Virus record (IMG/VR): IMGVR_UViG_3300020034_000017
Span: 1 to 57,341 of that record
DNA length: 57,341 nucleotides
Reading direction: 5' to 3' (one strand)
Source of the DNA: a virus
Lineage: Duplodnaviria; Caudoviricetes
The position numbers and the translations under genes are program-made. Shown here piece by piece: positions 1 through 57,341 of the stretch; the first letter of the stretch is position 1, and every line of letters begins with the position of its first letter. Below the pieces are notes generated by a model. It did not search any database. It was not told the DNA's origin and saw only the letters and a program-made list of their open reading frames with translations.

Positions 1-30
1 CCCAAATATAGCTCCGGGGGAATTTTGGGG
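1..30. other. Left-end palindromic element (candidate cos/packaging-proximal site)
   Basis: CCCAAA...CCGGGGGAATTTTGGG; the core recurs at 25855-25878. Confidence 0.45.
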
Positions 31-99
31 CAAACAATTTGCCTTTTGATTGCCCTGGGAGAGTCCATCCAACAACCAACTTTGAAAGAGGTAAACCAA

Positions 100-309
100 A
101 TGGGTGATGTAACCATTCCGCATGAGGACAAGGTTGAGGGCGTCATTCGTGACGAGCTCGATGGTGGCGAAGGCGGTACGAACGTTGGCCTCCCCAATCT
201 TGCTATTGTTCAAGATGCCCCTATTGCGCAAGATCACAACGCTGTTGTTAATAAGGTCAATGCAATTCTCGCAGCGCTTCGTAAGTCGAACATCATTCCC
301 GACGCGTGA
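100..309 (+). CDS. Small virion protein, head-fiber-like C-terminal helix
   Basis: RBS GAAAGAGG then ATG at 100. C-terminus AVVNKVNAILAALRKSNII resembles phage head-fiber/trimerisation tails. Confidence 0.55.
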   Translation: MGDVTIPHEDKVEGVIRDELDGGEGGTNVGLPNLAIVQDAPIAQDHNAVVNKVNAILAALRKSNIIPDA

Positions 310-393
310 TCAGCGTTACTTAGTTCTCCACTAGCGATAGTGGATGAGCTGTCACTCAACCGAGTGGCACCGACAGATAGAAAGAGAGATGGT

Positions 394-747
394 ATGTACA
401 CGTTGAAGATCAAATGGATGCGTTACGAGCAGGTTGACTCAAGGGATCCGGATTACATCCCCGAAGCATCGCCTCAGTTCAAACTTGTCGACGAGTCCAC
501 GTTGTTCATTGCTGCAGATCAAGTAGTTGTCGGCAGCGAGATCAAGTCTGTGGATGAGATGAAGGCATGGGAGTCAGGTTCGTATCTAAACTACAGCATG
601 CCGTTCATGAGCGATGATCCAGTTCAGAAACTCATGAAGGGAACTCGTCTGGTCCAGGTGATCAAGGACAACAAAGACACTTGGTACCTCGTTTCCAACG
701 CTTGGCTTCTCGGCCCAGACGGTAAGACCATTGAGCGTTTGACCTAG
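394..747 (+). CDS. Hypothetical protein
   Basis: ORF with purine-rich RBS before ATG at 394. Confidence 0.65.
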   Translation: MYTLKIKWMRYEQVDSRDPDYIPEASPQFKLVDESTLFIAADQVVVGSEIKSVDEMKAWESGSYLNYSMPFMSDDPVQKLMKGTRLVQVIKDNKDTWYLVSNAWLLGPDGKTIERLT

Positions 748-852
748 GTGCTGTTGGCGGTCTGATTGGTAATGCGACAATCGGTAAGATCCTTTCTGCA
801 GAAGAGAGGGCACCGCCACATCACTACAACTCTCGACAAGGAGGTGAGAAAG

Positions 853-1218
853 TTGAAGTCAATGATCAGAGATGTGACTGCGTTTGGGGTTACCTATCAG
901 TGTCTCATGTTCTGCTGCCCTGGTTGTATTGAAGCCGGCAAGGCTAAGGGCGCAACTGAGTACCAAGGTCTGCACACGCTACCGGTCAACGTAACTGTTA
1001 AGATCGACAAGCCGTCCTGGACCTTTGACGGAAACACGGATTGTCCAACTCTCTCACCGTCCATCCTCACACAAGGTGGTTACGGTAGGTGCCATTCGTA
1101 TCTTGAGAACGGTGTCTTCAGATTCTTGGATGACTGCGACCACTCACTAGCTGGACAAACCAATGTGCCTATGCCGGATCTTCCCGACTGGGCAATCAAG
1201 GAGATCACCGATGGATGA
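853..1218 (+). CDS. DUF6527-like Cys/His metal-binding phage protein
   Basis: CPGC, H, WTFDGNxxxPTLSPSIL, CHS, DCDHSLAGQT pattern; RBS AAGGAGGTG before TTG. Confidence 0.65.
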   Translation: MKSMIRDVTAFGVTYQCLMFCCPGCIEAGKAKGATEYQGLHTLPVNVTVKIDKPSWTFDGNTDCPTLSPSILTQGGYGRCHSYLENGVFRFLDDCDHSLAGQTNVPMPDLPDWAIKEITDG

Positions 1219-1672
1219 CAATGAACAAGAGCACGACAAGTCCGTGATGATCGCGCTTCTGCCGACCAGTTCGGAGTGGTGTCACATCGAGCTTCCTCAC
1301 ATGACACTCGTGTTCTGTGGCAAGGTGACAGACCACGATGACAACCCGCTGGCCTTCAATGAGATGTGCAAGGATGCATGCACCATCGCGATGCTCGGTC
1401 GTCCGCCAACTCTCCAGGTCACGACCCGTGAGAAGTTTGGCAACTGGGGTGATGGAGAGGTCGATGTCTTCAGACTGCGCAACACCCCTGAGCTTCAGGC
1501 CATGCGCAACATTGTCGAGAAGTGGGACGCTAGTGAGTTCCCGTTCAACCCACACGTGACGATCGGTCCTGTTGGATCATCCGTCCCCGAACCACCCAGA
1601 TACATCACCTTCCGTCGTATCGGTGTGTTCTGGGGTCGCGACCAAGAGCTGACCTTCAACATGGGCCCATAG
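1211..1672 (+). CDS. 2H phosphoesterase (2'-5' RNA ligase/LigT/Acb1-like fold)
   Basis: Two HxT motifs, PHMTL and PHVTI, about 85 aa apart in a 153-aa protein. Confidence 0.8.
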   Translation: MDDNEQEHDKSVMIALLPTSSEWCHIELPHMTLVFCGKVTDHDDNPLAFNEMCKDACTIAMLGRPPTLQVTTREKFGNWGDGEVDVFRLRNTPELQAMRNIVEKWDASEFPFNPHVTIGPVGSSVPEPPRYITFRRIGVFWGRDQELTFNMGP

Positions 1673-1686
1673 TCTAAGGAGACACG

Positions 1687-2394
1687 ATGGCTGAAGTAAC
1701 TGTTTACGATGCCGAGCGAATGAAGGCAATCGAGGATGCCAGCATTGTCAACGGTGAGATCGATGGCGCCGGTCATCTCATCCTTGTTCGATTCGATGGT
1801 TCGGAGATCGACGCGGGGGTTGCTGTTCAGGATCTTAGTGCTCTTCCTGGCGGTGGATTGTTCAAGATTGCTGCTGTGGATCTTGCCTCGCCAGCGGCCA
1901 CGATAGATATCCAGAACATTCCGCAGACGTACGAATCTCTTCGGCTTGTCGCTCATTTGAGAACAAATTTCAATCCTGGAGTCACTTATGAAAAAACATA
2001 TCTGTCGTTCAACAACGACACAGACAGTACACATTATGCCTATAGAGCACTTGAGAATTACGCGGCCACAGATGCCGCGGTTGGTAGTGGTGGAAGTCGG
2101 AATGGAATTCTAGTTGCTGGACTAGCAGCAGGGGCTGATATATTCGCTAATCCAATTATCGACATTCCGTTCTATAGGAAAGCGCACGCAAAGTCCTGGC
2201 ATGCACAGAATGGTCGGTTCGAGTATCCCCTTCCAAGTGGGAATCTTGCCGATGCGATTGTTCGTCCCGTTTTTGGTATGTGGAATGGTCTTGCAGCAAT
2301 CAATCGTATTACGATTTCAACATTTAATGGTGGTAGCAGTTTTGTTGTTGGCAGTTCGCTAAGTCTTTATGGCATCAAGAGCGGTACACCGTAA
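1687..2394 (+). CDS. Putative minor tail/tail-fiber protein
   Basis: N-terminus ERMKAIEDASIVNGEIDGAGHLIL..DGSEIDAG resembles actinophage tail-fiber N-termini; beta-rich C-terminus. Confidence 0.6.
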   Translation: MAEVTVYDAERMKAIEDASIVNGEIDGAGHLILVRFDGSEIDAGVAVQDLSALPGGGLFKIAAVDLASPAATIDIQNIPQTYESLRLVAHLRTNFNPGVTYEKTYLSFNNDTDSTHYAYRALENYAATDAAVGSGGSRNGILVAGLAAGADIFANPIIDIPFYRKAHAKSWHAQNGRFEYPLPSGNLADAIVRPVFGMWNGLAAINRITISTFNGGSSFVVGSSLSLYGIKSGTP

Positions 2395-2413
2395 ACCTAA
2401 GAAAGGAGGAGCC

Positions 2414-2545
2414 ATGCACGGTGATGGTGGAAACATTTTGGAGATCGGACAAGTTCAGTCGACCGCGGAAAGGCTTGTGGTCGGTTCACAGCAGCGAATC
2501 GAAGTTGAAGCTCGTACAGCACGAGTTATTCAGAATACTCTATAA
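2414..2545 (+). CDS. Small hypothetical protein (43 aa)
   Basis: Strong RBS GAAAGGAGGAG; fills the gap between genes. Confidence 0.6.
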   Translation: MHGDGGNILEIGQVQSTAERLVVGSQQRIEVEARTARVIQNTL

Positions 2546-2561
2546 ACACTAAGGAGAAATC

Positions 2562-3149
2562 GTGGCGACTGTAGATCGATGGAAAAACATAAAAGAAAAC
2601 TACATCACAAACGCTAGAGTAGTTGGTGGAGTTCTTAGCTTTAAACGATACGATCAAAGTGTTCTTACTTTCGATCCGACAGAAATGCAACCATCTACAA
2701 ATCCTGTCCAAGCTTCTCGTGTTTCTGGAAATATTGTGCTCGCCGTTTCGGCGATTTGGGCGGATGTTGATCCTGGTGGAACAGCTGCTGCTCGTCCGCT
2801 TGACATTGTGCTTCCAGAGATGGAAGTTGGCGACGGTTTTGACTTTAGACCATTCTTCTCCGTAGGAGCATCAGCTGGCGGGTTGCTTTGCAATCTAGCA
2901 GTGATCAAAGATGGTGACGTAGAACGTTTGTGTTTTGACGAGACGTATGGGTTGTTTCCTTGGGCGGTAGGAGGTGAAGCTTCTAAAGACATTAATGTTC
3001 GTACACCTCGTCTAACTGTGTTGGAAGGTGACCTCGAGGATGGAAGTCTTCGTCTTCGTCTCAAATACATTCAAGCAACGGCTACTCGAGACGTCAATGC
3101 GGTTTCTCTCATTCCGTTCTGGGTGGAGGGCAGAGGCCCTTTCCGCTGA
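2562..3149 (+). CDS. Putative virion structural protein; 0-frame product of a -1 frameshift locus
   Basis: RBS AAGGAG and GTG start; ends with slippery C CCT TTC one codon before TGA. Confidence 0.65.
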   Translation: MATVDRWKNIKENYITNARVVGGVLSFKRYDQSVLTFDPTEMQPSTNPVQASRVSGNIVLAVSAIWADVDPGGTAAARPLDIVLPEMEVGDGFDFRPFFSVGASAGGLLCNLAVIKDGDVERLCFDETYGLFPWAVGGEASKDINVRTPRLTVLEGDLEDGSLRLRLKYIQATATRDVNAVSLIPFWVEGRGPFR

Positions 3150-3179
3150 GGCCTGTCGTTGAATTAATCTTCGACGGGC
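3125..3179 (+). other. Programmed -1 ribosomal frameshift signal
   Basis: GGAGGG (3125-30), heptamer C-CCT-TTC (3137-43), 7-nt spacer, 8-bp stem GCCTGTCG/CGACGGGC (3151-3179). Confidence 0.7.
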
Positions 3180-3706
3180 AATCGTTTGTCCATTCTCCAC
3201 CATTGGAGAAAACGATTCCTCTTCTTGTCGCCGATCGTCTGCCTTATTCAGTGGGAATGCATGTTGTCGGGATCTCGAGCACTTCCTACACCACACGAAC
3301 CACTGATCAGCAAACCAGATCGTTTAGTAGATTTTCTGGTTGTCGTGAACCAATTCTAATAGACATCGGAGGGCAATCGGATCTCCTTGATGGTCTTACT
3401 GCTGAACAAATTCTTACAGCAATGGAATCATATCACAATGCAGCTAAAACGTCTGGCGCAGTTAGAACAATTGTTTCTACTATTCCACCAATGACAGAAG
3501 CGTGGGATTATACAACCCTAATGGAGACGCAACGTTTGGTGTTGAATGATCTTATTCTTGCTTCAGATGTTTGGGATGCTGTTGCAGATTTGGCGAGTCT
3601 TCCTGAATCAGAAGATCCTGATGACACGGATTACTTTGCTGACGGATTGCATCCAACGGGGGTTCTTGCGGCGTTGTTTGCCGATGAAATTGTGTCGCGT
3701 ATCTAA
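3143..3706 (+). CDS. SGNH/GDSL hydrolase domain, probably translated as a -1 frameshift extension of 2562..3149
   Basis: Block I LIFDGQS (3164-3184) lies in frame upstream of the first canonical start (3203); GGQSD and DGLHP catalytic blocks follow. Confidence 0.75.
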   Translation, partial: PLRPVVELIFDGQSFVHSPPLEKTIPLLVADRLPYSVGMHVVGISSTSYTTRTTDQQTRSFSRFSGCREPILIDIGGQSDLLDGLTAEQILTAMESYHNAAKTSGAVRTIVSTIPPMTEAWDYTTLMETQRLVLNDLILASDVWDAVADLASLPESEDPDDTDYFADGLHPTGVLAALFADEIVSRI

Positions 3707-3835
3707 TTTTGAAACGTAGAAAGAGGTGACACGGCAACATAACCGTTCTAACAGAAGAAAGAATGCTGGAGATTGAGACAGCATAGCAGTAAGAGATAAT
3801 CTAAGAGTTAGATTATCGCGGGCAGATAGGAAAAC

Positions 3836-4360
3836 ATGAGACCCAAAACTAGAACCGTCGTGATTATTATTTTGTTCTTGTTTCTACTTGTCCTTCTTAT
3901 TGGAGGAATAAGGGAGAACAAAGATAGCGATGAAACTAGTAGAGTCAACACTGATCAACTATCACAGCAATCGGTGGACAAGAAATTTTTGATGTTAACA
4001 TCAACTACAACGATTCCACCTACGACTACAACTACTACAACTACTACTCCTCCCCAACCACCAACCACGACGACAGCTCCTCCCACACCGGTGTCAGCAG
4101 CCGCGCAACCACCGAGGGACGGAGTTGATTGGTATGCAATTGCGATGTGCGAGTCGAGCTTAGGCACTGGCGCTCCGCAGTGGCATATCAACACAGGGAA
4201 TGGTTACTACGGTGGATTGCAGTTCAGTCATTCGACTTGGATTGCCTATGGTGGTGGACAGTACGCAGACAACGCGCATTTGACAAGCCCTGAGAATCAG
4301 ATCGCGATTGCGTCTGGTATGAGTTTGAGCCATTGGCCAACTTGCGGGAGGTACGGATAA
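3836..4360 (+). CDS. Resuscitation-promoting factor (Rpf)-type lytic transglycosylase with N-terminal TM and Thr/Pro linker
   Basis: WYAIAMCES..W.INTGNGYYGGLQF..STW..YGG..EnQIAIA..HWPTC matches the Rpf domain signature. Confidence 0.9.
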   Translation: MRPKTRTVVIIILFLFLLVLLIGGIRENKDSDETSRVNTDQLSQQSVDKKFLMLTSTTTIPPTTTTTTTTTPPQPPTTTTAPPTPVSAAAQPPRDGVDWYAIAMCESSLGTGAPQWHINTGNGYYGGLQFSHSTWIAYGGGQYADNAHLTSPENQIAIASGMSLSHWPTCGRYG

Positions 4361-4491
4361 TGAAAGCACATCTAGCAATCGCAACACTTAGCTTCTTTGC
4401 GGGGTTTGGGATTAGAGACGTAGTTGATCACGTTAAACTTGTTCTACGAAAGCGAGGCAATAATCGACATGTCTCTTCATGTGGACAATGA
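4360..4491 (+). CDS. Small hydrophobic protein (43 aa)
   Basis: TAATG coupling to the Rpf gene; N-terminal hydrophobic segment. Confidence 0.4.
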   Translation: MKAHLAIATLSFFAGFGIRDVVDHVKLVLRKRGNNRHVSSCGQ

Positions 4492-4672
4492 TAACCTTGG
4501 TTTCTGGTTAGCCATTATCATTACAGCACTTTGGGCCATCAGTTTCTTCGTTGATATTGTGGTCAAGTCCTACGAGGCAAATCCAAGTGTTCACGCGTTG
4601 ATGCTATTGGCGGCCGGCTATGGTTTTCGAGGAGCCCTTCCCGGAAGCAACAAAAACAAGGAGAATGAATGA
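4469..4672 (+). CDS. Two-TM membrane protein (holin-like)
   Basis: Two hydrophobic segments and a charged tail, upstream of the endolysin; start uncertain (4469 or 4481). Confidence 0.55.
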   Translation: MSLHVDNDNLGFWLAIIITALWAISFFVDIVVKSYEANPSVHALMLLAAGYGFRGALPGSNKNKENE

Positions 4673-5022
4673 TGGGTGATGACACCCAAACAGATGAGAA
4701 ACAAAAGAACTTCATTGGGTGGATGTGTGTCCTTCTTGCGGTCCTCATGGCTGGAAATTTCATTCGCTCTTTCTATGTCGAAGACGCAGCCGACAAAGCA
4801 ACATCTTCTGCTGAATCGGTGAGTAATGTGGCTGTGGAAGGCCGAGATGCATCCATTGATGTTCAAGCCACACTTCACGATATTCTGGATGAGCTGGAAA
4901 CTGCTAGTGAAACAAGTCAACCAGATTTGAACAATCAAGCCATCATTGATTCACTTCAAGCAATTGCACGAATTGAAGGGTATCTATGTAGTGGTCCATG
5001 TCCGGAAGTTCCAATCGAGTAA
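4669..5022 (+). CDS. Single-TM membrane protein (lysis-cassette associated)
   Basis: ATGA overlap; one TM followed by a helical acidic region. Confidence 0.6.
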   Translation: MMGDDTQTDEKQKNFIGWMCVLLAVLMAGNFIRSFYVEDAADKATSSAESVSNVAVEGRDASIDVQATLHDILDELETASETSQPDLNNQAIIDSLQAIARIEGYLCSGPCPEVPIE

Positions 5023-5033
5023 AGGAGAAACCA

Positions 5034-5171
5034 ATGGGAGACATTCCCACTGCAGAAGAGCAAGAGGGCAAGATTGTCGCAAGGAAGCGCCAGGAAGCAG
5101 AAGAGCGAGTCGCACGCCGGGAGAAGCTTGGACAGCAAGCTGTATCCGAGCCGGTTCTCAATCAGGACTAG
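5034..5171 (+). CDS. Small hypothetical protein (45 aa)
   Basis: RBS AAAGGAG; MGDIPTAEEQ... Confidence 0.6.
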   Translation: MGDIPTAEEQEGKIVARKRQEAEERVARREKLGQQAVSEPVLNQD

Positions 5172-5187
5172 TTAGAAGGAGAAAGCG

Positions 5188-5352
5188 ATGGGTGTTGAAG
5201 GCATCGACCATCTCAAAGGTGGAGACGACGAGCAGCCGAAGGAAGAGCTTGGTTCCATTGCTGATGGTGACCAGATTCCTGATTCCGAGGAGGAGATCAC
5301 TCAAACGGAGGAGCCAATCAATCCTGACGAGGCTGCAGAGGAGGAAGCATGA
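5188..5352 (+). CDS. Small acidic protein (54 aa)
   Basis: RBS GAAGGAG; ATGA overlap with the endolysin start. Confidence 0.6.
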   Translation: MGVEGIDHLKGGDDEQPKEELGSIADGDQIPDSEEEITQTEEPINPDEAAEEEA

Positions 5353-6071
5353 CACCCACCGCGCAACAGTTTCTGACTGCATTCCGGTCATATCTGGGTG
5401 TTGCTGAGTTTCCGTCAGGAAGTAATCGGACTCGAGTTGGTGTTGAGTTTGGTTGGAATGGTGTGGCTTGGTGTGCAATGACCGTCAGTGTATCCCTTCA
5501 GAAGGCTGGCTGGGGTCGTGAGTTCTGGTCCGCTTCAACTGATCAGTGGGAAGCACGTGCTCGCGCTGGTTACAAGGGGTCCAAGTGGATTTCCAGGACA
5601 GAGAAGCCGCGACCCGGCGATCTTCCTATTTGGGACTACGCTGGCGATGGAACAGCCAACCACATTTCCGCCATCGAGACAGTTCGACCCGACGGCATGT
5701 TTGTCACTCTTGGTGGCAACGAAAGTAATCGATGCCAACGCGCAGTTCGTAGTCGGTCGCATCTTCGTGGTTTTATTCGGCTTCCGTTCCGGACAGCAGT
5801 TGCTCAACCGAAGCCACCGCCCACAAACCAGTTCGGCAACTGGCCAAACACAACGAAGCAGACCATCAAGCAAGGTGCTCGTGGCCCTGTTGTTGGTTAT
5901 CTTCAGAGTGTGATCAATCGTAAGGCTGGTGGGGACATAATTGTTGACAATGACTTTGGTCCGAAGACTGAAGAGCGAGTCAAGGATGTTCAGCGCTTCT
6001 TCAAGCTAGCTGCTGATGGTGTTGTTGGTCCGAAGACCTGGGGCATCATCGATTACCTGGCCAAGAAGTAG
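5349..6071 (+). CDS. Endolysin: CHAP-type peptidase plus C-terminal peptidoglycan-binding domain
   Basis: AWCAMTVS (Cys), NHISAIE (His), GGNES; PG-binding repeat DFGPKTEERVKDVQRFFKLAADGVVGPKTW. Confidence 0.88.
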   Translation: MTPTAQQFLTAFRSYLGVAEFPSGSNRTRVGVEFGWNGVAWCAMTVSVSLQKAGWGREFWSASTDQWEARARAGYKGSKWISRTEKPRPGDLPIWDYAGDGTANHISAIETVRPDGMFVTLGGNESNRCQRAVRSRSHLRGFIRLPFRTAVAQPKPPPTNQFGNWPNTTKQTIKQGARGPVVGYLQSVINRKAGGDIIVDNDFGPKTEERVKDVQRFFKLAADGVVGPKTWGIIDYLAKK

Positions 6072-6103
6072 CCTTATTCTCTAACCGTTAGAAAGGAGGG
6101 AAA

Positions 6104-6445
6104 TTGGCTCCACGATCTGGCCGCAAAACTCGTCCTGCAATGACGCCAGAAGGTAGAGAGAACCAGTTGATTTCCCTTGCTTATGATCTAGCGGAAAAAC
6201 AACTCAGAGATGGAACAGCTTCCTCTCAAGTCACAACGCAGCTTCTGAAGTACGGAAGCCAGCGGGAAAGGCTTGAACGAGCGCAAATCGAGAACCAAAA
6301 CCTTCTCTTGAGTGCAAAGGTGGATCAACTTACTTCAGCTCAACGAGTTGAGGAACTCTACACAGAGGCCATGGCAGCTTTCCGAGAGTACAAAGGAGAG
6401 ATTGTCGAGGACGATTACAAGGATGGGTACTATGACGATCGCTAG
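6104..6445 (+). CDS. Conserved helical protein, possible terminase small subunit
   Basis: PEGRENQLISLAYDLAEKQLRDGTASSQV motif; position before HNH and terminase. Confidence 0.55.
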   Translation: MAPRSGRKTRPAMTPEGRENQLISLAYDLAEKQLRDGTASSQVTTQLLKYGSQRERLERAQIENQNLLLSAKVDQLTSAQRVEELYTEAMAAFREYKGEIVEDDYKDGYYDDR

Positions 6446-6845
6446 GTGTTATTCAGAGTTGAAAAGGCTTGATTCGTTCGATGAACGATACGAGTACTTG
6501 AAGCTCGAAGGTGGTGTCGGTCGTTCCACGTTTGGATTCGATCGACACATCAACCAAGCGTTCTATCGATCTCGTCAGTGGCGTGATGTACGCAACTTCG
6601 TGTTGTACAGAGATGATGGTTGTGATCTAGGCGTTCTGGGCCATGAAATTCATGTCAACCCTTTGATTCATCACATGAATCCTATGGGAATTGACGATAT
6701 TCTGCATGGAGACGAGTCCATCTTGGATCCGGAATTCCTGATCACAACCACTCATCACACCCACAACGCGATTCATTTTGGTGTAGAGAACAACGGTCCA
6801 AAGGTAGTCACAGAGAGGTCCCCAGGAGACACCAAACTTTGGTAA
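6432..6845 (+). CDS. HNH endonuclease (packaging-associated)
   Basis: WRDVRNFVLYRDDGCDLG...IHHMNP...LITTTHHTHNAIH. Confidence 0.8.
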   Translation: MTIARCYSELKRLDSFDERYEYLKLEGGVGRSTFGFDRHINQAFYRSRQWRDVRNFVLYRDDGCDLGVLGHEIHVNPLIHHMNPMGIDDILHGDESILDPEFLITTTHHTHNAIHFGVENNGPKVVTERSPGDTKLW

Positions 6846-6857
6846 GGAGGTGTATTA

Positions 6858-7223
6858 GTGGAAGAAAGCATTCTAAAGAGCATTCGAGCAATGCTTAACA
6901 TCGGCGCTGACGATGCGACTTTTGATGGTGAGATCATTCCACACATCAACGCGACATTTTCAACGTTGAGCCAGATTGGCGTCGGTAACGCGACACCCAT
7001 CACTAGTGATGAGCTGACGTGGTCAGATCTTGCTCTTCCGGATGAACAATTGAACCTCGTCAAGACTCTCATGCAGATGAAAGTGAAGCTTGGGTTTGAT
7101 CCTCCTGGCACCTCCTATCTCATCGACGTGATCAAAGAGATGATCAGGGAGCAAGAGTATCGACTTCAGACGTTCGCAGAGTGCACGGATACTTGGCCGA
7201 TCGAGGAGGTGATAACGCCATGA
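6858..7223 (+). CDS. Putative head-tail adaptor
   Basis: SILKSIRAML..FDGEIIPHIN..FDPP pattern, gp6-like size. Confidence 0.55.
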   Translation: MEESILKSIRAMLNIGADDATFDGEIIPHINATFSTLSQIGVGNATPITSDELTWSDLALPDEQLNLVKTLMQMKVKLGFDPPGTSYLIDVIKEMIREQEYRLQTFAECTDTWPIEEVITP

Positions 7224-8098
7224 GCGATCCAGTTCTTGAGCATCTAGAACACCATGGAATCAAAGGAATGAAGTGGGGTCAACGTAAAGACAAGAAGTGG
7301 CAAGCGAACATTTACAGCGTTCGTGGCGCTGTTGCTGTTCATAACGCCGTGGCTGAGAGAATGAACAACGGTGGTCTTGACAAACTGAACAACCAGCCGA
7401 AGTACAAGAATGCGACGAAGCTAATCGACCTCGATACTGGTCAGCCTGTTGGCGCACTCGGTAAGCAGTACATGCGCGACTACAACAAGATGGCTGAGCG
7501 GTTCTCTCACGAAGCCGTTGCCGAAGTGCACGGTACTAGTCCGTCGGGCGGCTTCAAGGCGACTATGGACACCTCGAATCCTAATCAGTGGAGCGTCAAG
7601 GTTGTAAAGACTGAGGCCGCGCATGCGGTACTGGCCAATGAAGACTTCATTTTCGAGGTGGATCACGACCGGCGCGGTATGATCACGTCGACCAAACTGA
7701 TCAAGGATGGCCTAAAGCAGGACAATCTGGAACATCACGGAGTCAAAGGAATGAAGTGGGGTGTCCGCCGAAAGGTTGGCTCAAATGGACGGGTCTCCTC
7801 TAAGAAACAACCAAGTGTTGATTTCAAAACAACGGCGCCTCTTCGTAAACGACCGCCTCACACGCTCAGTAACATGCAGCTCAAGAAGGTTACTGAGAGA
7901 ATGAATCTAGAGAAGAAGTTTTCCGACATGAATCCAAGCAGAGCGGCAAAAGGTAAAGAAGCTGTGAATAAAATGCTTCAACTTGGTACTGGTGCGGTCG
8001 GTGTTGGTGGTTTGGTTAAACTGGCTACTCATGAAAAGACACGTGAGTTGGGCAGGAAGGCTCTTACCATCGATTATACAAAAAAGTGGTCTGGATGA
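7220..8098 (+). CDS. Basic protein with two LEHHGxKGMKWG modules
   Basis: LEHHGIKGMKWGQRK near the N-terminus and LEHHGVKGMKWGVRR internally. Confidence 0.75.
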   Translation: MSDPVLEHLEHHGIKGMKWGQRKDKKWQANIYSVRGAVAVHNAVAERMNNGGLDKLNNQPKYKNATKLIDLDTGQPVGALGKQYMRDYNKMAERFSHEAVAEVHGTSPSGGFKATMDTSNPNQWSVKVVKTEAAHAVLANEDFIFEVDHDRRGMITSTKLIKDGLKQDNLEHHGVKGMKWGVRRKVGSNGRVSSKKQPSVDFKTTAPLRKRPPHTLSNMQLKKVTERMNLEKKFSDMNPSRAAKGKEAVNKMLQLGTGAVGVGGLVKLATHEKTRELGRKALTIDYTKKWSG

Positions 8099-8616
8099 TC
8101 ATCGACGAGAGCACCTACCTTGAGCACTATGGCCAGAAAGGCATGAAGTGGGGTGTTCGTAAGCAGAAACACCTAGTCAATAGGGCTAAAAGGGCTCAAA
8201 AAGCGGCCAACTTCAACAAAAGAATGGCCAAGGTGAACCCAAACGCCATAAACGACCAAGCTGCTAAAAGATCTCAGGTTAAAGCTGATAGGTTCAAGCG
8301 GCGTGCCCAAGGGAAAGAAACTGGCGCCGATAAAGCTATTCGAGCAGTACATGGAGCTGTTTACGTTAGTGCTGGTGCGCTTGTTGTTGCGTCAATAATG
8401 TCTAGTCATGGTAAGACACCGGTTAACCGGATTCCAAAGAAGCCTGTTTCTGGTGTAGAGGCGACTATTAGGCAAGCACATGCTGTAAAGCTTAGTTCTT
8501 TGACTAGGATGCATGCTGAAGGGAAGATGGATGCAGCTCAGTTCAAGAACTTCAGCGAAGCCCTTGCCGCTAGATACGACAGGAAAGTGGTTGACGCTTT
8601 GAAGGTGGTTCTGTAA
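8095..8616 (+). CDS. Basic protein with N-terminal LEHYGQKGMKWG module
   Basis: MIIDESTYLEHYGQKGMKWGVRK; ATGA overlap. Confidence 0.75.
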   Translation: MIIDESTYLEHYGQKGMKWGVRKQKHLVNRAKRAQKAANFNKRMAKVNPNAINDQAAKRSQVKADRFKRRAQGKETGADKAIRAVHGAVYVSAGALVVASIMSSHGKTPVNRIPKKPVSGVEATIRQAHAVKLSSLTRMHAEGKMDAAQFKNFSEALAARYDRKVVDALKVVL

Positions 8617-8651
8617 GAAGAGGCCAAGATAGTTGAGAGGAGGTTGTCAAA

Positions 8652-10391
8652 ATGGTACTAGCTTTGGCCAACAGGGCAACCCCTCGATACTACGGTGAGT
8701 TTCGTGAGCGTGTCCTGGCGGGTGAAATTCCCGTAAACAGACACATTTCGTCGGAGATGAACAGGATTGACGATCTAATCGCCAACTCAAACATCTATTA
8801 CGACGAAAACGCAGTCGAAGGGTTCGTCAAGTACTGCGAGAAAGAACTCACACTCACCGATGGTAGTGATCTTCACCTTCTTGACTCGTTCAAGTTGTGG
8901 GCTGAGCAGATTTTCTGTTGGTACTACTTCGTAGATCGAAGTGTGTACGATCCAGAGACTCAAACCTATGTAACGAAGACAATCAAGAAGCGTCTCACCA
9001 CCAAACAGTACTTGATCGTGGCTCGAGGCGCGGCAAAGTCGATGTATGCCTATTGCATTCATGCTTATTTCTTGAACATCGACACGTCGACGACTCACCA
9101 GATCAATACTGCTCCTACCATGAAGCAGGCAGAAGAGGTTCTCTCTCCCTTCCGTACTTCAATCACTCGAGCACGCGGCCCATTGTTTAGATTCCTCACT
9201 GAGGGGTCAATTCGCAACACTACAGGCCCTGCGGCTCAAAGACAGAAGTTGGTTTCGACCAAGAAGGGTATCGAGAACTTCCTTACCGGATCGCTGCTAG
9301 AGATTCGTCCGATGACGATCAACAAACTACAGGGTCTTCGACCCAAGATCTCATCTGTGGACGAATGGTTGTCCGGTGACATTCGGGAAGATGTTGTGGG
9401 TGCTATCGAACAGGGCGCTTCGAAGATGGATGACTATTTGATCGTCGCGATCAGTTCGGAAGGTACTGTCCGTAATGGTTCCGGCGATACGATTAAGATG
9501 GAGCTCGAGAACATCCTCAAGGGTGAGTATGAAGCTCCTCATATTTCCATCTTCTACTATCGTTTGGACGACATCGAAGAAGTCAATCAACCTGAGATGT
9601 GGTTGAAGGCTAACCCGAACCTTGGAAAGACCGTTACGTATGACGCCTATCATTTGGATGTGGAACGAGCCGAGAAAGCTCCTGCATCTCGCAACGATAT
9701 TCTGGCGAAGCGCTTCGGCATTCCGATGGAGGGTTACACCTACTACTTCACATACGAAGAGACCATCCCGCATTCTCCTCGCAGCTTTGCGGGAATGGCG
9801 GCGTCTCTTGGCGTGGATCTTTCACAAGGCGATGACTTCTGCGCATTTACTTTCTTGTTCCCTCTTGGGAATGGAGACTTTGGTATCAAAACACGAAGCT
9901 ACATCACGACATTGACTCTGATGAAGCTACCGGGAGCCATGCGCCACAAGTACGACGAGTTCATGAATGAGGACAGCCTTCAGATCATGGAGGGCAACAT
10001 CATTGACACCATGGAAGTCTATGACGACCTTGAGGCTTTCATGATTGCCAACGATTACGAAGTCAACTCGCTTGGGTTCGACCCGTACAACGCAAAAGAG
10101 TTCATTACTAGATGGGAACTCGAGAACGGTCCGTTCGGGATCGAGAAGGTTATTCAGGGAGCTAAGACGGAGTCGGTCCCTCTTGGTGAGTTGAAGAACC
10201 TGGCAGAACAGCAAGCTCTTATTTTCGATCAGTCGCTCATGTCGTTTGCTATGGGCAACGCGATCACACTTGAAGACACAAACGGAAACCGTAAGCTTCT
10301 CAAGAAGCGAGCGGAAGAGAAGATCGACAACGTATCCGCCATGTTGGACGCCTTCGTGGCGTACAAACTACACAAGGAGAACTTCGAATGA
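8652..10391 (+). CDS. terL: Terminase large subunit
   Basis: Walker A ARGAAKS, Walker B SSVDE, ANP motif, nuclease GVDLSQGDD and KID motifs. Confidence 0.93.
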   Translation: MVLALANRATPRYYGEFRERVLAGEIPVNRHISSEMNRIDDLIANSNIYYDENAVEGFVKYCEKELTLTDGSDLHLLDSFKLWAEQIFCWYYFVDRSVYDPETQTYVTKTIKKRLTTKQYLIVARGAAKSMYAYCIHAYFLNIDTSTTHQINTAPTMKQAEEVLSPFRTSITRARGPLFRFLTEGSIRNTTGPAAQRQKLVSTKKGIENFLTGSLLEIRPMTINKLQGLRPKISSVDEWLSGDIREDVVGAIEQGASKMDDYLIVAISSEGTVRNGSGDTIKMELENILKGEYEAPHISIFYYRLDDIEEVNQPEMWLKANPNLGKTVTYDAYHLDVERAEKAPASRNDILAKRFGIPMEGYTYYFTYEETIPHSPRSFAGMAASLGVDLSQGDDFCAFTFLFPLGNGDFGIKTRSYITTLTLMKLPGAMRHKYDEFMNEDSLQIMEGNIIDTMEVYDDLEAFMIANDYEVNSLGFDPYNAKEFITRWELENGPFGIEKVIQGAKTESVPLGELKNLAEQQALIFDQSLMSFAMGNAITLEDTNGNRKLLKKRAEEKIDNVSAMLDAFVAYKLHKENFE

Positions 10392-10615
10392 ATCCTGAAG
10401 ACGAAGCTGTGCAGGATGTGGATCTTCCGGTTGAGGATGATCGTCCTGTCAACGAAGAGGGACTGGTTGAGCCTGTTGTCACTGTGGATGCTGGCGGTGA
10501 TCCTGCTCCGGAGCCGGTTGAAGAGCCTTCTGAGCCTCTCGATGATGTTGCCACGCCTACCTCAGATCCAGTTCAGCCGACCGAGCCGTCGGCCGATCCC
10601 GAAGACAACGAGTAG
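10388..10615 (+). CDS. Acidic Pro-rich small protein
   Basis: ATGA overlap, RBS AAGGAG; very acidic low-complexity sequence. Confidence 0.6.
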   Translation: MNPEDEAVQDVDLPVEDDRPVNEEGLVEPVVTVDAGGDPAPEPVEEPSEPLDDVATPTSDPVQPTEPSADPEDNE

Positions 10616-10647
10616 TCCGTATTTCGGGCTTCGAAAGGAGGTAACAA

Positions 10648-10983
10648 GTGATCATCGATGAGAGCACATACCTTGAGCATTTTGGTAAGAAGGGTATGAA
10701 GTGGGGCGTTCGTCAAACTCGCAAAGCCCAAGGCAGAGTAGATCAGTTCAAACGTGTTGCTGAGGGAAAAGGCACTGGAAGAGATCGTCGTGCAGTTAAG
10801 GCCCAAACGAACTTTAGGGATCGTAAAAAGAGCAAAGGTGGCATTGAAAACGCCGCCAAAAAGCGTTTGGACTCGTTGGCTAACTCTCAAGCGAAGATGG
10901 CAGTTGGAAAGAACAAAGTTTCCAACATGTTGATGAAGCTTGAAGGAATCAACATGAAAGATCTCGATTTCAGTCATTCCTAG
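10648..10983 (+). CDS. Basic protein with N-terminal LEHFGKKGMKWG module
   Basis: MIIDESTYLEHFGKKGMKWGVRQ; RBS AAAGGAGG. Confidence 0.75.
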   Translation: MIIDESTYLEHFGKKGMKWGVRQTRKAQGRVDQFKRVAEGKGTGRDRRAVKAQTNFRDRKKSKGGIENAAKKRLDSLANSQAKMAVGKNKVSNMLMKLEGINMKDLDFSHS

Positions 10984-11021
10984 AACCAACGAGACCGACA
11001 AGTCAAAGGAGGTGATGATAT

Positions 11022-12332
11022 TTGGCCATCCGCGATAGAATGAAGAAAGCATGGAACGCGTTTCTTAATGTTGGACAGCAATCTACTGTCGAGTATGGCA
11101 CTAGCAGCTCATATTCTTCGAGTTCTCCGTCTCGGACCAGTAGGATGAGGAGTTACAACGATCGTTCCATTCTTACGTCGATCACGACTCGAATCGGTAT
11201 CGACGTCGCTGACGTTCTTATTCGTCACGTCAAACTCGACGAACAAGATCGATATTTGGAAGACGTGGATAGCAAACTCAACGCCTGCTTGACTTGGGAA
11301 GCCAATCTCGACCAATCACCACGAGCATTTCGTCAGGACATTGCACAGACCATTCTCGATCGAGGAGTTTGTGCTCTTGTTCCTGTCGACACTACGGTTG
11401 ACCCACAGACGCAAGAGATTTTCGATGTCATCACACTTCGTGTTGGCACAGTCAGTACTTGGTCAGCCAAACATATTCGTGTAGATGTTTGGAACGAGGC
11501 AAAGGGACGAAGGCAAGAGATCACTCTTGAAAAGCGATACGTGGCCATCATTGAGAATCCGCTTTTCGCTGTGATGAATGAGCACAACTCTACGTTCCAA
11601 CGTCTTTGTCGGAAGCTCACGCTGCTTGATGCTGTTGATGAGCAGGCAAGCTCTGGTAAGTTGGACATCATTATCCAGCTGCCATATGCCATCAAGACAG
11701 AGGCAAAGCGAGAAGCTGCAGAGATGCGTCGCACAGATATTGAAATGCAGCTGACGGGAAGTAAGTACGGAATTGCTTACGTCGATGGTACCGAAAAGAT
11801 CATCCAGCTGAATCGTCCTGCTGAGAACAACCTCATGAAGGCCATTGAGTTCCTTACAACCATGTTGTATGGACAGCTTGGTATCACAGAGGAAGTAATG
11901 AATGGTACAGCAGACGAAAAGACCATGCTCAATTATCAGAATCGAACAATCAAACCGATTGTTGATTCTATTGTCGAAAGCATGCAGAGATCGTTCCTTG
12001 GGCCTGCTGGAAAGCGGCGTAATGAACGTATTCTCTACTTCATCGACCCGTTCAAGCTGGTTACCATGAAGGATCTTGCCGAAATTGCTGACAAACTGAC
12101 TCGTAACGAGGTCATCACTTCTAATGAGATCAGAGGTGGCATCGGCATGAAGCCTTCGCCGGATCCAAAGGCAGATAAGCTTGGTAATCCCAACATGCCT
12201 GATGGTACAACCACGGTTAATGTTGGGACTTCTGCGGAAGATGACGCTGGTACCACAGCTGCTTTGGATGATCTAGATTCAACAATCGGCGACATTCTTA
12301 CTGAGTTTGGGGGTGAGCCGCCTAATGAATGA
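11022..12332 (+). CDS. Portal protein
   Basis: Position between terminase and capsid, 436 aa, HK97-like C-terminal TSNEIR motif. Confidence 0.88.
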   Translation: MAIRDRMKKAWNAFLNVGQQSTVEYGTSSSYSSSSPSRTSRMRSYNDRSILTSITTRIGIDVADVLIRHVKLDEQDRYLEDVDSKLNACLTWEANLDQSPRAFRQDIAQTILDRGVCALVPVDTTVDPQTQEIFDVITLRVGTVSTWSAKHIRVDVWNEAKGRRQEITLEKRYVAIIENPLFAVMNEHNSTFQRLCRKLTLLDAVDEQASSGKLDIIIQLPYAIKTEAKREAAEMRRTDIEMQLTGSKYGIAYVDGTEKIIQLNRPAENNLMKAIEFLTTMLYGQLGITEEVMNGTADEKTMLNYQNRTIKPIVDSIVESMQRSFLGPAGKRRNERILYFIDPFKLVTMKDLAEIADKLTRNEVITSNEIRGGIGMKPSPDPKADKLGNPNMPDGTTTVNVGTSAEDDAGTTAALDDLDSTIGDILTEFGGEPPNE

Positions 12333-12846
12333 GCTTGGAAAAGAGTTCGTTCTTGACCACGGCAATATTCCTTTGTCTCATGTGGAGGAAGTCGTCGCGC
12401 ACTATGCTGAAGGCTATAATCCAGTTAAAGCACGCGAATACTACCTGAAAACAAGAAAGCTAAAGGGAAGAACTGCTGGAATAAAACCAGTTGCCAAAGG
12501 TAGATCGCTTGGCTCTAAGAAACCAGTCGCGTCTGGGATAAAAAACCCAGCACAACATCGAAAGGAGACGCAGGCTAAAGTTGCAGCTCTGAAGCTTCGA
12601 CTTGAAACGCTTCGTGTTGTTCTCGTTAAACTTACGGAGCAGTCAAAAGCTAGTGGCGGTATGGATTTTCCATTGGAGAGACGAATCAACGATGTGTTGG
12701 ATAGACTCGCCGCCACTCGTGATTCTTTGAAGAGATCCGAAACTAGCGCTCGAATCGCTGTTGCTCGTGATTCTTTGAAGAAATCCGAAACTAGCGCTCG
12801 AAAAGAAGCATCGAAACCCACGGCTGCAAAAGGCCGCCGATCCTAA
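12325..12846 (+). CDS. Basic coiled-coil head-region protein
   Basis: VVAHYAEGYNPVKAREYYLKTRKLKG N-terminal motif; internal 16-aa duplication. Confidence 0.65.
   Translation: MNELGKEFVLDHGNIPLSHVEEVVAHYAEGYNPVKAREYYLKTRKLKGRTAGIKPVAKGRSLGSKKPVASGIKNPAQHRKETQAKVAALKLRLETLRVVLVKLTEQSKASGGMDFPLERRINDVLDRLAATRDSLKRSETSARIAVARDSLKKSETSARKEASKPTAAKGRRS
12716..12802 (+). repeat. Intragenic 39-bp direct repeat, period 48 bp
   Basis: CTCGTGATTCTTTGAAGA(G/A)ATCCGAAACTAGCGCTCGAA at 12716 and 12764. Confidence 0.9.
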
Positions 12847-12861
12847 GAAAGGAACGTCAAC

Positions 12862-14883
12862 ATGAAATGCGATTTCAGCGGCTGGGCAACCAAAGCCGAC
12901 GTGAAATGCACTGACGGACGAACCATCAATCCTAATGCTTTCGAGCATCAGGACACGATGCAGGTTCCGCTCGTTTGGCAGCATGGGCACAAGGACGTTG
13001 AGAACGTTCTCGGTCATGTGCTTCTCGAGAACCGAGACGAGGGTGTGTACTGCTATGCCTTCTTCAACGATACACCGAAGGCGAAGCATGCCAAGCAGGC
13101 AGTAGAGCACAAGGATATCAATCAGATGTCCATCTGGGCCAACGATCTCATCGAGCGGTCCAAGAGGGTGATGCACGGAGCAATTCGTGAGGTCAGCCTC
13201 GTGCTCTCTGGCGCTAACCCTGGCGCAGTCATCAAGAACATTCAACTTCGTCATTCTGAAGATGATGAGCTGGAGACGCTTGAGGATGAGGCAATCATCA
13301 CCACCGGTTTGAAGCTCGAGCATGCGGAGCTTCCGAAGGATCTGGAAGATGATGCTGCTGCAGGCGACGCTGGTGACGATGACCTCGACGGTCGCGTTGC
13401 TACCGAGGTTGAGCGTCAGCTTCAGCTTGCGCACGCAGCCGAAGATCCTACCATTCAGGACGTTTTCGAGTCCATGAGTGATGATCAGAAGGATGTGGTG
13501 TATTTCATGGTCGGCACGGCCCTCGAGTCGACCTCGGCAGAGCACAGCAACCTCGGTGACGAGGCCAACGACGACAAGAAAGGCAAAGAATCAATGGGAC
13601 ACAACGTGTTCGAGAAAGATGCTAAGGGGGGTACTGGTAGCAAGAACACCCTTGCTCATTCCGACCTTGAAGCCATCAAGGCTGAGGCAAAGCGGGGTGG
13701 TTCGCTCAAGCACGCTGTCGAGGCTTACGCCGAGGAGCACCTTGAGCATGGTATCCAGGACATCGACACGTTGTTCCCGGACGCCAAGGCCATTTCCAAC
13801 ACTCCCGAGATGCTCAGCCGTCGTGTTGAGTGGGTTGGCAAGCTGATGGGTGGCATCACCAAGCGCCCGTTTGCCCGGATCAAGACCCTCTCGGCGGACA
13901 TCACGGTGCCTGAGGCTCGCGCCAAGGGTTACATTACCGGCAGCCTGAAGAAGGAAGAGTTCTTCAAGGTTCTGAAGCGGGTCACTGAGCCCACCACCGT
14001 GTACAAGAAGCAGAAGCTCGATCGCGATGACATGATCGACATCACTGACTTCGACGTGGTGGCCTGGCTCAAGGCTGAGATGCGTCAGATGCTCGACGAG
14101 GAAATCGCCCGTGCGATCCTCCTTGGTGATGGCCGCGCCGGCGATCACGAGGACAAGATCAACGAAGAGAAGATCCGCCCAATCGTCTCTGATCACGAGC
14201 TGTACACCACCACAGTCAACGTCAATATCAACGATGCAAGCTCCAACATGAGCGAGGTTTCGGACAAGATCGCGCTGAGCAGGAAGCACCTGCGTGGCTC
14301 CGGTCTGCCGACCATGTTCACCACGGAGACTTACATCGCGATGTTCCTCACCCAGCGTGACTCGCTTGGTCGCCGGCTCTACACGAGCCTTGATCAGCTG
14401 GCCACGGAGCTTCGGGTGTCGGAGATCGTGGCTGTTGAGGTCATGGAGGAGTATGAGGACATCGTCGCGGTTCTTGTGAACCCGGCTGACTACGCGGTTG
14501 GCTCCAACGCCGGCGGCGAGGTCTCGATGTTTGACGACTTCGACATCGACTACAACGAGTACAAGTATCTCATCGAGGGTCGGTGCTCTGGTGCGCTCAC
14601 CAAGCTGAAGTCGGCTCTCGTGGTCAAGAAGGTTGCCGGTACGGACGTGCTCGTTGAGCCGGCCTCGCCGACCTTCGATCCGGAGTCCGGTGAAGTCACG
14701 ATCGTCAACACCACTGGTGTTGTGTACCGCAACCTCGACACGGACGCTGTGATCGACAACGCTGGCTCGCCGTACGAGCTGGCCGAGGGTGAGACCCTGA
14801 ACGTCCACGCAACGCCCGCCAGCGGCAAGTACTTCGCCGACAGCACCGTCGATGACTGGAGCTTCACCCGTCCCGAAGCGTGA
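12862..14883 (+). CDS. Prohead protease-major capsid protein fusion with C-terminal Ig-like extension
   Basis: N-terminal HK97-type protease (FSGWAT, PLVWQH, MSIW, EVSLVLSGANPGA), acidic linker, HK97-fold capsid region, beta-rich tail ending DDWSF. Confidence 0.9.
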   Translation: MKCDFSGWATKADVKCTDGRTINPNAFEHQDTMQVPLVWQHGHKDVENVLGHVLLENRDEGVYCYAFFNDTPKAKHAKQAVEHKDINQMSIWANDLIERSKRVMHGAIREVSLVLSGANPGAVIKNIQLRHSEDDELETLEDEAIITTGLKLEHAELPKDLEDDAAAGDAGDDDLDGRVATEVERQLQLAHAAEDPTIQDVFESMSDDQKDVVYFMVGTALESTSAEHSNLGDEANDDKKGKESMGHNVFEKDAKGGTGSKNTLAHSDLEAIKAEAKRGGSLKHAVEAYAEEHLEHGIQDIDTLFPDAKAISNTPEMLSRRVEWVGKLMGGITKRPFARIKTLSADITVPEARAKGYITGSLKKEEFFKVLKRVTEPTTVYKKQKLDRDDMIDITDFDVVAWLKAEMRQMLDEEIARAILLGDGRAGDHEDKINEEKIRPIVSDHELYTTTVNVNINDASSNMSEVSDKIALSRKHLRGSGLPTMFTTETYIAMFLTQRDSLGRRLYTSLDQLATELRVSEIVAVEVMEEYEDIVAVLVNPADYAVGSNAGGEVSMFDDFDIDYNEYKYLIEGRCSGALTKLKSALVVKKVAGTDVLVEPASPTFDPESGEVTIVNTTGVVYRNLDTDAVIDNAGSPYELAEGETLNVHATPASGKYFADSTVDDWSFTRPEA

Positions 14884-14899
14884 GCATTAAGGAGTTAAG

Positions 14900-15229
14900 A
14901 TGGCACGGTTCCACGGAGTAGTCGGTTATGGGAAATCCGTAGAGACACCTCCGGGATCCGGAAAGTGGTCGGACCAAATCACGGAGAAAACATACACCGG
15001 CGATGTTATTCGCAATACACGAAACCTTGAGCCTGGCGATCAAGTCAATTCTGACATCACTGTCGCCAACTCGATTAGCATCGTGGCCGATCAATTTGCC
15101 GTCGAACACTTCGCCCTAATCAAGTACGTGCGATGGGGCGGGGTGTACTGGACTGTTCCCACTGTGGAAGTTCGGCACCCCCGCCTCATCTTGAACATTG
15201 GGAAGGTGTATAATGGACCCAAAGCGTGA
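14900..15229 (+). CDS. Head-to-tail stopper
   Basis: Position after capsid; size and beta-rich pattern. Confidence 0.65.
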   Translation: MARFHGVVGYGKSVETPPGSGKWSDQITEKTYTGDVIRNTRNLEPGDQVNSDITVANSISIVADQFAVEHFALIKYVRWGGVYWTVPTVEVRHPRLILNIGKVYNGPKA

Positions 15230-15527
15230 TGCTCTGCATGAACTCTTGCTGAGTCTTATGCCAGAAGGCTCCAAGAACGTCTATTTTCAACCACCTCCTA
15301 GTCTTCAAATGCTGTATCCATGCATTCGCTATCAAAGGGATGACATTCGGGTTCAGTATGCGGATAATGTACAGTATAAGGGAAAGAAACGCTATCTTCT
15401 GACGATAATCACCAAAGATGTTGATAGTGAGATTCCCTCTACAGTGGCGAAGCTTCCTTACTGTTCTTTTGATCGCTTCTTCACGACCGAAAGCCTCAAT
15501 CACGACGTGTTCAATCTCTACTTCTAA
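15213..15527 (+). CDS. Tail terminator
   Basis: NVYFQPP..YPCIRY motif, immediately before the major tail gene. Confidence 0.65.
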   Translation: MDPKRDALHELLLSLMPEGSKNVYFQPPPSLQMLYPCIRYQRDDIRVQYADNVQYKGKKRYLLTIITKDVDSEIPSTVAKLPYCSFDRFFTTESLNHDVFNLYF

Positions 15528-15542
15528 AAGGAGAACAAGCAA

Positions 15543-16439
15543 ATGGTCAAACTCGCTTGGGACCTGGTTGGCGAACGGACTTACGAGACCGGCGTTGATC
15601 ATGGTGTCCTCTACGAGCCGGATGAGTCAGGGGCTTACGTCGATGGCGTAGCCTGGAATGGTCTTGTGACCGTCTCTGAGACTCCATCTGGTGCTGAGGC
15701 AAACCCGCAATATGCAGACAATATGAAGTACCTGAACCTGATCTCGGCTGAGCAGTTCGCTGCTACAATCGAGGCGTTCACGTACCCCGACGAGTTCCAG
15801 AAGTACGATGGACTTGCGGTGCCCACTCCGGGTGTCACGGTGGGACAACAGAGCCGCAAGGGCTTTGGTTTGTCCTATCGTACTCTGAAGGGCAATGACC
15901 TCCAAGGTGATGACTACGGATACAAGCTGAAGCTCGTGTATGGCTGCACTGCTAGTCCTTCCGAGAAGGCTTTCTCCAGCATCAACGAGTCGCCTGAGGC
16001 CATCCAGTTCAGCTGGGAGGTCGCCACCATTCCGGTGCCGGTTCCTGGTGTGATGATTGGTGGGAAGCCGTTGCGGCCGACATCGATCCTCACGATTGAT
16101 TCGACTGAGGTCGGTGCTGATGAGCTTGCTGCTCTTGAGCTGATTCTCTATGGGGATGATGCTGTCGCACCTCGGCTGCCTCTCCCCGCTGAGGTCATTG
16201 CCATCATCTCCGAGGGTGTTACGGAGTCCAGTATGCCGACTGAGCCTGCTTACAACGCAAGCACCGACATCATCACCATCCCGACCACCACTGGCGTCGA
16301 GTACCTCGTCGACGGTGAGGTTGTGCCGGCCGGTGCCTATGGCCCGATCACTGAGACGACAGTCGTTACCGCTCGACCGTTGGAAGGCTTTGTCTTCCCG
16401 CCGAACAGCGATGATGATTGGACGATCGTCTTCGCCTGA
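15543..16439 (+). CDS. Major tail protein
   Basis: WDLVGERTYETGVDHGVLY..AWNGL..YADN..FTYPDEF; C-terminal Ig-like domain ending DDWT. Confidence 0.88.
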   Translation: MVKLAWDLVGERTYETGVDHGVLYEPDESGAYVDGVAWNGLVTVSETPSGAEANPQYADNMKYLNLISAEQFAATIEAFTYPDEFQKYDGLAVPTPGVTVGQQSRKGFGLSYRTLKGNDLQGDDYGYKLKLVYGCTASPSEKAFSSINESPEAIQFSWEVATIPVPVPGVMIGGKPLRPTSILTIDSTEVGADELAALELILYGDDAVAPRLPLPAEVIAIISEGVTESSMPTEPAYNASTDIITIPTTTGVEYLVDGEVVPAGAYGPITETTVVTARPLEGFVFPPNSDDDWTIVFA

Positions 16440-16460
16440 TCTTTTGAATGGAGGTAGAGA

Positions 16461-17006
16461 ATGCTTAGAGTGGTCATCAAAGGAGAAGAATTGTGGAATG
16501 AAGGTAAGAACGAATTCATTCCGCCGAAGCCGGATGTCACTCTAGAACTCGAGCATTCTTTGCTCTCTGTGTCAAAATGGGAGTCGAAATACGAAAAGCC
16601 GTTCCTTCTCCCAGGTCGTAAAACAGTCGATGAGGTATACGATTACATCAGAGCAATGGTGATAACGCCCAACTTTGACCCCGGCGTTCTGGATGACTTG
16701 TCTCAAGAGTTTCTTAGTTCGGTTCAAGCCTACATTGACTCGAACCAAACGGCGACAACTTTTGGACATATGCCAGAGCGTCGGGGTCAGGGCGAAATCA
16801 TCACAGCAGAGCTAGTTTATTGGTGGATGGTGAATTTCAACATTCCGTTCACTTGTGAAACTTGGCATTTGAATCGACTCTTTGCTCTCATTCGAATTGC
16901 CAACGTCAAGACCTCGAAGCCAAAGCGCATGTCCAGGAATGAGATGGCTCAGAGGAACAAGGAGATTAACGATCGTAGAAGAGCCGAACTAGGCACCAAG
17001 GGATGA
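16461..17006 (+). CDS. Putative tail assembly chaperone
   Basis: Position after the major tail gene; LEHSLLSVSKWESK and WHLNRL motifs. Confidence 0.55.
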   Translation: MLRVVIKGEELWNEGKNEFIPPKPDVTLELEHSLLSVSKWESKYEKPFLLPGRKTVDEVYDYIRAMVITPNFDPGVLDDLSQEFLSSVQAYIDSNQTATTFGHMPERRGQGEIITAELVYWWMVNFNIPFTCETWHLNRLFALIRIANVKTSKPKRMSRNEMAQRNKEINDRRRAELGTKG

Positions 17007-17016
17007 AAGGAGGGTC

Positions 17017-17814
17017 ATGTCCACGCTTATTTGGGATGAAGTAGGAAGTCGTACGTACGAGTCCGGTCTAGACAAAGGTGTCTTGTACCTTCCGGAAGGT
17101 GGAGCAGTTCCTTGGAACGGTCTTGTCGAGGTTATCGAAAAGCACGACGGTGAATCTAACCCGGTGTACTTCGATGGCTCCAAGATCAACGATCTTGTTT
17201 CAGTTGGTTCCTTTCTCGGGACTGTGAAAGCAATCACTTATCCCGATGAGATGAGCAAACTTGAAGGAATGGGTGAAGCTAGCGCTGGTGTTTTCCTTGG
17301 TCATCAACGACCGAAGTTGTTTGGCTTGTGTTGGCGTACGAGAATTGCTGACGATCTAGATGAAGATTCCGGTTACAAACTCCATCTTCTGTACAATGTT
17401 TCGGCTGTGCCAAGCGACAAGACATATTCCACACTCGCAGACGCACCGAACATTGCCAACTTCGAATGGGGCATTGGCGCTGTCCCAGAACATGCTCCTG
17501 GTGTAAAGCCGACGGCGTACGTTGTGCTGGATTCAAGAGCTGTAAACCCCGATCTTCTCGCGGAATATGAAGCAATTCTCTACGGAACCGATTTGACTAT
17601 TCCTGCGATGATTCCCTTGATTGACTTTGTCAACAGCCTGTACTACGGCTACAAGTGGAAGATCATTGACAATGGCGACGGCACGTTCACTGCGATCACC
17701 CCAATCGAAGGCCTTCTTGAGGAAGGTGATGAACCCGGTAAGTGGATCCTGGATGATGTCAACATTACATATTTGACTGATGATCTGTACACTATGCGCG
17801 ATCAGTTGGTTTGA
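17017..17814 (+). CDS. Second major-tail-protein paralog
   Basis: WDEVGSRTYESGLDKGVLY..PWNGL..TYPDE..GYKLHLLY aligns with 15543..16439. Confidence 0.8.
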   Translation: MSTLIWDEVGSRTYESGLDKGVLYLPEGGAVPWNGLVEVIEKHDGESNPVYFDGSKINDLVSVGSFLGTVKAITYPDEMSKLEGMGEASAGVFLGHQRPKLFGLCWRTRIADDLDEDSGYKLHLLYNVSAVPSDKTYSTLADAPNIANFEWGIGAVPEHAPGVKPTAYVVLDSRAVNPDLLAEYEAILYGTDLTIPAMIPLIDFVNSLYYGYKWKIIDNGDGTFTAITPIEGLLEEGDEPGKWILDDVNITYLTDDLYTMRDQLV

Positions 17815-17816
17815 TC

Positions 17817-18197
17817 ATGTTTGCCATCGAGCACAAGGGAAACTTCAAACGAACTAGGGAATGGCTAGAAAGCCTTCATAACCGGGAGTTGTTCAGAGAC
17901 CTGGAACGGTGGGGCCAGATGGGTGTCGATGCTCTCAATGCAGCAACACCAATAGACTCTGGAGTGAGCGCTGGTTCTTGGCAGTATCGGGTTATTCGTA
18001 ACCACAGATGGCCAGGAATCGAATGGTATAATACTAATCCAGCCGGCGTGTCTAACGTGCCTGTTGTGATCCTCATTCAGTACGGTCATGCAACTAGAAA
18101 TGGCGGTTATATTCAGGGTAGAGACTTTATCAACCCTGCAATGAAGCCGGTGTTTGAGACAATCCAACGAGAGCTATGGAAGAAGGTGAGATCATGA
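17817..18197 (+). CDS. HK97 gp10-like neck/tail completion protein
   Basis: TPIDSG..SW..QYGHAT..GRDFINPA pattern. Confidence 0.6.
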   Translation: MFAIEHKGNFKRTREWLESLHNRELFRDLERWGQMGVDALNAATPIDSGVSAGSWQYRVIRNHRWPGIEWYNTNPAGVSNVPVVILIQYGHATRNGGYIQGRDFINPAMKPVFETIQRELWKKVRS

Positions 18198-21100
18198 GCA
18201 GTGTAGACGATAGCATTGTCGAAATGAAGTTTGACAACGTCAAGTTCCAACAGAAGATGGAAGAGACGATTCGAAGCCTCGACAAGCTTCGCGTTAGCCT
18301 TGATTTCGCTGCTGGTCAGAAGAGCATGGGCGATCTCTCCAAGGCAGCCAAGGATTTCAATGTAAATCCTATGGGGACCAGCCTTGAAGATGTCAGCCGA
18401 AAGTTCCTGGCGCTCTCTACCGTGGCTCTCACCGTTCTTTCGCAGATCACTCAAGCAGCGTTCACATCCGGTTTGTCAGTTGTCAAAGCGTTCACATTGG
18501 CTCCGATTACTTCTGGCTTCCAAGAGTTTGAAACGAACATGAACTCGATCCAGACGATCTTGGCTAACACCAAATCTGACGGGTCGAACCTGCGAGACGT
18601 TAACGCGGCTCTTGATGAGATGAATCATTATTCGGACAAGACCATCTACAACTTCTCGCAGATGGCTAGAAACGTCGGTACCTTCACGGCCGCTGGTGTG
18701 AATCTTCAGGATTCAACCAACGCGATCAAGGGCATTGCCAACCTGGCTGCCATTTCTGGTTCAAGTGCAGATCAGGCTTCTACAGCCATGTACCAGCTTT
18801 CTCAGGCCCTTGCTGCAGGCAAGGTGAGCCTCATGGACTGGAACTCGGTGGTCAACGCCGGTATGGGTGGTGAGGTCTTCAAGAAGGCTTTGTTCGAGAC
18901 AGGTAAAGCGATGGGTACCATCACAGATGTTCCTCTTGGTGCCTCGTTTGAGGAGTGGGAGAAGAAGGGTGGTACCTTCCGTGAGCAGATGCAGAAGGGT
19001 TGGATCACCGCCGACGTTCTCAAGACGTCGTTGGGTGCCTTCTCTGGCGAGCTTGATGCATCAGCACTCTCCGCACTTGGCTTCAGTGATGCTGCTGCCC
19101 AGGAGATGGTTGACCTAGGTAAGCTCGGTGTTGCTGCCGCGACTGAGGTCAAGACCTTGACTCAGCTTATCGGCACTGTCAAAGAGGCTGTTGGTTCAGG
19201 TTGGTCAATGACCTTCCGTACGGTTATCGGCGACTTTGCAGAGTCAAAGAAGCTCTTCACCGAGATCAACAATGCCATTGGTGGCTTTGTTTCCAAGTCG
19301 GCAGACGCTCGTAACCAGCTTCTGGCTGAGTGGAAGTTCATGGGTGGGCGTACACTGCTCATCGAAGGACTTAAGAACGCTTTCGGGGCGTTGGGTAACG
19401 TTTTCACAGCGGTCAAGGACGCGTTCCGAAACATTTTCCCCAAGACCACTTCGGCTGAGTTGTTCAGCATGACTGAAAGCTTTGCAAATTTCACTGAGAG
19501 GCTTCGGGAGCTGACTGAGAACTGGATGCCAAAGATCATGCAGGGTTTTCAGGGTTTCTTCTCGGTTATTTCAATTGGCTGGGAGATCATCAAGGGTCTT
19601 GCTCGTGTTATCAAGGCAATCTTTGGAGAAATTGTGGATGCTCTTGGTGGCCCAAGTGCAGGACTCATCTCAAAGGTTGCTGGTGGTCTTAGCGACCTTC
19701 GAAAGACGCTTGTTGTTGATGGAGGCATAAAGGATTTCTTCGATACACTCATTGAAGGTATTAGAAAGCCAGCCGAATTCATCGATAAGCTCGTCGAAGG
19801 AATCGGTGGTCTCATGGATGCCCTTCGTGGCGGCGGTGAGACAGACGCTCTTGACGGTGTAAACGATCGTCTGGGACGTGTAGGTGAAATGGTCAAGTCA
19901 ATTGGTGATGCATGGGACTGGTTGGTCGAGAAGACCGAAGGTGTGCGTCAAGCAATTGGCGATCTTTGGAATTACATCACTCAGTTCTTCCGTGAACTTG
20001 GTGACAGCATGAAGTCCGAGATGAATCAAAATGACTTCGAGGGTGCGTTAGATATTTTCAACGTAGCTTTCCTTGGTGGTATCGCTTTGATGATCCGGAA
20101 TTTCTTCAAGAACGGGTTCGGTAACCTGGGCGGCAACATCATTGAGAAGATCAATGGTATTCTCACCCAGACAACCGGTGTTCTTAAGGCTATGCAGACA
20201 GAGTTGAAGGCTAAGGCTCTAATGGAGATTGCCATCGCGATGGGAGTTTTAACTCTCGCGCTTGTTGGTCTTTCTATGATCAACTCTGCCGATCTCACCA
20301 AAGCGTTGGTAGCTATGTCTGTTGGGTTTGCTCAGCTGATTGGCGCTATGGTAGCCATTGAGAAACTGACATCCATGACCGGTGCATTCAGATTCAGCGT
20401 CGTCGCGGCTGGAATGATCCTTCTGGCAGGAGCTATGGTTATTCTGGCTGCAGCTATGAAGATCATGGCCACGATGAGTTGGAGTGAGCTGGCCAAGGGG
20501 CTTATCGGTGTCGCCGGTGGTTTGGCAATCATGATTACAGGGATCAACCTGTTGACCAGCGACACTTCTGGACTCATCAGAGCCGGTATTTCTATGATCG
20601 CTATTGCGGTAGCTCTTCGTATTCTTGCCAATGCTATGCAAGCGTTTGCAACCATGGGTTGGGAAGAGCTTGCCAAGGGGCTTATCGGCGTTGCCGGTGG
20701 TCTCACAGCGTTGGTTACCGCAATGAATTTCATGCCGGTTGAAGGTATGGTTCAAGCTGGTATTAGCATCATCGCCATCGCGGTTGGTATGCGTATTCTT
20801 GCCAACGCTATGCAAGCGTTTGCAACTATGTCGTGGACAGATATCGCCAAGGGACTAACTGGCGTAGCACTTGGGCTCGGTGCCATCGTTCTAATCACGA
20901 ACACGATGCCCGCTGGCGGAATGATCGCCATTGGTGTCGGACTTATCGCGGTTAGCGCCGCTTTGCTCATCATGGCTCAGGCTGTGAAATCCATGTCCGA
21001 TTTGGACCTTGGGGAGATGGTAAAGGGTATTGGTGGTCTTGCTGCCATGATGCTCATTCTGGTAGTCGCGACAAACGCGATGACGGGGGCTATGGCTGGC

Positions 21101-23065
21101 GCGGCTGCTATGATCATTGTCGCTGGCGCAGTGTTGATCATGTCAAAGGTTCTTCAAGAAATCGGCAGGATGGACATCAAGGAACTGATCATTGGTTTGG
21201 TTGGTCTTGCTGCCGTCTTGGCCCTTCTTGGGGGCGCGGCATATCTTCTGACGCCAGTAATTCCGGCTATGCTTGGTCTAGGTATCGCCATCGGTTTGCT
21301 TGGTGCAGGCTTCGCTTTGTTCGGAGCAGGCGCATATTTGACTATCAAAGCACTCGAGCTTCTAAGCAAGGTCGGTGTTGACGCGATGAAGGTTCTCATC
21401 GAGATGATTGCCATCTTCGTTGCTCGTGCTCCTCTGATTGGCATCGCGATTGCAAGAGTCGTCGTCGCGGCCGCCACAGATCTAGCAGAAGCTGCACCAA
21501 CTCTCATCAAGGCATTGAAGGTCGTCCTTCTTGAGCTGCTCGAAGCAGTAATCGAGTTGGCTCCGAAGATTGGCGAGGCTTTCGGCGCAATCCTTACGGT
21601 GATGTTGGGGCTTCTAGAGGAGTTTGCACCACAGATCATTGAGGCTGGGTTCAATCTTCTCATGGACTTCATGCGTGGAATCCGTGATAACACTCAAGAG
21701 CTAGTGACTGTTGGTGCTGAGATCTTGGTCAATCTCATGCAAGGTCTAGCTGACAAAGCTTCAGATCTTGTCAATGCGGCCGTGGATCTTCTGCAGTCGT
21801 TCCTTGGCGTGATCGGTGAACGAGCTGGCGATGTTGTAGCTGCTGGAATCAAACTGTTGGTTGATTTTCTTGCTGGCGTTGTTCAGAACATCAGTGACGT
21901 TATCACCACAGCTACGGACATTGTCATCGAATTCGTGACCGGCATTGTTCAGAACTTGAGTAAGATCATTTCTGCTGGTGCAAATCTGCTTGTGAAGTTT
22001 CTGTTTGGCGTCACCAGAGACATTCTCAAGGTTGCTGACGCGGTTACCACGATTGTTGTTGCGTTTGTGACAAGAATGGGTGAGAATGCAAACAAGATCA
22101 TCACTGCTGGTGTTGACGCTTTGATCGACTTCCTGTCTGGTATTACAGACAACGCAATCAAGGTTGTCGAGGCTGTGAGCACGATGGTTGCTCAATTCAT
22201 CTATGGCGTTGGTGCAAACGCTAGTAAGATTGTCACAGCGGGTACAGACGCGCTGATCGACTTCCTTAGTGGTGTTCGTAGTAACTCGACCAGGGCAGTC
22301 AATGCAATCGCCACTACAGGGTTGCATGTCATGAACGCCATTGGTAATGCAATCGTGTTCACTGTCGACAAAGCGGCACAGATCCTCTTGGACTTCCTCA
22401 GGAAGCTTAGGACAGCTATCGACAGGCATGCCGAAGAGATTGGCCAAGCAGGCAGACAACTTGCCGGCGCTATCATCAACGGTATCACTGGTGGCCTTGG
22501 TGCCCGAGCAGGCGACGTCGTCAATAAGATCAGAGGCATTGCCGGCGATGCTGTTGGTGGAGCGATGGACTTCCTCGGCATTGGTGGACCGTCCAAGGTC
22601 TTCTGTGAGATTGGTAAGGCTACCATGATGGGTTGGGCTGGTGGTATCGAGTCGAAAGGCAAAGTGCCTGAAAAGAAAGCCCAGATGGTTGCCAGTAATG
22701 TGGTTGACATCTTCCAGAAGTCATTGGGGAAGGCTACCGCCTCGCTCCCTGCTCTGGATGACCTCAATCCGGTGATCACACCAGTCTTGGACCTGTCCAA
22801 AGTACGAAAAGAAGCAACAAACCTGGACAAGATGATGGATGTAGCATCTATCATTCCAGATGTCTCGATTGAACGAGCAAGGGTTCTAGCCTTTGAGTCA
22901 AACGTTCAAAATGGCAGTAGTGATGAGACGCCTGAACCAAATGGACCAGTGGAGAACACATTCATCCAGAACAACTATTCGCCACAGGCACTTTCCACTG
23001 CGGACATTTACCGTCAAACCAAGAGCCAATTCGCTTTGGCAAAGGAGGAACTGGGTGTAGCATGA
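18194..23065 (+). CDS. Tape measure protein
   Basis: About 1620 aa, Ala/Gly/Ile-rich amphipathic repeats, tape-measure N-terminal domain (AMYQLSQALAAG). Confidence 0.95.
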   Translation: MSSVDDSIVEMKFDNVKFQQKMEETIRSLDKLRVSLDFAAGQKSMGDLSKAAKDFNVNPMGTSLEDVSRKFLALSTVALTVLSQITQAAFTSGLSVVKAFTLAPITSGFQEFETNMNSIQTILANTKSDGSNLRDVNAALDEMNHYSDKTIYNFSQMARNVGTFTAAGVNLQDSTNAIKGIANLAAISGSSADQASTAMYQLSQALAAGKVSLMDWNSVVNAGMGGEVFKKALFETGKAMGTITDVPLGASFEEWEKKGGTFREQMQKGWITADVLKTSLGAFSGELDASALSALGFSDAAAQEMVDLGKLGVAAATEVKTLTQLIGTVKEAVGSGWSMTFRTVIGDFAESKKLFTEINNAIGGFVSKSADARNQLLAEWKFMGGRTLLIEGLKNAFGALGNVFTAVKDAFRNIFPKTTSAELFSMTESFANFTERLRELTENWMPKIMQGFQGFFSVISIGWEIIKGLARVIKAIFGEIVDALGGPSAGLISKVAGGLSDLRKTLVVDGGIKDFFDTLIEGIRKPAEFIDKLVEGIGGLMDALRGGGETDALDGVNDRLGRVGEMVKSIGDAWDWLVEKTEGVRQAIGDLWNYITQFFRELGDSMKSEMNQNDFEGALDIFNVAFLGGIALMIRNFFKNGFGNLGGNIIEKINGILTQTTGVLKAMQTELKAKALMEIAIAMGVLTLALVGLSMINSADLTKALVAMSVGFAQLIGAMVAIEKLTSMTGAFRFSVVAAGMILLAGAMVILAAAMKIMATMSWSELAKGLIGVAGGLAIMITGINLLTSDTSGLIRAGISMIAIAVALRILANAMQAFATMGWEELAKGLIGVAGGLTALVTAMNFMPVEGMVQAGISIIAIAVGMRILANAMQAFATMSWTDIAKGLTGVALGLGAIVLITNTMPAGGMIAIGVGLIAVSAALLIMAQAVKSMSDLDLGEMVKGIGGLAAMMLILVVATNAMTGAMAGAAAMIIVAGAVLIMSKVLQEIGRMDIKELIIGLVGLAAVLALLGGAAYLLTPVIPAMLGLGIAIGLLGAGFALFGAGAYLTIKALELLSKVGVDAMKVLIEMIAIFVARAPLIGIAIARVVVAAATDLAEAAPTLIKALKVVLLELLEAVIELAPKIGEAFGAILTVMLGLLEEFAPQIIEAGFNLLMDFMRGIRDNTQELVTVGAEILVNLMQGLADKASDLVNAAVDLLQSFLGVIGERAGDVVAAGIKLLVDFLAGVVQNISDVITTATDIVIEFVTGIVQNLSKIISAGANLLVKFLFGVTRDILKVADAVTTIVVAFVTRMGENANKIITAGVDALIDFLSGITDNAIKVVEAVSTMVAQFIYGVGANASKIVTAGTDALIDFLSGVRSNSTRAVNAIATTGLHVMNAIGNAIVFTVDKAAQILLDFLRKLRTAIDRHAEEIGQAGRQLAGAIINGITGGLGARAGDVVNKIRGIAGDAVGGAMDFLGIGGPSKVFCEIGKATMMGWAGGIESKGKVPEKKAQMVASNVVDIFQKSLGKATASLPALDDLNPVITPVLDLSKVRKEATNLDKMMDVASIIPDVSIERARVLAFESNVQNGSSDETPEPNGPVENTFIQNNYSPQALSTADIYRQTKSQFALAKEELGVA

Positions 23066-23895
23066 GAATCACCAGTGTTGAACTTCACCCCGAAGGTTCC
23101 TCCGCTGTTTGCGAGCTGAGCTTCCGGGATCCTACGAGGCAGAATCCTTACAACGTGAAAGGAATCACCGGCCTAGATGCCGATGAAATCGTTGCAAGGT
23201 CGTATGGACCCGGAAGCTCAGGTTACCGCGAATTGGTCATGGTCAAGCGGGATGTTGCCGCTCTGATCGAGTTGAACCCAGACTACGCAAACGATCAAAC
23301 TCCAGCTACTCTTCGTGACGATCTCTACAGGATGATCGCCTCGTCGAGGAAGGGTTTGATGCATATTTGGTTCAAGGAAGATGAGACCGTTGTCGCTACG
23401 ATCTCCGGTACGGTCAAGAAGCTGGAGGCGTCTCACTTCTCAAAGAGTCCAGAAGTTCAGATCACAATTGAGTGTGATGAACCAGAGCTCAAGGCTCCTG
23501 CTCCGGTGTCACTGAACGTGATTGGGTTGGATCCGACGCTTACCATCATTGAAAACGACCTGTCGACAAAGCAGCATGGCTTCAAGTTCCAGCTTTCCTA
23601 TGACGCGAACGTTGCTTCACTTGTCGTGACGGATCCAGACGATGCTGGTTGGAACTTCACCGTTTCACCAGTTGGTGGTTTCCTCACAAACGATGTTCTT
23701 TGGTTTTCAAGCGAGTACAACGACAAGTATCTGTACATCATGCGTGGAGCAACCAAAATTCAGCTTGCGGATGTGATCACTTCGGGGTCAGTTTGGCCGA
23801 TTCTATTTCCTGGCGAGAACAAGTTCGCTTTGGCTAATGGAGCTAGTGTGGATTGGGATGCCATCTCGTACTACCCGACATACTGGGGGGTATGA
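23062..23895 (+). CDS. Distal tail protein (Dit-like)
   Basis: Directly after the tape measure; WPILFPGEN motif near the C-terminus. Confidence 0.7.
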   Translation: MRITSVELHPEGSSAVCELSFRDPTRQNPYNVKGITGLDADEIVARSYGPGSSGYRELVMVKRDVAALIELNPDYANDQTPATLRDDLYRMIASSRKGLMHIWFKEDETVVATISGTVKKLEASHFSKSPEVQITIECDEPELKAPAPVSLNVIGLDPTLTIIENDLSTKQHGFKFQLSYDANVASLVVTDPDDAGWNFTVSPVGGFLTNDVLWFSSEYNDKYLYIMRGATKIQLADVITSGSVWPILFPGENKFALANGASVDWDAISYYPTYWGV

Positions 23896-23896
23896 C

Positions 23897-25006
23897 ATGG
23901 ATATTTTCAAGTTCACGAACCCTACCGCGCCAACAAAGATGGAACGAGGGGTGATCATCAACGGACTCAAGAGTAAGTTGTGGGTCGAGAGATATCGACA
24001 GGCTGGAGAGTTCAAACTTGTTGGGCCTGTGAGGTTGGGGCTCCAACAGCTGCTTCCAATCGGGGCTTTCGTCTCGCATGTCGACACCAGCGAAGTGATG
24101 ATCGTCGAAGACCACGAGATCAACGAGGATCGCGACAAAGAATCGATGATCTCCATTTCCGGCCGCGGGTTCGAGGCATTCTTCGAGAACCGAGTGGTTG
24201 GAAGCAACAAGACCCTTCCGTTCAACACGGGCGTTACCGATTACACATTGACTGCCGGTTATCTCTGGATCCAAGCCCGTGATCTCATTCAGAACCACGT
24301 CTTGGCTTCTCTACTGATTGATGACGACAACGAGATTCCGTATTTACAGGTCATCGCGCAAGCGGCGACCTCCGGGACCTCGATTCAGAGATCAGTACAG
24401 CAAGGGGAGCTATATTCTCGGCTCATGGAGCTTCTAGAGATCGAGGATTTGGGAATTCGGGTCTTTCGGCCTGGTCCTCTGAATCCAGCCGGTTCTTCAA
24501 GTGTGGATATGTCCGTTGTCATCCACAAGGGCATTGACAGAAGCGCTTCGCTGGTGTTCTCCTATGACTCTGGAGAGGTCGAGAGTGCTGACTACCTCTG
24601 GAGCAGTAGACTACTGAAGAACTGCGCTCTTGTTTCTGGAAAGTGGATCCAGGTGCTTGTGGACCATGCAGCAGTAGGTATGGCTCGTAGAATGCTGTTC
24701 GTCGACGCTAATGACATCGACAACACATATTCTGTTGCGCCTACTGGCGGAGATTTGACCAATGTTCAGAACGCTATGCAGCAGCGTGGTATTCTAGCGC
24801 TTGCTGGTCAGAAAAGTGTTGATATCACCAAGATCGACGTCTCAAAGAAAGCAGGAAGAGCGGTATATCGTCGCGACTACCAAGTTGGCGACACAATCAT
24901 GGTTGACGGCGATTACAATGCGACCTCGAAGAGGGTTGTCAGCGAATACGTCGAGATCGAAGATGAAAACGGTGCAAGTGGTTATCCTACACTTGCGCCC
25001 ATCTAG
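23897..25006 (+). CDS. Minor tail (baseplate hub/Tal-like) protein
   Basis: WVERYRQAGEF.. and YRRDYQVGD motifs typical of Pepy6 gp37-like proteins. Confidence 0.75.
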   Translation: MDIFKFTNPTAPTKMERGVIINGLKSKLWVERYRQAGEFKLVGPVRLGLQQLLPIGAFVSHVDTSEVMIVEDHEINEDRDKESMISISGRGFEAFFENRVVGSNKTLPFNTGVTDYTLTAGYLWIQARDLIQNHVLASLLIDDDNEIPYLQVIAQAATSGTSIQRSVQQGELYSRLMELLEIEDLGIRVFRPGPLNPAGSSSVDMSVVIHKGIDRSASLVFSYDSGEVESADYLWSSRLLKNCALVSGKWIQVLVDHAAVGMARRMLFVDANDIDNTYSVAPTGGDLTNVQNAMQQRGILALAGQKSVDITKIDVSKKAGRAVYRRDYQVGDTIMVDGDYNATSKRVVSEYVEIEDENGASGYPTLAPI

Positions 25007-25018
25007 AAAAGAGAGAAC

Positions 25019-25387
25019 ATGTTCGTACTAAGTCAAAAAGCGTATAACTTCCTGAAGAACTTGGTTCAGCTGATTCTTCCTGGTCTGGGAACTCTATATG
25101 TCAGTCTTGCTGGTATTTGGGGTATTCCATCCGCCGAGAAGGTATCTGCCAGTCTGGCAGCTGTTGCGCTGTTCTTGGGCATCGTCCTGAAGATCAGTGC
25201 GGCCACATTCGAGAAACTGGGCCTAGCCTTCGACGGCGAGATGATCGTTGAAGAGGGTGAAGACGGAGCAACCATCCGTTTGGCTCTCAACGAGGACTCG
25301 GATGCACTTCTGCTCAAAGACAGCGTTTCGTTCCGTAAAGTGGTCCACCGCGACCGACCTCTAGAGGCTGCCCCACCCCAAGGGTGA
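25019..25387 (+). CDS. Holin (Dp-1-like)
   Basis: LSQKAYNFLK..QLILPGLGTLY..LAGIWGIP with two TMs. Confidence 0.75.
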   Translation: MFVLSQKAYNFLKNLVQLILPGLGTLYVSLAGIWGIPSAEKVSASLAAVALFLGIVLKISAATFEKLGLAFDGEMIVEEGEDGATIRLALNEDSDALLLKDSVSFRKVVHRDRPLEAAPPQG

Positions 25388-25388
25388 A

Positions 25389-25413
25389 CGCAGACTATAC
25401 GTCGTGTATAACG
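25389..25413 (+). promoter_or_regulatory. Repeated motif, candidate phage promoter, copy 1 (variant)
   Basis: CGCA-GACTA-TACG-TCGTG-TATAAC-G. Confidence 0.6.
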
Positions 25414-25434
25414 GAGACTACAGAAAGGATGGAA

Positions 25435-25731
25435 ATGCTGAATTTTTCCTGGAACAAAGAACCGGAAAAGCACATTGACAAGGAAATCACTGCTGTCACG
25501 CGGAAGATGCATGATGAAGGAGTAGATTCGGAGAAGTACCCCACGCTGTTGCGCTATCTGGAGCGTCTACACGAGCTGAAGAAGAAGAACAAGCTTCCGC
25601 CCGTTAGCCGCGACACACTCGCAATTGTCGTCGGGAACTTCCTGATCGCACTCGCCATCATCGCATATGAGCAAAAGCATGTGATGACCACGAAGGTGCC
25701 GATCCCGTTCACCAGAACAGGGAAGACCTAG
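25435..25731 (+). CDS. Small membrane-associated protein
   Basis: RBS GAAAGGA; VSRDTLAIVVGNFLIALAIIAYEQ. Confidence 0.7.
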   Translation: MLNFSWNKEPEKHIDKEITAVTRKMHDEGVDSEKYPTLLRYLERLHELKKKNKLPPVSRDTLAIVVGNFLIALAIIAYEQKHVMTTKVPIPFTRTGKT

Positions 25732-25752
25732 TACGACCACCAGAAGTAGATG

Positions 25753-25807
25753 AAAGCATAGAAGCCGTGTGATATTCGAGAGAGTATTACATGGCTTCTA
25801 TGCTTTT
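25753..25807. terminator. Long (about 25 bp) hairpin, likely terminator closing the structural region
   Basis: AAAGCATAGAAGCCGTGTGATATTC-GAGA-GAGTATTACATGGCTTCTATGCTTTT. Confidence 0.8.
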
Positions 25808-26024
25808 CTGGCTGAAAACGCAATTTTCACGACGATTGGTCTTTTTTCTCCTCTGAAAATCCCCGGGGGGAAATTTTCGTGCAACTTTTTGAAAAAACAC
25901 CCAGCTAGATTCCTCTGTAATCGATTTGGTGATCCATTCATGAGTGTTGATCCCCGAAAGTTGCTCAAACAGCTTAGAACGCATTCTAGAGGGGTATCCG
26001 CTGATTTAACGGTTATTTCGCACG

Positions 26025-26049
26025 CGCAAATTCTACATGTTGTATTATG
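26025..26049 (+). promoter_or_regulatory. Candidate phage promoter, copy 2
   Basis: CGCA-AATTC-TACA-TGTTG-TATTAT-G. Confidence 0.75.
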
Positions 26050-26079
26050 GAACAAGACCGTCAATCAAAGGAGCCAACA

Positions 26080-26256
26080 ATGGAGACCCCCGAGACCAAC
26101 GAGCAGGACCAGACCAACTCGAACACCTCTGCGTTCGTCAGTGGCATCGCCTTCGTGGCGATCGTCGCTGTCAGCGTGGTGGGGTTCAGGAAGGTCCGGA
26201 ACAAGCTCGCTGCCCGGAAGGCCAGCCAGACGTTCACCCCAGTGACCGCCGAGTAA
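26080..26256 (+). CDS. Small single-TM protein (cassette gene)
   Basis: RBS AAAGGAG; AFVSGIAFVAIVAVSVVGF followed by basic residues. Confidence 0.75.
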   Translation: METPETNEQDQTNSNTSAFVSGIAFVAIVAVSVVGFRKVRNKLAARKASQTFTPVTAE

Positions 26257-26262
26257 TGATCC

Positions 26263-26294
26263 AAAGTGAGAGTGCCCACAAGCATTCTCATTTT
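26263..26294 (+). terminator. Repeated terminator hairpin, copy A
   Basis: AAAGTGAGAGTGC-CCACAA-GCATTCTCATTTT. Confidence 0.75.
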
Positions 26295-26298
26295 CTCA

Positions 26299-26323
26299 CG
26301 CAAGTTCTACACGCTCTATTATG
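26299..26323 (+). promoter_or_regulatory. Candidate phage promoter, copy 3
   Basis: CGCA-AGTTC-TACA-CGCTC-TATTAT-G. Confidence 0.75.
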
Positions 26324-26354
26324 AGGAATACCCCTCTACAACCAAGGAGCAATC

Positions 26355-26513
26355 ATGAGTGAAGTCCACGACATCACCGAGACGATCCGGGGCCGCGCCA
26401 CCAAGAGCCGCATCCGCAAGGCAATCGCCTTCGCAGGTGCCGCCCTCGTGGGCGCTGCTGCCCTGGCCGTCGTCGCGAAGAAGTCGACCAACTCGGATAC
26501 CCCCGAGCAGTAG
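26355..26513 (+). CDS. Small single-TM protein (52 aa, cassette gene)
   Basis: RBS AAGGAG; MSEVHDITETIRGRATKSRIRKAIAFAGAALVGAAALAVVAKK... Confidence 0.75.
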   Translation: MSEVHDITETIRGRATKSRIRKAIAFAGAALVGAAALAVVAKKSTNSDTPEQ

Positions 26514-26527
26514 AAGAGCAATCCCCC

Positions 26528-26557
26528 AAAGTGAGAGTCCGCAAGGATTCTCATTTT
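26528..26557 (+). terminator. Repeated terminator hairpin, copy B
   Basis: AAAGTGAGAGTCC-GCAA-GGATTCTCATTTT; compensatory base-pair change relative to the other copies. Confidence 0.75.
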
Positions 26558-26561
26558 CTCT

Positions 26562-26586
26562 CGCATCTTTTACATGGTTTGTTATG
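26562..26586 (+). promoter_or_regulatory. Candidate phage promoter, copy 4
   Basis: CGCA-TCTTT-TACA-TGGTT-TGTTAT-G. Confidence 0.75.
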
Positions 26587-26609
26587 GAACCACTACAAAG
26601 GAGATTCTA

Positions 26610-26726
26610 ATGGCAAAGAGGAAGAAGTACAGGATCCGGAGCTTTCTGTTCGACATCATCATGGTGTGCGCAACAGGAGGCCTCTGGCTTATCTGGATTT
26701 TCTGCCGCGAGTCAAGGAACAAGTAG
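26610..26726 (+). CDS. Small membrane peptide (38 aa, cassette gene)
   Basis: RBS AAAGGAG; MAKRKKYRIRSFLFDIIMVCATGGLWLIWIFCRESRNK. Confidence 0.75.
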   Translation: MAKRKKYRIRSFLFDIIMVCATGGLWLIWIFCRESRNK

Positions 26727-26735
26727 AAGTGATCC

Positions 26736-26765
26736 AAAGTGAGAGTGCGCAAGCATTCTCATTTT
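26736..26765 (+). terminator. Repeated terminator hairpin, copy C
   Basis: AAAGTGAGAGTGC-GCAA-GCATTCTCATTTT. Confidence 0.75.
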
Positions 26766-26767
26766 CA

Positions 26768-26792
26768 CGCAGAAAATACATGCACTGTAATG
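26768..26792 (+). promoter_or_regulatory. Candidate phage promoter, copy 5
   Basis: CGCA-GAAAA-TACA-TGCAC-TGTAAT-G. Confidence 0.75.
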
Positions 26793-26851
26793 AGAAGAAG
26801 ATCTGTCTGTATAGACAGCGCTTCTCTTTTTGTCTCATATTTGGAGGACTA

Positions 26852-27094
26852 ATGACAAACGCACAAAAAGAAGAGCTAGCACAAGAAGCCGTCGAGATGT
26901 ACAAGGATGGGATCTCGATTCATATTCCGAAGAAGGTTGCCGTCGGTCTCTTCGGAGCTGTTATCGCCGCCAACGTCGCGACCGTGTTCGTGATGCAGGC
27001 AATGGTTATCGTGGCGAAGCGATTCAAGAAGGATGAAGACGATGCGGACGTTGTGGTGGTCCAAACACAACGTGATGGAAATACTAAGGAGTAA
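26852..27094 (+). CDS. Small single-TM protein
   Basis: RBS TTGGAGGA; VAVGLFGAVIAANVATVFVMQAMVIVA. Confidence 0.7.
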   Translation: MTNAQKEELAQEAVEMYKDGISIHIPKKVAVGLFGAVIAANVATVFVMQAMVIVAKRFKKDEDDADVVVVQTQRDGNTKE

Positions 27095-27119
27095 CGCAGG
27101 ATCTACATCCACTGTAATG
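27095..27119 (+). promoter_or_regulatory. Candidate phage promoter, copy 6
   Basis: CGCA-GGATC-TACA-TCCAC-TGTAAT-G. Confidence 0.75.
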
Positions 27120-27238
27120 AGAAGAGGACGAGACACGCAGGTGTAGCACCAACAAACCAAAAGTTGCTACCCGTCCGGTGCGATCGAGAGATCGCTAATC
27201 ACGGTTTGCGCTGGGCTGTGAACCCTAGACTTCTCATT
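27116..27238 (+). ncRNA. Candidate small structured RNA or leader (about 120 nt)
   Basis: Closing helix AATGAGAAG/CTTCTCATT, internal GCGATC-GAGA-GATCGC hairpin, U-rich tail, no ORF. Confidence 0.55.
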
Positions 27239-27269
27239 TCATTTTGTCTGATGAAAGGACGGAAGCCCG

Positions 27270-28016
27270 TTGACAACACCAGCTATTTTTGACAGAACAA
27301 TCAAAACGCTCAAATCGCATTCACCTGAAATCCTGACCGCCTTCGGGATCACAGGTGTTGCTACAACCGCATATTTGACTGGAAAGGCAACCGTCACTGC
27401 CACGAGACTTGTGGATGAGAGTGAGAGCCGAGGCGGCATCTCTAATGTTCGCAAGCAACGAATCAAGGAGCGTGTACAACTTGTCTGGAAGCTCTACATC
27501 CCAGCAGCCTCTTCGGGTGCCATCACGATTGCTTGCATTTTTGGTGCTCAAAGGGTTAATACTCGTCGGACTACGGCTGCTGTCACGGCGTATACGGTCG
27601 CTGAACGAGCTTTCTCAGAATACCGAGAAAAGGTCGTAGAGCAGATCGGAAAGGGGCCAGAACAGAAAGTTCGTGACAAGATTGCTCAAGATAGGGTAGA
27701 CAAATTTCCGCCTTCTGGGCTAGTTGTCATGGGCACGGGTCATGTTCTGTGCTGTGAGCTGTACACCGGGCGATATTTCCAGAGCGAGATGGAAACGCTC
27801 AAGCAAGCCAGGAACGACATCAATGCAAGAGTCAATCAAGAACGTTGGGTAACGCTGAGTGAGTTCTATGACATCATCGGTCTAGATCACACGTCAGTAT
27901 CTTCCAGCCTTGGGTGGGATGCAGACAAGCTGATGGATATTCAGTTCACGTCTGTTCTTGCTGAGGGTAAGGACCCATGCCTAGCGTTCGACTACAACTA
28001 CGTGAAGCCACTCTAG
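27270..28016 (+). CDS. DUF6353-like membrane-associated protein, paralog 1
   Basis: HSPEILT..G..G...T N-terminus, KLYIPA, C-terminal VTLSEFYDIIGL..LGW. Confidence 0.7.
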   Translation: MTTPAIFDRTIKTLKSHSPEILTAFGITGVATTAYLTGKATVTATRLVDESESRGGISNVRKQRIKERVQLVWKLYIPAASSGAITIACIFGAQRVNTRRTTAAVTAYTVAERAFSEYREKVVEQIGKGPEQKVRDKIAQDRVDKFPPSGLVVMGTGHVLCCELYTGRYFQSEMETLKQARNDINARVNQERWVTLSEFYDIIGLDHTSVSSSLGWDADKLMDIQFTSVLAEGKDPCLAFDYNYVKPL

Positions 28017-28029
28017 AGGAGATATTTGA

Positions 28030-28170
28030 ATGGATGAAACCACAATCGCTGCCATCGAGCTTCCGCCCATGCAGAAGCTGGGTGTGCTCGTGTTGGGCAC
28101 AATCGCAGGATTCGCTGCCGACCATTTCACCAGAAAGGGTGTCACGAAGTTCCTTCTGAACCGACAGTAA
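28030..28170 (+). CDS. Small single-TM protein (46 aa)
   Basis: RBS GAGGAG; KLGVLVLGTIAGFAA. Confidence 0.65.
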   Translation: MDETTIAAIELPPMQKLGVLVLGTIAGFAADHFTRKGVTKFLLNRQ

Positions 28171-28176
28171 ACCATT

Positions 28177-28211
28177 ACCAGAGTGTGTGCTTTGGCATGC
28201 ACTCTGGTTTT
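28177..28211 (+). terminator. Intrinsic terminator
   Basis: ACCAGAGTGTGTGC-TTTG-GCATGCACTCTGGT-TTT. Confidence 0.7.
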
Positions 28212-28233
28212 GCCAGATGAAAGGACGGCATAT

Positions 28234-28488
28234 TTGACTTGGTTCGTATTAGCTGCAGCCGTTCCAGACGGCACACAGATCTTGGCAGTAGATGCTCCAG
28301 TTCGTCGGGACGCCATGATATTTGCTGAGAAGCAGATTCGTGAGGTGTACAAACTTCCGACCAGCTACGAGATCATGGGACAAGTTCTCGAAGAGTGCAC
28401 CACAGAAGAGGAAGCCCGATCGTTTATGGAACGTCTTCGTGACGTCATGGAGAAAGCAAAGGAAAAAGATGCTCAAGCGACCGATTAA
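28234..28488 (+). CDS. Hypothetical protein
   Basis: RBS GAAAGGA before TTG. Confidence 0.6.
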   Translation: MTWFVLAAAVPDGTQILAVDAPVRRDAMIFAEKQIREVYKLPTSYEIMGQVLEECTTEEEARSFMERLRDVMEKAKEKDAQATD

Positions 28489-28945
28489 GTACAAGGATTT
28501 TGATGACCAGGATGTTGAAGAGGAGTTCTACTTCAACATCTCAGAAGCAGAGATCATTGAGCTAGAGCACGAGCACAAGGGCGGAATGTCCGGGTGGTTG
28601 GAAGAGCTTGTCAAAATTGAAGACAACAAAAGACTGTTTGCGGAGTTGAAGAACATTGTCTTGCTTTCGTATGGCGAGAAGTCTCCTGACGGAAAGCAGT
28701 TTGTCAAGAGTCCTGAGATTCGCGCTGGTTTCGAATCCCATGCTGCATACAATGCGCTAATGTACGAGATCTTCTCGGATGAAGGCAATGCGGCCGCTTT
28801 CTTGACTGGCGTCTTCCCAGAGCGAGTTCGCAAAGAAATCGCAGAGAATGCCGCTAAGAGAGCAGCGAAGGATGCCGGTGCTGATTCCCCAGCAGAACCG
28901 AAGCCTCCGCTTCCTCCTACTCCCCCGACTCCACCTACGACTTAA
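28469..28945 (+). CDS. Conserved hypothetical phage protein
   Basis: MLKRPIKYKDFD..EEFYFN..SYGEKSPDGKQFVKS; Pro-rich tail. Confidence 0.7.
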   Translation: MLKRPIKYKDFDDQDVEEEFYFNISEAEIIELEHEHKGGMSGWLEELVKIEDNKRLFAELKNIVLLSYGEKSPDGKQFVKSPEIRAGFESHAAYNALMYEIFSDEGNAAAFLTGVFPERVRKEIAENAAKRAAKDAGADSPAEPKPPLPPTPPTPPTT

Positions 28946-28954
28946 GGAGCCTTT

Positions 28955-29668
28955 ATGGCAGACGAAGAAGAACCGAAGGAAGATGAGCCAAAAGGGAAGG
29001 CCGTCGATCCAAGAGAACCTAAGCCGACTAAGGGCACGGATTACTCCAACGCTCAAAAGAAAGGCGGACGGCAGAAGGTAGAGAAGGCTGAGAAGAACAT
29101 CAAGAAGGTCGTCTCTGGCGAAGTCAAAGTCGAGAAGCGAGGCATCGGTAAGAAGATCAAAGATCTCTTCGTCGCGGCTGATATCAGATCTGTCTGGTCA
29201 TACGTGGCCTTTGATATTCTGATTCCAGCAGCAAAGGGAATGATCGTGGACGGTGTTGCTCGTGGTGCTGATCGATTTGTCTACGGAGATAGCCGTGCAG
29301 CACGACGAAGTGGTGGTCTCGGTGAGCGTTCACGTATCACGTACGGCGGAATCGTCGATCGTGGTCGCGACGAGCGCAGAGATTCTCGTACACGTCCACC
29401 GAGCAACATCGATCGCACTCGACATCCTCGCTCGAACCGAAACGACTATATCTTCACCAGACGAGAAGATGCTGTCGATGTTCTAGACGAGATGTATCGT
29501 GTTCTCGAGGTCTGCGACGTTGTTTCTGTCGGAGACTTCAACGACATGGTTGGACTTCCTTCTCCTCACACAGATCAGAAGTGGGGTTGGGAGGAACTCC
29601 GAGGTGTTGATATTCGTGATGTACGTAGCGGATGGGTGATTGATCTTCCAGACCCCGAGCCAATCTAA
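28955..29668 (+). CDS. Hypothetical protein with DUF6353-like C-terminal motif
   Basis: VVSVGDFNDMVGL..KWGW resembles the C-termini of the neighbouring paralogs. Confidence 0.7.
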   Translation: MADEEEPKEDEPKGKAVDPREPKPTKGTDYSNAQKKGGRQKVEKAEKNIKKVVSGEVKVEKRGIGKKIKDLFVAADIRSVWSYVAFDILIPAAKGMIVDGVARGADRFVYGDSRAARRSGGLGERSRITYGGIVDRGRDERRDSRTRPPSNIDRTRHPRSNRNDYIFTRREDAVDVLDEMYRVLEVCDVVSVGDFNDMVGLPSPHTDQKWGWEELRGVDIRDVRSGWVIDLPDPEPI

Positions 29669-29685
29669 CGCAAAGGAGGTTGGGT

Positions 29686-29820
29686 GTGGATACGAATCAG
29701 CAAAGGGAAGCATTACTAAAGGTGTACCCGCACTGGACCGACAAGGTGAAGAAGATGTCTGAGGCTCAGGTCACAGCCATTTTCCTACGGCTTCAATCTC
29801 AAGGAAAGTTGGGTAAATGA
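29686..29820 (+). CDS. Small hypothetical protein (44 aa)
   Basis: RBS AAAGGAGG; ..VYPHWTDKVKKMSEAQVTAIFLRL. Confidence 0.65.
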   Translation: MDTNQQREALLKVYPHWTDKVKKMSEAQVTAIFLRLQSQGKLGK

Positions 29821-30698
29821 TGAAATTCGTACCTACAGGTGTGACACGGCTAGTTGGTAAAACCATGTTGCAGACGAAGAAGAACTCGCCGCATATTTTC
29901 TTCGCTGCTGGAGTAACCGGAGTGTGTGTCAGTACGTTTCTCGCTTGTCGAGCAACTCTGAAGCTGGAGCCAGTTCTAGATCAGATGAAGGACAATCTTG
30001 ACAGAGCGAAGCGAAAGCCTGACGTTGCTGAAAGAAACGGAATCGGATATTCTGATTCTGAACATCGACGAGAGATGGCTCATGTGTACTTCCAGGGAGG
30101 CAAAGAACTAGGTAAGCTTTATGGTCCCGCTTTCGTTGTGGGAGCGGCATCCATTACTGCACTCACAGGTTCACATGTTCAGCTTTCTCGTCGCAATGCT
30201 GCTCTCACGGCTGCATACGCTGGTATCGCTCAGGCACTCGAAGAGTACCGAGGGCGTGTCAGGGCGGAGGTCGGCGATGAGAAGGAGAGTGATATTTGGC
30301 TCGGAGTCGAAGAGCAGACTATCACAGATGAAGATGGCAAGAAGCAAAAGATCAAGGTTGCAGCAAATCCGGAGCGTCATTCTCGATTCTTCGATCAGAA
30401 ATGCGGTAACTGGAAGCCAGATCCAGATTACAACCGTTTCTTCTTGCAATCTCAGCAGAACTTCTGGAATCAGCGACTCCATGCCTTCGGGTATGTCTTC
30501 CTGAACGACGTTTACGAGTCACTCGGCTATGAGCGAACCAGCGATGGTCAGCTTCTTGGTTGGACTGTGGACTCAGGGGAAGGCTATATTTCGTTCGGGC
30601 TTGAGGATCATCTGAACGTCAAGAATCGAGATGTTCTGGGATGGAGTCAGCTTCTCACGTTCAACATCGACACAACCGTAATGTACCACAAGATCTAG
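29817..30698 (+). CDS. DUF6353-like protein, paralog 2
   Basis: KNSPHIFFAAG, KLYGPA, QQNFWNQRL..GYVFLNDVYESLG..LGW. Confidence 0.7.
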   Translation: MMKFVPTGVTRLVGKTMLQTKKNSPHIFFAAGVTGVCVSTFLACRATLKLEPVLDQMKDNLDRAKRKPDVAERNGIGYSDSEHRREMAHVYFQGGKELGKLYGPAFVVGAASITALTGSHVQLSRRNAALTAAYAGIAQALEEYRGRVRAEVGDEKESDIWLGVEEQTITDEDGKKQKIKVAANPERHSRFFDQKCGNWKPDPDYNRFFLQSQQNFWNQRLHAFGYVFLNDVYESLGYERTSDGQLLGWTVDSGEGYISFGLEDHLNVKNRDVLGWSQLLTFNIDTTVMYHKI

Positions 30699-30710
30699 GA
30701 GGGATCCGTT

Positions 30711-31574
30711 ATGAACGAGCGCATTGCTCATATTTTCAAGAGCCCCTGGACGATTCCATCGGCTGTTGGCGTTGTTGCGTTCGGAGGAGGTGTTGGTCTA
30801 GGTTATATTCTCGGTAAGCGAAAGGCTGAGAAGGATCTGGACGCGCAGTTTACCAACGTCTCTTACGATGAGGTCAAGGATTACTTGGCAGGTGACGGAG
30901 ACGATGAAGTCCATGAGTTCTTCGACACAGAAGGAATGGCTAGGCAACGAGTGATCATCGACGAAGAGGCATACCATTCTCCAGCGGTTATTCCGGAGAC
31001 GGATGCTGAGATTGGACCAAATGGCGATACCGTCATCGTGCGACCTCAAGACTTCGGCGAGGAGCATCTGGAGGACGATATTTCCGAGAAGTCGTTCGAG
31101 GAAGAGTTGCGAGAAGGCACTCCTCACGAAGACACCGAGGAACCGGATTTCGAGCCTGTTCATGTTAACGTTTTCGATGATGGCAACTGGGATTGGGAGA
31201 TCGAAGTTGCTGCTCGAGAAGCTCTCAACCCCGGCACGCCGTATATCCTGCATCGAGACGAGTTCTACAGAAACGAGTTCGACTACACCCAGACCACACT
31301 CGCATATTACGAAGGTGATGAAACCGTGGTCGTCGAAGGAGAGCAGGAGCCTCTCTTTGATTTCCAAAGGTTGACGGGTGAGCTGAACTTTGGTCACGGA
31401 TCAGGGGATCCAAACGTCGTTCTCATTCGCAACGACGAACGACGAGCCGAGTACGAGATTTGTCGTAACGAAGGACATTTCGCAAAGGAAGTTCTCGGGT
31501 ACGAGGCTGAGCAACGAGCAGAAGCCAAAGACCTGAAGCACTCCCGAGTCGGAAGGTTCCGGGACGAGGACTAA
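30711..31574 (+). CDS. Membrane-anchored acidic protein
   Basis: N-terminal TM (AVGVVAFGGGVGLGYILG); acidic body. Confidence 0.7.
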   Translation: MNERIAHIFKSPWTIPSAVGVVAFGGGVGLGYILGKRKAEKDLDAQFTNVSYDEVKDYLAGDGDDEVHEFFDTEGMARQRVIIDEEAYHSPAVIPETDAEIGPNGDTVIVRPQDFGEEHLEDDISEKSFEEELREGTPHEDTEEPDFEPVHVNVFDDGNWDWEIEVAAREALNPGTPYILHRDEFYRNEFDYTQTTLAYYEGDETVVVEGEQEPLFDFQRLTGELNFGHGSGDPNVVLIRNDERRAEYEICRNEGHFAKEVLGYEAEQRAEAKDLKHSRVGRFRDED

Positions 31575-31576
31575 CC

Positions 31577-32095
31577 ATGGCTGAGCCTCTTGAAGAGACA
31601 TATTTCAAGTGGCTTTGCGCAAAAGTACGCAAAAACTCAGGCTCACACCACTACAACCTGTTTAGAATCCTTCACAACACCGAGTTCACTTGGGTTGTGA
31701 GTATGGACAGGAACAGAGCAGCGGATGGGCGGGAACTCCGAGAGTATTACTGCACTGCAGCATATGTTCGAAAAGATCGGATCTGGTTCGGAGAACCATG
31801 TTCGGTACTCGAGATGCTAATTGCATTTGCTGATCGGGCTTCATATCAGACAGACATGCCGCTGAGAGACTGGTTTTGGCAGTTCATGATCAATCTCAAG
31901 CTTGACGGATACAGCGGAGTAAGTAGGTCTGATGAACCGTACATCGAGGAGATTCTCTATATCTTCTTGGCTAGACAGTACGACGAGTGTGGCGACGGAG
32001 GTTTGTTTCCGTTGCGCAAGCCATGTAAACGCGATCAAAGAAGGAGGGAACTCTGGTATCAGCTGTTTGACTACTTGGACGACCAGGGCATCTGA
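31577..32095 (+). CDS. Conserved hypothetical protein upstream of the replicase
   Basis: YFKWLC..DRNRAADG..CSVLEMLI..GGLFP..ELWYQ. Confidence 0.7.
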   Translation: MAEPLEETYFKWLCAKVRKNSGSHHYNLFRILHNTEFTWVVSMDRNRAADGRELREYYCTAAYVRKDRIWFGEPCSVLEMLIAFADRASYQTDMPLRDWFWQFMINLKLDGYSGVSRSDEPYIEEILYIFLARQYDECGDGGLFPLRKPCKRDQRRRELWYQLFDYLDDQGI

Positions 32096-32106
32096 AAGGA
32101 GGGGTA

Positions 32107-35100
32107 TTGGATTTCTATAACATCGTAATTCGAGAGAATGAGAAGAAAGGTACCCTTCAGATTCGTCCTGATTGGCGAGTAGGTCCATCAAATGATCTAA
32201 TGACTAGGTCTGGTTCGTTCTATGCTGTTTGGGACGAACAGAGAGGACTTTGGTCACAGAACATCTACGATGTGGCACGTCTGGTCGACGCAGATCTCAT
32301 GCGATATTCCAGAGAACAGCAGAAGAAGACTGGGCTACCGTACGACGTAGCTAGGTTGGAGATCAACAGCACAAAGCTGTGGGATGAGTTCCAGAGGTTC
32401 ATCCGTAACAGTGGTAGTAACAGCGTCAATCTGGATGAGCGTCTCGTATTTGCCAACACCGAGGTCAAGAAGACGGATTACGCCTCCAAGCGTCTTTCAT
32501 ATTCTCTCGCTGCTGGTCCATACGATGCATGGGACACCATTGTTGGGACTCTTTTCAATGAAGAGGAACGAGCCAAGATCGAGTGGGCCATAGGAGCAGT
32601 TGTTTCTGGTGATAGCAGGTTCATCCAGAAGTTCCTCGTTTTCTATGGTCCACCGGCCAGCGGCAAGTCCACCATTCTCAACATCATCCACAAGATGTTC
32701 AATGGCTACACAGCAGTGTTCGACGCTCGAGAACTGGCAGCTAGCGGCAACTCGTTTGCTGCATCTGCTTTCAAATCGAATCCTCTTGTAGCCATTCAAC
32801 ATGATGGTGATCTGTCCCGGATATACGACAATACAAAGCTGAACTCAATTGTTGCTCATGAGATCATCCCGATCAACGAGAAGTACAAAGCCGTGGTCGA
32901 ATCTCGATCAAATGCGTTTCTGTTTATGGGAACCAACCTACCGGTCAAGATTTCGGACGCCAAATCAGGCATCATCCGACGTCTGATCGACGTTATTCCC
33001 ACACAGCAGATGATCGAGAACAGTCACTATCATCGTTTGATGGAGCAAGTCAACGGCGAACTTGGGGCAATTGCTCAGCATTGTCTGGACGTATATTCGA
33101 CGATGGGTAGGAACTACTACAGTGGTTACCGCCCAACTGAGATGATGCTCCAGACAGACGTGTTCTACAACTTCGTCGAGGCACACTTTGATATCTTCAA
33201 GGAGCAAGACGGCGTTACCTTGAAGCAAGCTTGGGAGCTCTACAAGACATACTGCCAGGAGACAGGCATCGAGAAGATGCTTCCTCAGTACAAGATTCGG
33301 GAAGAGTTGAAAAACTACTTCTACGTGTTCGAAGAGCGAGCACGCATTGACGGGCACAATGTCCGTTCATATTACCAGGGGTTCAAGAACCTCACTTCCA
33401 CTCCAACCGCCGAGATCCCGATCAAACCAGAAGGCGTCTACGAGATCGTCTTGCAAGAACAACCATCGGTCTTCGACGTACAATATCCTGGGCTGTTGGC
33501 ACAGTACAAGCACGAAGAAGAGGATCGACCTGAGCACAAGTGGATCAATGTCACGACAACGTTGTCGGATATTGACACGTCGAAGTTGCACTATGTCAAG
33601 GTTCCTGAGCAGCATATTGTCATCGATCTTGATCTGACTGACGAAGATGGCAACAAGAGCCTTGAGGCTAATCTGAAGAAGGCAGCAGAGTTCCCACCGA
33701 CTTATGCAGAGGTAAGCAAGAGCGGACAAGGCTTGCACCTCCACTATATCTACACGGGTGACGTTCGAGAACTGGCTTCTGTGTACAACGTTGGAATCGA
33801 GGTCAAGACACTTCTTGGGGACAGTTCCCTGCGGAGAAAATTGACTCTTTGCAACAACATGAACATCACTCCTCTTGACGGAGGTTTGCCTAAGAAGGAG
33901 AAGCCCGTGATCTCGGATAAGAGCATCAAGACCGAAAGGGGGCTTCGTGAACTCATCATCAGGAATCTGCGCAAGGAGATCAATGCGGGCACCAAGCCTT
34001 CTGTCGATTTCATCCATCACATCCTCGAAGAAGCTTACAATTCGGGTATGTCTTACGACGTAAGAGACATGCGAAGTGATATTCTCACGTTCGCTGCCAG
34101 GAGTTCTAACCAAGCTGCAGCGTGTATCAAGCTGGTACAGCAAATGCAGTTTGTTGGGCAGAACTCCATGGAAGAAGTTGAACCGGGGGATGGCCCCATT
34201 GTCTTCTTTGATGTTGAGGTATACCCGAACCTGTTCGTCGTATGTTGGAAAGCTGAAGACTCGGATACGGTCGTACGAATGATCAACCCGGCTCCGAAGG
34301 AGATGGAAGGTCTGTTCGCCATGAAGCTGGTTGGCTTCAACTGCCGGCGATACGACAACCACATCATCTACGCTCGGTATCTCGGATATTCGTTGGAGCA
34401 GCTCTTCGAACTTAGCCAGAAGATCATCGCTGGCGGGAACGACAAAACGATGCTCTTTGGGGAAGCATACAACCTCTCGTATGCGGATATCTACGACTAC
34501 AGTGCCAAGAAGCAAGGGCTCAAGAAGTTCATGATCGAGTACGACGTTCCTCACATGGAACTTGATATTCCGTGGGATGAGCCTGTTCCGGAAGGAATGT
34601 GGGACAAGATTGTAGACTACTGTGTAAACGACGTTCTCGGCACAGAGACTACACACAAAGAACGTAAGCAAGACTTCGTCGCTCGGCAAATCCTTGCCGA
34701 AATTTCAGGGTTGTCTGTCAATCACACGACGCAAGCACACACTGCCAAGATCATTTTCGGTGAGGACAGGAACCCGCAGCGAGCGTTTGTTTACACGGAT
34801 CTGAGTGAAATGTTCCCAGGCTACAAGTTCGATGGAAAGGAGAGTACCTACCGTGGGGAAGTCACTGGTGAGGGTGGTTACGTCTACGCAGAACCCGGCG
34901 TGTATGAAAACGTCGCCCTTCTGGACGTTGCGTCCATGCATCCGACGAGTATCGAGCGTCTCAACCTATTCGGTCCATACACCGAGCGTTTTGCCGATCT
35001 CAAAACAGCGAGAATGGCAATTAAGCGTAAGGATGACGAGGCAGCCGCTAGGCTATTGGGAGGTAAACTCGAGAAGTTTGTGGGCGGCAGCGATGCAGAT

Positions 35101-35859
35101 CGTGAAGCTCTATCGTACGCCCTCAAAATCGTAATCAATACTGTTTACGGTTTGACGAGTGCACGATTTGAGAATGCTTTCCGAGACAATCGCAACAAGG
35201 ACAACATCGTAGCCAAGCGTGGCGCTTTGTTCATGGTCGATCTGAAGGTTGCTGTTCAAGAGAAGGGATTCCAGGTTGCGCACATCAAGACTGACTCCAT
35301 TAAGATCCCGAATGCCAACCAAGACATCATCGATTTCGTTGTCGAATTTGGTAGGCAATACGGTTACGATTTCGAGCACGAAGGAACATATGACAAATTC
35401 ATTCTCGTCAATGATGCGGTCTATATTGCTCGAACCGGAGACAAGTGGACTGCAGTGGGTGCACAGTTCCAACACCCCTACGTCTTCAAGAAGCTCTTCA
35501 CACACGAACCAGTAGTCTTCAATGATTTCTGTGAGACAAAGAACGTCATTCAGGGAGCAATGTACATGGACTTCGTTGGATCCGAGGATCTGAAGGACAT
35601 GGTTCATGTTGGGCGCACTGGTAGCTTCGTGCCAGTCACTGAAGGGGGCGGAACTCTCTGGCGTGTCAAAGACGACAAGAAGTACGCCGTCACTGGCACC
35701 AAGGGATATTCTTGGGTTGTCCGAGACGTTGCTCGAAGCATGAACGATGCTGACATGCTAAACATCGATTCTTCATATTTCGAGGATCTGAAGGCAAAAG
35801 CTATTGAAGCGATCATGCAGTTCGACACACTAGGTGACTTCGAGCAAATCATTTCCTAA
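32107..35859 (+). CDS. Fused SF3 helicase / AEP primase / 3'-5' exonuclease / DNA polymerase
   Basis: Walker A GPPASGKST and MGTN (SF3); IDLD..SKSGQGLHLHY (AEP); FDVEV, GFN..YD, YCVNDV (exonuclease); DVASMHP, KIVINTVYG, KTDS (B-family-like polymerase motifs). Confidence 0.88.
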   Translation: MDFYNIVIRENEKKGTLQIRPDWRVGPSNDLMTRSGSFYAVWDEQRGLWSQNIYDVARLVDADLMRYSREQQKKTGLPYDVARLEINSTKLWDEFQRFIRNSGSNSVNLDERLVFANTEVKKTDYASKRLSYSLAAGPYDAWDTIVGTLFNEEERAKIEWAIGAVVSGDSRFIQKFLVFYGPPASGKSTILNIIHKMFNGYTAVFDARELAASGNSFAASAFKSNPLVAIQHDGDLSRIYDNTKLNSIVAHEIIPINEKYKAVVESRSNAFLFMGTNLPVKISDAKSGIIRRLIDVIPTQQMIENSHYHRLMEQVNGELGAIAQHCLDVYSTMGRNYYSGYRPTEMMLQTDVFYNFVEAHFDIFKEQDGVTLKQAWELYKTYCQETGIEKMLPQYKIREELKNYFYVFEERARIDGHNVRSYYQGFKNLTSTPTAEIPIKPEGVYEIVLQEQPSVFDVQYPGLLAQYKHEEEDRPEHKWINVTTTLSDIDTSKLHYVKVPEQHIVIDLDLTDEDGNKSLEANLKKAAEFPPTYAEVSKSGQGLHLHYIYTGDVRELASVYNVGIEVKTLLGDSSLRRKLTLCNNMNITPLDGGLPKKEKPVISDKSIKTERGLRELIIRNLRKEINAGTKPSVDFIHHILEEAYNSGMSYDVRDMRSDILTFAARSSNQAAACIKLVQQMQFVGQNSMEEVEPGDGPIVFFDVEVYPNLFVVCWKAEDSDTVVRMINPAPKEMEGLFAMKLVGFNCRRYDNHIIYARYLGYSLEQLFELSQKIIAGGNDKTMLFGEAYNLSYADIYDYSAKKQGLKKFMIEYDVPHMELDIPWDEPVPEGMWDKIVDYCVNDVLGTETTHKERKQDFVARQILAEISGLSVNHTTQAHTAKIIFGEDRNPQRAFVYTDLSEMFPGYKFDGKESTYRGEVTGEGGYVYAEPGVYENVALLDVASMHPTSIERLNLFGPYTERFADLKTARMAIKRKDDEAAARLLGGKLEKFVGGSDADREALSYALKIVINTVYGLTSARFENAFRDNRNKDNIVAKRGALFMVDLKVAVQEKGFQVAHIKTDSIKIPNANQDIIDFVVEFGRQYGYDFEHEGTYDKFILVNDAVYIARTGDKWTAVGAQFQHPYVFKKLFTHEPVVFNDFCETKNVIQGAMYMDFVGSEDLKDMVHVGRTGSFVPVTEGGGTLWRVKDDKKYAVTGTKGYSWVVRDVARSMNDADMLNIDSSYFEDLKAKAIEAIMQFDTLGDFEQIIS

Positions 35860-35868
35860 AGGAGGATA

Positions 35869-36051
35869 ATGGATTCTGAAGCGTTGATTCCACCAGAGGA
35901 CTGGGTTACTCATCCAAACCCTGGGTATGATGAGTCCTGTCCTACTTGTTCGTCTCTAGTAGAAAACCGTGCTATTCATAGAGAATGGCATATTGCGATA
36001 GTTGAACGAGCAGATCGTCATGTTCCAGCTCCTAGATACGGAGGAGGATGA
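35869..36051 (+). CDS. Small Cys/His (Zn-finger-like) protein
   Basis: CPTC..H..WH; RBS AAGGAGG. Confidence 0.6.
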   Translation: MDSEALIPPEDWVTHPNPGYDESCPTCSSLVENRAIHREWHIAIVERADRHVPAPRYGGG

Positions 36052-36333
36052 ATGGACGAAATTCAAGAGAAGGAGTATGCCGAAGGACTGAAACCGACGA
36101 AGTATATTCTCGGGGACAAGACGACCGACGGTCATACCCATGTCTTCTATCTGAGGACCGAGCTTCCCATTGCTACAACGACAGATGACTGGGAAGCAAC
36201 TTATCCTCATGCTCATTCTATAGAGGAAGGACCCGATTTCACAGTAATCTGCGTTGAAGAAGCTGGTCACACGCACACCAAACTCGTAATCGAAGAAGCA
36301 GGGGACTACCTTCCTCGGACGCTTCATATCTGA
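36052..36333 (+). CDS. His-rich hypothetical protein
   Basis: GHTH, PHAH, GHTH repeats; RBS GGAGGAGG. Confidence 0.6.
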   Translation: MDEIQEKEYAEGLKPTKYILGDKTTDGHTHVFYLRTELPIATTTDDWEATYPHAHSIEEGPDFTVICVEEAGHTHTKLVIEEAGDYLPRTLHI

Positions 36334-36344
36334 AAGGAACACCA

Positions 36345-36839
36345 ATGCCGCAGCAAGACAACACCATCACAATTGAAAACGCCGAGCTTGTTTGGCCTAA
36401 CTTCAAAGGGAAAGAAGGTCGATTCAATCGAGAAGGTCAGAAGACCTTCTGCATTTTTCTGCCGGAGTCAGAGATTGATGGGCTCAAGGCAGATCGCTGG
36501 AATGTCAAATACACGAAGGAACGAGAAGACGACGAAGATCGCCTGGTTCGTGCATATCTTCCGGTAGAGGCTCGGTTCGATCCGAAGCCGCCGAAGATCG
36601 TCATGATCACCAACGAAGGGAAGACTCGTACACACCTGGATGAAGACACGGTTGAGGTCTTGGACTACGCCGATATCAAGACGGTAGATCTTATCCTGAA
36701 TCCATACGACTGGACCATGCCGAACGGAGACACTGGGCGAAAGGCTTACCTCAAGACGATGTTTGTCACGGTCAACGAGGATGTTCTGGAGCGCAAGTAC
36801 GCCAAGTTGATGGATGAGAAGGGAGCAGTTGATGATTGA
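36345..36839 (+). CDS. Putative single-stranded DNA-binding protein
   Basis: NFKGKEGRFNREG..F..LNPYDW..KAYLKTMFV pattern; replication context. Confidence 0.65.
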   Translation: MPQQDNTITIENAELVWPNFKGKEGRFNREGQKTFCIFLPESEIDGLKADRWNVKYTKEREDDEDRLVRAYLPVEARFDPKPPKIVMITNEGKTRTHLDEDTVEVLDYADIKTVDLILNPYDWTMPNGDTGRKAYLKTMFVTVNEDVLERKYAKLMDEKGAVDD

Positions 36840-36999
36840 GGACAAACTTGATACGGATCAACGCATTCGACTTGAGTCTTTGAACCAAGCGAATCAATCT
36901 CTTGTTGGAAGTGGCGCTGGTGAATCTTTCATCCTGATGAGAGCAGAGAAGTTTGAGAAGTATATTCGAGAAGGGATTGATCCAGATGTCGCTAGTTGA
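36832..36999 (+). CDS. Hypothetical protein
   Basis: Coupled small ORF. Confidence 0.5.
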   Translation: MIEDKLDTDQRIRLESLNQANQSLVGSGAGESFILMRAEKFEKYIREGIDPDVAS

Positions 37000-37351
37000 G
37001 CATGCAAAGAGGGAGCTTGCTCTCCTGGACAACGATGAGCCGTTCAACGATTGCATCATCAAGGCAGTTGAGGCATTCGCTGCCTATGGTCACTCTGGCG
37101 GTTCTGCTTCGGTGGGGATTTATATTCTCAACGATCTGCTTCAGTTCAAGGAGCTTTCTCCGTTGACGAATGACCCAGAGCATTGGGTTCATCACACCGA
37201 AGAAGTATGGGGAGAACCAGGAGGCATCTGGCAAAGTTCTCGATGTGCAGAAGCGTTCTCGAACGATGGTGGTAAGACATACTACCTCATTTCTGAGAAT
37301 GATGATCCACAACATCCGACAGTTATTCATACAGCGAAAGAGGCTGCATAA
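36986..37351 (+). CDS. Conserved hypothetical phage protein
   Basis: HAKRELAL..FAAYGHSGGSA..LSPLT pattern. Confidence 0.65.
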   Translation: MSLVEHAKRELALLDNDEPFNDCIIKAVEAFAAYGHSGGSASVGIYILNDLLQFKELSPLTNDPEHWVHHTEEVWGEPGGIWQSSRCAEAFSNDGGKTYYLISENDDPQHPTVIHTAKEAA

Positions 37352-37443
37352 TGGAGTTCATCATCGGAGGGGTTTACACCCTTTTCGTCCTTGTCATTGG
37401 TGTCGCGATTGGCCAGATGAAGAACCAGAAAGGTGGTGAGTAA
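37351..37443 (+). CDS. Tiny TM peptide (30 aa)
   Basis: TAATG coupling at both ends; hydrophobic. Confidence 0.5.
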   Translation: MEFIIGGVYTLFVLVIGVAIGQMKNQKGGE

Positions 37444-37889
37444 TGGAATACGAAAAGTACGTTCGTAAGGCGTTTCTCGTCGACGTTGTCGTAGTAACTC
37501 AGGAGAATATCTACGAGATCTCCAAACTTGTCGGTGAGCTGCGTGAGGAAAACGGCAAGCCGTACATCCAGGTGAACAACAACGTTGTCCCTGGGATCAA
37601 GCGTGTCCATATCGGCTACTACATGACTCGTATGGGTGATAACATCCGTTGCTACAACCCTCGGGTGTTCAAGAGTCAGTTCTGTCCGAACACGCCCGAG
37701 ATCGAGCAGTGGGTTGTCTACATCAAGGATGCAATCGTCAAGCAGGAAGTTGGTGCTTTCGGTCGAGTCACGGAGGTAGTGGAGACTCCTACCGAAGAGC
37801 TTCCGCAGCCTGAAATTCAGGAATCAACCGGAAACACGGACGTCAGCGATGATGTTCTGACTAATCCCGAGGAGGTGGCCAGTGGGTGA
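37443..37889 (+). CDS. Hypothetical protein (KYxRKP-VxAV-like small phage family) with acidic tail
   Basis: KYVRKAFLVDVV..GYYM..YNPRVFKSQF. Confidence 0.6.
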   Translation: MEYEKYVRKAFLVDVVVVTQENIYEISKLVGELREENGKPYIQVNNNVVPGIKRVHIGYYMTRMGDNIRCYNPRVFKSQFCPNTPEIEQWVVYIKDAIVKQEVGAFGRVTEVVETPTEELPQPEIQESTGNTDVSDDVLTNPEEVASG

Positions 37890-38070
37890 TACCTACAAAT
37901 GCGACTACGTGGGGACAGTCGACTTCGGCGATGGTCCGGTACAAGTTCGTTGCACTGAGACCGGTCCTCATGATGAACACAAGTGTGAGGTGATCCTAGG
38001 AGCAACAATCCCTCCTGAAGGTTTCGTCACGAAGAACGTGTTCGATGATGACGGTGATGCTGGTGGGTAA
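37882..38070 (+). CDS. Small Cys/His protein
   Basis: C..CTETGPHDEH; RBS GAGGAGG. Confidence 0.5.
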   Translation: MGDTYKCDYVGTVDFGDGPVQVRCTETGPHDEHKCEVILGATIPPEGFVTKNVFDDDGDAGG

Positions 38071-38383
38071 GGATGCATATATTCCCAATGACTACGTTCC
38101 AAAGCTGGGAAGCTGTCTCGAGGATCAAGGTGTTGTGGAGATCGTCGAGGCGGTAAAAAGGCGTCAGTCAAAGTTCCCGGACGAGCCACTTGAGCAGACT
38201 CTCCCGCTTATTCTCATGAACATCGGAGATAGGTATATTCCTCTTCGATGCGAACAGAAAGAGTGGCGAGGATACAAGAAGGATATTCTGGTTAAGCCAG
38301 GAGAAGACCCGACGTGTCCTAACGGTCATGCTCTCATCAAACAACGTGGTGTAGCACTAGGTTGGGTCATCGACAATCGATGA
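38057..38383 (+). CDS. Hypothetical protein
   Basis: ORF with CPNGH motif; start uncertain. Confidence 0.5.
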   Translation: MLVGKDAYIPNDYVPKLGSCLEDQGVVEIVEAVKRRQSKFPDEPLEQTLPLILMNIGDRYIPLRCEQKEWRGYKKDILVKPGEDPTCPNGHALIKQRGVALGWVIDNR

Positions 38384-38414
38384 TGGACGCGGAGACTGAT
38401 CCGAAAGGGCTAAG

Positions 38415-38648
38415 ATGGCCTACGAGGAATTGGTTATACCAGCCATTCAGAGAAAGGATGTGAAAGGCTTTGATCATCGGTTTCGGTCGTTTGCTACTAA
38501 AGAGGAACGCGACCGAACGTTGAAGATGATCCGAGAGAACGAAAGCGCAGTGTTAGCAGCAAATATGGAACCAGTTATGCTTCGGGTTATCGTCGAGACA
38601 GACGAGAACAACCAACTAACTTTGGATCTGAAACAGAAAGGAGGATGA
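38415..38648 (+). CDS. Hypothetical protein
   Basis: ORF in operon. Confidence 0.55.
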   Translation: MAYEELVIPAIQRKDVKGFDHRFRSFATKEERDRTLKMIRENESAVLAANMEPVMLRVIVETDENNQLTLDLKQKGG

Positions 38649-38649
38649 T

Positions 38650-38844
38650 ATGGACGAAAGCCCAATTCTTCGTTACTTTGTGTACGACCACCTACCAGAG
38701 AAACTTCAGGACGTGAGCAAGGCGTTTTCGATCTTGGCCCATGCAATCGAGGAGACTCTTCCGGTAGGGCCTGAGAAGTCGACGGCACTCAGAAAACTCT
38801 TGGAGGCAAAGGACGCAGCTGTTCGAGCAGCACTTGACGCCTAG
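38650..38844 (+). CDS. Small helical-hairpin protein (Acb2/Tad1-like candidate)
   Basis: ILRYF.YDHLP..LQ.VS..F..LA..LP.GPEKSTALRKLLEAKDAAVRA; RBS AAAGGAGG. Confidence 0.65.
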   Translation: MDESPILRYFVYDHLPEKLQDVSKAFSILAHAIEETLPVGPEKSTALRKLLEAKDAAVRAALDA

Positions 38845-38846
38845 CA

Positions 38847-38871
38847 CGCAGAAAAAACATGCAGTATAATG
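38847..38871 (+). promoter_or_regulatory. Candidate phage promoter, copy 7
   Basis: CGCA-GAAAA-AACA-TGCAG-TATAAT-G. Confidence 0.7.
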
Positions 38872-38953
38872 AGAAGGCGTCGATGTACTAACACGATAGT
38901 ACGTCACCAGACACCATCTCATCTTATTTTTGTCTCTCACGAAAGGGAGCCGA

Positions 38954-39331
38954 TTGGGAAAGAAGCGAAAGCACAGGCCCTTTGTTGGGGTTCACCACAA
39001 GCAGGTTTGGCTCAAGACACGAGGACACAACGTCGATATTCACGTTTACCCAGTCATGCAAATGCTCTGGGACGCAGGGATTCAGACGTTCTTTTCTTGT
39101 CAGGGTGGACCGGACAAGCTCTACCTCTACGGCGGGGGGAAGAAGATCAAGTCAGATCGAGCGATGGTCATCGTCTTGAAGAAAGATGTTGATCGGGTCT
39201 GCGATATCTTGGCGCATCTGAACCCGACCGTTGAGAAGTGGGACAACCGGTACCGACGAGATCATGCAGCAATCAAGTTCGACCCGTCCCAAGAGGCACA
39301 AGCAGCAAGAGTCACAGTTCAAGGAGAGTAA
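38954..39331 (+). CDS. Hypothetical basic protein
   Basis: RBS GAAAGGGAG before TTG; LWDAGIQTFFSCQG motif. Confidence 0.6.
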   Translation: MGKKRKHRPFVGVHHKQVWLKTRGHNVDIHVYPVMQMLWDAGIQTFFSCQGGPDKLYLYGGGKKIKSDRAMVIVLKKDVDRVCDILAHLNPTVEKWDNRYRRDHAAIKFDPSQEAQAARVTVQGE

Positions 39332-39334
39332 AGA

Positions 39335-39950
39335 CCTGGTGAAGGACACACCAAAAGACGGCTGTGCATGGTCGTAGTGAAAAAACCGCTTCGTGGACGC
39401 TTTTGCCGGTAGCCTTCGGGAGCCGGGTTGCGACAGAGCTACCGAACAACACTCAGTTTGGGATGCAATTGCTCGGCTGGAGAGCTCGAGCAGCGAAGGA
39501 CGTGGAGGAGAGCAAAATGTATTCATGTGGGCGCCCTGCGTTAAGTATCGGAAAGACCGAGGCGTTTACGTTTTACTCTTCTCCGCAATCTCTCAGTGGG
39601 GACACCATAATGTACTGACGTCGGGGGAAGTACATTATGCTGATGAGGCTTCGGCGCTTTGAGGACGAAGGTTCCTTAGACCTTATCCTTGGCGACGATC
39701 CAAATCTAACCCACTGTTCTTAGTATGGTCCGTGCTGGTCTACGGCATTCGGATAAGGAGACACCACGGGGAGTGGTTCTCTGAAGAGGGAATGATTAAA
39801 CCCGCCATACTGAGCTCTAGGGTGCTAAGAATTGGGAATGCAACCGTTTCGTCGGGTTACGGTTAGTACCAAGAGTCTTACTGTCTGCGCAGGATTACTT
39901 GACGGTCATCCTAGTCAGGCCACCCTAGTTCCTACCCACAGCTTCTCATA
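39335..39950 (+). ncRNA. Candidate large structured non-coding RNA (about 585-615 nt)
   Basis: No RBS-led ORF in an otherwise gene-dense genome; about 10 helices found by eye including nested long-range pairs; UUCG loops. Confidence 0.65.
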
Positions 39951-39962
39951 TTTGGAGGACTA

Positions 39963-40304
39963 ATGAATTTGCAAGAAGCTAAGACCCTACTCGACGGATG
40001 CGAACGCCTTGAGCTTCGCGACCACGCCTTTGGTGACAAGGAGGTTACATGGAAGAAAGACGGGATCGTCATCGCGATCGGATACGCCGGCAGTGCTGCG
40101 GCCTCTGTGACTATTACGGTCGACCCTACCGCGTCATTTGGAAACGACGACGCTCGCTCACTAATGTCTTGTGGCACACCGGGTTCAGTTGGTCGAAACG
40201 ACGAGACCGGACCGGAACAGTTCGTCGAGGGCCAAACCATGCCAGGCCTAACTCTTGAGGGAGTTCGTCAAGAATTGATTGACGAAAGGGTTTGGCTCAA
40301 ATAA
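39963..40304 (+). CDS. Hypothetical protein
   Basis: RBS TTGGAGGA. Confidence 0.65.
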   Translation: MNLQEAKTLLDGCERLELRDHAFGDKEVTWKKDGIVIAIGYAGSAAASVTITVDPTASFGNDDARSLMSCGTPGSVGRNDETGPEQFVEGQTMPGLTLEGVRQELIDERVWLK

Positions 40305-40402
40305 TCTAAGTGGGGTCGGTTTGCCATGTAATGGCCCGACTTAAACGACCATCTGGTGCCCACTATTTCTACAATCCGACCATATTCAAAGGAGACAATT
40401 CT

Positions 40403-40717
40403 GTGTTGGGTTTAACGCAAGAAGAAACCGCACTCTTGATGGAAAACGGATATACTCCTGGATACATGATGGACGTCCAGGAGGGGGATCTAGTAGCTAT
40501 CGCGCCAGCCATGAGGACTAGCTTTGATGGCAAGCCAAATCCTGTCAAGACATTGGTCGTTAAGCGCATTATGAACAACGATGCGTCGTACTACAATCCG
40601 GACAAGGACGAAGTGGTTCCCCACCGGGTAATCAACTTCATCGGGTTCAACCTTGACAATCTGCCGGAACATTGCAGTTACGGCCACACATATCCGTGTT
40701 TCTACAAAAGAGAATAG
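40403..40717 (+). CDS. Hypothetical protein
   Basis: RBS AAAGGAG before GTG. Confidence 0.6.
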   Translation: MLGLTQEETALLMENGYTPGYMMDVQEGDLVAIAPAMRTSFDGKPNPVKTLVVKRIMNNDASYYNPDKDEVVPHRVINFIGFNLDNLPEHCSYGHTYPCFYKRE

Positions 40718-40744
40718 GTAAGTAAGATGACCGACGACAAGGTC

Positions 40745-41128
40745 CAGCTCGCCGACGGCATCGAGAACGGGACGCTGAACTACTAGCAGTGCCGAGTGGG
40801 AGATAAAGACGGAAAACGAAGCAGACCAAACTCTGAAATAGGAGACCGCTTGTGGATACAGATCGGCTGACGCAACTAAGTCAGGTAGCCCACTACATTC
40901 TAAAGCTGCACGTTATCAGCGGCGATAGACGGCGATGATATCCTAACAGTGACGCCCATCAGCTTATCGATACTGCCCCACTCAACGATGGGTAAGTCGG
41001 TAGGAACCACTGGTGAGAAAACGAGCTGAGCAGATGGAGCCGCATTACTAAGTGTAGACATTGTATGCAGTGTGGTGTGGGTGCCGGCGCGTCTACCTCG
41101 GCAGATAACGAACCCACAATACCACACT
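40745..41128 (+). ncRNA. Candidate second structured non-coding RNA (about 385 nt)
   Basis: Nested long-range helices CAGCTCG/CGAGCTG, CCGAC/GTCGG, CATCG/CGATG, GAGTGGG/CCCACTC, plus a 3' hairpin. Confidence 0.55.
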
Positions 41129-41160
41129 CATATTCCAAAACTCACTCAAAGGAGTTGTTG

Positions 41161-41376
41161 ATGCCCGCTAAGAAGTTCATGCTCTTCGAAGACAATGAAG
41201 ATGGCACCACCACCTTGACCATTAACATGGCCGGTGAAGAGGAACTGACTTTTGTCATTCCTTTTGGTCTCGAAGAATTTGGGAACATGATTCCCCAGTC
41301 CACGATGGACGAAACAGCGGCCTTGACCATTGCGAATGTGATCCCAATCCCGAACGATGTAACCGGCGGCTTCTGA
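41161..41376 (+). CDS. Small acidic protein
   Basis: RBS AAAGGAG. Confidence 0.6.
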   Translation: MPAKKFMLFEDNEDGTTTLTINMAGEEELTFVIPFGLEEFGNMIPQSTMDETAALTIANVIPIPNDVTGGF

Positions 41377-41386
41377 AAGGAGGACC

Positions 41387-41962
41387 GTGTACACCTTTCC
41401 AAGCGAAGAGATCATCAAAACGTGTCATGACGCGACTCCAAACGACATGTATCCAAACAAGCATCCGTGGATTGTCGTGTTGGAGGAGTACCTGAGCGAG
41501 CAGATCTGTGACGAGATCATTGCCCGAGGTATTACTGAGGAGGCATATCGGTTCCCACAGTGCAACGCCGCGACCAGAGAACTCGAGATGCGAGCTCATC
41601 ATGAGCTGAAGCCGATTGCCGAAGTCATCGCCGATGTGAACCGGATGTTCTGGCAGTACAAGCTGGGGAATAACTGGACCGCTTGGATGCAGACATATCG
41701 TGAGAACGACAGCTACGAACCACACTTGGATGGATCAATCGGGCAGACACGAAAGCTGACCGCGATCGCGTTGCTCACTGATTCGAGCTACTACGTCGGC
41801 GGTGATCTGCTGTTCTATATCCATCCACACACCTTTCACGCTCCTCGACTCAGAGGGACCGTCATCGTGTTTCCTCACTGGGTGATCCATGAGGTAAAGG
41901 AAGTAAAAGCAGGCAATCGACAGACGATCAACCTTGGCGTCTGGGGTCCACCTTTCCAATAG
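41387..41962 (+). CDS. 2OG-Fe(II) oxygenase (prolyl-hydroxylase-like)
   Basis: YEPHLDG (HxD), RKLT, GGDL, GTVIVFP, HEVKEVKAGNR. Confidence 0.85.
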   Translation: MYTFPSEEIIKTCHDATPNDMYPNKHPWIVVLEEYLSEQICDEIIARGITEEAYRFPQCNAATRELEMRAHHELKPIAEVIADVNRMFWQYKLGNNWTAWMQTYRENDSYEPHLDGSIGQTRKLTAIALLTDSSYYVGGDLLFYIHPHTFHAPRLRGTVIVFPHWVIHEVKEVKAGNRQTINLGVWGPPFQ

Positions 41963-41972
41963 GAGGAGTTAG

Positions 41973-42737
41973 ATGATCATAAAAATGGGGTTATTCGATC
42001 TGATAGATCCTCCTCCTGGTCAAGCTGATAAGGTGATCGCGGCGTACCACGCTTGCTCATATCCTTGGCAGAGACTGATCCCGAGGTTGAGAAGTGATCC
42101 GCAAGGGCGGGTTCTGGTCAAGTGGCTGAACACTGGCCAAACCGTTTCTGGTTTGTGGATCTCCGGTACCAACGAGATTCATCTCTCGAATCTGAGCTAC
42201 CACATGCCGTATGACGTCGGTTTTGTTTTCTTGCACGAGGTCGGCCATCTTATCGATTCGGCAACGCTGAACGATGCGGAGAAAGCGGAGCTCATTTCCT
42301 TGATGCACACAATGGCACCTCAGATCGGGCACATCAACCACGATCATCCAGATGCTGGACACACCAGCGAGATCTGGAACAACTCCTCAGAACCATACAT
42401 GGCTCGCATCAAGGAGGCATTTGCGGATCTGTTTGTAGCGACCTTCGCACCAACGGTCTACAATGGCACAAGCGGTGGCCCAGCCTCAGAAGAACATTTC
42501 TTCAGGTTCGTCCACTGGGTACAGAATTTAGATTTCGTTCGACAGATAGTCCTTCAAAGGAGGATCCAAGTGTTTTCAGACGTACCTGCCACACACACGC
42601 ATGTTGAAGGTATCGAGTGGGCAGCCGGTCAGGGAATCGTTTCGGGTTATCCGGACGGTACCTTCAAGCCGAACGACCCGGTGAGCCGAGGCGCATTCGC
42701 AACCATGCTCAAGCGATACGACGATCTGCAACCCTAA
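41973..42737 (+). CDS. HExxH zinc-peptidase-like domain fused to a C-terminal SLH domain
   Basis: FLHEVGH..EAFADLF; FSDVP..H..GIEWAAGQGIVSGYPDGTFKPNDPVSRGAFATML. Confidence 0.8.
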   Translation: MIIKMGLFDLIDPPPGQADKVIAAYHACSYPWQRLIPRLRSDPQGRVLVKWLNTGQTVSGLWISGTNEIHLSNLSYHMPYDVGFVFLHEVGHLIDSATLNDAEKAELISLMHTMAPQIGHINHDHPDAGHTSEIWNNSSEPYMARIKEAFADLFVATFAPTVYNGTSGGPASEEHFFRFVHWVQNLDFVRQIVLQRRIQVFSDVPATHTHVEGIEWAAGQGIVSGYPDGTFKPNDPVSRGAFATMLKRYDDLQP

Positions 42738-42755
42738 TCGAATAAGGAGATTTTG

Positions 42756-42980
42756 ATGATTGATAATGAAGAACTCCAGTTCCGTAAGGACGCCCTTGCG
42801 GAAGCTCAGAAGATCGTAGACCCGGTTGTCGCCAAGTTCCCGCCAGAGGAATACCGAGTGACTCATTCCCCGGCAGTTGTCTTCTCTGTGCCGGCTGGTT
42901 CGACGGTTACGCCTGTCGAGACGGTGCTGCGCCTGTACATGGATATTGGCGAATGGCTTCTGAAGGAGCACAAGGACTGA
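42756..42980 (+). CDS. Hypothetical protein
   Basis: RBS AAGGAG. Confidence 0.55.
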   Translation: MIDNEELQFRKDALAEAQKIVDPVVAKFPPEEYRVTHSPAVVFSVPAGSTVTPVETVLRLYMDIGEWLLKEHKD

Positions 42981-43141
42981 TGCCGATCATCCTCGCCATT
43001 GCTGTTGTGTTCTTTCTTATCTGCTTGTTTACTGGTGTACTCAGGCGGAACAAGTTCTACGACCTAGCTGTCGTTGTGTGGATCGGCTTTGCAGCATGGG
43101 CGATGTACATGTCGTACCTTCTGTCGCAATACCATTCGTAG
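42980..43141 (+). CDS. Small two-TM protein
   Basis: TGATG coupling; two hydrophobic segments. Confidence 0.55.
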   Translation: MPIILAIAVVFFLICLFTGVLRRNKFYDLAVVVWIGFAAWAMYMSYLLSQYHS

Positions 43142-43177
43142 ACGCCCACCCACCACCCCATTTCAAAGGAGATAATT

Positions 43178-43471
43178 GTGGTAGATTTGTTCAACGAGAA
43201 CTCTCTCCGAGCAGACATTTCAAAAACGTGGGGAGAGCATGGGGCTCATATCGACGTGTTTGATATGATGCTCAAGAAGATGAAGGAAGTTCCAGCTCTC
43301 ATCGAAATTGATGTCCAGCCAATGACAACCGAAGAACCAGCTCGATGGTCTGTGAAGATCAACTCGAAGGAGCGCAGCGGATTTCCTGACGAAGAGTTTC
43401 CCGATCTTCCGACTTGGGCCGATGCTTTGGAGGCTGTTGCTGACTGGATGCGAAAGGAAGTAAAGTTCTGA
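43178..43471 (+). CDS. Hypothetical protein
   Basis: RBS AAAGGAG before GTG. Confidence 0.6.
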   Translation: MVDLFNENSLRADISKTWGEHGAHIDVFDMMLKKMKEVPALIEIDVQPMTTEEPARWSVKINSKERSGFPDEEFPDLPTWADALEAVADWMRKEVKF

Positions 43472-43704
43472 TGACAGACATGCTTCTGGAAACTCCAACA
43501 CCTCTTCTGGACGACACACCACAGGATCCAGAGGATTGCAAGCATCTCGTCGATCAGCACAAAAACCAGTGCAACGTGACAGAAGCACGGGTCCTGGGTA
43601 TCGAGGTGGTTGCTTTGTGTGGCTACAAATGGATTCCCAGCAAGGATCCAGAGCCGCTGCCGATGTGCCAAGCGTGCAGCAAGATCTTGGCGGCGATGCC
43701 CTGA
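43471..43704 (+). CDS. DUF3039-like actinobacterial Zn-binding protein
   Basis: HLV..VTEARVLG.EVVALCGYKWIPSKDP..LPMCQAC. Confidence 0.75.
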   Translation: MTDMLLETPTPLLDDTPQDPEDCKHLVDQHKNQCNVTEARVLGIEVVALCGYKWIPSKDPEPLPMCQACSKILAAMP

Positions 43705-43910
43705 TGGTGATTGTGCGAAACACCATATTGGTACTTTCTGTGGCAATCTTGTTTGTTGTTTTCACTTGGCGAATGGCTATTACACTAAGAGATGACCGTC
43801 AAGAACGTCAAACGACTGAGAAGGAGCTGGTCGACGGTGAAGAATGCATGGTCGTTCGCGACTATGCCAAAAGAATTCAAGCAATAGACTGCAACTGGGG
43901 GAATGGTTAA
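43704..43910 (+). CDS. Small single-TM protein
   Basis: TGATG coupling; N-terminal TM. Confidence 0.55.
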   Translation: MVIVRNTILVLSVAILFVVFTWRMAITLRDDRQERQTTEKELVDGEECMVVRDYAKRIQAIDCNWGNG

Positions 43911-44077
43911 TGGGCGCTTGCGAATACGACCACTACCATGGGGACAAGCTCAGCCAGCGTAACATCGAAGTTCGAGAAGAGGATGGATGGAAGTTGCTGA
44001 GCCATGTTGTGACGACTGGCGATGTTCACAACTACACGTTCAAGCGAATGAAGGAGGAGAATGCTGTTTCTCAATGA
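43910..44077 (+). CDS. Small protein (DUF4177-like GW motif)
   Basis: EDGWKL..YTFKR. Confidence 0.5.
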   Translation: MGACEYDHYHGDKLSQRNIEVREEDGWKLLSHVVTTGDVHNYTFKRMKEENAVSQ

Positions 44078-44315
44078 TGAACGCGACATCGAGTACGAAT
44101 TTCACCTCCTCGATGGGCGACTTGAACGGGGTCATATCCACTTCGGTCGCCTGTATGATGGGTCTGGAATCGCCGGAACCACGTACAAAATGGACGGAAC
44201 TCCAATGGTAGTGGCTCTGGCTTCTGCAGGTAGAAACGCGTTCGAGCGATCACAAATCGAGCCAAGAATCTTCATGCCTTGGTCTTCCATCATGTCGTAC
44301 AAGAAACTCGACTGA
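44061..44315 (+). CDS. Hypothetical protein
   Basis: RBS AAGGAGGAG. Confidence 0.6.
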   Translation: MLFLNDERDIEYEFHLLDGRLERGHIHFGRLYDGSGIAGTTYKMDGTPMVVALASAGRNAFERSQIEPRIFMPWSSIMSYKKLD

Positions 44316-44321
44316 GCCTTC

Positions 44322-44398
44322 GCCTCTGTAGCTCAGTTGGTTAGAGCAGCGGCCTTTTAAGCCGATGGTCGAAGGTTCGAATCCTTCCAGGGGCACCA
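44322..44398 (+). tRNA. tRNA-Lys(UUU)
   Basis: Acceptor GCCTCTG/CAGGGGC, D arm GCTC/GAGC, anticodon loop CTTTTAA, GGTTCGAATCC T arm, encoded CCA. Confidence 0.93.
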
Positions 44399-44424
44399 TA
44401 TTCGACTACCTATTTGGAGGAGCA

Positions 44425-44751
44425 ATGGAAATCGAAGTTCAATACGACGAGACTAGTACCAGCTGGAACCCAAGCGGATCGTACAACCACATGTTCTTGC
44501 TGGCACAGCAGAACTACTTCAACCAAAGGCTCCAGAGCTTCGGTTTTGTGATCCTTAACGAAGTATATGAGGCTCTTGGTATTCCTCGTACGACGCAAGG
44601 ATGCATCACCGGTTGGGTCTTGCTTCACGACGACCATATTGACTTCGGTTTGGATCAGGTGGAGAACTGGTGCGCCGCGACACTGCGTCTGAACGTCAAG
44701 GGGATCATGTTCGGATACATCGACATGATCAACCGGGCGGTGACATCATGA
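44425..44751 (+). CDS. Stand-alone DUF6353-like C-terminal domain
   Basis: QQNYFNQRLQSFGFVILNEVYEALGIPRT..GW aligns with the C-terminus of 29817..30698. Confidence 0.7.
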   Translation: MEIEVQYDETSTSWNPSGSYNHMFLLAQQNYFNQRLQSFGFVILNEVYEALGIPRTTQGCITGWVLLHDDHIDFGLDQVENWCAATLRLNVKGIMFGYIDMINRAVTS

Positions 44752-44990
44752 GCACATATCTACGGATGTGGGAGCTCATCAAGACGTCATCCGTAAAAGA
44801 ACGCGACGACTTTCTCAGAGAACATCCTCGTGCCGAGGGTAAAGACATAGAGTTCCAGGGTCAAACTTTCTTCGACGTTGATCTGCTAGAGGCTATCCGA
44901 AGCTCGCTAAAGACCAGTGATATCGTTTGCGAGAATCCGGAGTGTCCTGACGTTGGCAGATGCGGCGGCGAATGTGCACGGAAATTCTAA
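44748..44990 (+). CDS. Hypothetical protein with Cys-rich tail
   Basis: ATGA overlap. Confidence 0.55.
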   Translation: MSTYLRMWELIKTSSVKERDDFLREHPRAEGKDIEFQGQTFFDVDLLEAIRSSLKTSDIVCENPECPDVGRCGGECARKF

Positions 44991-44993
44991 TCA

Positions 44994-45063
44994 GGGGAGG
45001 CTTATCCTCATAGACGAGCTCGGCCGAAGCCGAGGCTGGTGAAATAATCCGGCAAGCCCACCA
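44994..45063 (+). ncRNA. tRNA-like cloverleaf element
   Basis: GGCTT/AAGCC closing stem, three arms, ends in ACCA; lacks canonical anticodon and T loops. Confidence 0.4.
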
Positions 45064-45077
45064 CAAGGAGTACCGTA

Positions 45078-45191
45078 ATGTTCGTAATCGAGATGGAGGT
45101 AGAGAAATCCACGCTTAGTAAGAGTGCTGTGATCATTTTCATCGCTCTAACCGAGTACCTTCTCATCCGCAAGATCAAGAGCTTGGAGTAG
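45078..45191 (+). CDS. Small hydrophobic peptide (37 aa)
   Basis: RBS AAGGAG. Confidence 0.5.
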   Translation: MFVIEMEVEKSTLSKSAVIIFIALTEYLLIRKIKSLE

Positions 45192-45193
45192 AC

Positions 45194-45571
45194 ATGGATG
45201 AACCTATTACCCCGGACGCGTTTCGGGATTCAATTGCGGAAACCGCCGAGCGTCTTGGAGAGCAACTCAAGAGTTCGGTCGCAGCAGAAAGCATGTCCGC
45301 CATGAAAAAAGAAGCCAAGGAGAGATTCAAGATGGTTACAGCAGACAGGGTTTGGATTGCAGTCATCGCCGGCGGAGGTCTGCTCGTTCGCGACCGTCAC
45401 CATCGCAGGAAGATCAAGGAGCTCAAGAAGCTCGCAACGGCTCTTGCCCTCGAGAACGAGTTCCTTCATGCCTTCATCAAGGGCCTCATGGATCCCAGTG
45501 CCGACAAGGCAGAGATCTTGAAAGGTCTCACCGGCAAGCTCCAGAAGCTCAATCTGGCTAGGGCTGCTTGA
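45194..45571 (+). CDS. Hypothetical membrane-associated protein
   Basis: RBS GGAG; short hydrophobic stretch. Confidence 0.6.
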   Translation: MDEPITPDAFRDSIAETAERLGEQLKSSVAAESMSAMKKEAKERFKMVTADRVWIAVIAGGGLLVRDRHHRRKIKELKKLATALALENEFLHAFIKGLMDPSADKAEILKGLTGKLQKLNLARAA

Positions 45572-45765
45572 TGGATCTTGACGAACTAGGACGAAAGATC
45601 AACGAAAAGGCAGCTGGACTTCAAGAAGCAATTGAAGAGTTCAGACAGGAGGGAATTGCTGATATTGAGGCTGCCAAAAACGACATGATCCTTGGAGAGA
45701 TCAGAAAGCTCAACACTCGACTCGATGGAATTGAGGCGCGACTTCCTGACCCCGAGGAGGACTGA
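45571..45765 (+). CDS. Small coiled-coil protein
   Basis: TGATG coupling. Confidence 0.55.
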   Translation: MDLDELGRKINEKAAGLQEAIEEFRQEGIADIEAAKNDMILGEIRKLNTRLDGIEARLPDPEED

Positions 45766-45917
45766 TGAAGTTCGGTAAGAGCAAAGAGAAGAGAACTCGA
45801 CGACGAACGCGGCATTACCTTGCTAGTCCTAAGGGTATCATGCTGAAGAAGCAGATGCGCAGACGACGCGCCAAGAACAAAGTGGCACGGGCTTCGAGGC
45901 AGAAGAATCGGCCATGA
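45765..45917 (+). CDS. Arg/Lys-rich 50-aa peptide
   Basis: RBS GAGGAGG; MKFGKSKEKRTRRRTRHYLASPKGIMLKKQMRRRRAKNKVARASRQKNRP. Confidence 0.55.
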   Translation: MKFGKSKEKRTRRRTRHYLASPKGIMLKKQMRRRRAKNKVARASRQKNRP

Positions 45918-45928
45918 TGTTTACAGAC

Positions 45929-45953
45929 CGCAGTAAATACACGCGCTATAATG
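45929..45953 (+). promoter_or_regulatory. Candidate phage promoter, copy 8
   Basis: CGCA-GTAAA-TACA-CGCGC-TATAAT-G. Confidence 0.75.
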
Positions 45954-45970
45954 AGGAAAGGAGGAACCAC

Positions 45971-46009
45971 ATGCGCCGTATTCGCGGAGTTGAATGGGGA
46001 GGCAAGTAG
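45971..46009 (+). CDS. 12-aa micropeptide MRRIRGVEWGGK
   Basis: Own promoter copy, RBS AAAGGAGG at normal spacing, own terminator. Confidence 0.5.
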   Translation: MRRIRGVEWGGK

Positions 46010-46013
46010 CCTC

Positions 46014-46048
46014 AAAAGCTGGGGATCCCTACGGGGATTCTCAGTTTT
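46014..46048 (+). terminator. Terminator hairpin (variant of the repeat family)
   Basis: AAAAGCTGGGGATCCC-TACG-GGGATTCTCAGTTTT. Confidence 0.7.
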
Positions 46049-46063
46049 ACAACCATATACGCT

Positions 46064-46088
46064 CGCAGTTCCTACATGGTGTATTATG
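46064..46088 (+). promoter_or_regulatory. Candidate phage promoter, copy 9
   Basis: CGCA-GTTCC-TACA-TGGTG-TATTAT-G. Confidence 0.75.
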
Positions 46089-46111
46089 GAGACCACTATG
46101 AAAGGACTACA

Positions 46112-46297
46112 ATGCGAAAGATGCACTTGCTAAACAAGAACAACCCGCAACGTCCATTCTGTGCAGCTCGCATTGACATGATTCGAAACGGTTTCGATAC
46201 AACCGAAATCGAAGAAGAAGTTACATGCCGGCTTTGCAGGATGACGCTGGGGTTGCTCGAAGATACAAGAGGCAACTGGGACAACAGAACCAAGTAG
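46112..46297 (+). CDS. Small Zn-binding protein (cassette gene)
   Basis: H..C..VTCRLC; RBS GAAAGGA. Confidence 0.65.
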   Translation: MRKMHLLNKNNPQRPFCAARIDMIRNGFDTTEIEEEVTCRLCRMTLGLLEDTRGNWDNRTK

Positions 46298-46303
46298 AAA
46301 TCC

Positions 46304-46336
46304 AAAAGTGAGAGTGCTAACAAGCATTCTCATTTT
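46304..46336 (+). terminator. Repeated terminator hairpin, copy D
   Basis: AAAAGTGAGAGTGC-TAACAA-GCATTCTCATTTT. Confidence 0.75.
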
Positions 46337-46340
46337 CGCA

Positions 46341-46365
46341 CGCAGAGCGTACATGCTTTGTAATG
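46341..46365 (+). promoter_or_regulatory. Candidate phage promoter, copy 10
   Basis: CGCA-GAGCG-TACA-TGCTT-TGTAAT-G. Confidence 0.75.
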
Positions 46366-46485
46366 AGAAGAGGAGACCACCCCGATAGGAACCCAATGGA
46401 CAAGCGCCAATCAATGCAAATTGAGAAGGCTCGTAACAAGATCCTGGATGGTAACATCTACTCTATTTTTTCTCTAGGAGGAAAC

Positions 46486-46701
46486 ATGGTAATTATCAAG
46501 GTTAGTTTCACCAATCTTCACTTGATTACCGCATTAAATGCTGGGGTGATCCCGAACATCGATGAAGAGAACCCTATGTTTTTGATCATGGAGAGCGGAG
46601 AGGTAAATCGCATCATCTCGTCAGAGGAGCTACATGAGATTTCTACTACGAAGAAGTTGAATTTGAGAACGGTAGAGATTTTCTACGCATCTTTTACATA
46701 G
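46486..46701 (+). CDS. Hypothetical protein
   Basis: RBS AGGAGG. Confidence 0.6.
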   Translation: MVIIKVSFTNLHLITALNAGVIPNIDEENPMFLIMESGEVNRIISSEELHEISTTKKLNLRTVEIFYASFT

Positions 46702-46710
46702 GTTGTAATG
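46686..46710 (+). promoter_or_regulatory. Candidate phage promoter, copy 11
   Basis: CGCA-TCTTT-TACA-TAGGT-TGTAAT-G. Confidence 0.75.
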
Positions 46711-46831
46711 GAGACTAACCCACAGAAACGACTTGTCGAGACGAAGACTCTAATCCAGTCAGAAGCGTGGCACGGATCGAATCCCGGCATTGGTAAAACA
46801 GTTGATTATCTCCAAATTGAAAAGGAGTTCG

Positions 46832-47149
46832 ATGATGGGTAATGATAGATATGAATATGTGTGGGTTGAAATCTACTCAGACCAGCTCAATAAATTAGGC
46901 AATGAAGGTTGGCGGGTTGTGCCTGGAGTTTTTAATCAGCGATCCCGAGACAACGCGCCTTCTGTTTTGATGGAGCTGACAAAGGAACCGAAAGAGACAA
47001 AAGTTATGGGTGATGACCTCGAGATCAAAGAAGAAACACCCGTCGAAACGTGTGGAGCAACAAGAGCGGCCAGGTGGGCAGCCCGTGCGACATGCTCGTT
47101 CCCTAAGCATGGTCCAGATACCCCACATTCGTGGGTAGCAACCACTTAG
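46832..47149 (+). CDS. DUF4177-like protein
   Basis: YEYVWV..LNKLGNEGWRVV; RBS AAAGGAG. Confidence 0.55.
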   Translation: MMGNDRYEYVWVEIYSDQLNKLGNEGWRVVPGVFNQRSRDNAPSVLMELTKEPKETKVMGDDLEIKEETPVETCGATRAARWAARATCSFPKHGPDTPHSWVATT

Positions 47150-47158
47150 GAGAAACCA

Positions 47159-47356
47159 ATGGAGCGATCCCAAAGATACTTGTGCCCGAGCTGCGGTTGG
47201 GGTACAACGTTACAACCGAAGGCAGATGTATCAACCGAGGAGTTCCAGCTCAACCTCAAAGAATCTGTGCCTTGCGGTAACAAAGACCAAAACTGCAAGG
47301 ACTACGCTGTGAAGCAGCGCTATATTGTGAAGGAGGTGAAAGATGCCGCCGATTGA
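47159..47356 (+). CDS. Small Zn-ribbon protein
   Basis: CPSC..C..C; RBS AGGAG. Confidence 0.55.
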   Translation: MERSQRYLCPSCGWGTTLQPKADVSTEEFQLNLKESVPCGNKDQNCKDYAVKQRYIVKEVKDAAD

Positions 47357-47555
47357 TCGCAACAACGCAGATGCAATCGAGACACGAGCAAAGTTTCGAT
47401 ATGATATGGATCCTGTCTTCAAGGCGACAGTGGATCTAGCTGTTAAGCTCTCGATTCCAACCACACTTAATGTCAACGTGGCTTTACGAATCGCGTTGGA
47501 GGAGCAAGCAATTGCTTCTGCTAGCATCGCTTTGGTGTTACACGACGAAACCTAA
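47343..47555 (+). CDS. Hypothetical protein
   Basis: RBS AAGGAGGTG. Confidence 0.55.
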   Translation: MPPIDRNNADAIETRAKFRYDMDPVFKATVDLAVKLSIPTTLNVNVALRIALEEQAIASASIALVLHDET

Positions 47556-47567
47556 GGAGGTTCTATT

Positions 47568-47957
47568 TTGAGACAGACTCTGTTTCTCAACGACTACGGA
47601 CGATGTGATATCACGACCGGATGCGACAAGATGGACGAGATCATCGACGAAGCGGGCGAACTGTTGAGCAATATGCCAATAGACGCTACGGTGTTCGTCA
47701 CGTCAAGCGATCTCGATCTTCTCACTGACATGATGTACGAACTTTCGGACTACGAAATCGACGACTTGACGATGGTGACTCCACAGGAGATCTTGAACGG
47801 TCGACTACGTGGTCGCATCGGGGTGTTGCTCCAGAAGGACATGCGGTTCTTGAGTGACATCGAACGGGAGCTCATCGATTTAGAGGCCCATATTCTTCAG
47901 CTTGGACCGTCGTGGTACGGTGTTTATGCTGCCAAGGATCCGGAGGAGGCACGTTGA
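47568..47957 (+). CDS. Hypothetical protein
   Basis: RBS AAGGAGG before TTG. Confidence 0.6.
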   Translation: MRQTLFLNDYGRCDITTGCDKMDEIIDEAGELLSNMPIDATVFVTSSDLDLLTDMMYELSDYEIDDLTMVTPQEILNGRLRGRIGVLLQKDMRFLSDIERELIDLEAHILQLGPSWYGVYAAKDPEEAR

Positions 47958-48268
47958 TGCCGATGTACACAGAAGAATGCGGCATTACCTTCGCCCACAG
48001 GCATACTGGTGAGATACACGAGTCTCATTATGTTGAATACTGGTGCCCGACGATGGTCCAATGGGTAAGTCATCCTTCTTGTATGAGGGCCGATGGTGTG
48101 CACAACCACATGAAGGCTAGAACTCAAACGACTACCACTGAGACAATCGAGATCCTGGAGGATCGAAATGAATTTGTGGAGTGGCTGAAGCAAGAGCTGT
48201 TCGAACGACAACTCTGTCTGTTCTTAGAAGGCGAAGAGGCATACGAAGCCAAATACGGGAGGTCATGA
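47957..48268 (+). CDS. Hypothetical protein
   Basis: RBS GGAGGAGG; TGATG coupling. Confidence 0.55.
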   Translation: MPMYTEECGITFAHRHTGEIHESHYVEYWCPTMVQWVSHPSCMRADGVHNHMKARTQTTTTETIEILEDRNEFVEWLKQELFERQLCLFLEGEEAYEAKYGRS

Positions 48269-48465
48269 TGTCAAAGAATCTAATCGCAAGAAACTATAAG
48301 AAGTTCACGTTTGATCTAGTTCGACAAGATCGATGGGGGCTTGGGTTCCGACGTAAGAAGTGGTTGTTCTTTCGTGATGATGTCAAAAGAGAAGTTACAT
48401 ACAATCTAACTCTCGGGCCTTTTATGATCAGTGTCTGGAAGAAGATCAAGCGTCTAAACGTTTAA
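48265..48465 (+). CDS. Hypothetical basic protein
   Basis: RBS GGAGG; ATGA overlap. Confidence 0.5.
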   Translation: MMSKNLIARNYKKFTFDLVRQDRWGLGFRRKKWLFFRDDVKREVTYNLTLGPFMISVWKKIKRLNV

Positions 48466-48472
48466 GGAGATC

Positions 48473-48985
48473 GTGATGTACGAAGGAATGCGTGATGCAA
48501 TACGAGCTGCCTGCAATGTCGATATTGTCTCGTGGGTTCAAGACGAAACACAAGAGGCCATCATCAACGTTGAGCGATACGGTCAGATGCTTCGTACGTT
48601 CAGAGCATCGAGATATGTTCTCGTCGAGGCAAATGCTGTAGACGAGTTCAAGCACAAGGCGTTTGATGCAGCTAATGAAATCGTAGACGAGATTTTGGAA
48701 GAAGTTGACTGGGACAGATTCTTTCCTGTTGGTTGGCTGGTTTTTGCTGACGGTGAAGAACGGGAAATTCCTAGACTGATGTCTCCAAAAGAGTTTATGG
48801 GATTCACAACATATCCGCTTCTCAAGACGGGAGATCAAAGGAGACAATCTTACCCATGCGCCAAAGTCATCCGATGCGAAGAGCATGCCCCACACGATTG
48901 GATGTTTCAACCAGAAGACGATTCGCCCGAGACGGTTGATGCATTCTGTCTTGGGTACTATTCATTTTCACCAAAGGAGATATGA
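48473..48985 (+). CDS. Hypothetical protein
   Basis: RBS AAGGAG. Confidence 0.6.
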   Translation: MMYEGMRDAIRAACNVDIVSWVQDETQEAIINVERYGQMLRTFRASRYVLVEANAVDEFKHKAFDAANEIVDEILEEVDWDRFFPVGWLVFADGEEREIPRLMSPKEFMGFTTYPLLKTGDQRRQSYPCAKVIRCEEHAPHDWMFQPEDDSPETVDAFCLGYYSFSPKEI

Positions 48986-49293
48986 TGGAACCAGTAGATC
49001 AAGCAATCGAGGTTCTGAACCGGATTCACAAAACAGATCCGACAGTGCTACCGGAGCTTATCTTTCATCGTGTACAATGTAACAAAGCATTGGCTGACGA
49101 CGAAACAGTCCAGGTCGGTAAGAAAGAGTGGGTGGTCGAGGAAGAGGACACATACGAGGTTGGCATTCTCGGTATCATCAACGGGTTGTTCGGAGTTGAT
49201 GAGAAGAGTTGGGGCTTCATCTATGCCAACTTCGATGACAAGGGCACGCTGGTGGACTTCTCTAAGGCTCCCATTACCTACTGCAAGAGGTGA
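48982..49293 (+). CDS. Hypothetical protein
   Basis: RVQCNKALAD..VGILGIINGLFG motif; RBS AAAGGAG. Confidence 0.6.
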   Translation: MMEPVDQAIEVLNRIHKTDPTVLPELIFHRVQCNKALADDETVQVGKKEWVVEEEDTYEVGILGIINGLFGVDEKSWGFIYANFDDKGTLVDFSKAPITYCKR

Positions 49294-49296
49294 ATT

Positions 49297-49503
49297 ATGG
49301 GTATCCGAGCTAAACCATACACAGAGAAAGGTCTCAAACGTAAACGTTGTACAAGATGCCCGAACATGGCGTCTGAGCAGTGGCTCGTACGATCGTGTCG
49401 CGCCGGTGTGAACTGGGGATACCTTCCTCTCTGCTCGAGATGTGACGAGCTTCTTAACGAGATTGTGTTGAGCTTCTTTCCGATTCAACCGAGGAGAAAA
49501 TGA
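49297..49503 (+). CDS. Small Zn-binding protein
   Basis: CTRC..C..CSRCD. Confidence 0.55.
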   Translation: MGIRAKPYTEKGLKRKRCTRCPNMASEQWLVRSCRAGVNWGYLPLCSRCDELLNEIVLSFFPIQPRRK

Positions 49504-49766
49504 TGGAAGATGAAATTGTAGAACGATCTTTTGATGGTTATACTACTCAACGCGAGTTGAAGACGGGCGACGGACGGAATAGTTTTCCAGATCGGCCGAA
49601 GTCGTGGTGGAGAACTAAGCTCGGATACGTGGCCATCATGGTCATTGATAAAGGCAAGTGGAAGGGGTTTGTTGTTACGCCTACTGGTGTTTCAGCCGAA
49701 GGCGAGATCACAAAGCTTCATTACGAATGGCAGTGGAGACCTTTCCAAAAGAGGAGGAAATCATGA
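49500..49766 (+). CDS. Hypothetical protein
   Basis: RBS GAGGAG. Confidence 0.55.
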   Translation: MMEDEIVERSFDGYTTQRELKTGDGRNSFPDRPKSWWRTKLGYVAIMVIDKGKWKGFVVTPTGVSAEGEITKLHYEWQWRPFQKRRKS

Positions 49767-49927
49767 ACGATGCACAATACGACATCATCTTAGCTGAACG
49801 AGCTCTACATCATCTGTCTGTGGCGGAAGGAGCTATCGGGATGATAAGTACTTGGCGCGGTTCACGCTGGGCCAAACGGAAAGTGGAGAAAGTACGGAAG
49901 CGAGTCAAGAAGGCTTTTCGATTCTAG
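49763..49927 (+). CDS. Hypothetical protein
   Basis: RBS GAGGAGG; ATGA overlap. Confidence 0.5.
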   Translation: MNDAQYDIILAERALHHLSVAEGAIGMISTWRGSRWAKRKVEKVRKRVKKAFRF

Positions 49928-49931
49928 GGAG

Positions 49932-50138
49932 GTGAAATCGAACATGCAGTACAGACATTGCGCAGAATCGGGATGCGAAGAGAAGTTCTTCGGTAACCGA
50001 GGCGCGATGATGAAAGCCCACTACTCTGGTTGGTATCTACAAAAAAGTGGAAAAGTGTGGTGTCCAGATCATAGACCTGCATGGGCACCTAAATTTGAAA
50101 AGAGGTCAGATGTACTGGGATCGAGCGCTGAGGATTAG
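49932..50138 (+). CDS. Small Cys/His protein
   Basis: CAESGC..GW..WCPDH. Confidence 0.5.
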   Translation: MKSNMQYRHCAESGCEEKFFGNRGAMMKAHYSGWYLQKSGKVWCPDHRPAWAPKFEKRSDVLGSSAED

Positions 50139-50268
50139 ACCGTGTCTATGTGGTCATGACGAATTTGATCACTCTCAAATCTTGTTCGGAGAACCATGCT
50201 TGGATTGTGACTGTCCTGGATTCATGCATCTATACCGACCAAACCCCAGCGTTAGTCCACGTCAATAG
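50110..50268 (+). CDS. Small Cys/His protein
   Basis: CLCGH..H..C..CDCPGF. Confidence 0.5.
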   Translation: MYWDRALRIRPCLCGHDEFDHSQILFGEPCLDCDCPGFMHLYRPNPSVSPRQ

Positions 50269-50278
50269 GAGGTGAGTC

Positions 50279-50452
50279 ATGGAGTTAAAGCTAGAAGACA
50301 TTCCAGATCCAGAAACAGTTGCTAAAGTGCTGGTCCTTTTGGGTGATGTCATTCGTCCTGAGATGTTTCGTTTATATGACGGAACATTTGAAGCGCGACT
50401 GACTGTAAATCCAGACTTTGCTTTTGCTGCTCTACAACAAAAACCGGTATAA
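50279..50452 (+). CDS. Hypothetical protein (57 aa)
   Basis: RBS AGGAGGTG. Confidence 0.55.
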   Translation: MELKLEDIPDPETVAKVLVLLGDVIRPEMFRLYDGTFEARLTVNPDFAFAALQQKPV

Positions 50453-50463
50453 GGAGGTGATTC

Positions 50464-51672
50464 ATGGAGCTGATGGAACACCAGGAGAAGGTTGTCGACC
50501 AACTGGACAGCGGTAAGATCCTGCACGGAGGCACAGGAAGTGGGAAGTCAGCTGCAGCCATGGCTTGGTATCATCGATACGAGCGACCAAAGCATCTGTA
50601 TGTCATCACCACCGCCAAGAAGCGTGACACTCTGGACTGGGAGAAAATCGCTGCAGCTTTCGGTATCTCTGGGTCGGTCTTTCTGGAAGATGAGGAGTAC
50701 CTGAAGTACGCAGGTGTTCTGACAGTTGATAGTTGGAATAACATTGGAAACTACGTAGATGTTGAGGACGCTGTATTCATCTTCGACGAGCAGCGAGTTG
50801 TGGGATACGGTGCGTGGGTCAAGGCGTTTCTGAAGATTGCTAAGAAGAACCGCTGGATTCTGCTGACCGCTACGCCTGGTGACACGTGGACAGACTACAT
50901 GCCGGTGTTCGTCGCGAACGGTTGGTACAAGAACAAGACGGAATTCGACCGTAAGCACATTCTGTACGAGCCTTTCCGTAAGTATCCGGTGATTGCTGGG
51001 TATCTGAATGTTGGCAAGCTCGAGATGATGCGCAACGAAGTACTGGTCGAGATGCCATACGACATGCACACCGAACGGATGCTGAACTGGCTTCCTGTTG
51101 ACCACGATCTGGAGCTCTTCAAGAGAGCATACAAAGATCGTTGGCATGTGTACGAAGAGCGACCGATTCGTGATGTTGCAGAGATGTTCCGCGTACTCAG
51201 ACGCATAGTCAACTCGGATCTTAGTCGACTGGAGATGATCAGAAAGCTGTTCAAGTGTCATGATCGGTTGATCATCTTCTACAACTTCGACTACGAGCTC
51301 GACATACTGAGGGGGTTGGAAAGCTCGGTATCTGTGTACGAATGGAACGGCCATCAGAAGGATCATAACGTCACATTCGAGGACGAAGATCGCTGGGTTT
51401 ACCTGGTTCAGTACGTGGCTGGAGCTGAGGCGTGGAACTGTACGAAAACAGACGCAATGGTCCTTTATTCCCTTACATACAGCTACAAAAACTTCCTACA
51501 GGCACAGGGGCGAATTGACCGTCTTGACACGCTTTACACTTGGCTCTACTACTACATCCTGATAAGCAACTCAATAGTCGACCGAGGGATCCGAAAGAGT
51601 CTGGATGCAAAAGAGAATTTCAACGAAAGGAAGTTTGTTCAAAAGGAACTAGAAGGAGAATGGGATGATTGA
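50464..51672 (+). CDS. SF2 DNA helicase (SNF2/DExx-like)
   Basis: GTGSGKS, FDEQ, LTATPG, QAQGRIDR motifs. Confidence 0.9.
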   Translation: MELMEHQEKVVDQLDSGKILHGGTGSGKSAAAMAWYHRYERPKHLYVITTAKKRDTLDWEKIAAAFGISGSVFLEDEEYLKYAGVLTVDSWNNIGNYVDVEDAVFIFDEQRVVGYGAWVKAFLKIAKKNRWILLTATPGDTWTDYMPVFVANGWYKNKTEFDRKHILYEPFRKYPVIAGYLNVGKLEMMRNEVLVEMPYDMHTERMLNWLPVDHDLELFKRAYKDRWHVYEERPIRDVAEMFRVLRRIVNSDLSRLEMIRKLFKCHDRLIIFYNFDYELDILRGLESSVSVYEWNGHQKDHNVTFEDEDRWVYLVQYVAGAEAWNCTKTDAMVLYSLTYSYKNFLQAQGRIDRLDTLYTWLYYYILISNSIVDRGIRKSLDAKENFNERKFVQKELEGEWDD

Positions 51673-52141
51673 AGAATGGGTGGTTATTGAGGAGGCATCA
51701 AACTATCTGGTAAGTAATCTAGGTAGGGTCTATAGCAAAACTACCAATAGAATTCTCAAGCCGGGTATGGGTGGTCAAGGAGCCTACCCGTTTGTTGTTC
51801 TTTCAAATGGGGGTCCACAGTTCAACCGATATGTACACGTGCTAGTCGCCGAAACTTTCGTTACGAATTGGGACAACAAACCCGAAGTTAATCACATCGA
51901 CGGCAATCATACCAACAATGAATACTGGAACCTAGAATGGGCAACCCACAAAGAAAACATGGAGCATGCGTCCATAATGGGTCTAATGGGAAAAAGGGTG
52001 AAAATTGTCGAAACTGGCGAGGTTTTCAAGAGTTTGACCGCTTGTGCGCGTGCCATAAACGGGCAGCCAGGAAACATAAGTCACTGTTTGAGTGGCCGAA
52101 GAAGGTCACATCGAGGTTTTACGTTTGAATTGATAGACTGA
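51665..52141 (+). CDS. NUMOD4-HNH homing endonuclease with C-terminal NUMOD1-like domain
   Basis: YLVSNLGRV, VHVLVAETF, VNHIDGNHTNN..NLEWAT..EN, FKSLTACARAI. Confidence 0.85.
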   Translation: MIEEWVVIEEASNYLVSNLGRVYSKTTNRILKPGMGGQGAYPFVVLSNGGPQFNRYVHVLVAETFVTNWDNKPEVNHIDGNHTNNEYWNLEWATHKENMEHASIMGLMGKRVKIVETGEVFKSLTACARAINGQPGNISHCLSGRRRSHRGFTFELID

Positions 52142-52288
52142 AATGGAGATGAAATAGTGATGTCCAATTCTTCCGACTTTGGCATACGATTCAGATTTGA
52201 CAAACGTGGCACCGATGGGATTATACTGAAGTACACTAAAAAGTCGCTGAAATAGGGTCTTTATGTGTACATACGGTACATTTCATAG

Positions 52289-52431
52289 ATGTGTCAAATC
52301 TGATCGATTTAGAGCTAAAAACTCTCTACTACAGAACCTACTACATACGCTCTTTTCCTGCCCGCGTAAAGGAAGTAAGCGTATGTAGTGCGATCTTCAC
52401 TAGAGAGTTTTGGATTATGGATTTGACACAT
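52289..52431. repeat. Nested long inverted repeat (candidate origin/cruciform)
   Basis: ATGTGTCAAATC/GATTTGACACAT, AAAACTCTCTA/TAGAGAGTTTT, ACTACATACGCT/AGCGTATGTAGT, TTCCT/AGGAA. Confidence 0.75.
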
Positions 52432-52472
52432 TATTTGACACACGAGTCTAACCACACCAAATTGGAGGCGAA

Positions 52473-52772
52473 ATGGGACTTCTAAACGAATTAATCTTTA
52501 CTGAGGCAGTTGAGCAGGTTCAGGCGATTCTCACGTCTCAGAGCTCCGACGAGATTAGCGATCGTCTGGAAGCGATTGTCAAGATCGAGGATTTGGCACT
52601 GGCGTGCCTCATGTTGCTAGCTATGAAGGCTAAGGGTATTGACATATCTGATGCTAATGGAATTGAGATGGCAAACGCCCAACCAACAATCGCGGATCTC
52701 ATCATTGCTAGTCCAGGAACACCTATCGACGCATATGTGATTCTACCATCGAGAGGAGGACAACATGAGTAA
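52473..52772 (+). CDS. Hypothetical protein
   Basis: RBS TGGAGG. Confidence 0.6.
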   Translation: MGLLNELIFTEAVEQVQAILTSQSSDEISDRLEAIVKIEDLALACLMLLAMKAKGIDISDANGIEMANAQPTIADLIIASPGTPIDAYVILPSRGGQHE

Positions 52773-53268
52773 TCCTTCATGGAGCAGAATTCCAGAGTTT
52801 CCAAACTACATCATCAATGACCGTGGTGAGATCTTCAATCTATCCGCAGATCAGTACATGCGTGTCTATCCAAATACGTATGGACACATGAGAATCACTT
52901 TGACCAATGTCGAAACCGGTAAGCGGTATGATCGTGGAGTTGCTAAACTCGTTGCAGAGGCCTTTGTAGAGCCACCTAACGATCTCTGCACTCGTGTCAT
53001 GATACTCGATGGGCAATTGTTCCACGTAAGTGCTCAGAACCTCGTGTGGCGGCCAATGTGGTTTGTCATGCGATACTCTCGGCAATTGAAACGAGATCAT
53101 CCAGCTCACTATAGTAATCTTCGAATCAAGAACGTCGAGACAGGTAAGCGATACGACAACATCATTGAATGTGCTATGGCCGAAGGTCTTCTCTTTGACG
53201 ATGTCTGGAGATCAACTTTCAGTGGTGCAAAGATCTTCCCATATGGTGATACCTTCGAGATTGTCTAA
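52765..53268 (+). CDS. NUMOD4-domain protein with degenerate HNH site
   Basis: WSRIPEFPNYIINDRGEI, VAKLVAEAFV, NLVW; catalytic His replaced. Confidence 0.65.
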   Translation: MSNPSWSRIPEFPNYIINDRGEIFNLSADQYMRVYPNTYGHMRITLTNVETGKRYDRGVAKLVAEAFVEPPNDLCTRVMILDGQLFHVSAQNLVWRPMWFVMRYSRQLKRDHPAHYSNLRIKNVETGKRYDNIIECAMAEGLLFDDVWRSTFSGAKIFPYGDTFEIV

Positions 53269-53279
53269 GCGTATGTCCT

Positions 53280-53304
53280 GGCACGCAAAACATGTATTGT
53301 AATG
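53280..53304 (+). promoter_or_regulatory. Candidate phage promoter, copy 12 (variant), heading the operon that contains the RNAP gene
   Basis: GGCA-CGCAA-AACA-TGTAT-TGTAAT-G. Confidence 0.6.
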
Positions 53305-53359
53305 AGGGAGAGTCGCAAATTGATTCTCTTCACACCCTTTCTCTTTTTTCGGAGGCTTG

Positions 53360-53662
53360 ATGGTTTGTTCGAGAGCAGAAACAGTCTATCAAGCTGACCT
53401 AATCAAGAGAATAGAGCGCCTTCTTCCTGATTGTATGGTGTTCAAGATGGATCCAGACCAGTATCAGGGAATTCCAGACCTTCTTGTTTTGTTTGAGGAC
53501 AAGTGGGCTGCGCTTGAGGTGAAAGTGAGTGCTTCAGCAGAAGTTCAACCAAATCAAGAGTGGTATATTGACAAGTTTGCGGAGATGTCGTTTGCGGCAT
53601 TTATCTATCCTGCGGTTGAGGATCAAGTACTTGAAGAGTTGGTAACTAGGCTAGCTTCGTAG
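53360..53662 (+). CDS. VRR-NUC / Holliday-junction-resolvase-like nuclease
   Basis: E..Q..GIPDL..ALEVK..QPNQ. Confidence 0.8.
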   Translation: MVCSRAETVYQADLIKRIERLLPDCMVFKMDPDQYQGIPDLLVLFEDKWAALEVKVSASAEVQPNQEWYIDKFAEMSFAAFIYPAVEDQVLEELVTRLAS

Positions 53663-53671
53663 AGGAGAGTC

Positions 53672-54232
53672 ATGGATTTTCACTCCCACCCAGAACTGGC
53701 TGGCAGACATGCTTTCCTAGGGCCAAGTAAGTCTAGCTGGTTGCGGTACAATGATCAGAAACTAGAAGCTCGTTTTTATGCTGCTCAAGCAGCTAGAATA
53801 GGAAGCGACAAACACGAGCTTGCTAGAAATGCAATTCGCCTAGGCATCAAGATAGACAGAAGATCCAATCCCTCATTGGCTGCCTATGTTGCTGATGCTC
53901 TTGCCTACAAGATGCGTTGCGAACAACCCCTCTACTACTCAGACAACTGCTTTGGGACAGCTGACGCTATTTCCTTCCGTAGAGGGAAACTCAGAATTCA
54001 CGATCTCAAAACTGGGATCACGAAAACATCATTTGAGCAGCTCGAGGTGTATGCCGCACTCTTCTGTCTAGAGTATGGCATCGATCCGTTCGACATTGAA
54101 ATCGAGCTTCGCATTTATCAAAGAGAGGACATGGATGTTGTACAACCTATTCCGGAGAAAATTCTCCAAATCATGGAAACCATCGTTGCCTTTGATCGTC
54201 AAATCAACATCATAAAGGAGGCTAACTGGTGA
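53672..54232 (+). CDS. PD-(D/E)XK exonuclease (DUF2800/Cas4-like)
   Basis: HAFLGPS, EQ.L, FGTADAI, IHDLKTG, QLEVYAA. Confidence 0.8.
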   Translation: MDFHSHPELAGRHAFLGPSKSSWLRYNDQKLEARFYAAQAARIGSDKHELARNAIRLGIKIDRRSNPSLAAYVADALAYKMRCEQPLYYSDNCFGTADAISFRRGKLRIHDLKTGITKTSFEQLEVYAALFCLEYGIDPFDIEIELRIYQREDMDVVQPIPEKILQIMETIVAFDRQINIIKEANW

Positions 54233-56982
54233 TCATCGATGAAGAAGAACATCTTGCTCACTATGGTATCCTCCGCCGTTCAGGCCGTTGGCCTTGGGGT
54301 AGTGGTGAGGGTAGTGGCACACAGTCCGGCAGGAACAAGAAGTTCCTCGATTTTGTTGAGAGCATGAAGAAGCAGGGTCTTTCGGAACAAGAAATTGCTT
54401 CCGGACAAGGGATCTCGGTTACTCAAATCAGAGCAGCCAAGACCTATGCCAAAAATGAGCAAAAGCAACAGCAGATTGCTATGGCTCAGAGACTCAAAGA
54501 CAAGGGTTTGTCCAATCCAGCCATTGCTGAGAGAATGAATCTTGCTGGAGAATCCTCGGTTCGGGCACTCCTCGAGCCAGGAGCCAAGGACAAAGCTGAC
54601 ATTCTGATCAGTGTGTCTAACATGCTGAAAGAGCACGTCGATGAGAAGACATACGTGGACATCGGTAGTGGTACCGAAACACATCTCAAGATCAGCAAAG
54701 AGAGACTTGCTGCAGCAGTCTTTGTTCTGGTCGAACAGGGATATGAAGTTCACGTTGTGCCTGTTCCTCAGATTGGTACTGGGTTCAACACAAAGACCAA
54801 GGTTCTTGTGCCTCCTGGTGTCTCTCAAAAGGACGCTTTCATCCATCGGTATGAGATCAAGCAGATCTCGACGTTCACTGAGGATGGTGGTCGACACTTC
54901 GCCAAGCAGCATCCCATCGTCTCGATTCATCCCGACCGTCTTGCGGTTCGGTATGCTGAGGATGGTGGCGGTAATGCTGATGGTGTGATCTACCTCAGGC
55001 CCGGTGTCAAAGAACTTTCCATGGGTAAGGCAAACTACGCTCAAGTTCGAATTCAGGTTGGTAAGGACAAGTACCTCAAGGGTATGGCGATGTACAAGGA
55101 TGATCTTCCTCCTGGTACAGACATCGTGTTCAACACCAACAAGTCTAAGGCCGAGTATCCGGACAAACTTGACACGTTGAAGAAACTGTCTAAGGACAAG
55201 GATCTTCCTTTTGAGTCTGTTACTCGTCCCGTTCTTCTCGATGCTCACTCACCCAAAGAAAGGGTTGAGTCTGCAATCCACAAGGTCAACGAAGAAGGCG
55301 ATTGGAACAACTGGTCGGATAGTTTGGCTAGTCAAGTTCTGGTAAAACAAAGTCCTTCTTTGATCAAACAACAGCTGGACATTAGTCATGATCGTCGTCA
55401 AAAAGACTTCGACGACATCATGAAACTTACCAACCCTGCCGTAAAGAAGAAGCTTTTAGAAGACCTTGCTGATTCTGCTGATTCTGCAGCGGTACATCTA
55501 AAAGCAGCCGCTCTTCCAAGGCAGTCGTGGAAAGTAATTCTTCCCATTGAATCGTTGAAGCCTGGAGAGATCTATGCCCCAACGTACAACAATGGCGAAA
55601 AGGTAGTTCTAATTCGGTACCCGCATGGTGGTACGTTCGAGATTCCTGAAGTGACTGTGAACAATAGACATGGTCCCTCTAGGAAGATGTTGCGGGATAC
55701 TGAGGATGCCATTGGCATCCATCCTGAGGTTGCTCAGAGGTTGTCTGGTGCAGACTTTGATGGTGATACGGTTCTTGTGATTCCCAACCCTCAGGGTAGG
55801 GTCACTAGTACACCAAAATTGGCTCAACTCAAAGGCTTTGATCCTCAGAAAGACTATGCACCTTATGATGGTATGCGTACCATTGATGGTGGTGTGTACA
55901 ACGCTAAGACTCGGAAGGTCGACTATGGGGACAAGCAACCCATGCGTAGTCCTAAAGAGATGGAGATGGGAAAGGTTTCCAATCTAATCACAGACATGAC
56001 TATTCGTGGTGCCCCTCATGATGAGATTGCTCGTGCAGTCAAACACTCCATGGTTGTGGTCGATGCAGAGAAGCATCATCTAGACTTCAGACGGTCTGCC
56101 ATTGACAACGGGATTCCTAAACTTAGGGCTACCTACCAGAGCGAGCATAAGGACAACAAGAGGCCAGGTGCCTCCACCCTCATCTCGAGACAGGGTAGTA
56201 CTGTTAGAATCCCTGAGCTTAAGGGTCAACCGAACTTTCCTCAAGGTGCACCGATTGATAGGGCTACAGGTAAGAAGCTTCAGATCCCTACAGGTAGGAC
56301 CAAGCGAGATAGGGCAGGGCAGGTAAGCGTTACTACTAGGGAGTACAAGAAGCTAGACCTTACGGATGATGCACACACATTGTCCTCTGGTACTAGGCCT
56401 GAATCTCTTTATGCTGATTACTCTAACAAGCAGAAGGCTCTTGCCAACCGCGCTAGAGTAGAAGCGTTTAAGACCCCCCCCGTCCAATGGAGTCACTCTG
56501 CCAAGAACGTTCATAAAGCAGAAGTAGCCTCCCTCGATGCTAAATTGGCCCTCGCCAAGAAGAACCGCACCCTTGAACGCCATGCACAGGTCATCGCTAA
56601 TGCTCAGATCAAGGCTAAGCGTGATGCTAATCCCAATCTTGATGGAGATTCCCTCAAGAAGATCAAGTTTCAAGCCCTTGCTGATGCACGTACCCGCACC
56701 AAAGCGGATCAGACAAAGATTGAGATCACACCTAAAGAATGGGATGCTATTCAAGCAGGCGCCATCAGTAACAACAAGCTAACCCAGCTCCTAGCTAAGG
56801 CTGACATGGAGAAGGTTAGAGAGCTTGCTACCCCCCGTCCCAAGGTGTTGATGAGTACATCTAAGACAGCCCAGGCCAAACAGCTAGCGTCATTGGGTTA
56901 CACTAGGGCCGAGATTGCAAGTCGGCTTGGTGTATCAATCAAGACGTTGGATCGAGCTATCAACGAAGAGGAAGGTGGGTGA
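54229..56982 (+). CDS. Putative single-chain two-barrel (YonO/RdRP-like) RNA polymerase with terminal HTH motifs
   Basis: ADGVI, AQVRI, YLKG (first barrel); IRYPH and LSGADFDGDTV (second barrel, metal-binding DxDGD); VDAEKH; HTH-like segments at both termini. Confidence 0.8.
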   Translation: MIIDEEEHLAHYGILRRSGRWPWGSGEGSGTQSGRNKKFLDFVESMKKQGLSEQEIASGQGISVTQIRAAKTYAKNEQKQQQIAMAQRLKDKGLSNPAIAERMNLAGESSVRALLEPGAKDKADILISVSNMLKEHVDEKTYVDIGSGTETHLKISKERLAAAVFVLVEQGYEVHVVPVPQIGTGFNTKTKVLVPPGVSQKDAFIHRYEIKQISTFTEDGGRHFAKQHPIVSIHPDRLAVRYAEDGGGNADGVIYLRPGVKELSMGKANYAQVRIQVGKDKYLKGMAMYKDDLPPGTDIVFNTNKSKAEYPDKLDTLKKLSKDKDLPFESVTRPVLLDAHSPKERVESAIHKVNEEGDWNNWSDSLASQVLVKQSPSLIKQQLDISHDRRQKDFDDIMKLTNPAVKKKLLEDLADSADSAAVHLKAAALPRQSWKVILPIESLKPGEIYAPTYNNGEKVVLIRYPHGGTFEIPEVTVNNRHGPSRKMLRDTEDAIGIHPEVAQRLSGADFDGDTVLVIPNPQGRVTSTPKLAQLKGFDPQKDYAPYDGMRTIDGGVYNAKTRKVDYGDKQPMRSPKEMEMGKVSNLITDMTIRGAPHDEIARAVKHSMVVVDAEKHHLDFRRSAIDNGIPKLRATYQSEHKDNKRPGASTLISRQGSTVRIPELKGQPNFPQGAPIDRATGKKLQIPTGRTKRDRAGQVSVTTREYKKLDLTDDAHTLSSGTRPESLYADYSNKQKALANRARVEAFKTPPVQWSHSAKNVHKAEVASLDAKLALAKKNRTLERHAQVIANAQIKAKRDANPNLDGDSLKKIKFQALADARTRTKADQTKIEITPKEWDAIQAGAISNNKLTQLLAKADMEKVRELATPRPKVLMSTSKTAQAKQLASLGYTRAEIASRLGVSIKTLDRAINEEEGG

Positions 56983-56991
56983 TGAATCAAG

Positions 56992-57285
56992 ATGATAGAG
57001 CACATGCTCACAACAGATGACAACCCCCACGATCCTTTCGTTGATTGGGATGCCTGGTATGCTTTTGATGAGCGTGCTGGGTACCACACCACCGCCTACC
57101 TGGGTAGAGTAGTTGTAACTTCAGATGAATTGTCTGAGACCGATCAGCAACTTGCAATTGAGAGAGCAATCGATGAGATTGTGGAGATGAACGTACTCGG
57201 TATCTACAAGAAGGTGTCGAGTAAAGCGGGAGTTGGATCTGAGAAACCAGAGGAAGCTCAGATGATCGAGGAAACTTCTGCTTAG
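56992..57285 (+). CDS. Conserved hypothetical protein
   Basis: MLTTDDNPHDPF..WYAFD..GYHT..YL.R motif. Confidence 0.7.
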   Translation: MIEHMLTTDDNPHDPFVDWDAWYAFDERAGYHTTAYLGRVVVTSDELSETDQQLAIERAIDEIVEMNVLGIYKKVSSKAGVGSEKPEEAQMIEETSA

Positions 57286-57297
57286 GAGGTATGGCTT

Positions 57298-57340
57298 TAC
57301 ATAGGGGGGGAGGGGTCGCAAAGACTACCCCCCTTATGTA
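57298..57340. other. Right-end inverted repeat
   Basis: TACATAGGGGGGG...GTC-GCAAA-GAC..CCCCCCTTATGTA. Confidence 0.55.
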
Positions 57341-57341
57341 T

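What the first reader, a model, noticed from the sequence alone, without database searches (positions are those of the whole stretch)
54229..56982. Candidate virion-packaged single-chain RNA polymerase carrying the same N-terminal tag as small head-region proteins
Seen: the 917-aa ORF has RYPH and GADFDGD plus DG, Q.R and KG motifs. It starts MIIDEEEHLAHYG..GRWPWG, closely matching MIIDESTYLEHYGQKGMKWG (8095) and MIIDESTYLEHFGKKGMKWG (10648). Known: RxP..DxDGD is the catalytic signature of double-psi-beta-barrel polymerases such as SPbeta YonO, QDE-1-type RdRPs and the crAss-like virion RNAP. Inference: this is a compact phage RNAP that the tag routes into the capsid, so it could be injected and transcribe early genes from the 12-copy motif. 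Tag, polymerase and promoter set together would form a self-contained transcription system.
Basis: partly seen in the sequence, partly recalled or inferred. Interest (0 to 1): 0.92.

Follow-up and report, generated by a model that had tools for sequence, protein, structure and literature searches.

The report
Tagged two-barrel phage RNA polymerase
The last big gene of this phage encodes a one-chain RNA polymerase of a family already predicted in print, and its floppy first 25 residues resemble a tag on small head-region proteins, which suggests, without proof, that the enzyme travels inside the virus particle.

Summary
An AlphaFold model (pLDDT 78) matches QDE-1 (Foldseek E 1.8e-9) and the phage P23-45-type RNA polymerase. 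The protein matches PHROG 4291 end to end. It is therefore a single-chain two-barrel RNA polymerase with helix-turn-helix modules.

This is not new. Phage 1706's homologue was placed among YonO-like proteins in 2010, and the actinophage family was called a putative RNA polymerase in 2021.

The tag observation holds. Only three ORFs in the window open with IIDE..L-x-H-[YF]-G. The polymerase N-terminus fails Pfam DUF7211, but its first half matches a DUF7211 profile (hhalign 94%; 0 of 200 shuffles).

Virion packaging stays an inference. Its supports are the depositors' "structural protein" label on the 1706 homologue, which I could not check in the paper. A single metagenomic portal-polymerase fusion also supports it. 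So does the polymerase gene lying behind one copy of the promoter-like motif.

This scan had already reached the same reading on several other genomes. Overall: a known enzyme family with a plausible, untested delivery hypothesis.

The parts
54229..56982 (+). 917-aa single-chain two-barrel RNA polymerase gene (GTG start, stop included)
   Evidence: ORF; phrog_4291, E 0, residues 4-914 against profile 7-908 of 909. AF2 model with pLDDT 78. Foldseek QDE-1 at E 1.8e-9. Shine-Dalgarno AGGAGG 8 nt upstream.
54229..54306 (+). N-terminal tag, residues 1-26 (VIIDEEEHLAHYGILRRSGRWPWGSG). Predicted disordered but highly conserved.
   Evidence: H11, Y12, G13, R16, S18, G19, R20, P22 and W23 are invariant in 44 sequences; pLDDT 54/42/53 for residues 1-30; the first 50 aa are matched in 251 phage records; hhalign against DUF7211 gives 94.3% and 0 of 200 shuffles; no Pfam DUF7211 hit.
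54322..54648 (+). N-terminal helical region with HTH-like segments (residues 32-140)
   Evidence: helices 32-48, 53-60, 64-91, 96-102, 108-114 and 125-140. One search gives only weak HTH hits (HTH_38 at 87-104, E 0.004; GerE at 92-106, E 0.09). Koert et al. report HTHs at both ends.
54976..55086 (+). ADG ... QVRI ... KGM block (residues 250-286). Candidate first-barrel residues are D251, R274 and K284.
   Evidence: positions. (D251, G252, Q272, V273, R274, K284 and G285 invariant). Equivalence to QDE-1 D709/R738/K743 is inferred from motif order, not from a residue-level superposition.
55615..55626 (+). RYPH (R-x-P strand before the catalytic loop), residues 463-466
   Evidence: (R463, P465, H466 invariant). 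(R962 and P964 of QDE-1 are among the eight residues invariant in two-barrel polymerases).
55747..55767 (+). GADFDGD metal-binding loop, residues 507-513
   Evidence: (S506-D513 invariant); the weak Pfam RdRP match covers residues 500-617 (E 0.0015, below the curated cut-off).
56875..56976 (+). C-terminal helix-turn-helix (residues 883-916)
   Evidence: HTH_23 E 1.9e-6 (27.9 bits, cut-off 24.6). Sigma70_r4_2 E 3.4e-5 (23.8 bits, below cut-off 25.7).
53280..53305 (+). Rightmost copy of the promoter-like motif CGCA-N5-WACA-N7-TWATGR (1 mismatch). It heads the endonuclease-exonuclease-polymerase gene run.
   Evidence: 11 matches, all on the + strand, at 26025-53305, against 0.02 expected. None lies in 1-25 kb or after the polymerase.
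53357..54232 (+). Two upstream genes of the same run: endonuclease-like (53357-53662) and exonuclease (53672-54232)
   Evidence: phrog_93 E 7.8e-12 and phrog_3953 E 9e-69. The same neighbours appear in RosaAsantewaa, ReqiPoco6 and 1706.
56992..57285 (+). Conserved 97-aa ORF that follows the polymerase gene
   Evidence: phrog_4303 E 1.5e-35. Positional equivalents are 1706 orf76 and ReqiPoco6 gp107.
7220..8098 (+). Head-region protein with two DUF7211 modules (nt 7223-7294 and 7721-7774)
   Evidence: E 6.6e-13 and 4.1e-12. (sequence). Its positional and architectural equivalent, 1706 orf7, is labelled structural protein.
8095..8616 (+). Basic 173-aa protein opening with MIIDESTYLEHYGQKGMKWG (DUF7211)
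   Evidence: pI 10.6.
10648..10983 (+). Basic 111-aa protein opening with (M)IIDESTYLEHFGKKGMKWG (DUF7211)
   Evidence: pI 10.5, AGGAGG 7 nt upstream.
11022..12332 (+). Portal protein
   Evidence: phrog_12 E 3.4e-36.
12862..14883 (+). Prohead protease-major capsid protein fusion. Its linker carries four conserved L-x-H sites, the last directly before the capsid core.
   Evidence: PF04586 and PF05065 on relatives. LEH at about residue 153, H191 and H266 conserved, and H296 invariant before GI.DID.LFPDA, in 36 sequences.

Best explanation
The gene encodes a single-chain two-barrel (double-psi beta-barrel) RNA polymerase of the large phage family PHROG 4291. Its closest relatives among solved structures are QDE-1 and the P23-45-type phage polymerase. 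The catalytic core is flanked by helix-turn-helix modules that probably supply promoter binding (shown: fold, motifs and family; inferred: DNA-dependent transcription of phage genes).

The first ~25 residues form a disordered but almost invariant linear motif. Its first half (acidic-x-x-L-x-H-Y-G) is shared with the DUF7211 tag that heads the small basic proteins encoded around the terminase and portal genes.

My best reading has four steps. The motif docks the polymerase into the assembling head together with those proteins. It is possibly trimmed at L-x-H by the capsid-fused prohead protease. The enzyme then enters the cell with the DNA. There it starts transcription at the CGCA-N5-WACA-N7-TWATGR sites, one of which heads its own operon.

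Component odds: two-barrel RNA polymerase 0.9; phage transcriptase 0.7; present in virions 0.5; the tag is the loading signal 0.4. The confidence given for this entry (0.5) is for the whole reading including virion presence.
For: Fold: the AF2 model has pLDDT 78 and pTM 0.62. Foldseek against PDB gave 22 matches at E<=0.001. The top 10 are all QDE-1 chains (best E 1.8e-9, probability 1.00), followed by phage P32 gp64 and P74 gp62 polymerases (7.4e-6), plant RDR2, beta-prime subunits and crAss-like gp66 (E 0.04). BFVD returned phage 'RdRP' entries and P23-45 A7XX94.

Motifs: R463, P465, D509, D511, D513, D251, R274 and K284 are invariant in 44 relatives. They match in number and order the eight residues said to be shared by all two-barrel polymerases (passages).

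Family: phrog_4291 matches end to end. There are 250 phage records, 249 of them with >=80% coverage, and 835 clusters at 50% identity with E<=1e-30. In print it is called a putative polymerase.

Tag: the N-terminal 50 aa are matched in 251 phage records. SGR[YFW]x[WYFLHK]G lies within the first 80 residues in 232 of 268 relatives of >=800 aa. hhalign against DUF7211 gives 94.3%, and 0 of 200 shuffles reach the score. Weak sub-threshold DUF7211 matches fall on the polymerase N-terminus in Kenosha and ReqiPoco6 (E 0.002 and 0.005). DUF7211 modules were found in 9 of 9 polymerase-bearing records examined, always in the head arm. They were found in 0 of 3 records without the polymerase.

Virion hints: GenBank EU081845 labels 1706 orf75 (the homologue, 38% identity class) and orf7 (two DUF7211-like modules) 'structural protein'. 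P0168 joins a complete Pfam portal domain (E 2.9e-29) through a 660-aa linker to the polymerase core lacking residues 1-115. P0201 and P0273 carry the same ~1050-aa extension in place of the tag.

Bootstrap argument: the polymerase gene sits behind a copy of the motif it is proposed to read.

Gene position: in 38 of 40 listed records the gene ends within 700 nt of the right genome end. After cos joining this places it directly upstream of the lysis and head genes on the same strand.
Against: The polymerase N-terminus does not match Pfam DUF7211. Only the first half aligns, and the second half (SGRYPWGSG) differs from GMKWG.

Pfam RdRP scores below its curated cut-off (17.7 against 23.8 bits), and an HMM search of PDB sequences found no polymerase. 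Foldseek TM-scores are low (0.27-0.32), so the global superposition is poor even though the match probability is 1.00.

No virion proteomics could be read. The only experimental root is a depositor's label. The same record also labels orf62 and orf71 as structural, and these lack the tag, so the label does not track the tag. ReqiPoco6 and ReqiPepy6 carry the label by similarity only.

All five long forms are single-contig singletons or near-singletons. Two of them (DNA polymerase+polymerase, and polymerase+tape measure, each partner truncated) look like chimeric joins, which lowers trust in the portal fusion.

The gene lies next to replication and recombination genes, and phage annotators file it as a DNA-binding protein. 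The exact promoter pattern is absent from the 50 kb of phage 1706 that I held.
Confidence: 0.5

Rival explanations
1. The enzyme is a non-virion phage RNA polymerase. It is made after infection from host-polymerase transcripts and then takes over middle or late transcription, as YonO does in SPbeta and gp64 does in P23-45. Under this reading the conserved N-terminal motif binds something else, such as a host factor, a phage regulator or the DNA-packaging machinery.
For: The gene sits in the replication/recombination block beside an exonuclease and an endonuclease, not in the head module. The P23-45-type non-virion polymerase is among the best structural matches. The N-terminus fails DUF7211. 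No structural gene in 1-25 kb has the motif, so another promoter class must exist.
Against: The depositors label the 1706 homologue as structural. The half-match to the head-arm tag is significant. The polymerase gene itself lies behind the motif, which would then need a host promoter that I did not find above chance (7 sigma-70-like sites against 9.2 expected in 50000-57341).
Confidence: 0.3
2. The shared N-terminus is a by-product of recombination or gene conversion between the 5' ends of phage genes and has no common function. An example would be a shared translation-initiation region.
For: The two small genes share 86% nucleotide identity over 65 nt at their 5' ends while the rest of each gene diverges (family D8). 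The polymerase start shares the GTGATCATCGATGA opening. In other phages the small proteins open with MSxxVDDFL rather than the polymerase-type IIDE prefix.
Against: The polymerase motif is invariant at the protein level across relatives of 41-85% identity and across hosts from Actinobacteria to Lactococcus. DUF7211 is conserved as a peptide in at least 13 different PHROG families. This points to selection on the peptide, not on the DNA.
Confidence: 0.12
3. The protein is not a transcriptase. It could be an RNA-dependent RNA polymerase, a primer-making enzyme or a polymerase-derived DNA-binding regulator.
For: Databases name it 'RNA-dependent RNA polymerase'. Its best structural match, QDE-1, has both RNA- and DNA-templated activity (abstract in the listing). 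It lies next to replication genes.
Against: All catalytic residues are invariant, so it is not a dead regulator. The phage has a separate large polymerase/primase-type gene at 32107-35859; I did not scan this ORF itself, and the polymerase/primase reading rests on phrog_4210 and primase PHROG hits on the N-terminal part of the fusion protein P0274. A dsDNA phage has no known need for an RNA-templated enzyme. YonO, the characterised bacterial-virus relative, is DNA-dependent (abstract).
Confidence: 0.07

Closest known systems
PHROG 4291, also described as the 'HTH domain-containing / putative RNA polymerase' of the actinophage supercluster and the Lactococcus 1706 / Faecalibacterium phages (Koert et al., bioRxiv 10.1101/842583; Ruprich-Robert & Thuriaux 2010, PMC2919709)
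   Same: It is the same family. The profile matches end to end. Identity to 250 phage records is 33-53%. The gene has the same position at the right genome end, the same DxDGD and R-x-P motifs, and HTHs at both ends.
   Different: Nothing structural differs. This copy is a metagenomic relative at most 53% identical to any record in the phage collection. The printed accounts that I read (passages only) do not mention the N-terminal tag, virion packaging or promoters.
QDE-1 of Neurospora crassa (PDB 2J7N, 7Y7P and others), a eukaryotic cellular RNA-dependent/DNA-dependent RNA polymerase
   Same: It is the best structural match (E 1.8e-9, probability 1.00). Both are single chains with two barrels, and both carry DxDGD and R-x-P.
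   Different: Sequence identity is 12-13% and TM only 0.27-0.32. The Pfam RdRP match is below threshold. QDE-1 has no HTH modules and no N-terminal tag, and it acts in RNA silencing, not in phage transcription.
YonO of Bacillus prophage SPbeta (Forrest et al. 2017, PMC5467207; abstract seen in the listing only)
   Same: It is a ~100-kDa single-chain two-barrel DNA-dependent RNA polymerase of a bacterial virus. Phage 1706's homologue was grouped with YonO-like proteins.
   Different: The 1706-type and the YonO-type were placed in separate, distantly related families. I made no direct sequence or structure comparison with YonO. It is not known to be packaged (recalled).
Virion RNA polymerases: crAss-like phi14:2 gp66 (PDB 6VR4), the P23-45 tape-measure-fused polymerase (bioRxiv 10.1101/2022.12.01.518664, abstract) and N4 vRNAP (recalled)
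   Same: These are the functional model for delivery of a phage polymerase with the DNA to transcribe the first genes. gp66 and the P23-45 enzymes share the two-barrel fold. The 6VR4 match has E 0.04, and 8F72 and 8F5M have 7.4e-6.
   Different: Those enzymes are shown to be in virions, whereas this one is not. They are far larger (gp66 is 2166 residues) or covalently fused to a tail protein. This one is free-standing and only carries a short tag, except in the single portal-fused relative P0168.
Pfam DUF7211 (PF23847) and, by analogy, the capsid-targeting sequences of phage T4 internal proteins (T4 is recalled, not tested)
   Same: It is a short N-terminal peptide shared by unrelated, mostly basic proteins encoded beside the packaging genes. 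It contains the same L-x-H as the conserved sites of the protease-capsid linker.
   Different: The polymerase N-terminus does not reach the DUF7211 threshold, and only its first half aligns. No function is recorded for DUF7211, and no paper in the held library mentions it. There is no sequence relation to the T4 signals, and cleavage has not been shown.

Membership tests
Two-barrel (double-psi beta-barrel) RNA polymerase superfamily | Metal-binding DxDGD loop preceded by an R-x-P strand | tested here: met
   DFDGD lies at 509-513 and RYP at 463-465. All are invariant in 44 relatives.
Two-barrel (double-psi beta-barrel) RNA polymerase superfamily | Second-barrel invariant Asp, Arg and Lys (QDE-1 D709, R738, K743) | tested here: inconclusive
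   D251, R274 and K284 are invariant and in the right order. Spacing differs, however, and I had no residue-level superposition.
Two-barrel (double-psi beta-barrel) RNA polymerase superfamily | Fold similarity to solved members | tested here: met
   Foldseek gives probability 1.00 to QDE-1, P32 gp64, P74 gp62 and RDR2, with 22 matches at E<=0.001. The TM-scores are low (0.22-0.32).
Two-barrel (double-psi beta-barrel) RNA polymerase superfamily | Template-dependent RNA synthesis | not testable with these tools
   This needs an enzyme assay.
Pfam RdRP (PF05183) | Score at or above the curated gathering cut-off (23.8 bits) | tested here: not met
   17.7 bits, E 0.0015, residues 500-617 only.
PHROG 4291 | Full-length profile match | tested here: met
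   E 0, 1159.8 bits, residues 4-914 against profile 7-908 of 909.
YonO family (SPbeta) | Direct sequence or structure similarity to YonO | not tested
   YonO did not appear in the rows listed from PDB or BFVD. No YonO sequence was fetched. The literature places the 1706 type in a separate family.
Virion-packaged RNA polymerases | Protein present in purified virions | not testable with these tools
   The only hint is the depositors' 'structural protein' label on 1706 orf75. Garneau et al. 2008 is not held.
Virion-packaged RNA polymerases | Host-polymerase-independent (rifampicin-resistant) early transcription | not testable with these tools
   This is a bench experiment.
Pfam DUF7211 (PF23847) | Score at or above the cut-off of 27 bits | tested here: not met
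   The polymerase N-terminus gives no hit at E<=10, and the own-genome scan finds only the 4 head-arm modules. Relatives' polymerases give 14.1-14.6 bits. Profile-profile comparison aligns only the first half.
Capsid-targeting / protease-trimmed leader (T4-type, by analogy) | N-terminal position on otherwise unrelated proteins | tested here: met
   The tag lies within the first ~25 residues in most modules of 5 phages and of the window. There are exceptions. Internal copies occur in two-module proteins, and in P0132 the tag follows a 2H-phosphoesterase-like domain.
Capsid-targeting / protease-trimmed leader (T4-type, by analogy) | Cleavage by the prohead protease and presence of the cargo in heads | not testable with these tools
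   The only evidence is the shared L-x-H motif in the tag and in the conserved linker sites.

The most novel reading that the evidence does not exclude
DUF7211 and its polymerase-borne variant would form a modular cargo address for an HK97-type head that has no separate scaffold. Under this reading the address is read inside the procapsid and trimmed at L-x-H by the capsid-fused protease. It loads a changing set of basic proteins and also a self-sufficient RNA polymerase with built-in sigma-like HTHs. This very large phage lineage, spanning Actinobacteria to Firmicutes, would then inject a complete host-independent transcription starter. In a side lineage the same polymerase core is instead tethered covalently to the portal.
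Probability: 0.33. Interest if true: 0.8.

Novelty: new variant of a known kind. Interest (0 to 1): 0.55.

Why it matters
The family is very large. It has at least 8000 clusters at 90% identity and 835 clusters at 50% identity with E<=1e-30. It is found in 250 cultured phage genomes, most of which label it only as a DNA-binding protein. No member has been tested at the bench, as far as the held library shows.

If the enzyme is carried in the particle, these common soil, dairy and gut siphoviruses would join N4, crAss-like and P23-45 phages in bringing their own transcription starter. They would do so with a compact 100-kDa enzyme and a short peptide address, both of which could be studied and reused.

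If the enzyme is not packaged, the finding reduces to one more copy of an already predicted polymerase.

Tried and rejected
Sequence search of PDB with the 44-sequence profile found no polymerase, only an HTH repeat protein. The fold search was therefore needed.

Complex prediction gave no verdict. The tag (residues 1-40) was set against the protease domain and the capsid core, using the window's own sequences without alignments. The score was 0.00 and the controls were not run. This counts neither for nor against binding.

A scan of IMG/VR with the portal-fused form P0168 returned only ordinary polymerase genes. A metagenome scan with P0273 found no relative. The genomic context of the long forms therefore stays unseen.

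BLASTP found no similarity between the portal part of P0168 and the window's portal, or between the P0273 extension and the window's post-portal ORF. The fused lineage is therefore a distant head type.

I asked whether the other 'structural' proteins of 1706 encoded outside the head module (orf62, orf71) carry the tag. They do not.

My first promoter pattern had a wrong spacer and found nothing. It was corrected.

Literature searches for DUF7211, for GMKWG, and for virion/actinophage/YonO-like combinations found no paper on the tag or on packaging of this polymerase. Garneau et al. 2008 and Summer et al. 2011 are not held. Supplementary files were not opened. Figure S1 and the data files of Koert et al. 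may hold motif alignments that I did not see.

I considered and rejected a canonical sigma-70 reading of the motif. The spacing between its boxes is too short (5 and 7 nt; inspection of the output).

Full report
THE OBJECT. The window is a 57,341-base virus record, 95% complete by CheckV's estimate and classed as linear by IMG/VR. All large ORFs lie on the + strand.

The ORF at 54229-56982 is the last large gene. It starts at a GTG with AGGAGG 8 nt upstream, and the start overlaps the stop of the preceding exonuclease gene.

RYPH is at residues 463-466, GADFDGD at 507-513, ADG at 250-252, QVRI at 272-275 and KGM at 284-286. In an alignment of 44 relatives at 55-85% identity these residues are invariant.

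WHAT IT IS. The protein matches PHROG 4291 ('RNA-dependent RNA polymerase') over its whole length (E 0). Pfam gives only a sub-threshold RdRP match (17.7 bits against a cut-off of 23.8; residues 500-617) and a C-terminal HTH_23 match above its cut-off. A profile search of PDB sequences found no polymerase.

An AlphaFold2 model built from the 44-sequence alignment has mean pLDDT 78 and pTM 0.62. Only residues 1-30 and a few loops have low confidence.

Foldseek against PDB gave 22 matches at E<=0.001. The first ten are QDE-1 chains (best E 1.8e-9, probability 1.00). Next come the phage polymerases P32 gp64 and P74 gp62 (7.4e-6), plant RDR2, beta-prime subunits of bacterial polymerases, and the crAss-like virion polymerase gp66 (E 0.04). 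The viral library gave phage 'RdRP' entries and the P23-45 protein A7XX94.

TM-scores are low (0.22-0.32). The match therefore rests on local fold and on the motifs, not on a good global superposition.

The eight residues that Ruprich-Robert and Thuriaux list as shared by all two-barrel polymerases have candidates here in the right order: D251, R274, K284, R463, P465, D509, D511 and D513 (for the passages; for invariance). The assignment of the first three is inferred, not superposed.

I conclude with about 0.9 confidence that this is a single-chain two-barrel RNA polymerase.

IT IS ALREADY KNOWN AS A PREDICTION. tblastn finds the protein in 250 phage records: Arthrobacter 95, Gordonia 55, Streptomyces 54, Lactococcus 13 and others. 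Identity is 33-53%, and 249 records have at least 80% coverage. In 38 of the 40 rows listed the gene ends within 700 nt of the right end of the record.

Koert et al. (bioRxiv 10.1101/842583, passages read) describe exactly this 'HTH domain-containing protein'. They cite an HHpred match to Pfam RdRP (95.7%), DxDGD, YonO and crAss-type motifs, and HTHs at both ends, and they call it a possible RNA polymerase. Ruprich-Robert and Thuriaux (PMC2919709) had already placed the phage 1706 protein among five YonO-like families in 2010.

The family is very large in metagenomes. All 8000 scored candidates reached E<=1e-10 among the 90% clusters, and 835 clusters at 50% identity reach E<=1e-30. This scan has also met the same gene on many other genomes.

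THE TAG. A six-frame search finds the opening [MVL]I[IVL]D[ED] four times. Three of these begin an ORF and run on into L-x-H-[YF]-G ... W-G (nt 8095, 10648 and 54229). The fourth is internal to another ORF.

The two small proteins are basic (pI 10.5-10.6) and match Pfam DUF7211. So do two modules inside the ORF at 7220-8098.

The polymerase N-terminus does not match DUF7211. After HYG it carries ILRRSGRWPWGSG instead of xKGMKWG.

The polymerase motif is nevertheless a fixed feature of the family. H11, Y12, G13, R16, S18-R20, P22 and W23 are invariant in the 44 sequences. The first 50 residues are matched in 251 phage records. A relaxed anchor is found within the first 80 residues in 232 of 268 relatives of at least 800 aa.

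A profile of these N-termini aligned to a profile of 29 DUF7211 modules gave hhalign probability 94.3% and score 28.6 over 14 columns. None of 200 column shuffles exceeded 16.4. The relation therefore covers the first half (acidic-x-x-L-x-H-Y-G) and is not due to chance. Whether the second halves are related is open.

The model shows the tag as disordered, which fits a short linear motif that binds a partner.

WHERE DUF7211 OCCURS. In five polymerase-bearing phages the Pfam model finds 1, 4, 3, 9 and 6 modules, all in the left (head) arm. Most lie within the first ~25 residues of small or medium ORFs. Arthrobacter phage Qui has nine such genes.

Three further records (1706, ReqiPoco6, Bifidobacterium phage BitterVaud1) have 2, 7 and 2 head-arm modules, and each also carries the polymerase.

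Three phages without the polymerase have none. The tally is therefore 9 of 9 against 0 of 3. All nine are probably one lineage, so this shows shared inheritance rather than independent association.

In Kenosha and ReqiPoco6 the polymerase N-terminus itself gives a weak, sub-threshold DUF7211 match to profile positions 5-13.

LINK TO THE HEAD PROTEASE.

The capsid gene is a protease-capsid fusion (PF04586 and PF05065 on relatives). In 36 aligned sequences the linker holds conserved L-x-H sites. The last has an invariant His directly before the capsid core, GI.DID.LFPDA. In phage 1706 the linker has five [IL]-[TK]-H sites, the last again before the core. The tags open with the same L-x-H.

This would fit trimming of the tagged proteins by the prohead protease. 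No cleavage has been shown, and the middle residue does not co-vary between linker and tag.

IS THE POLYMERASE IN THE PARTICLE? Three indirect points favour it.

First, the original GenBank record of Lactococcus phage 1706 labels orf75, the polymerase homologue, as 'structural protein'. It gives the same label to orf7, which has two DUF7211-like modules and sits between the HNH and terminase genes like the window's 7220-8098 ORF. I recall that such labels in that study came from mass spectrometry of virions, but the paper is not held. The same record labels orf62 and orf71 as structural although they lack the tag. The ReqiPoco6 and ReqiPepy6 labels are by similarity only.

Second, some long relatives lack the tag. 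P0168 joins a complete portal domain (Pfam E 2.9e-29) through about 660 residues to the polymerase core from residue 116. P0201 and P0273 carry a related extension of about 1050 residues in place of the tag. A portal C-terminal fusion would place the enzyme inside the head.

All of these long forms are single-contig sequences. Two other long forms join truncated halves of a DNA polymerase or a tape-measure protein to truncated polymerase halves and may be assembly chimeras.

Third, there is the motif CGCA-N5-WACA-N7-TWATGR. It occurs 11 times, always on the + strand, between 26025 and 53305, against 0.02 expected by chance. Its last copy heads the endonuclease-exonuclease-polymerase run. If the polymerase reads this motif, as an earlier follow-up of the scan concluded (e1-6282559), its own gene depends on it, and the first molecules must come from somewhere.

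The motif also occurs upstream of polymerase genes in 5 related viral contigs. It does not occur, in exact form, in the 50 kb of phage 1706 that I held.

After cos joining, the polymerase gene would lie directly upstream of the lysis, packaging and head genes on the same strand. No motif copy lies in 1-25 kb, so late co-expression with head genes is possible. This last point is inference.

VERDICT. The polymerase reading is supported, but it is already in print as a prediction.

The packaging and tag reading is a reasonable hypothesis, which I put at about 0.5 for virion presence and 0.4 for the tag as the loading signal. The main rival is a non-virion polymerase made after infection, with the N-terminal motif serving another partner (0.3).

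The same tag-plus-polymerase idea has been reached by this scan on at least six other genomes. No paper in the held library mentions DUF7211, the GMKWG motif or packaging of this polymerase.

The decisive work is at the bench: virion mass spectrometry with N-terminal mapping, rifampicin-resistant early transcription, and in vitro transcription from the motif.

Noticed in passing
protein P0275 (metagenomic relative; no window coordinates): A 2020-aa protein joins the tagged N-terminal half of the polymerase (PHROG profile positions 8-553) to the C-terminal two-thirds of a tape-measure protein (phrog_4372 positions 622-1675). This could be a P23-45-like tail-tape fusion or an assembly chimera.
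   Followed up: partly
proteins P0132 and P0148 (metagenomic relatives): About 167 extra N-terminal residues with a 2'-5' RNA ligase / 2H-phosphoesterase-like domain (PF13563, E 3.2e-6 in P0132, just above its cut-off of 27 bits) precede the polymerase tag. In P0132 the tag then sits at residue ~172.
   Followed up: partly
window 30946-30981: An internal stretch of the ORF 30711-31574 encodes VIIDEEAYH. At DNA level it resembles the 5' ends of the three tagged genes (repeat family D4, 69-75% identity). It may be a remnant or chance.
   Followed up: no
window 8096-8160 and 10649-10713: The 5' ends of the two small tagged genes are 86% identical over 65 nt while the rest of each gene diverges. 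This suggests recent duplication or gene conversion of the tag (family D8).
   Followed up: no
window about 44322-44396: A stretch 85-88% identical to annotated tRNA-Lys genes of Microbacterium and Streptomyces phages (coordinates converted from the query offset).
   Followed up: no
window 30429-30526 and 44482-44579: A 98-nt direct repeat at 70% identity in two distant genes, which suggests paralogous genes in the early region (family D6).
   Followed up: no
window 20401-20878: Three tandem 124-nt units (66-76% identity, period 174-180) lie inside the 1629-aa tape-measure gene (family D1).
   Followed up: no
window 26263-26796 and 46305-46367: Four copies of a ~63-nt unit combine a GC-rich inverted repeat with the promoter-like motif, that is, terminator-promoter joints between small genes (family D2). 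The scan had noted this before (e1-6282565).
   Followed up: no
window 12307-12846: The ORF after the portal gene (phrog_12541, function unknown) contains a 48-nt tandem duplication at 12704-12799 and an L-S-H ... V-A-H-Y stretch near its N-terminus.
   Followed up: no
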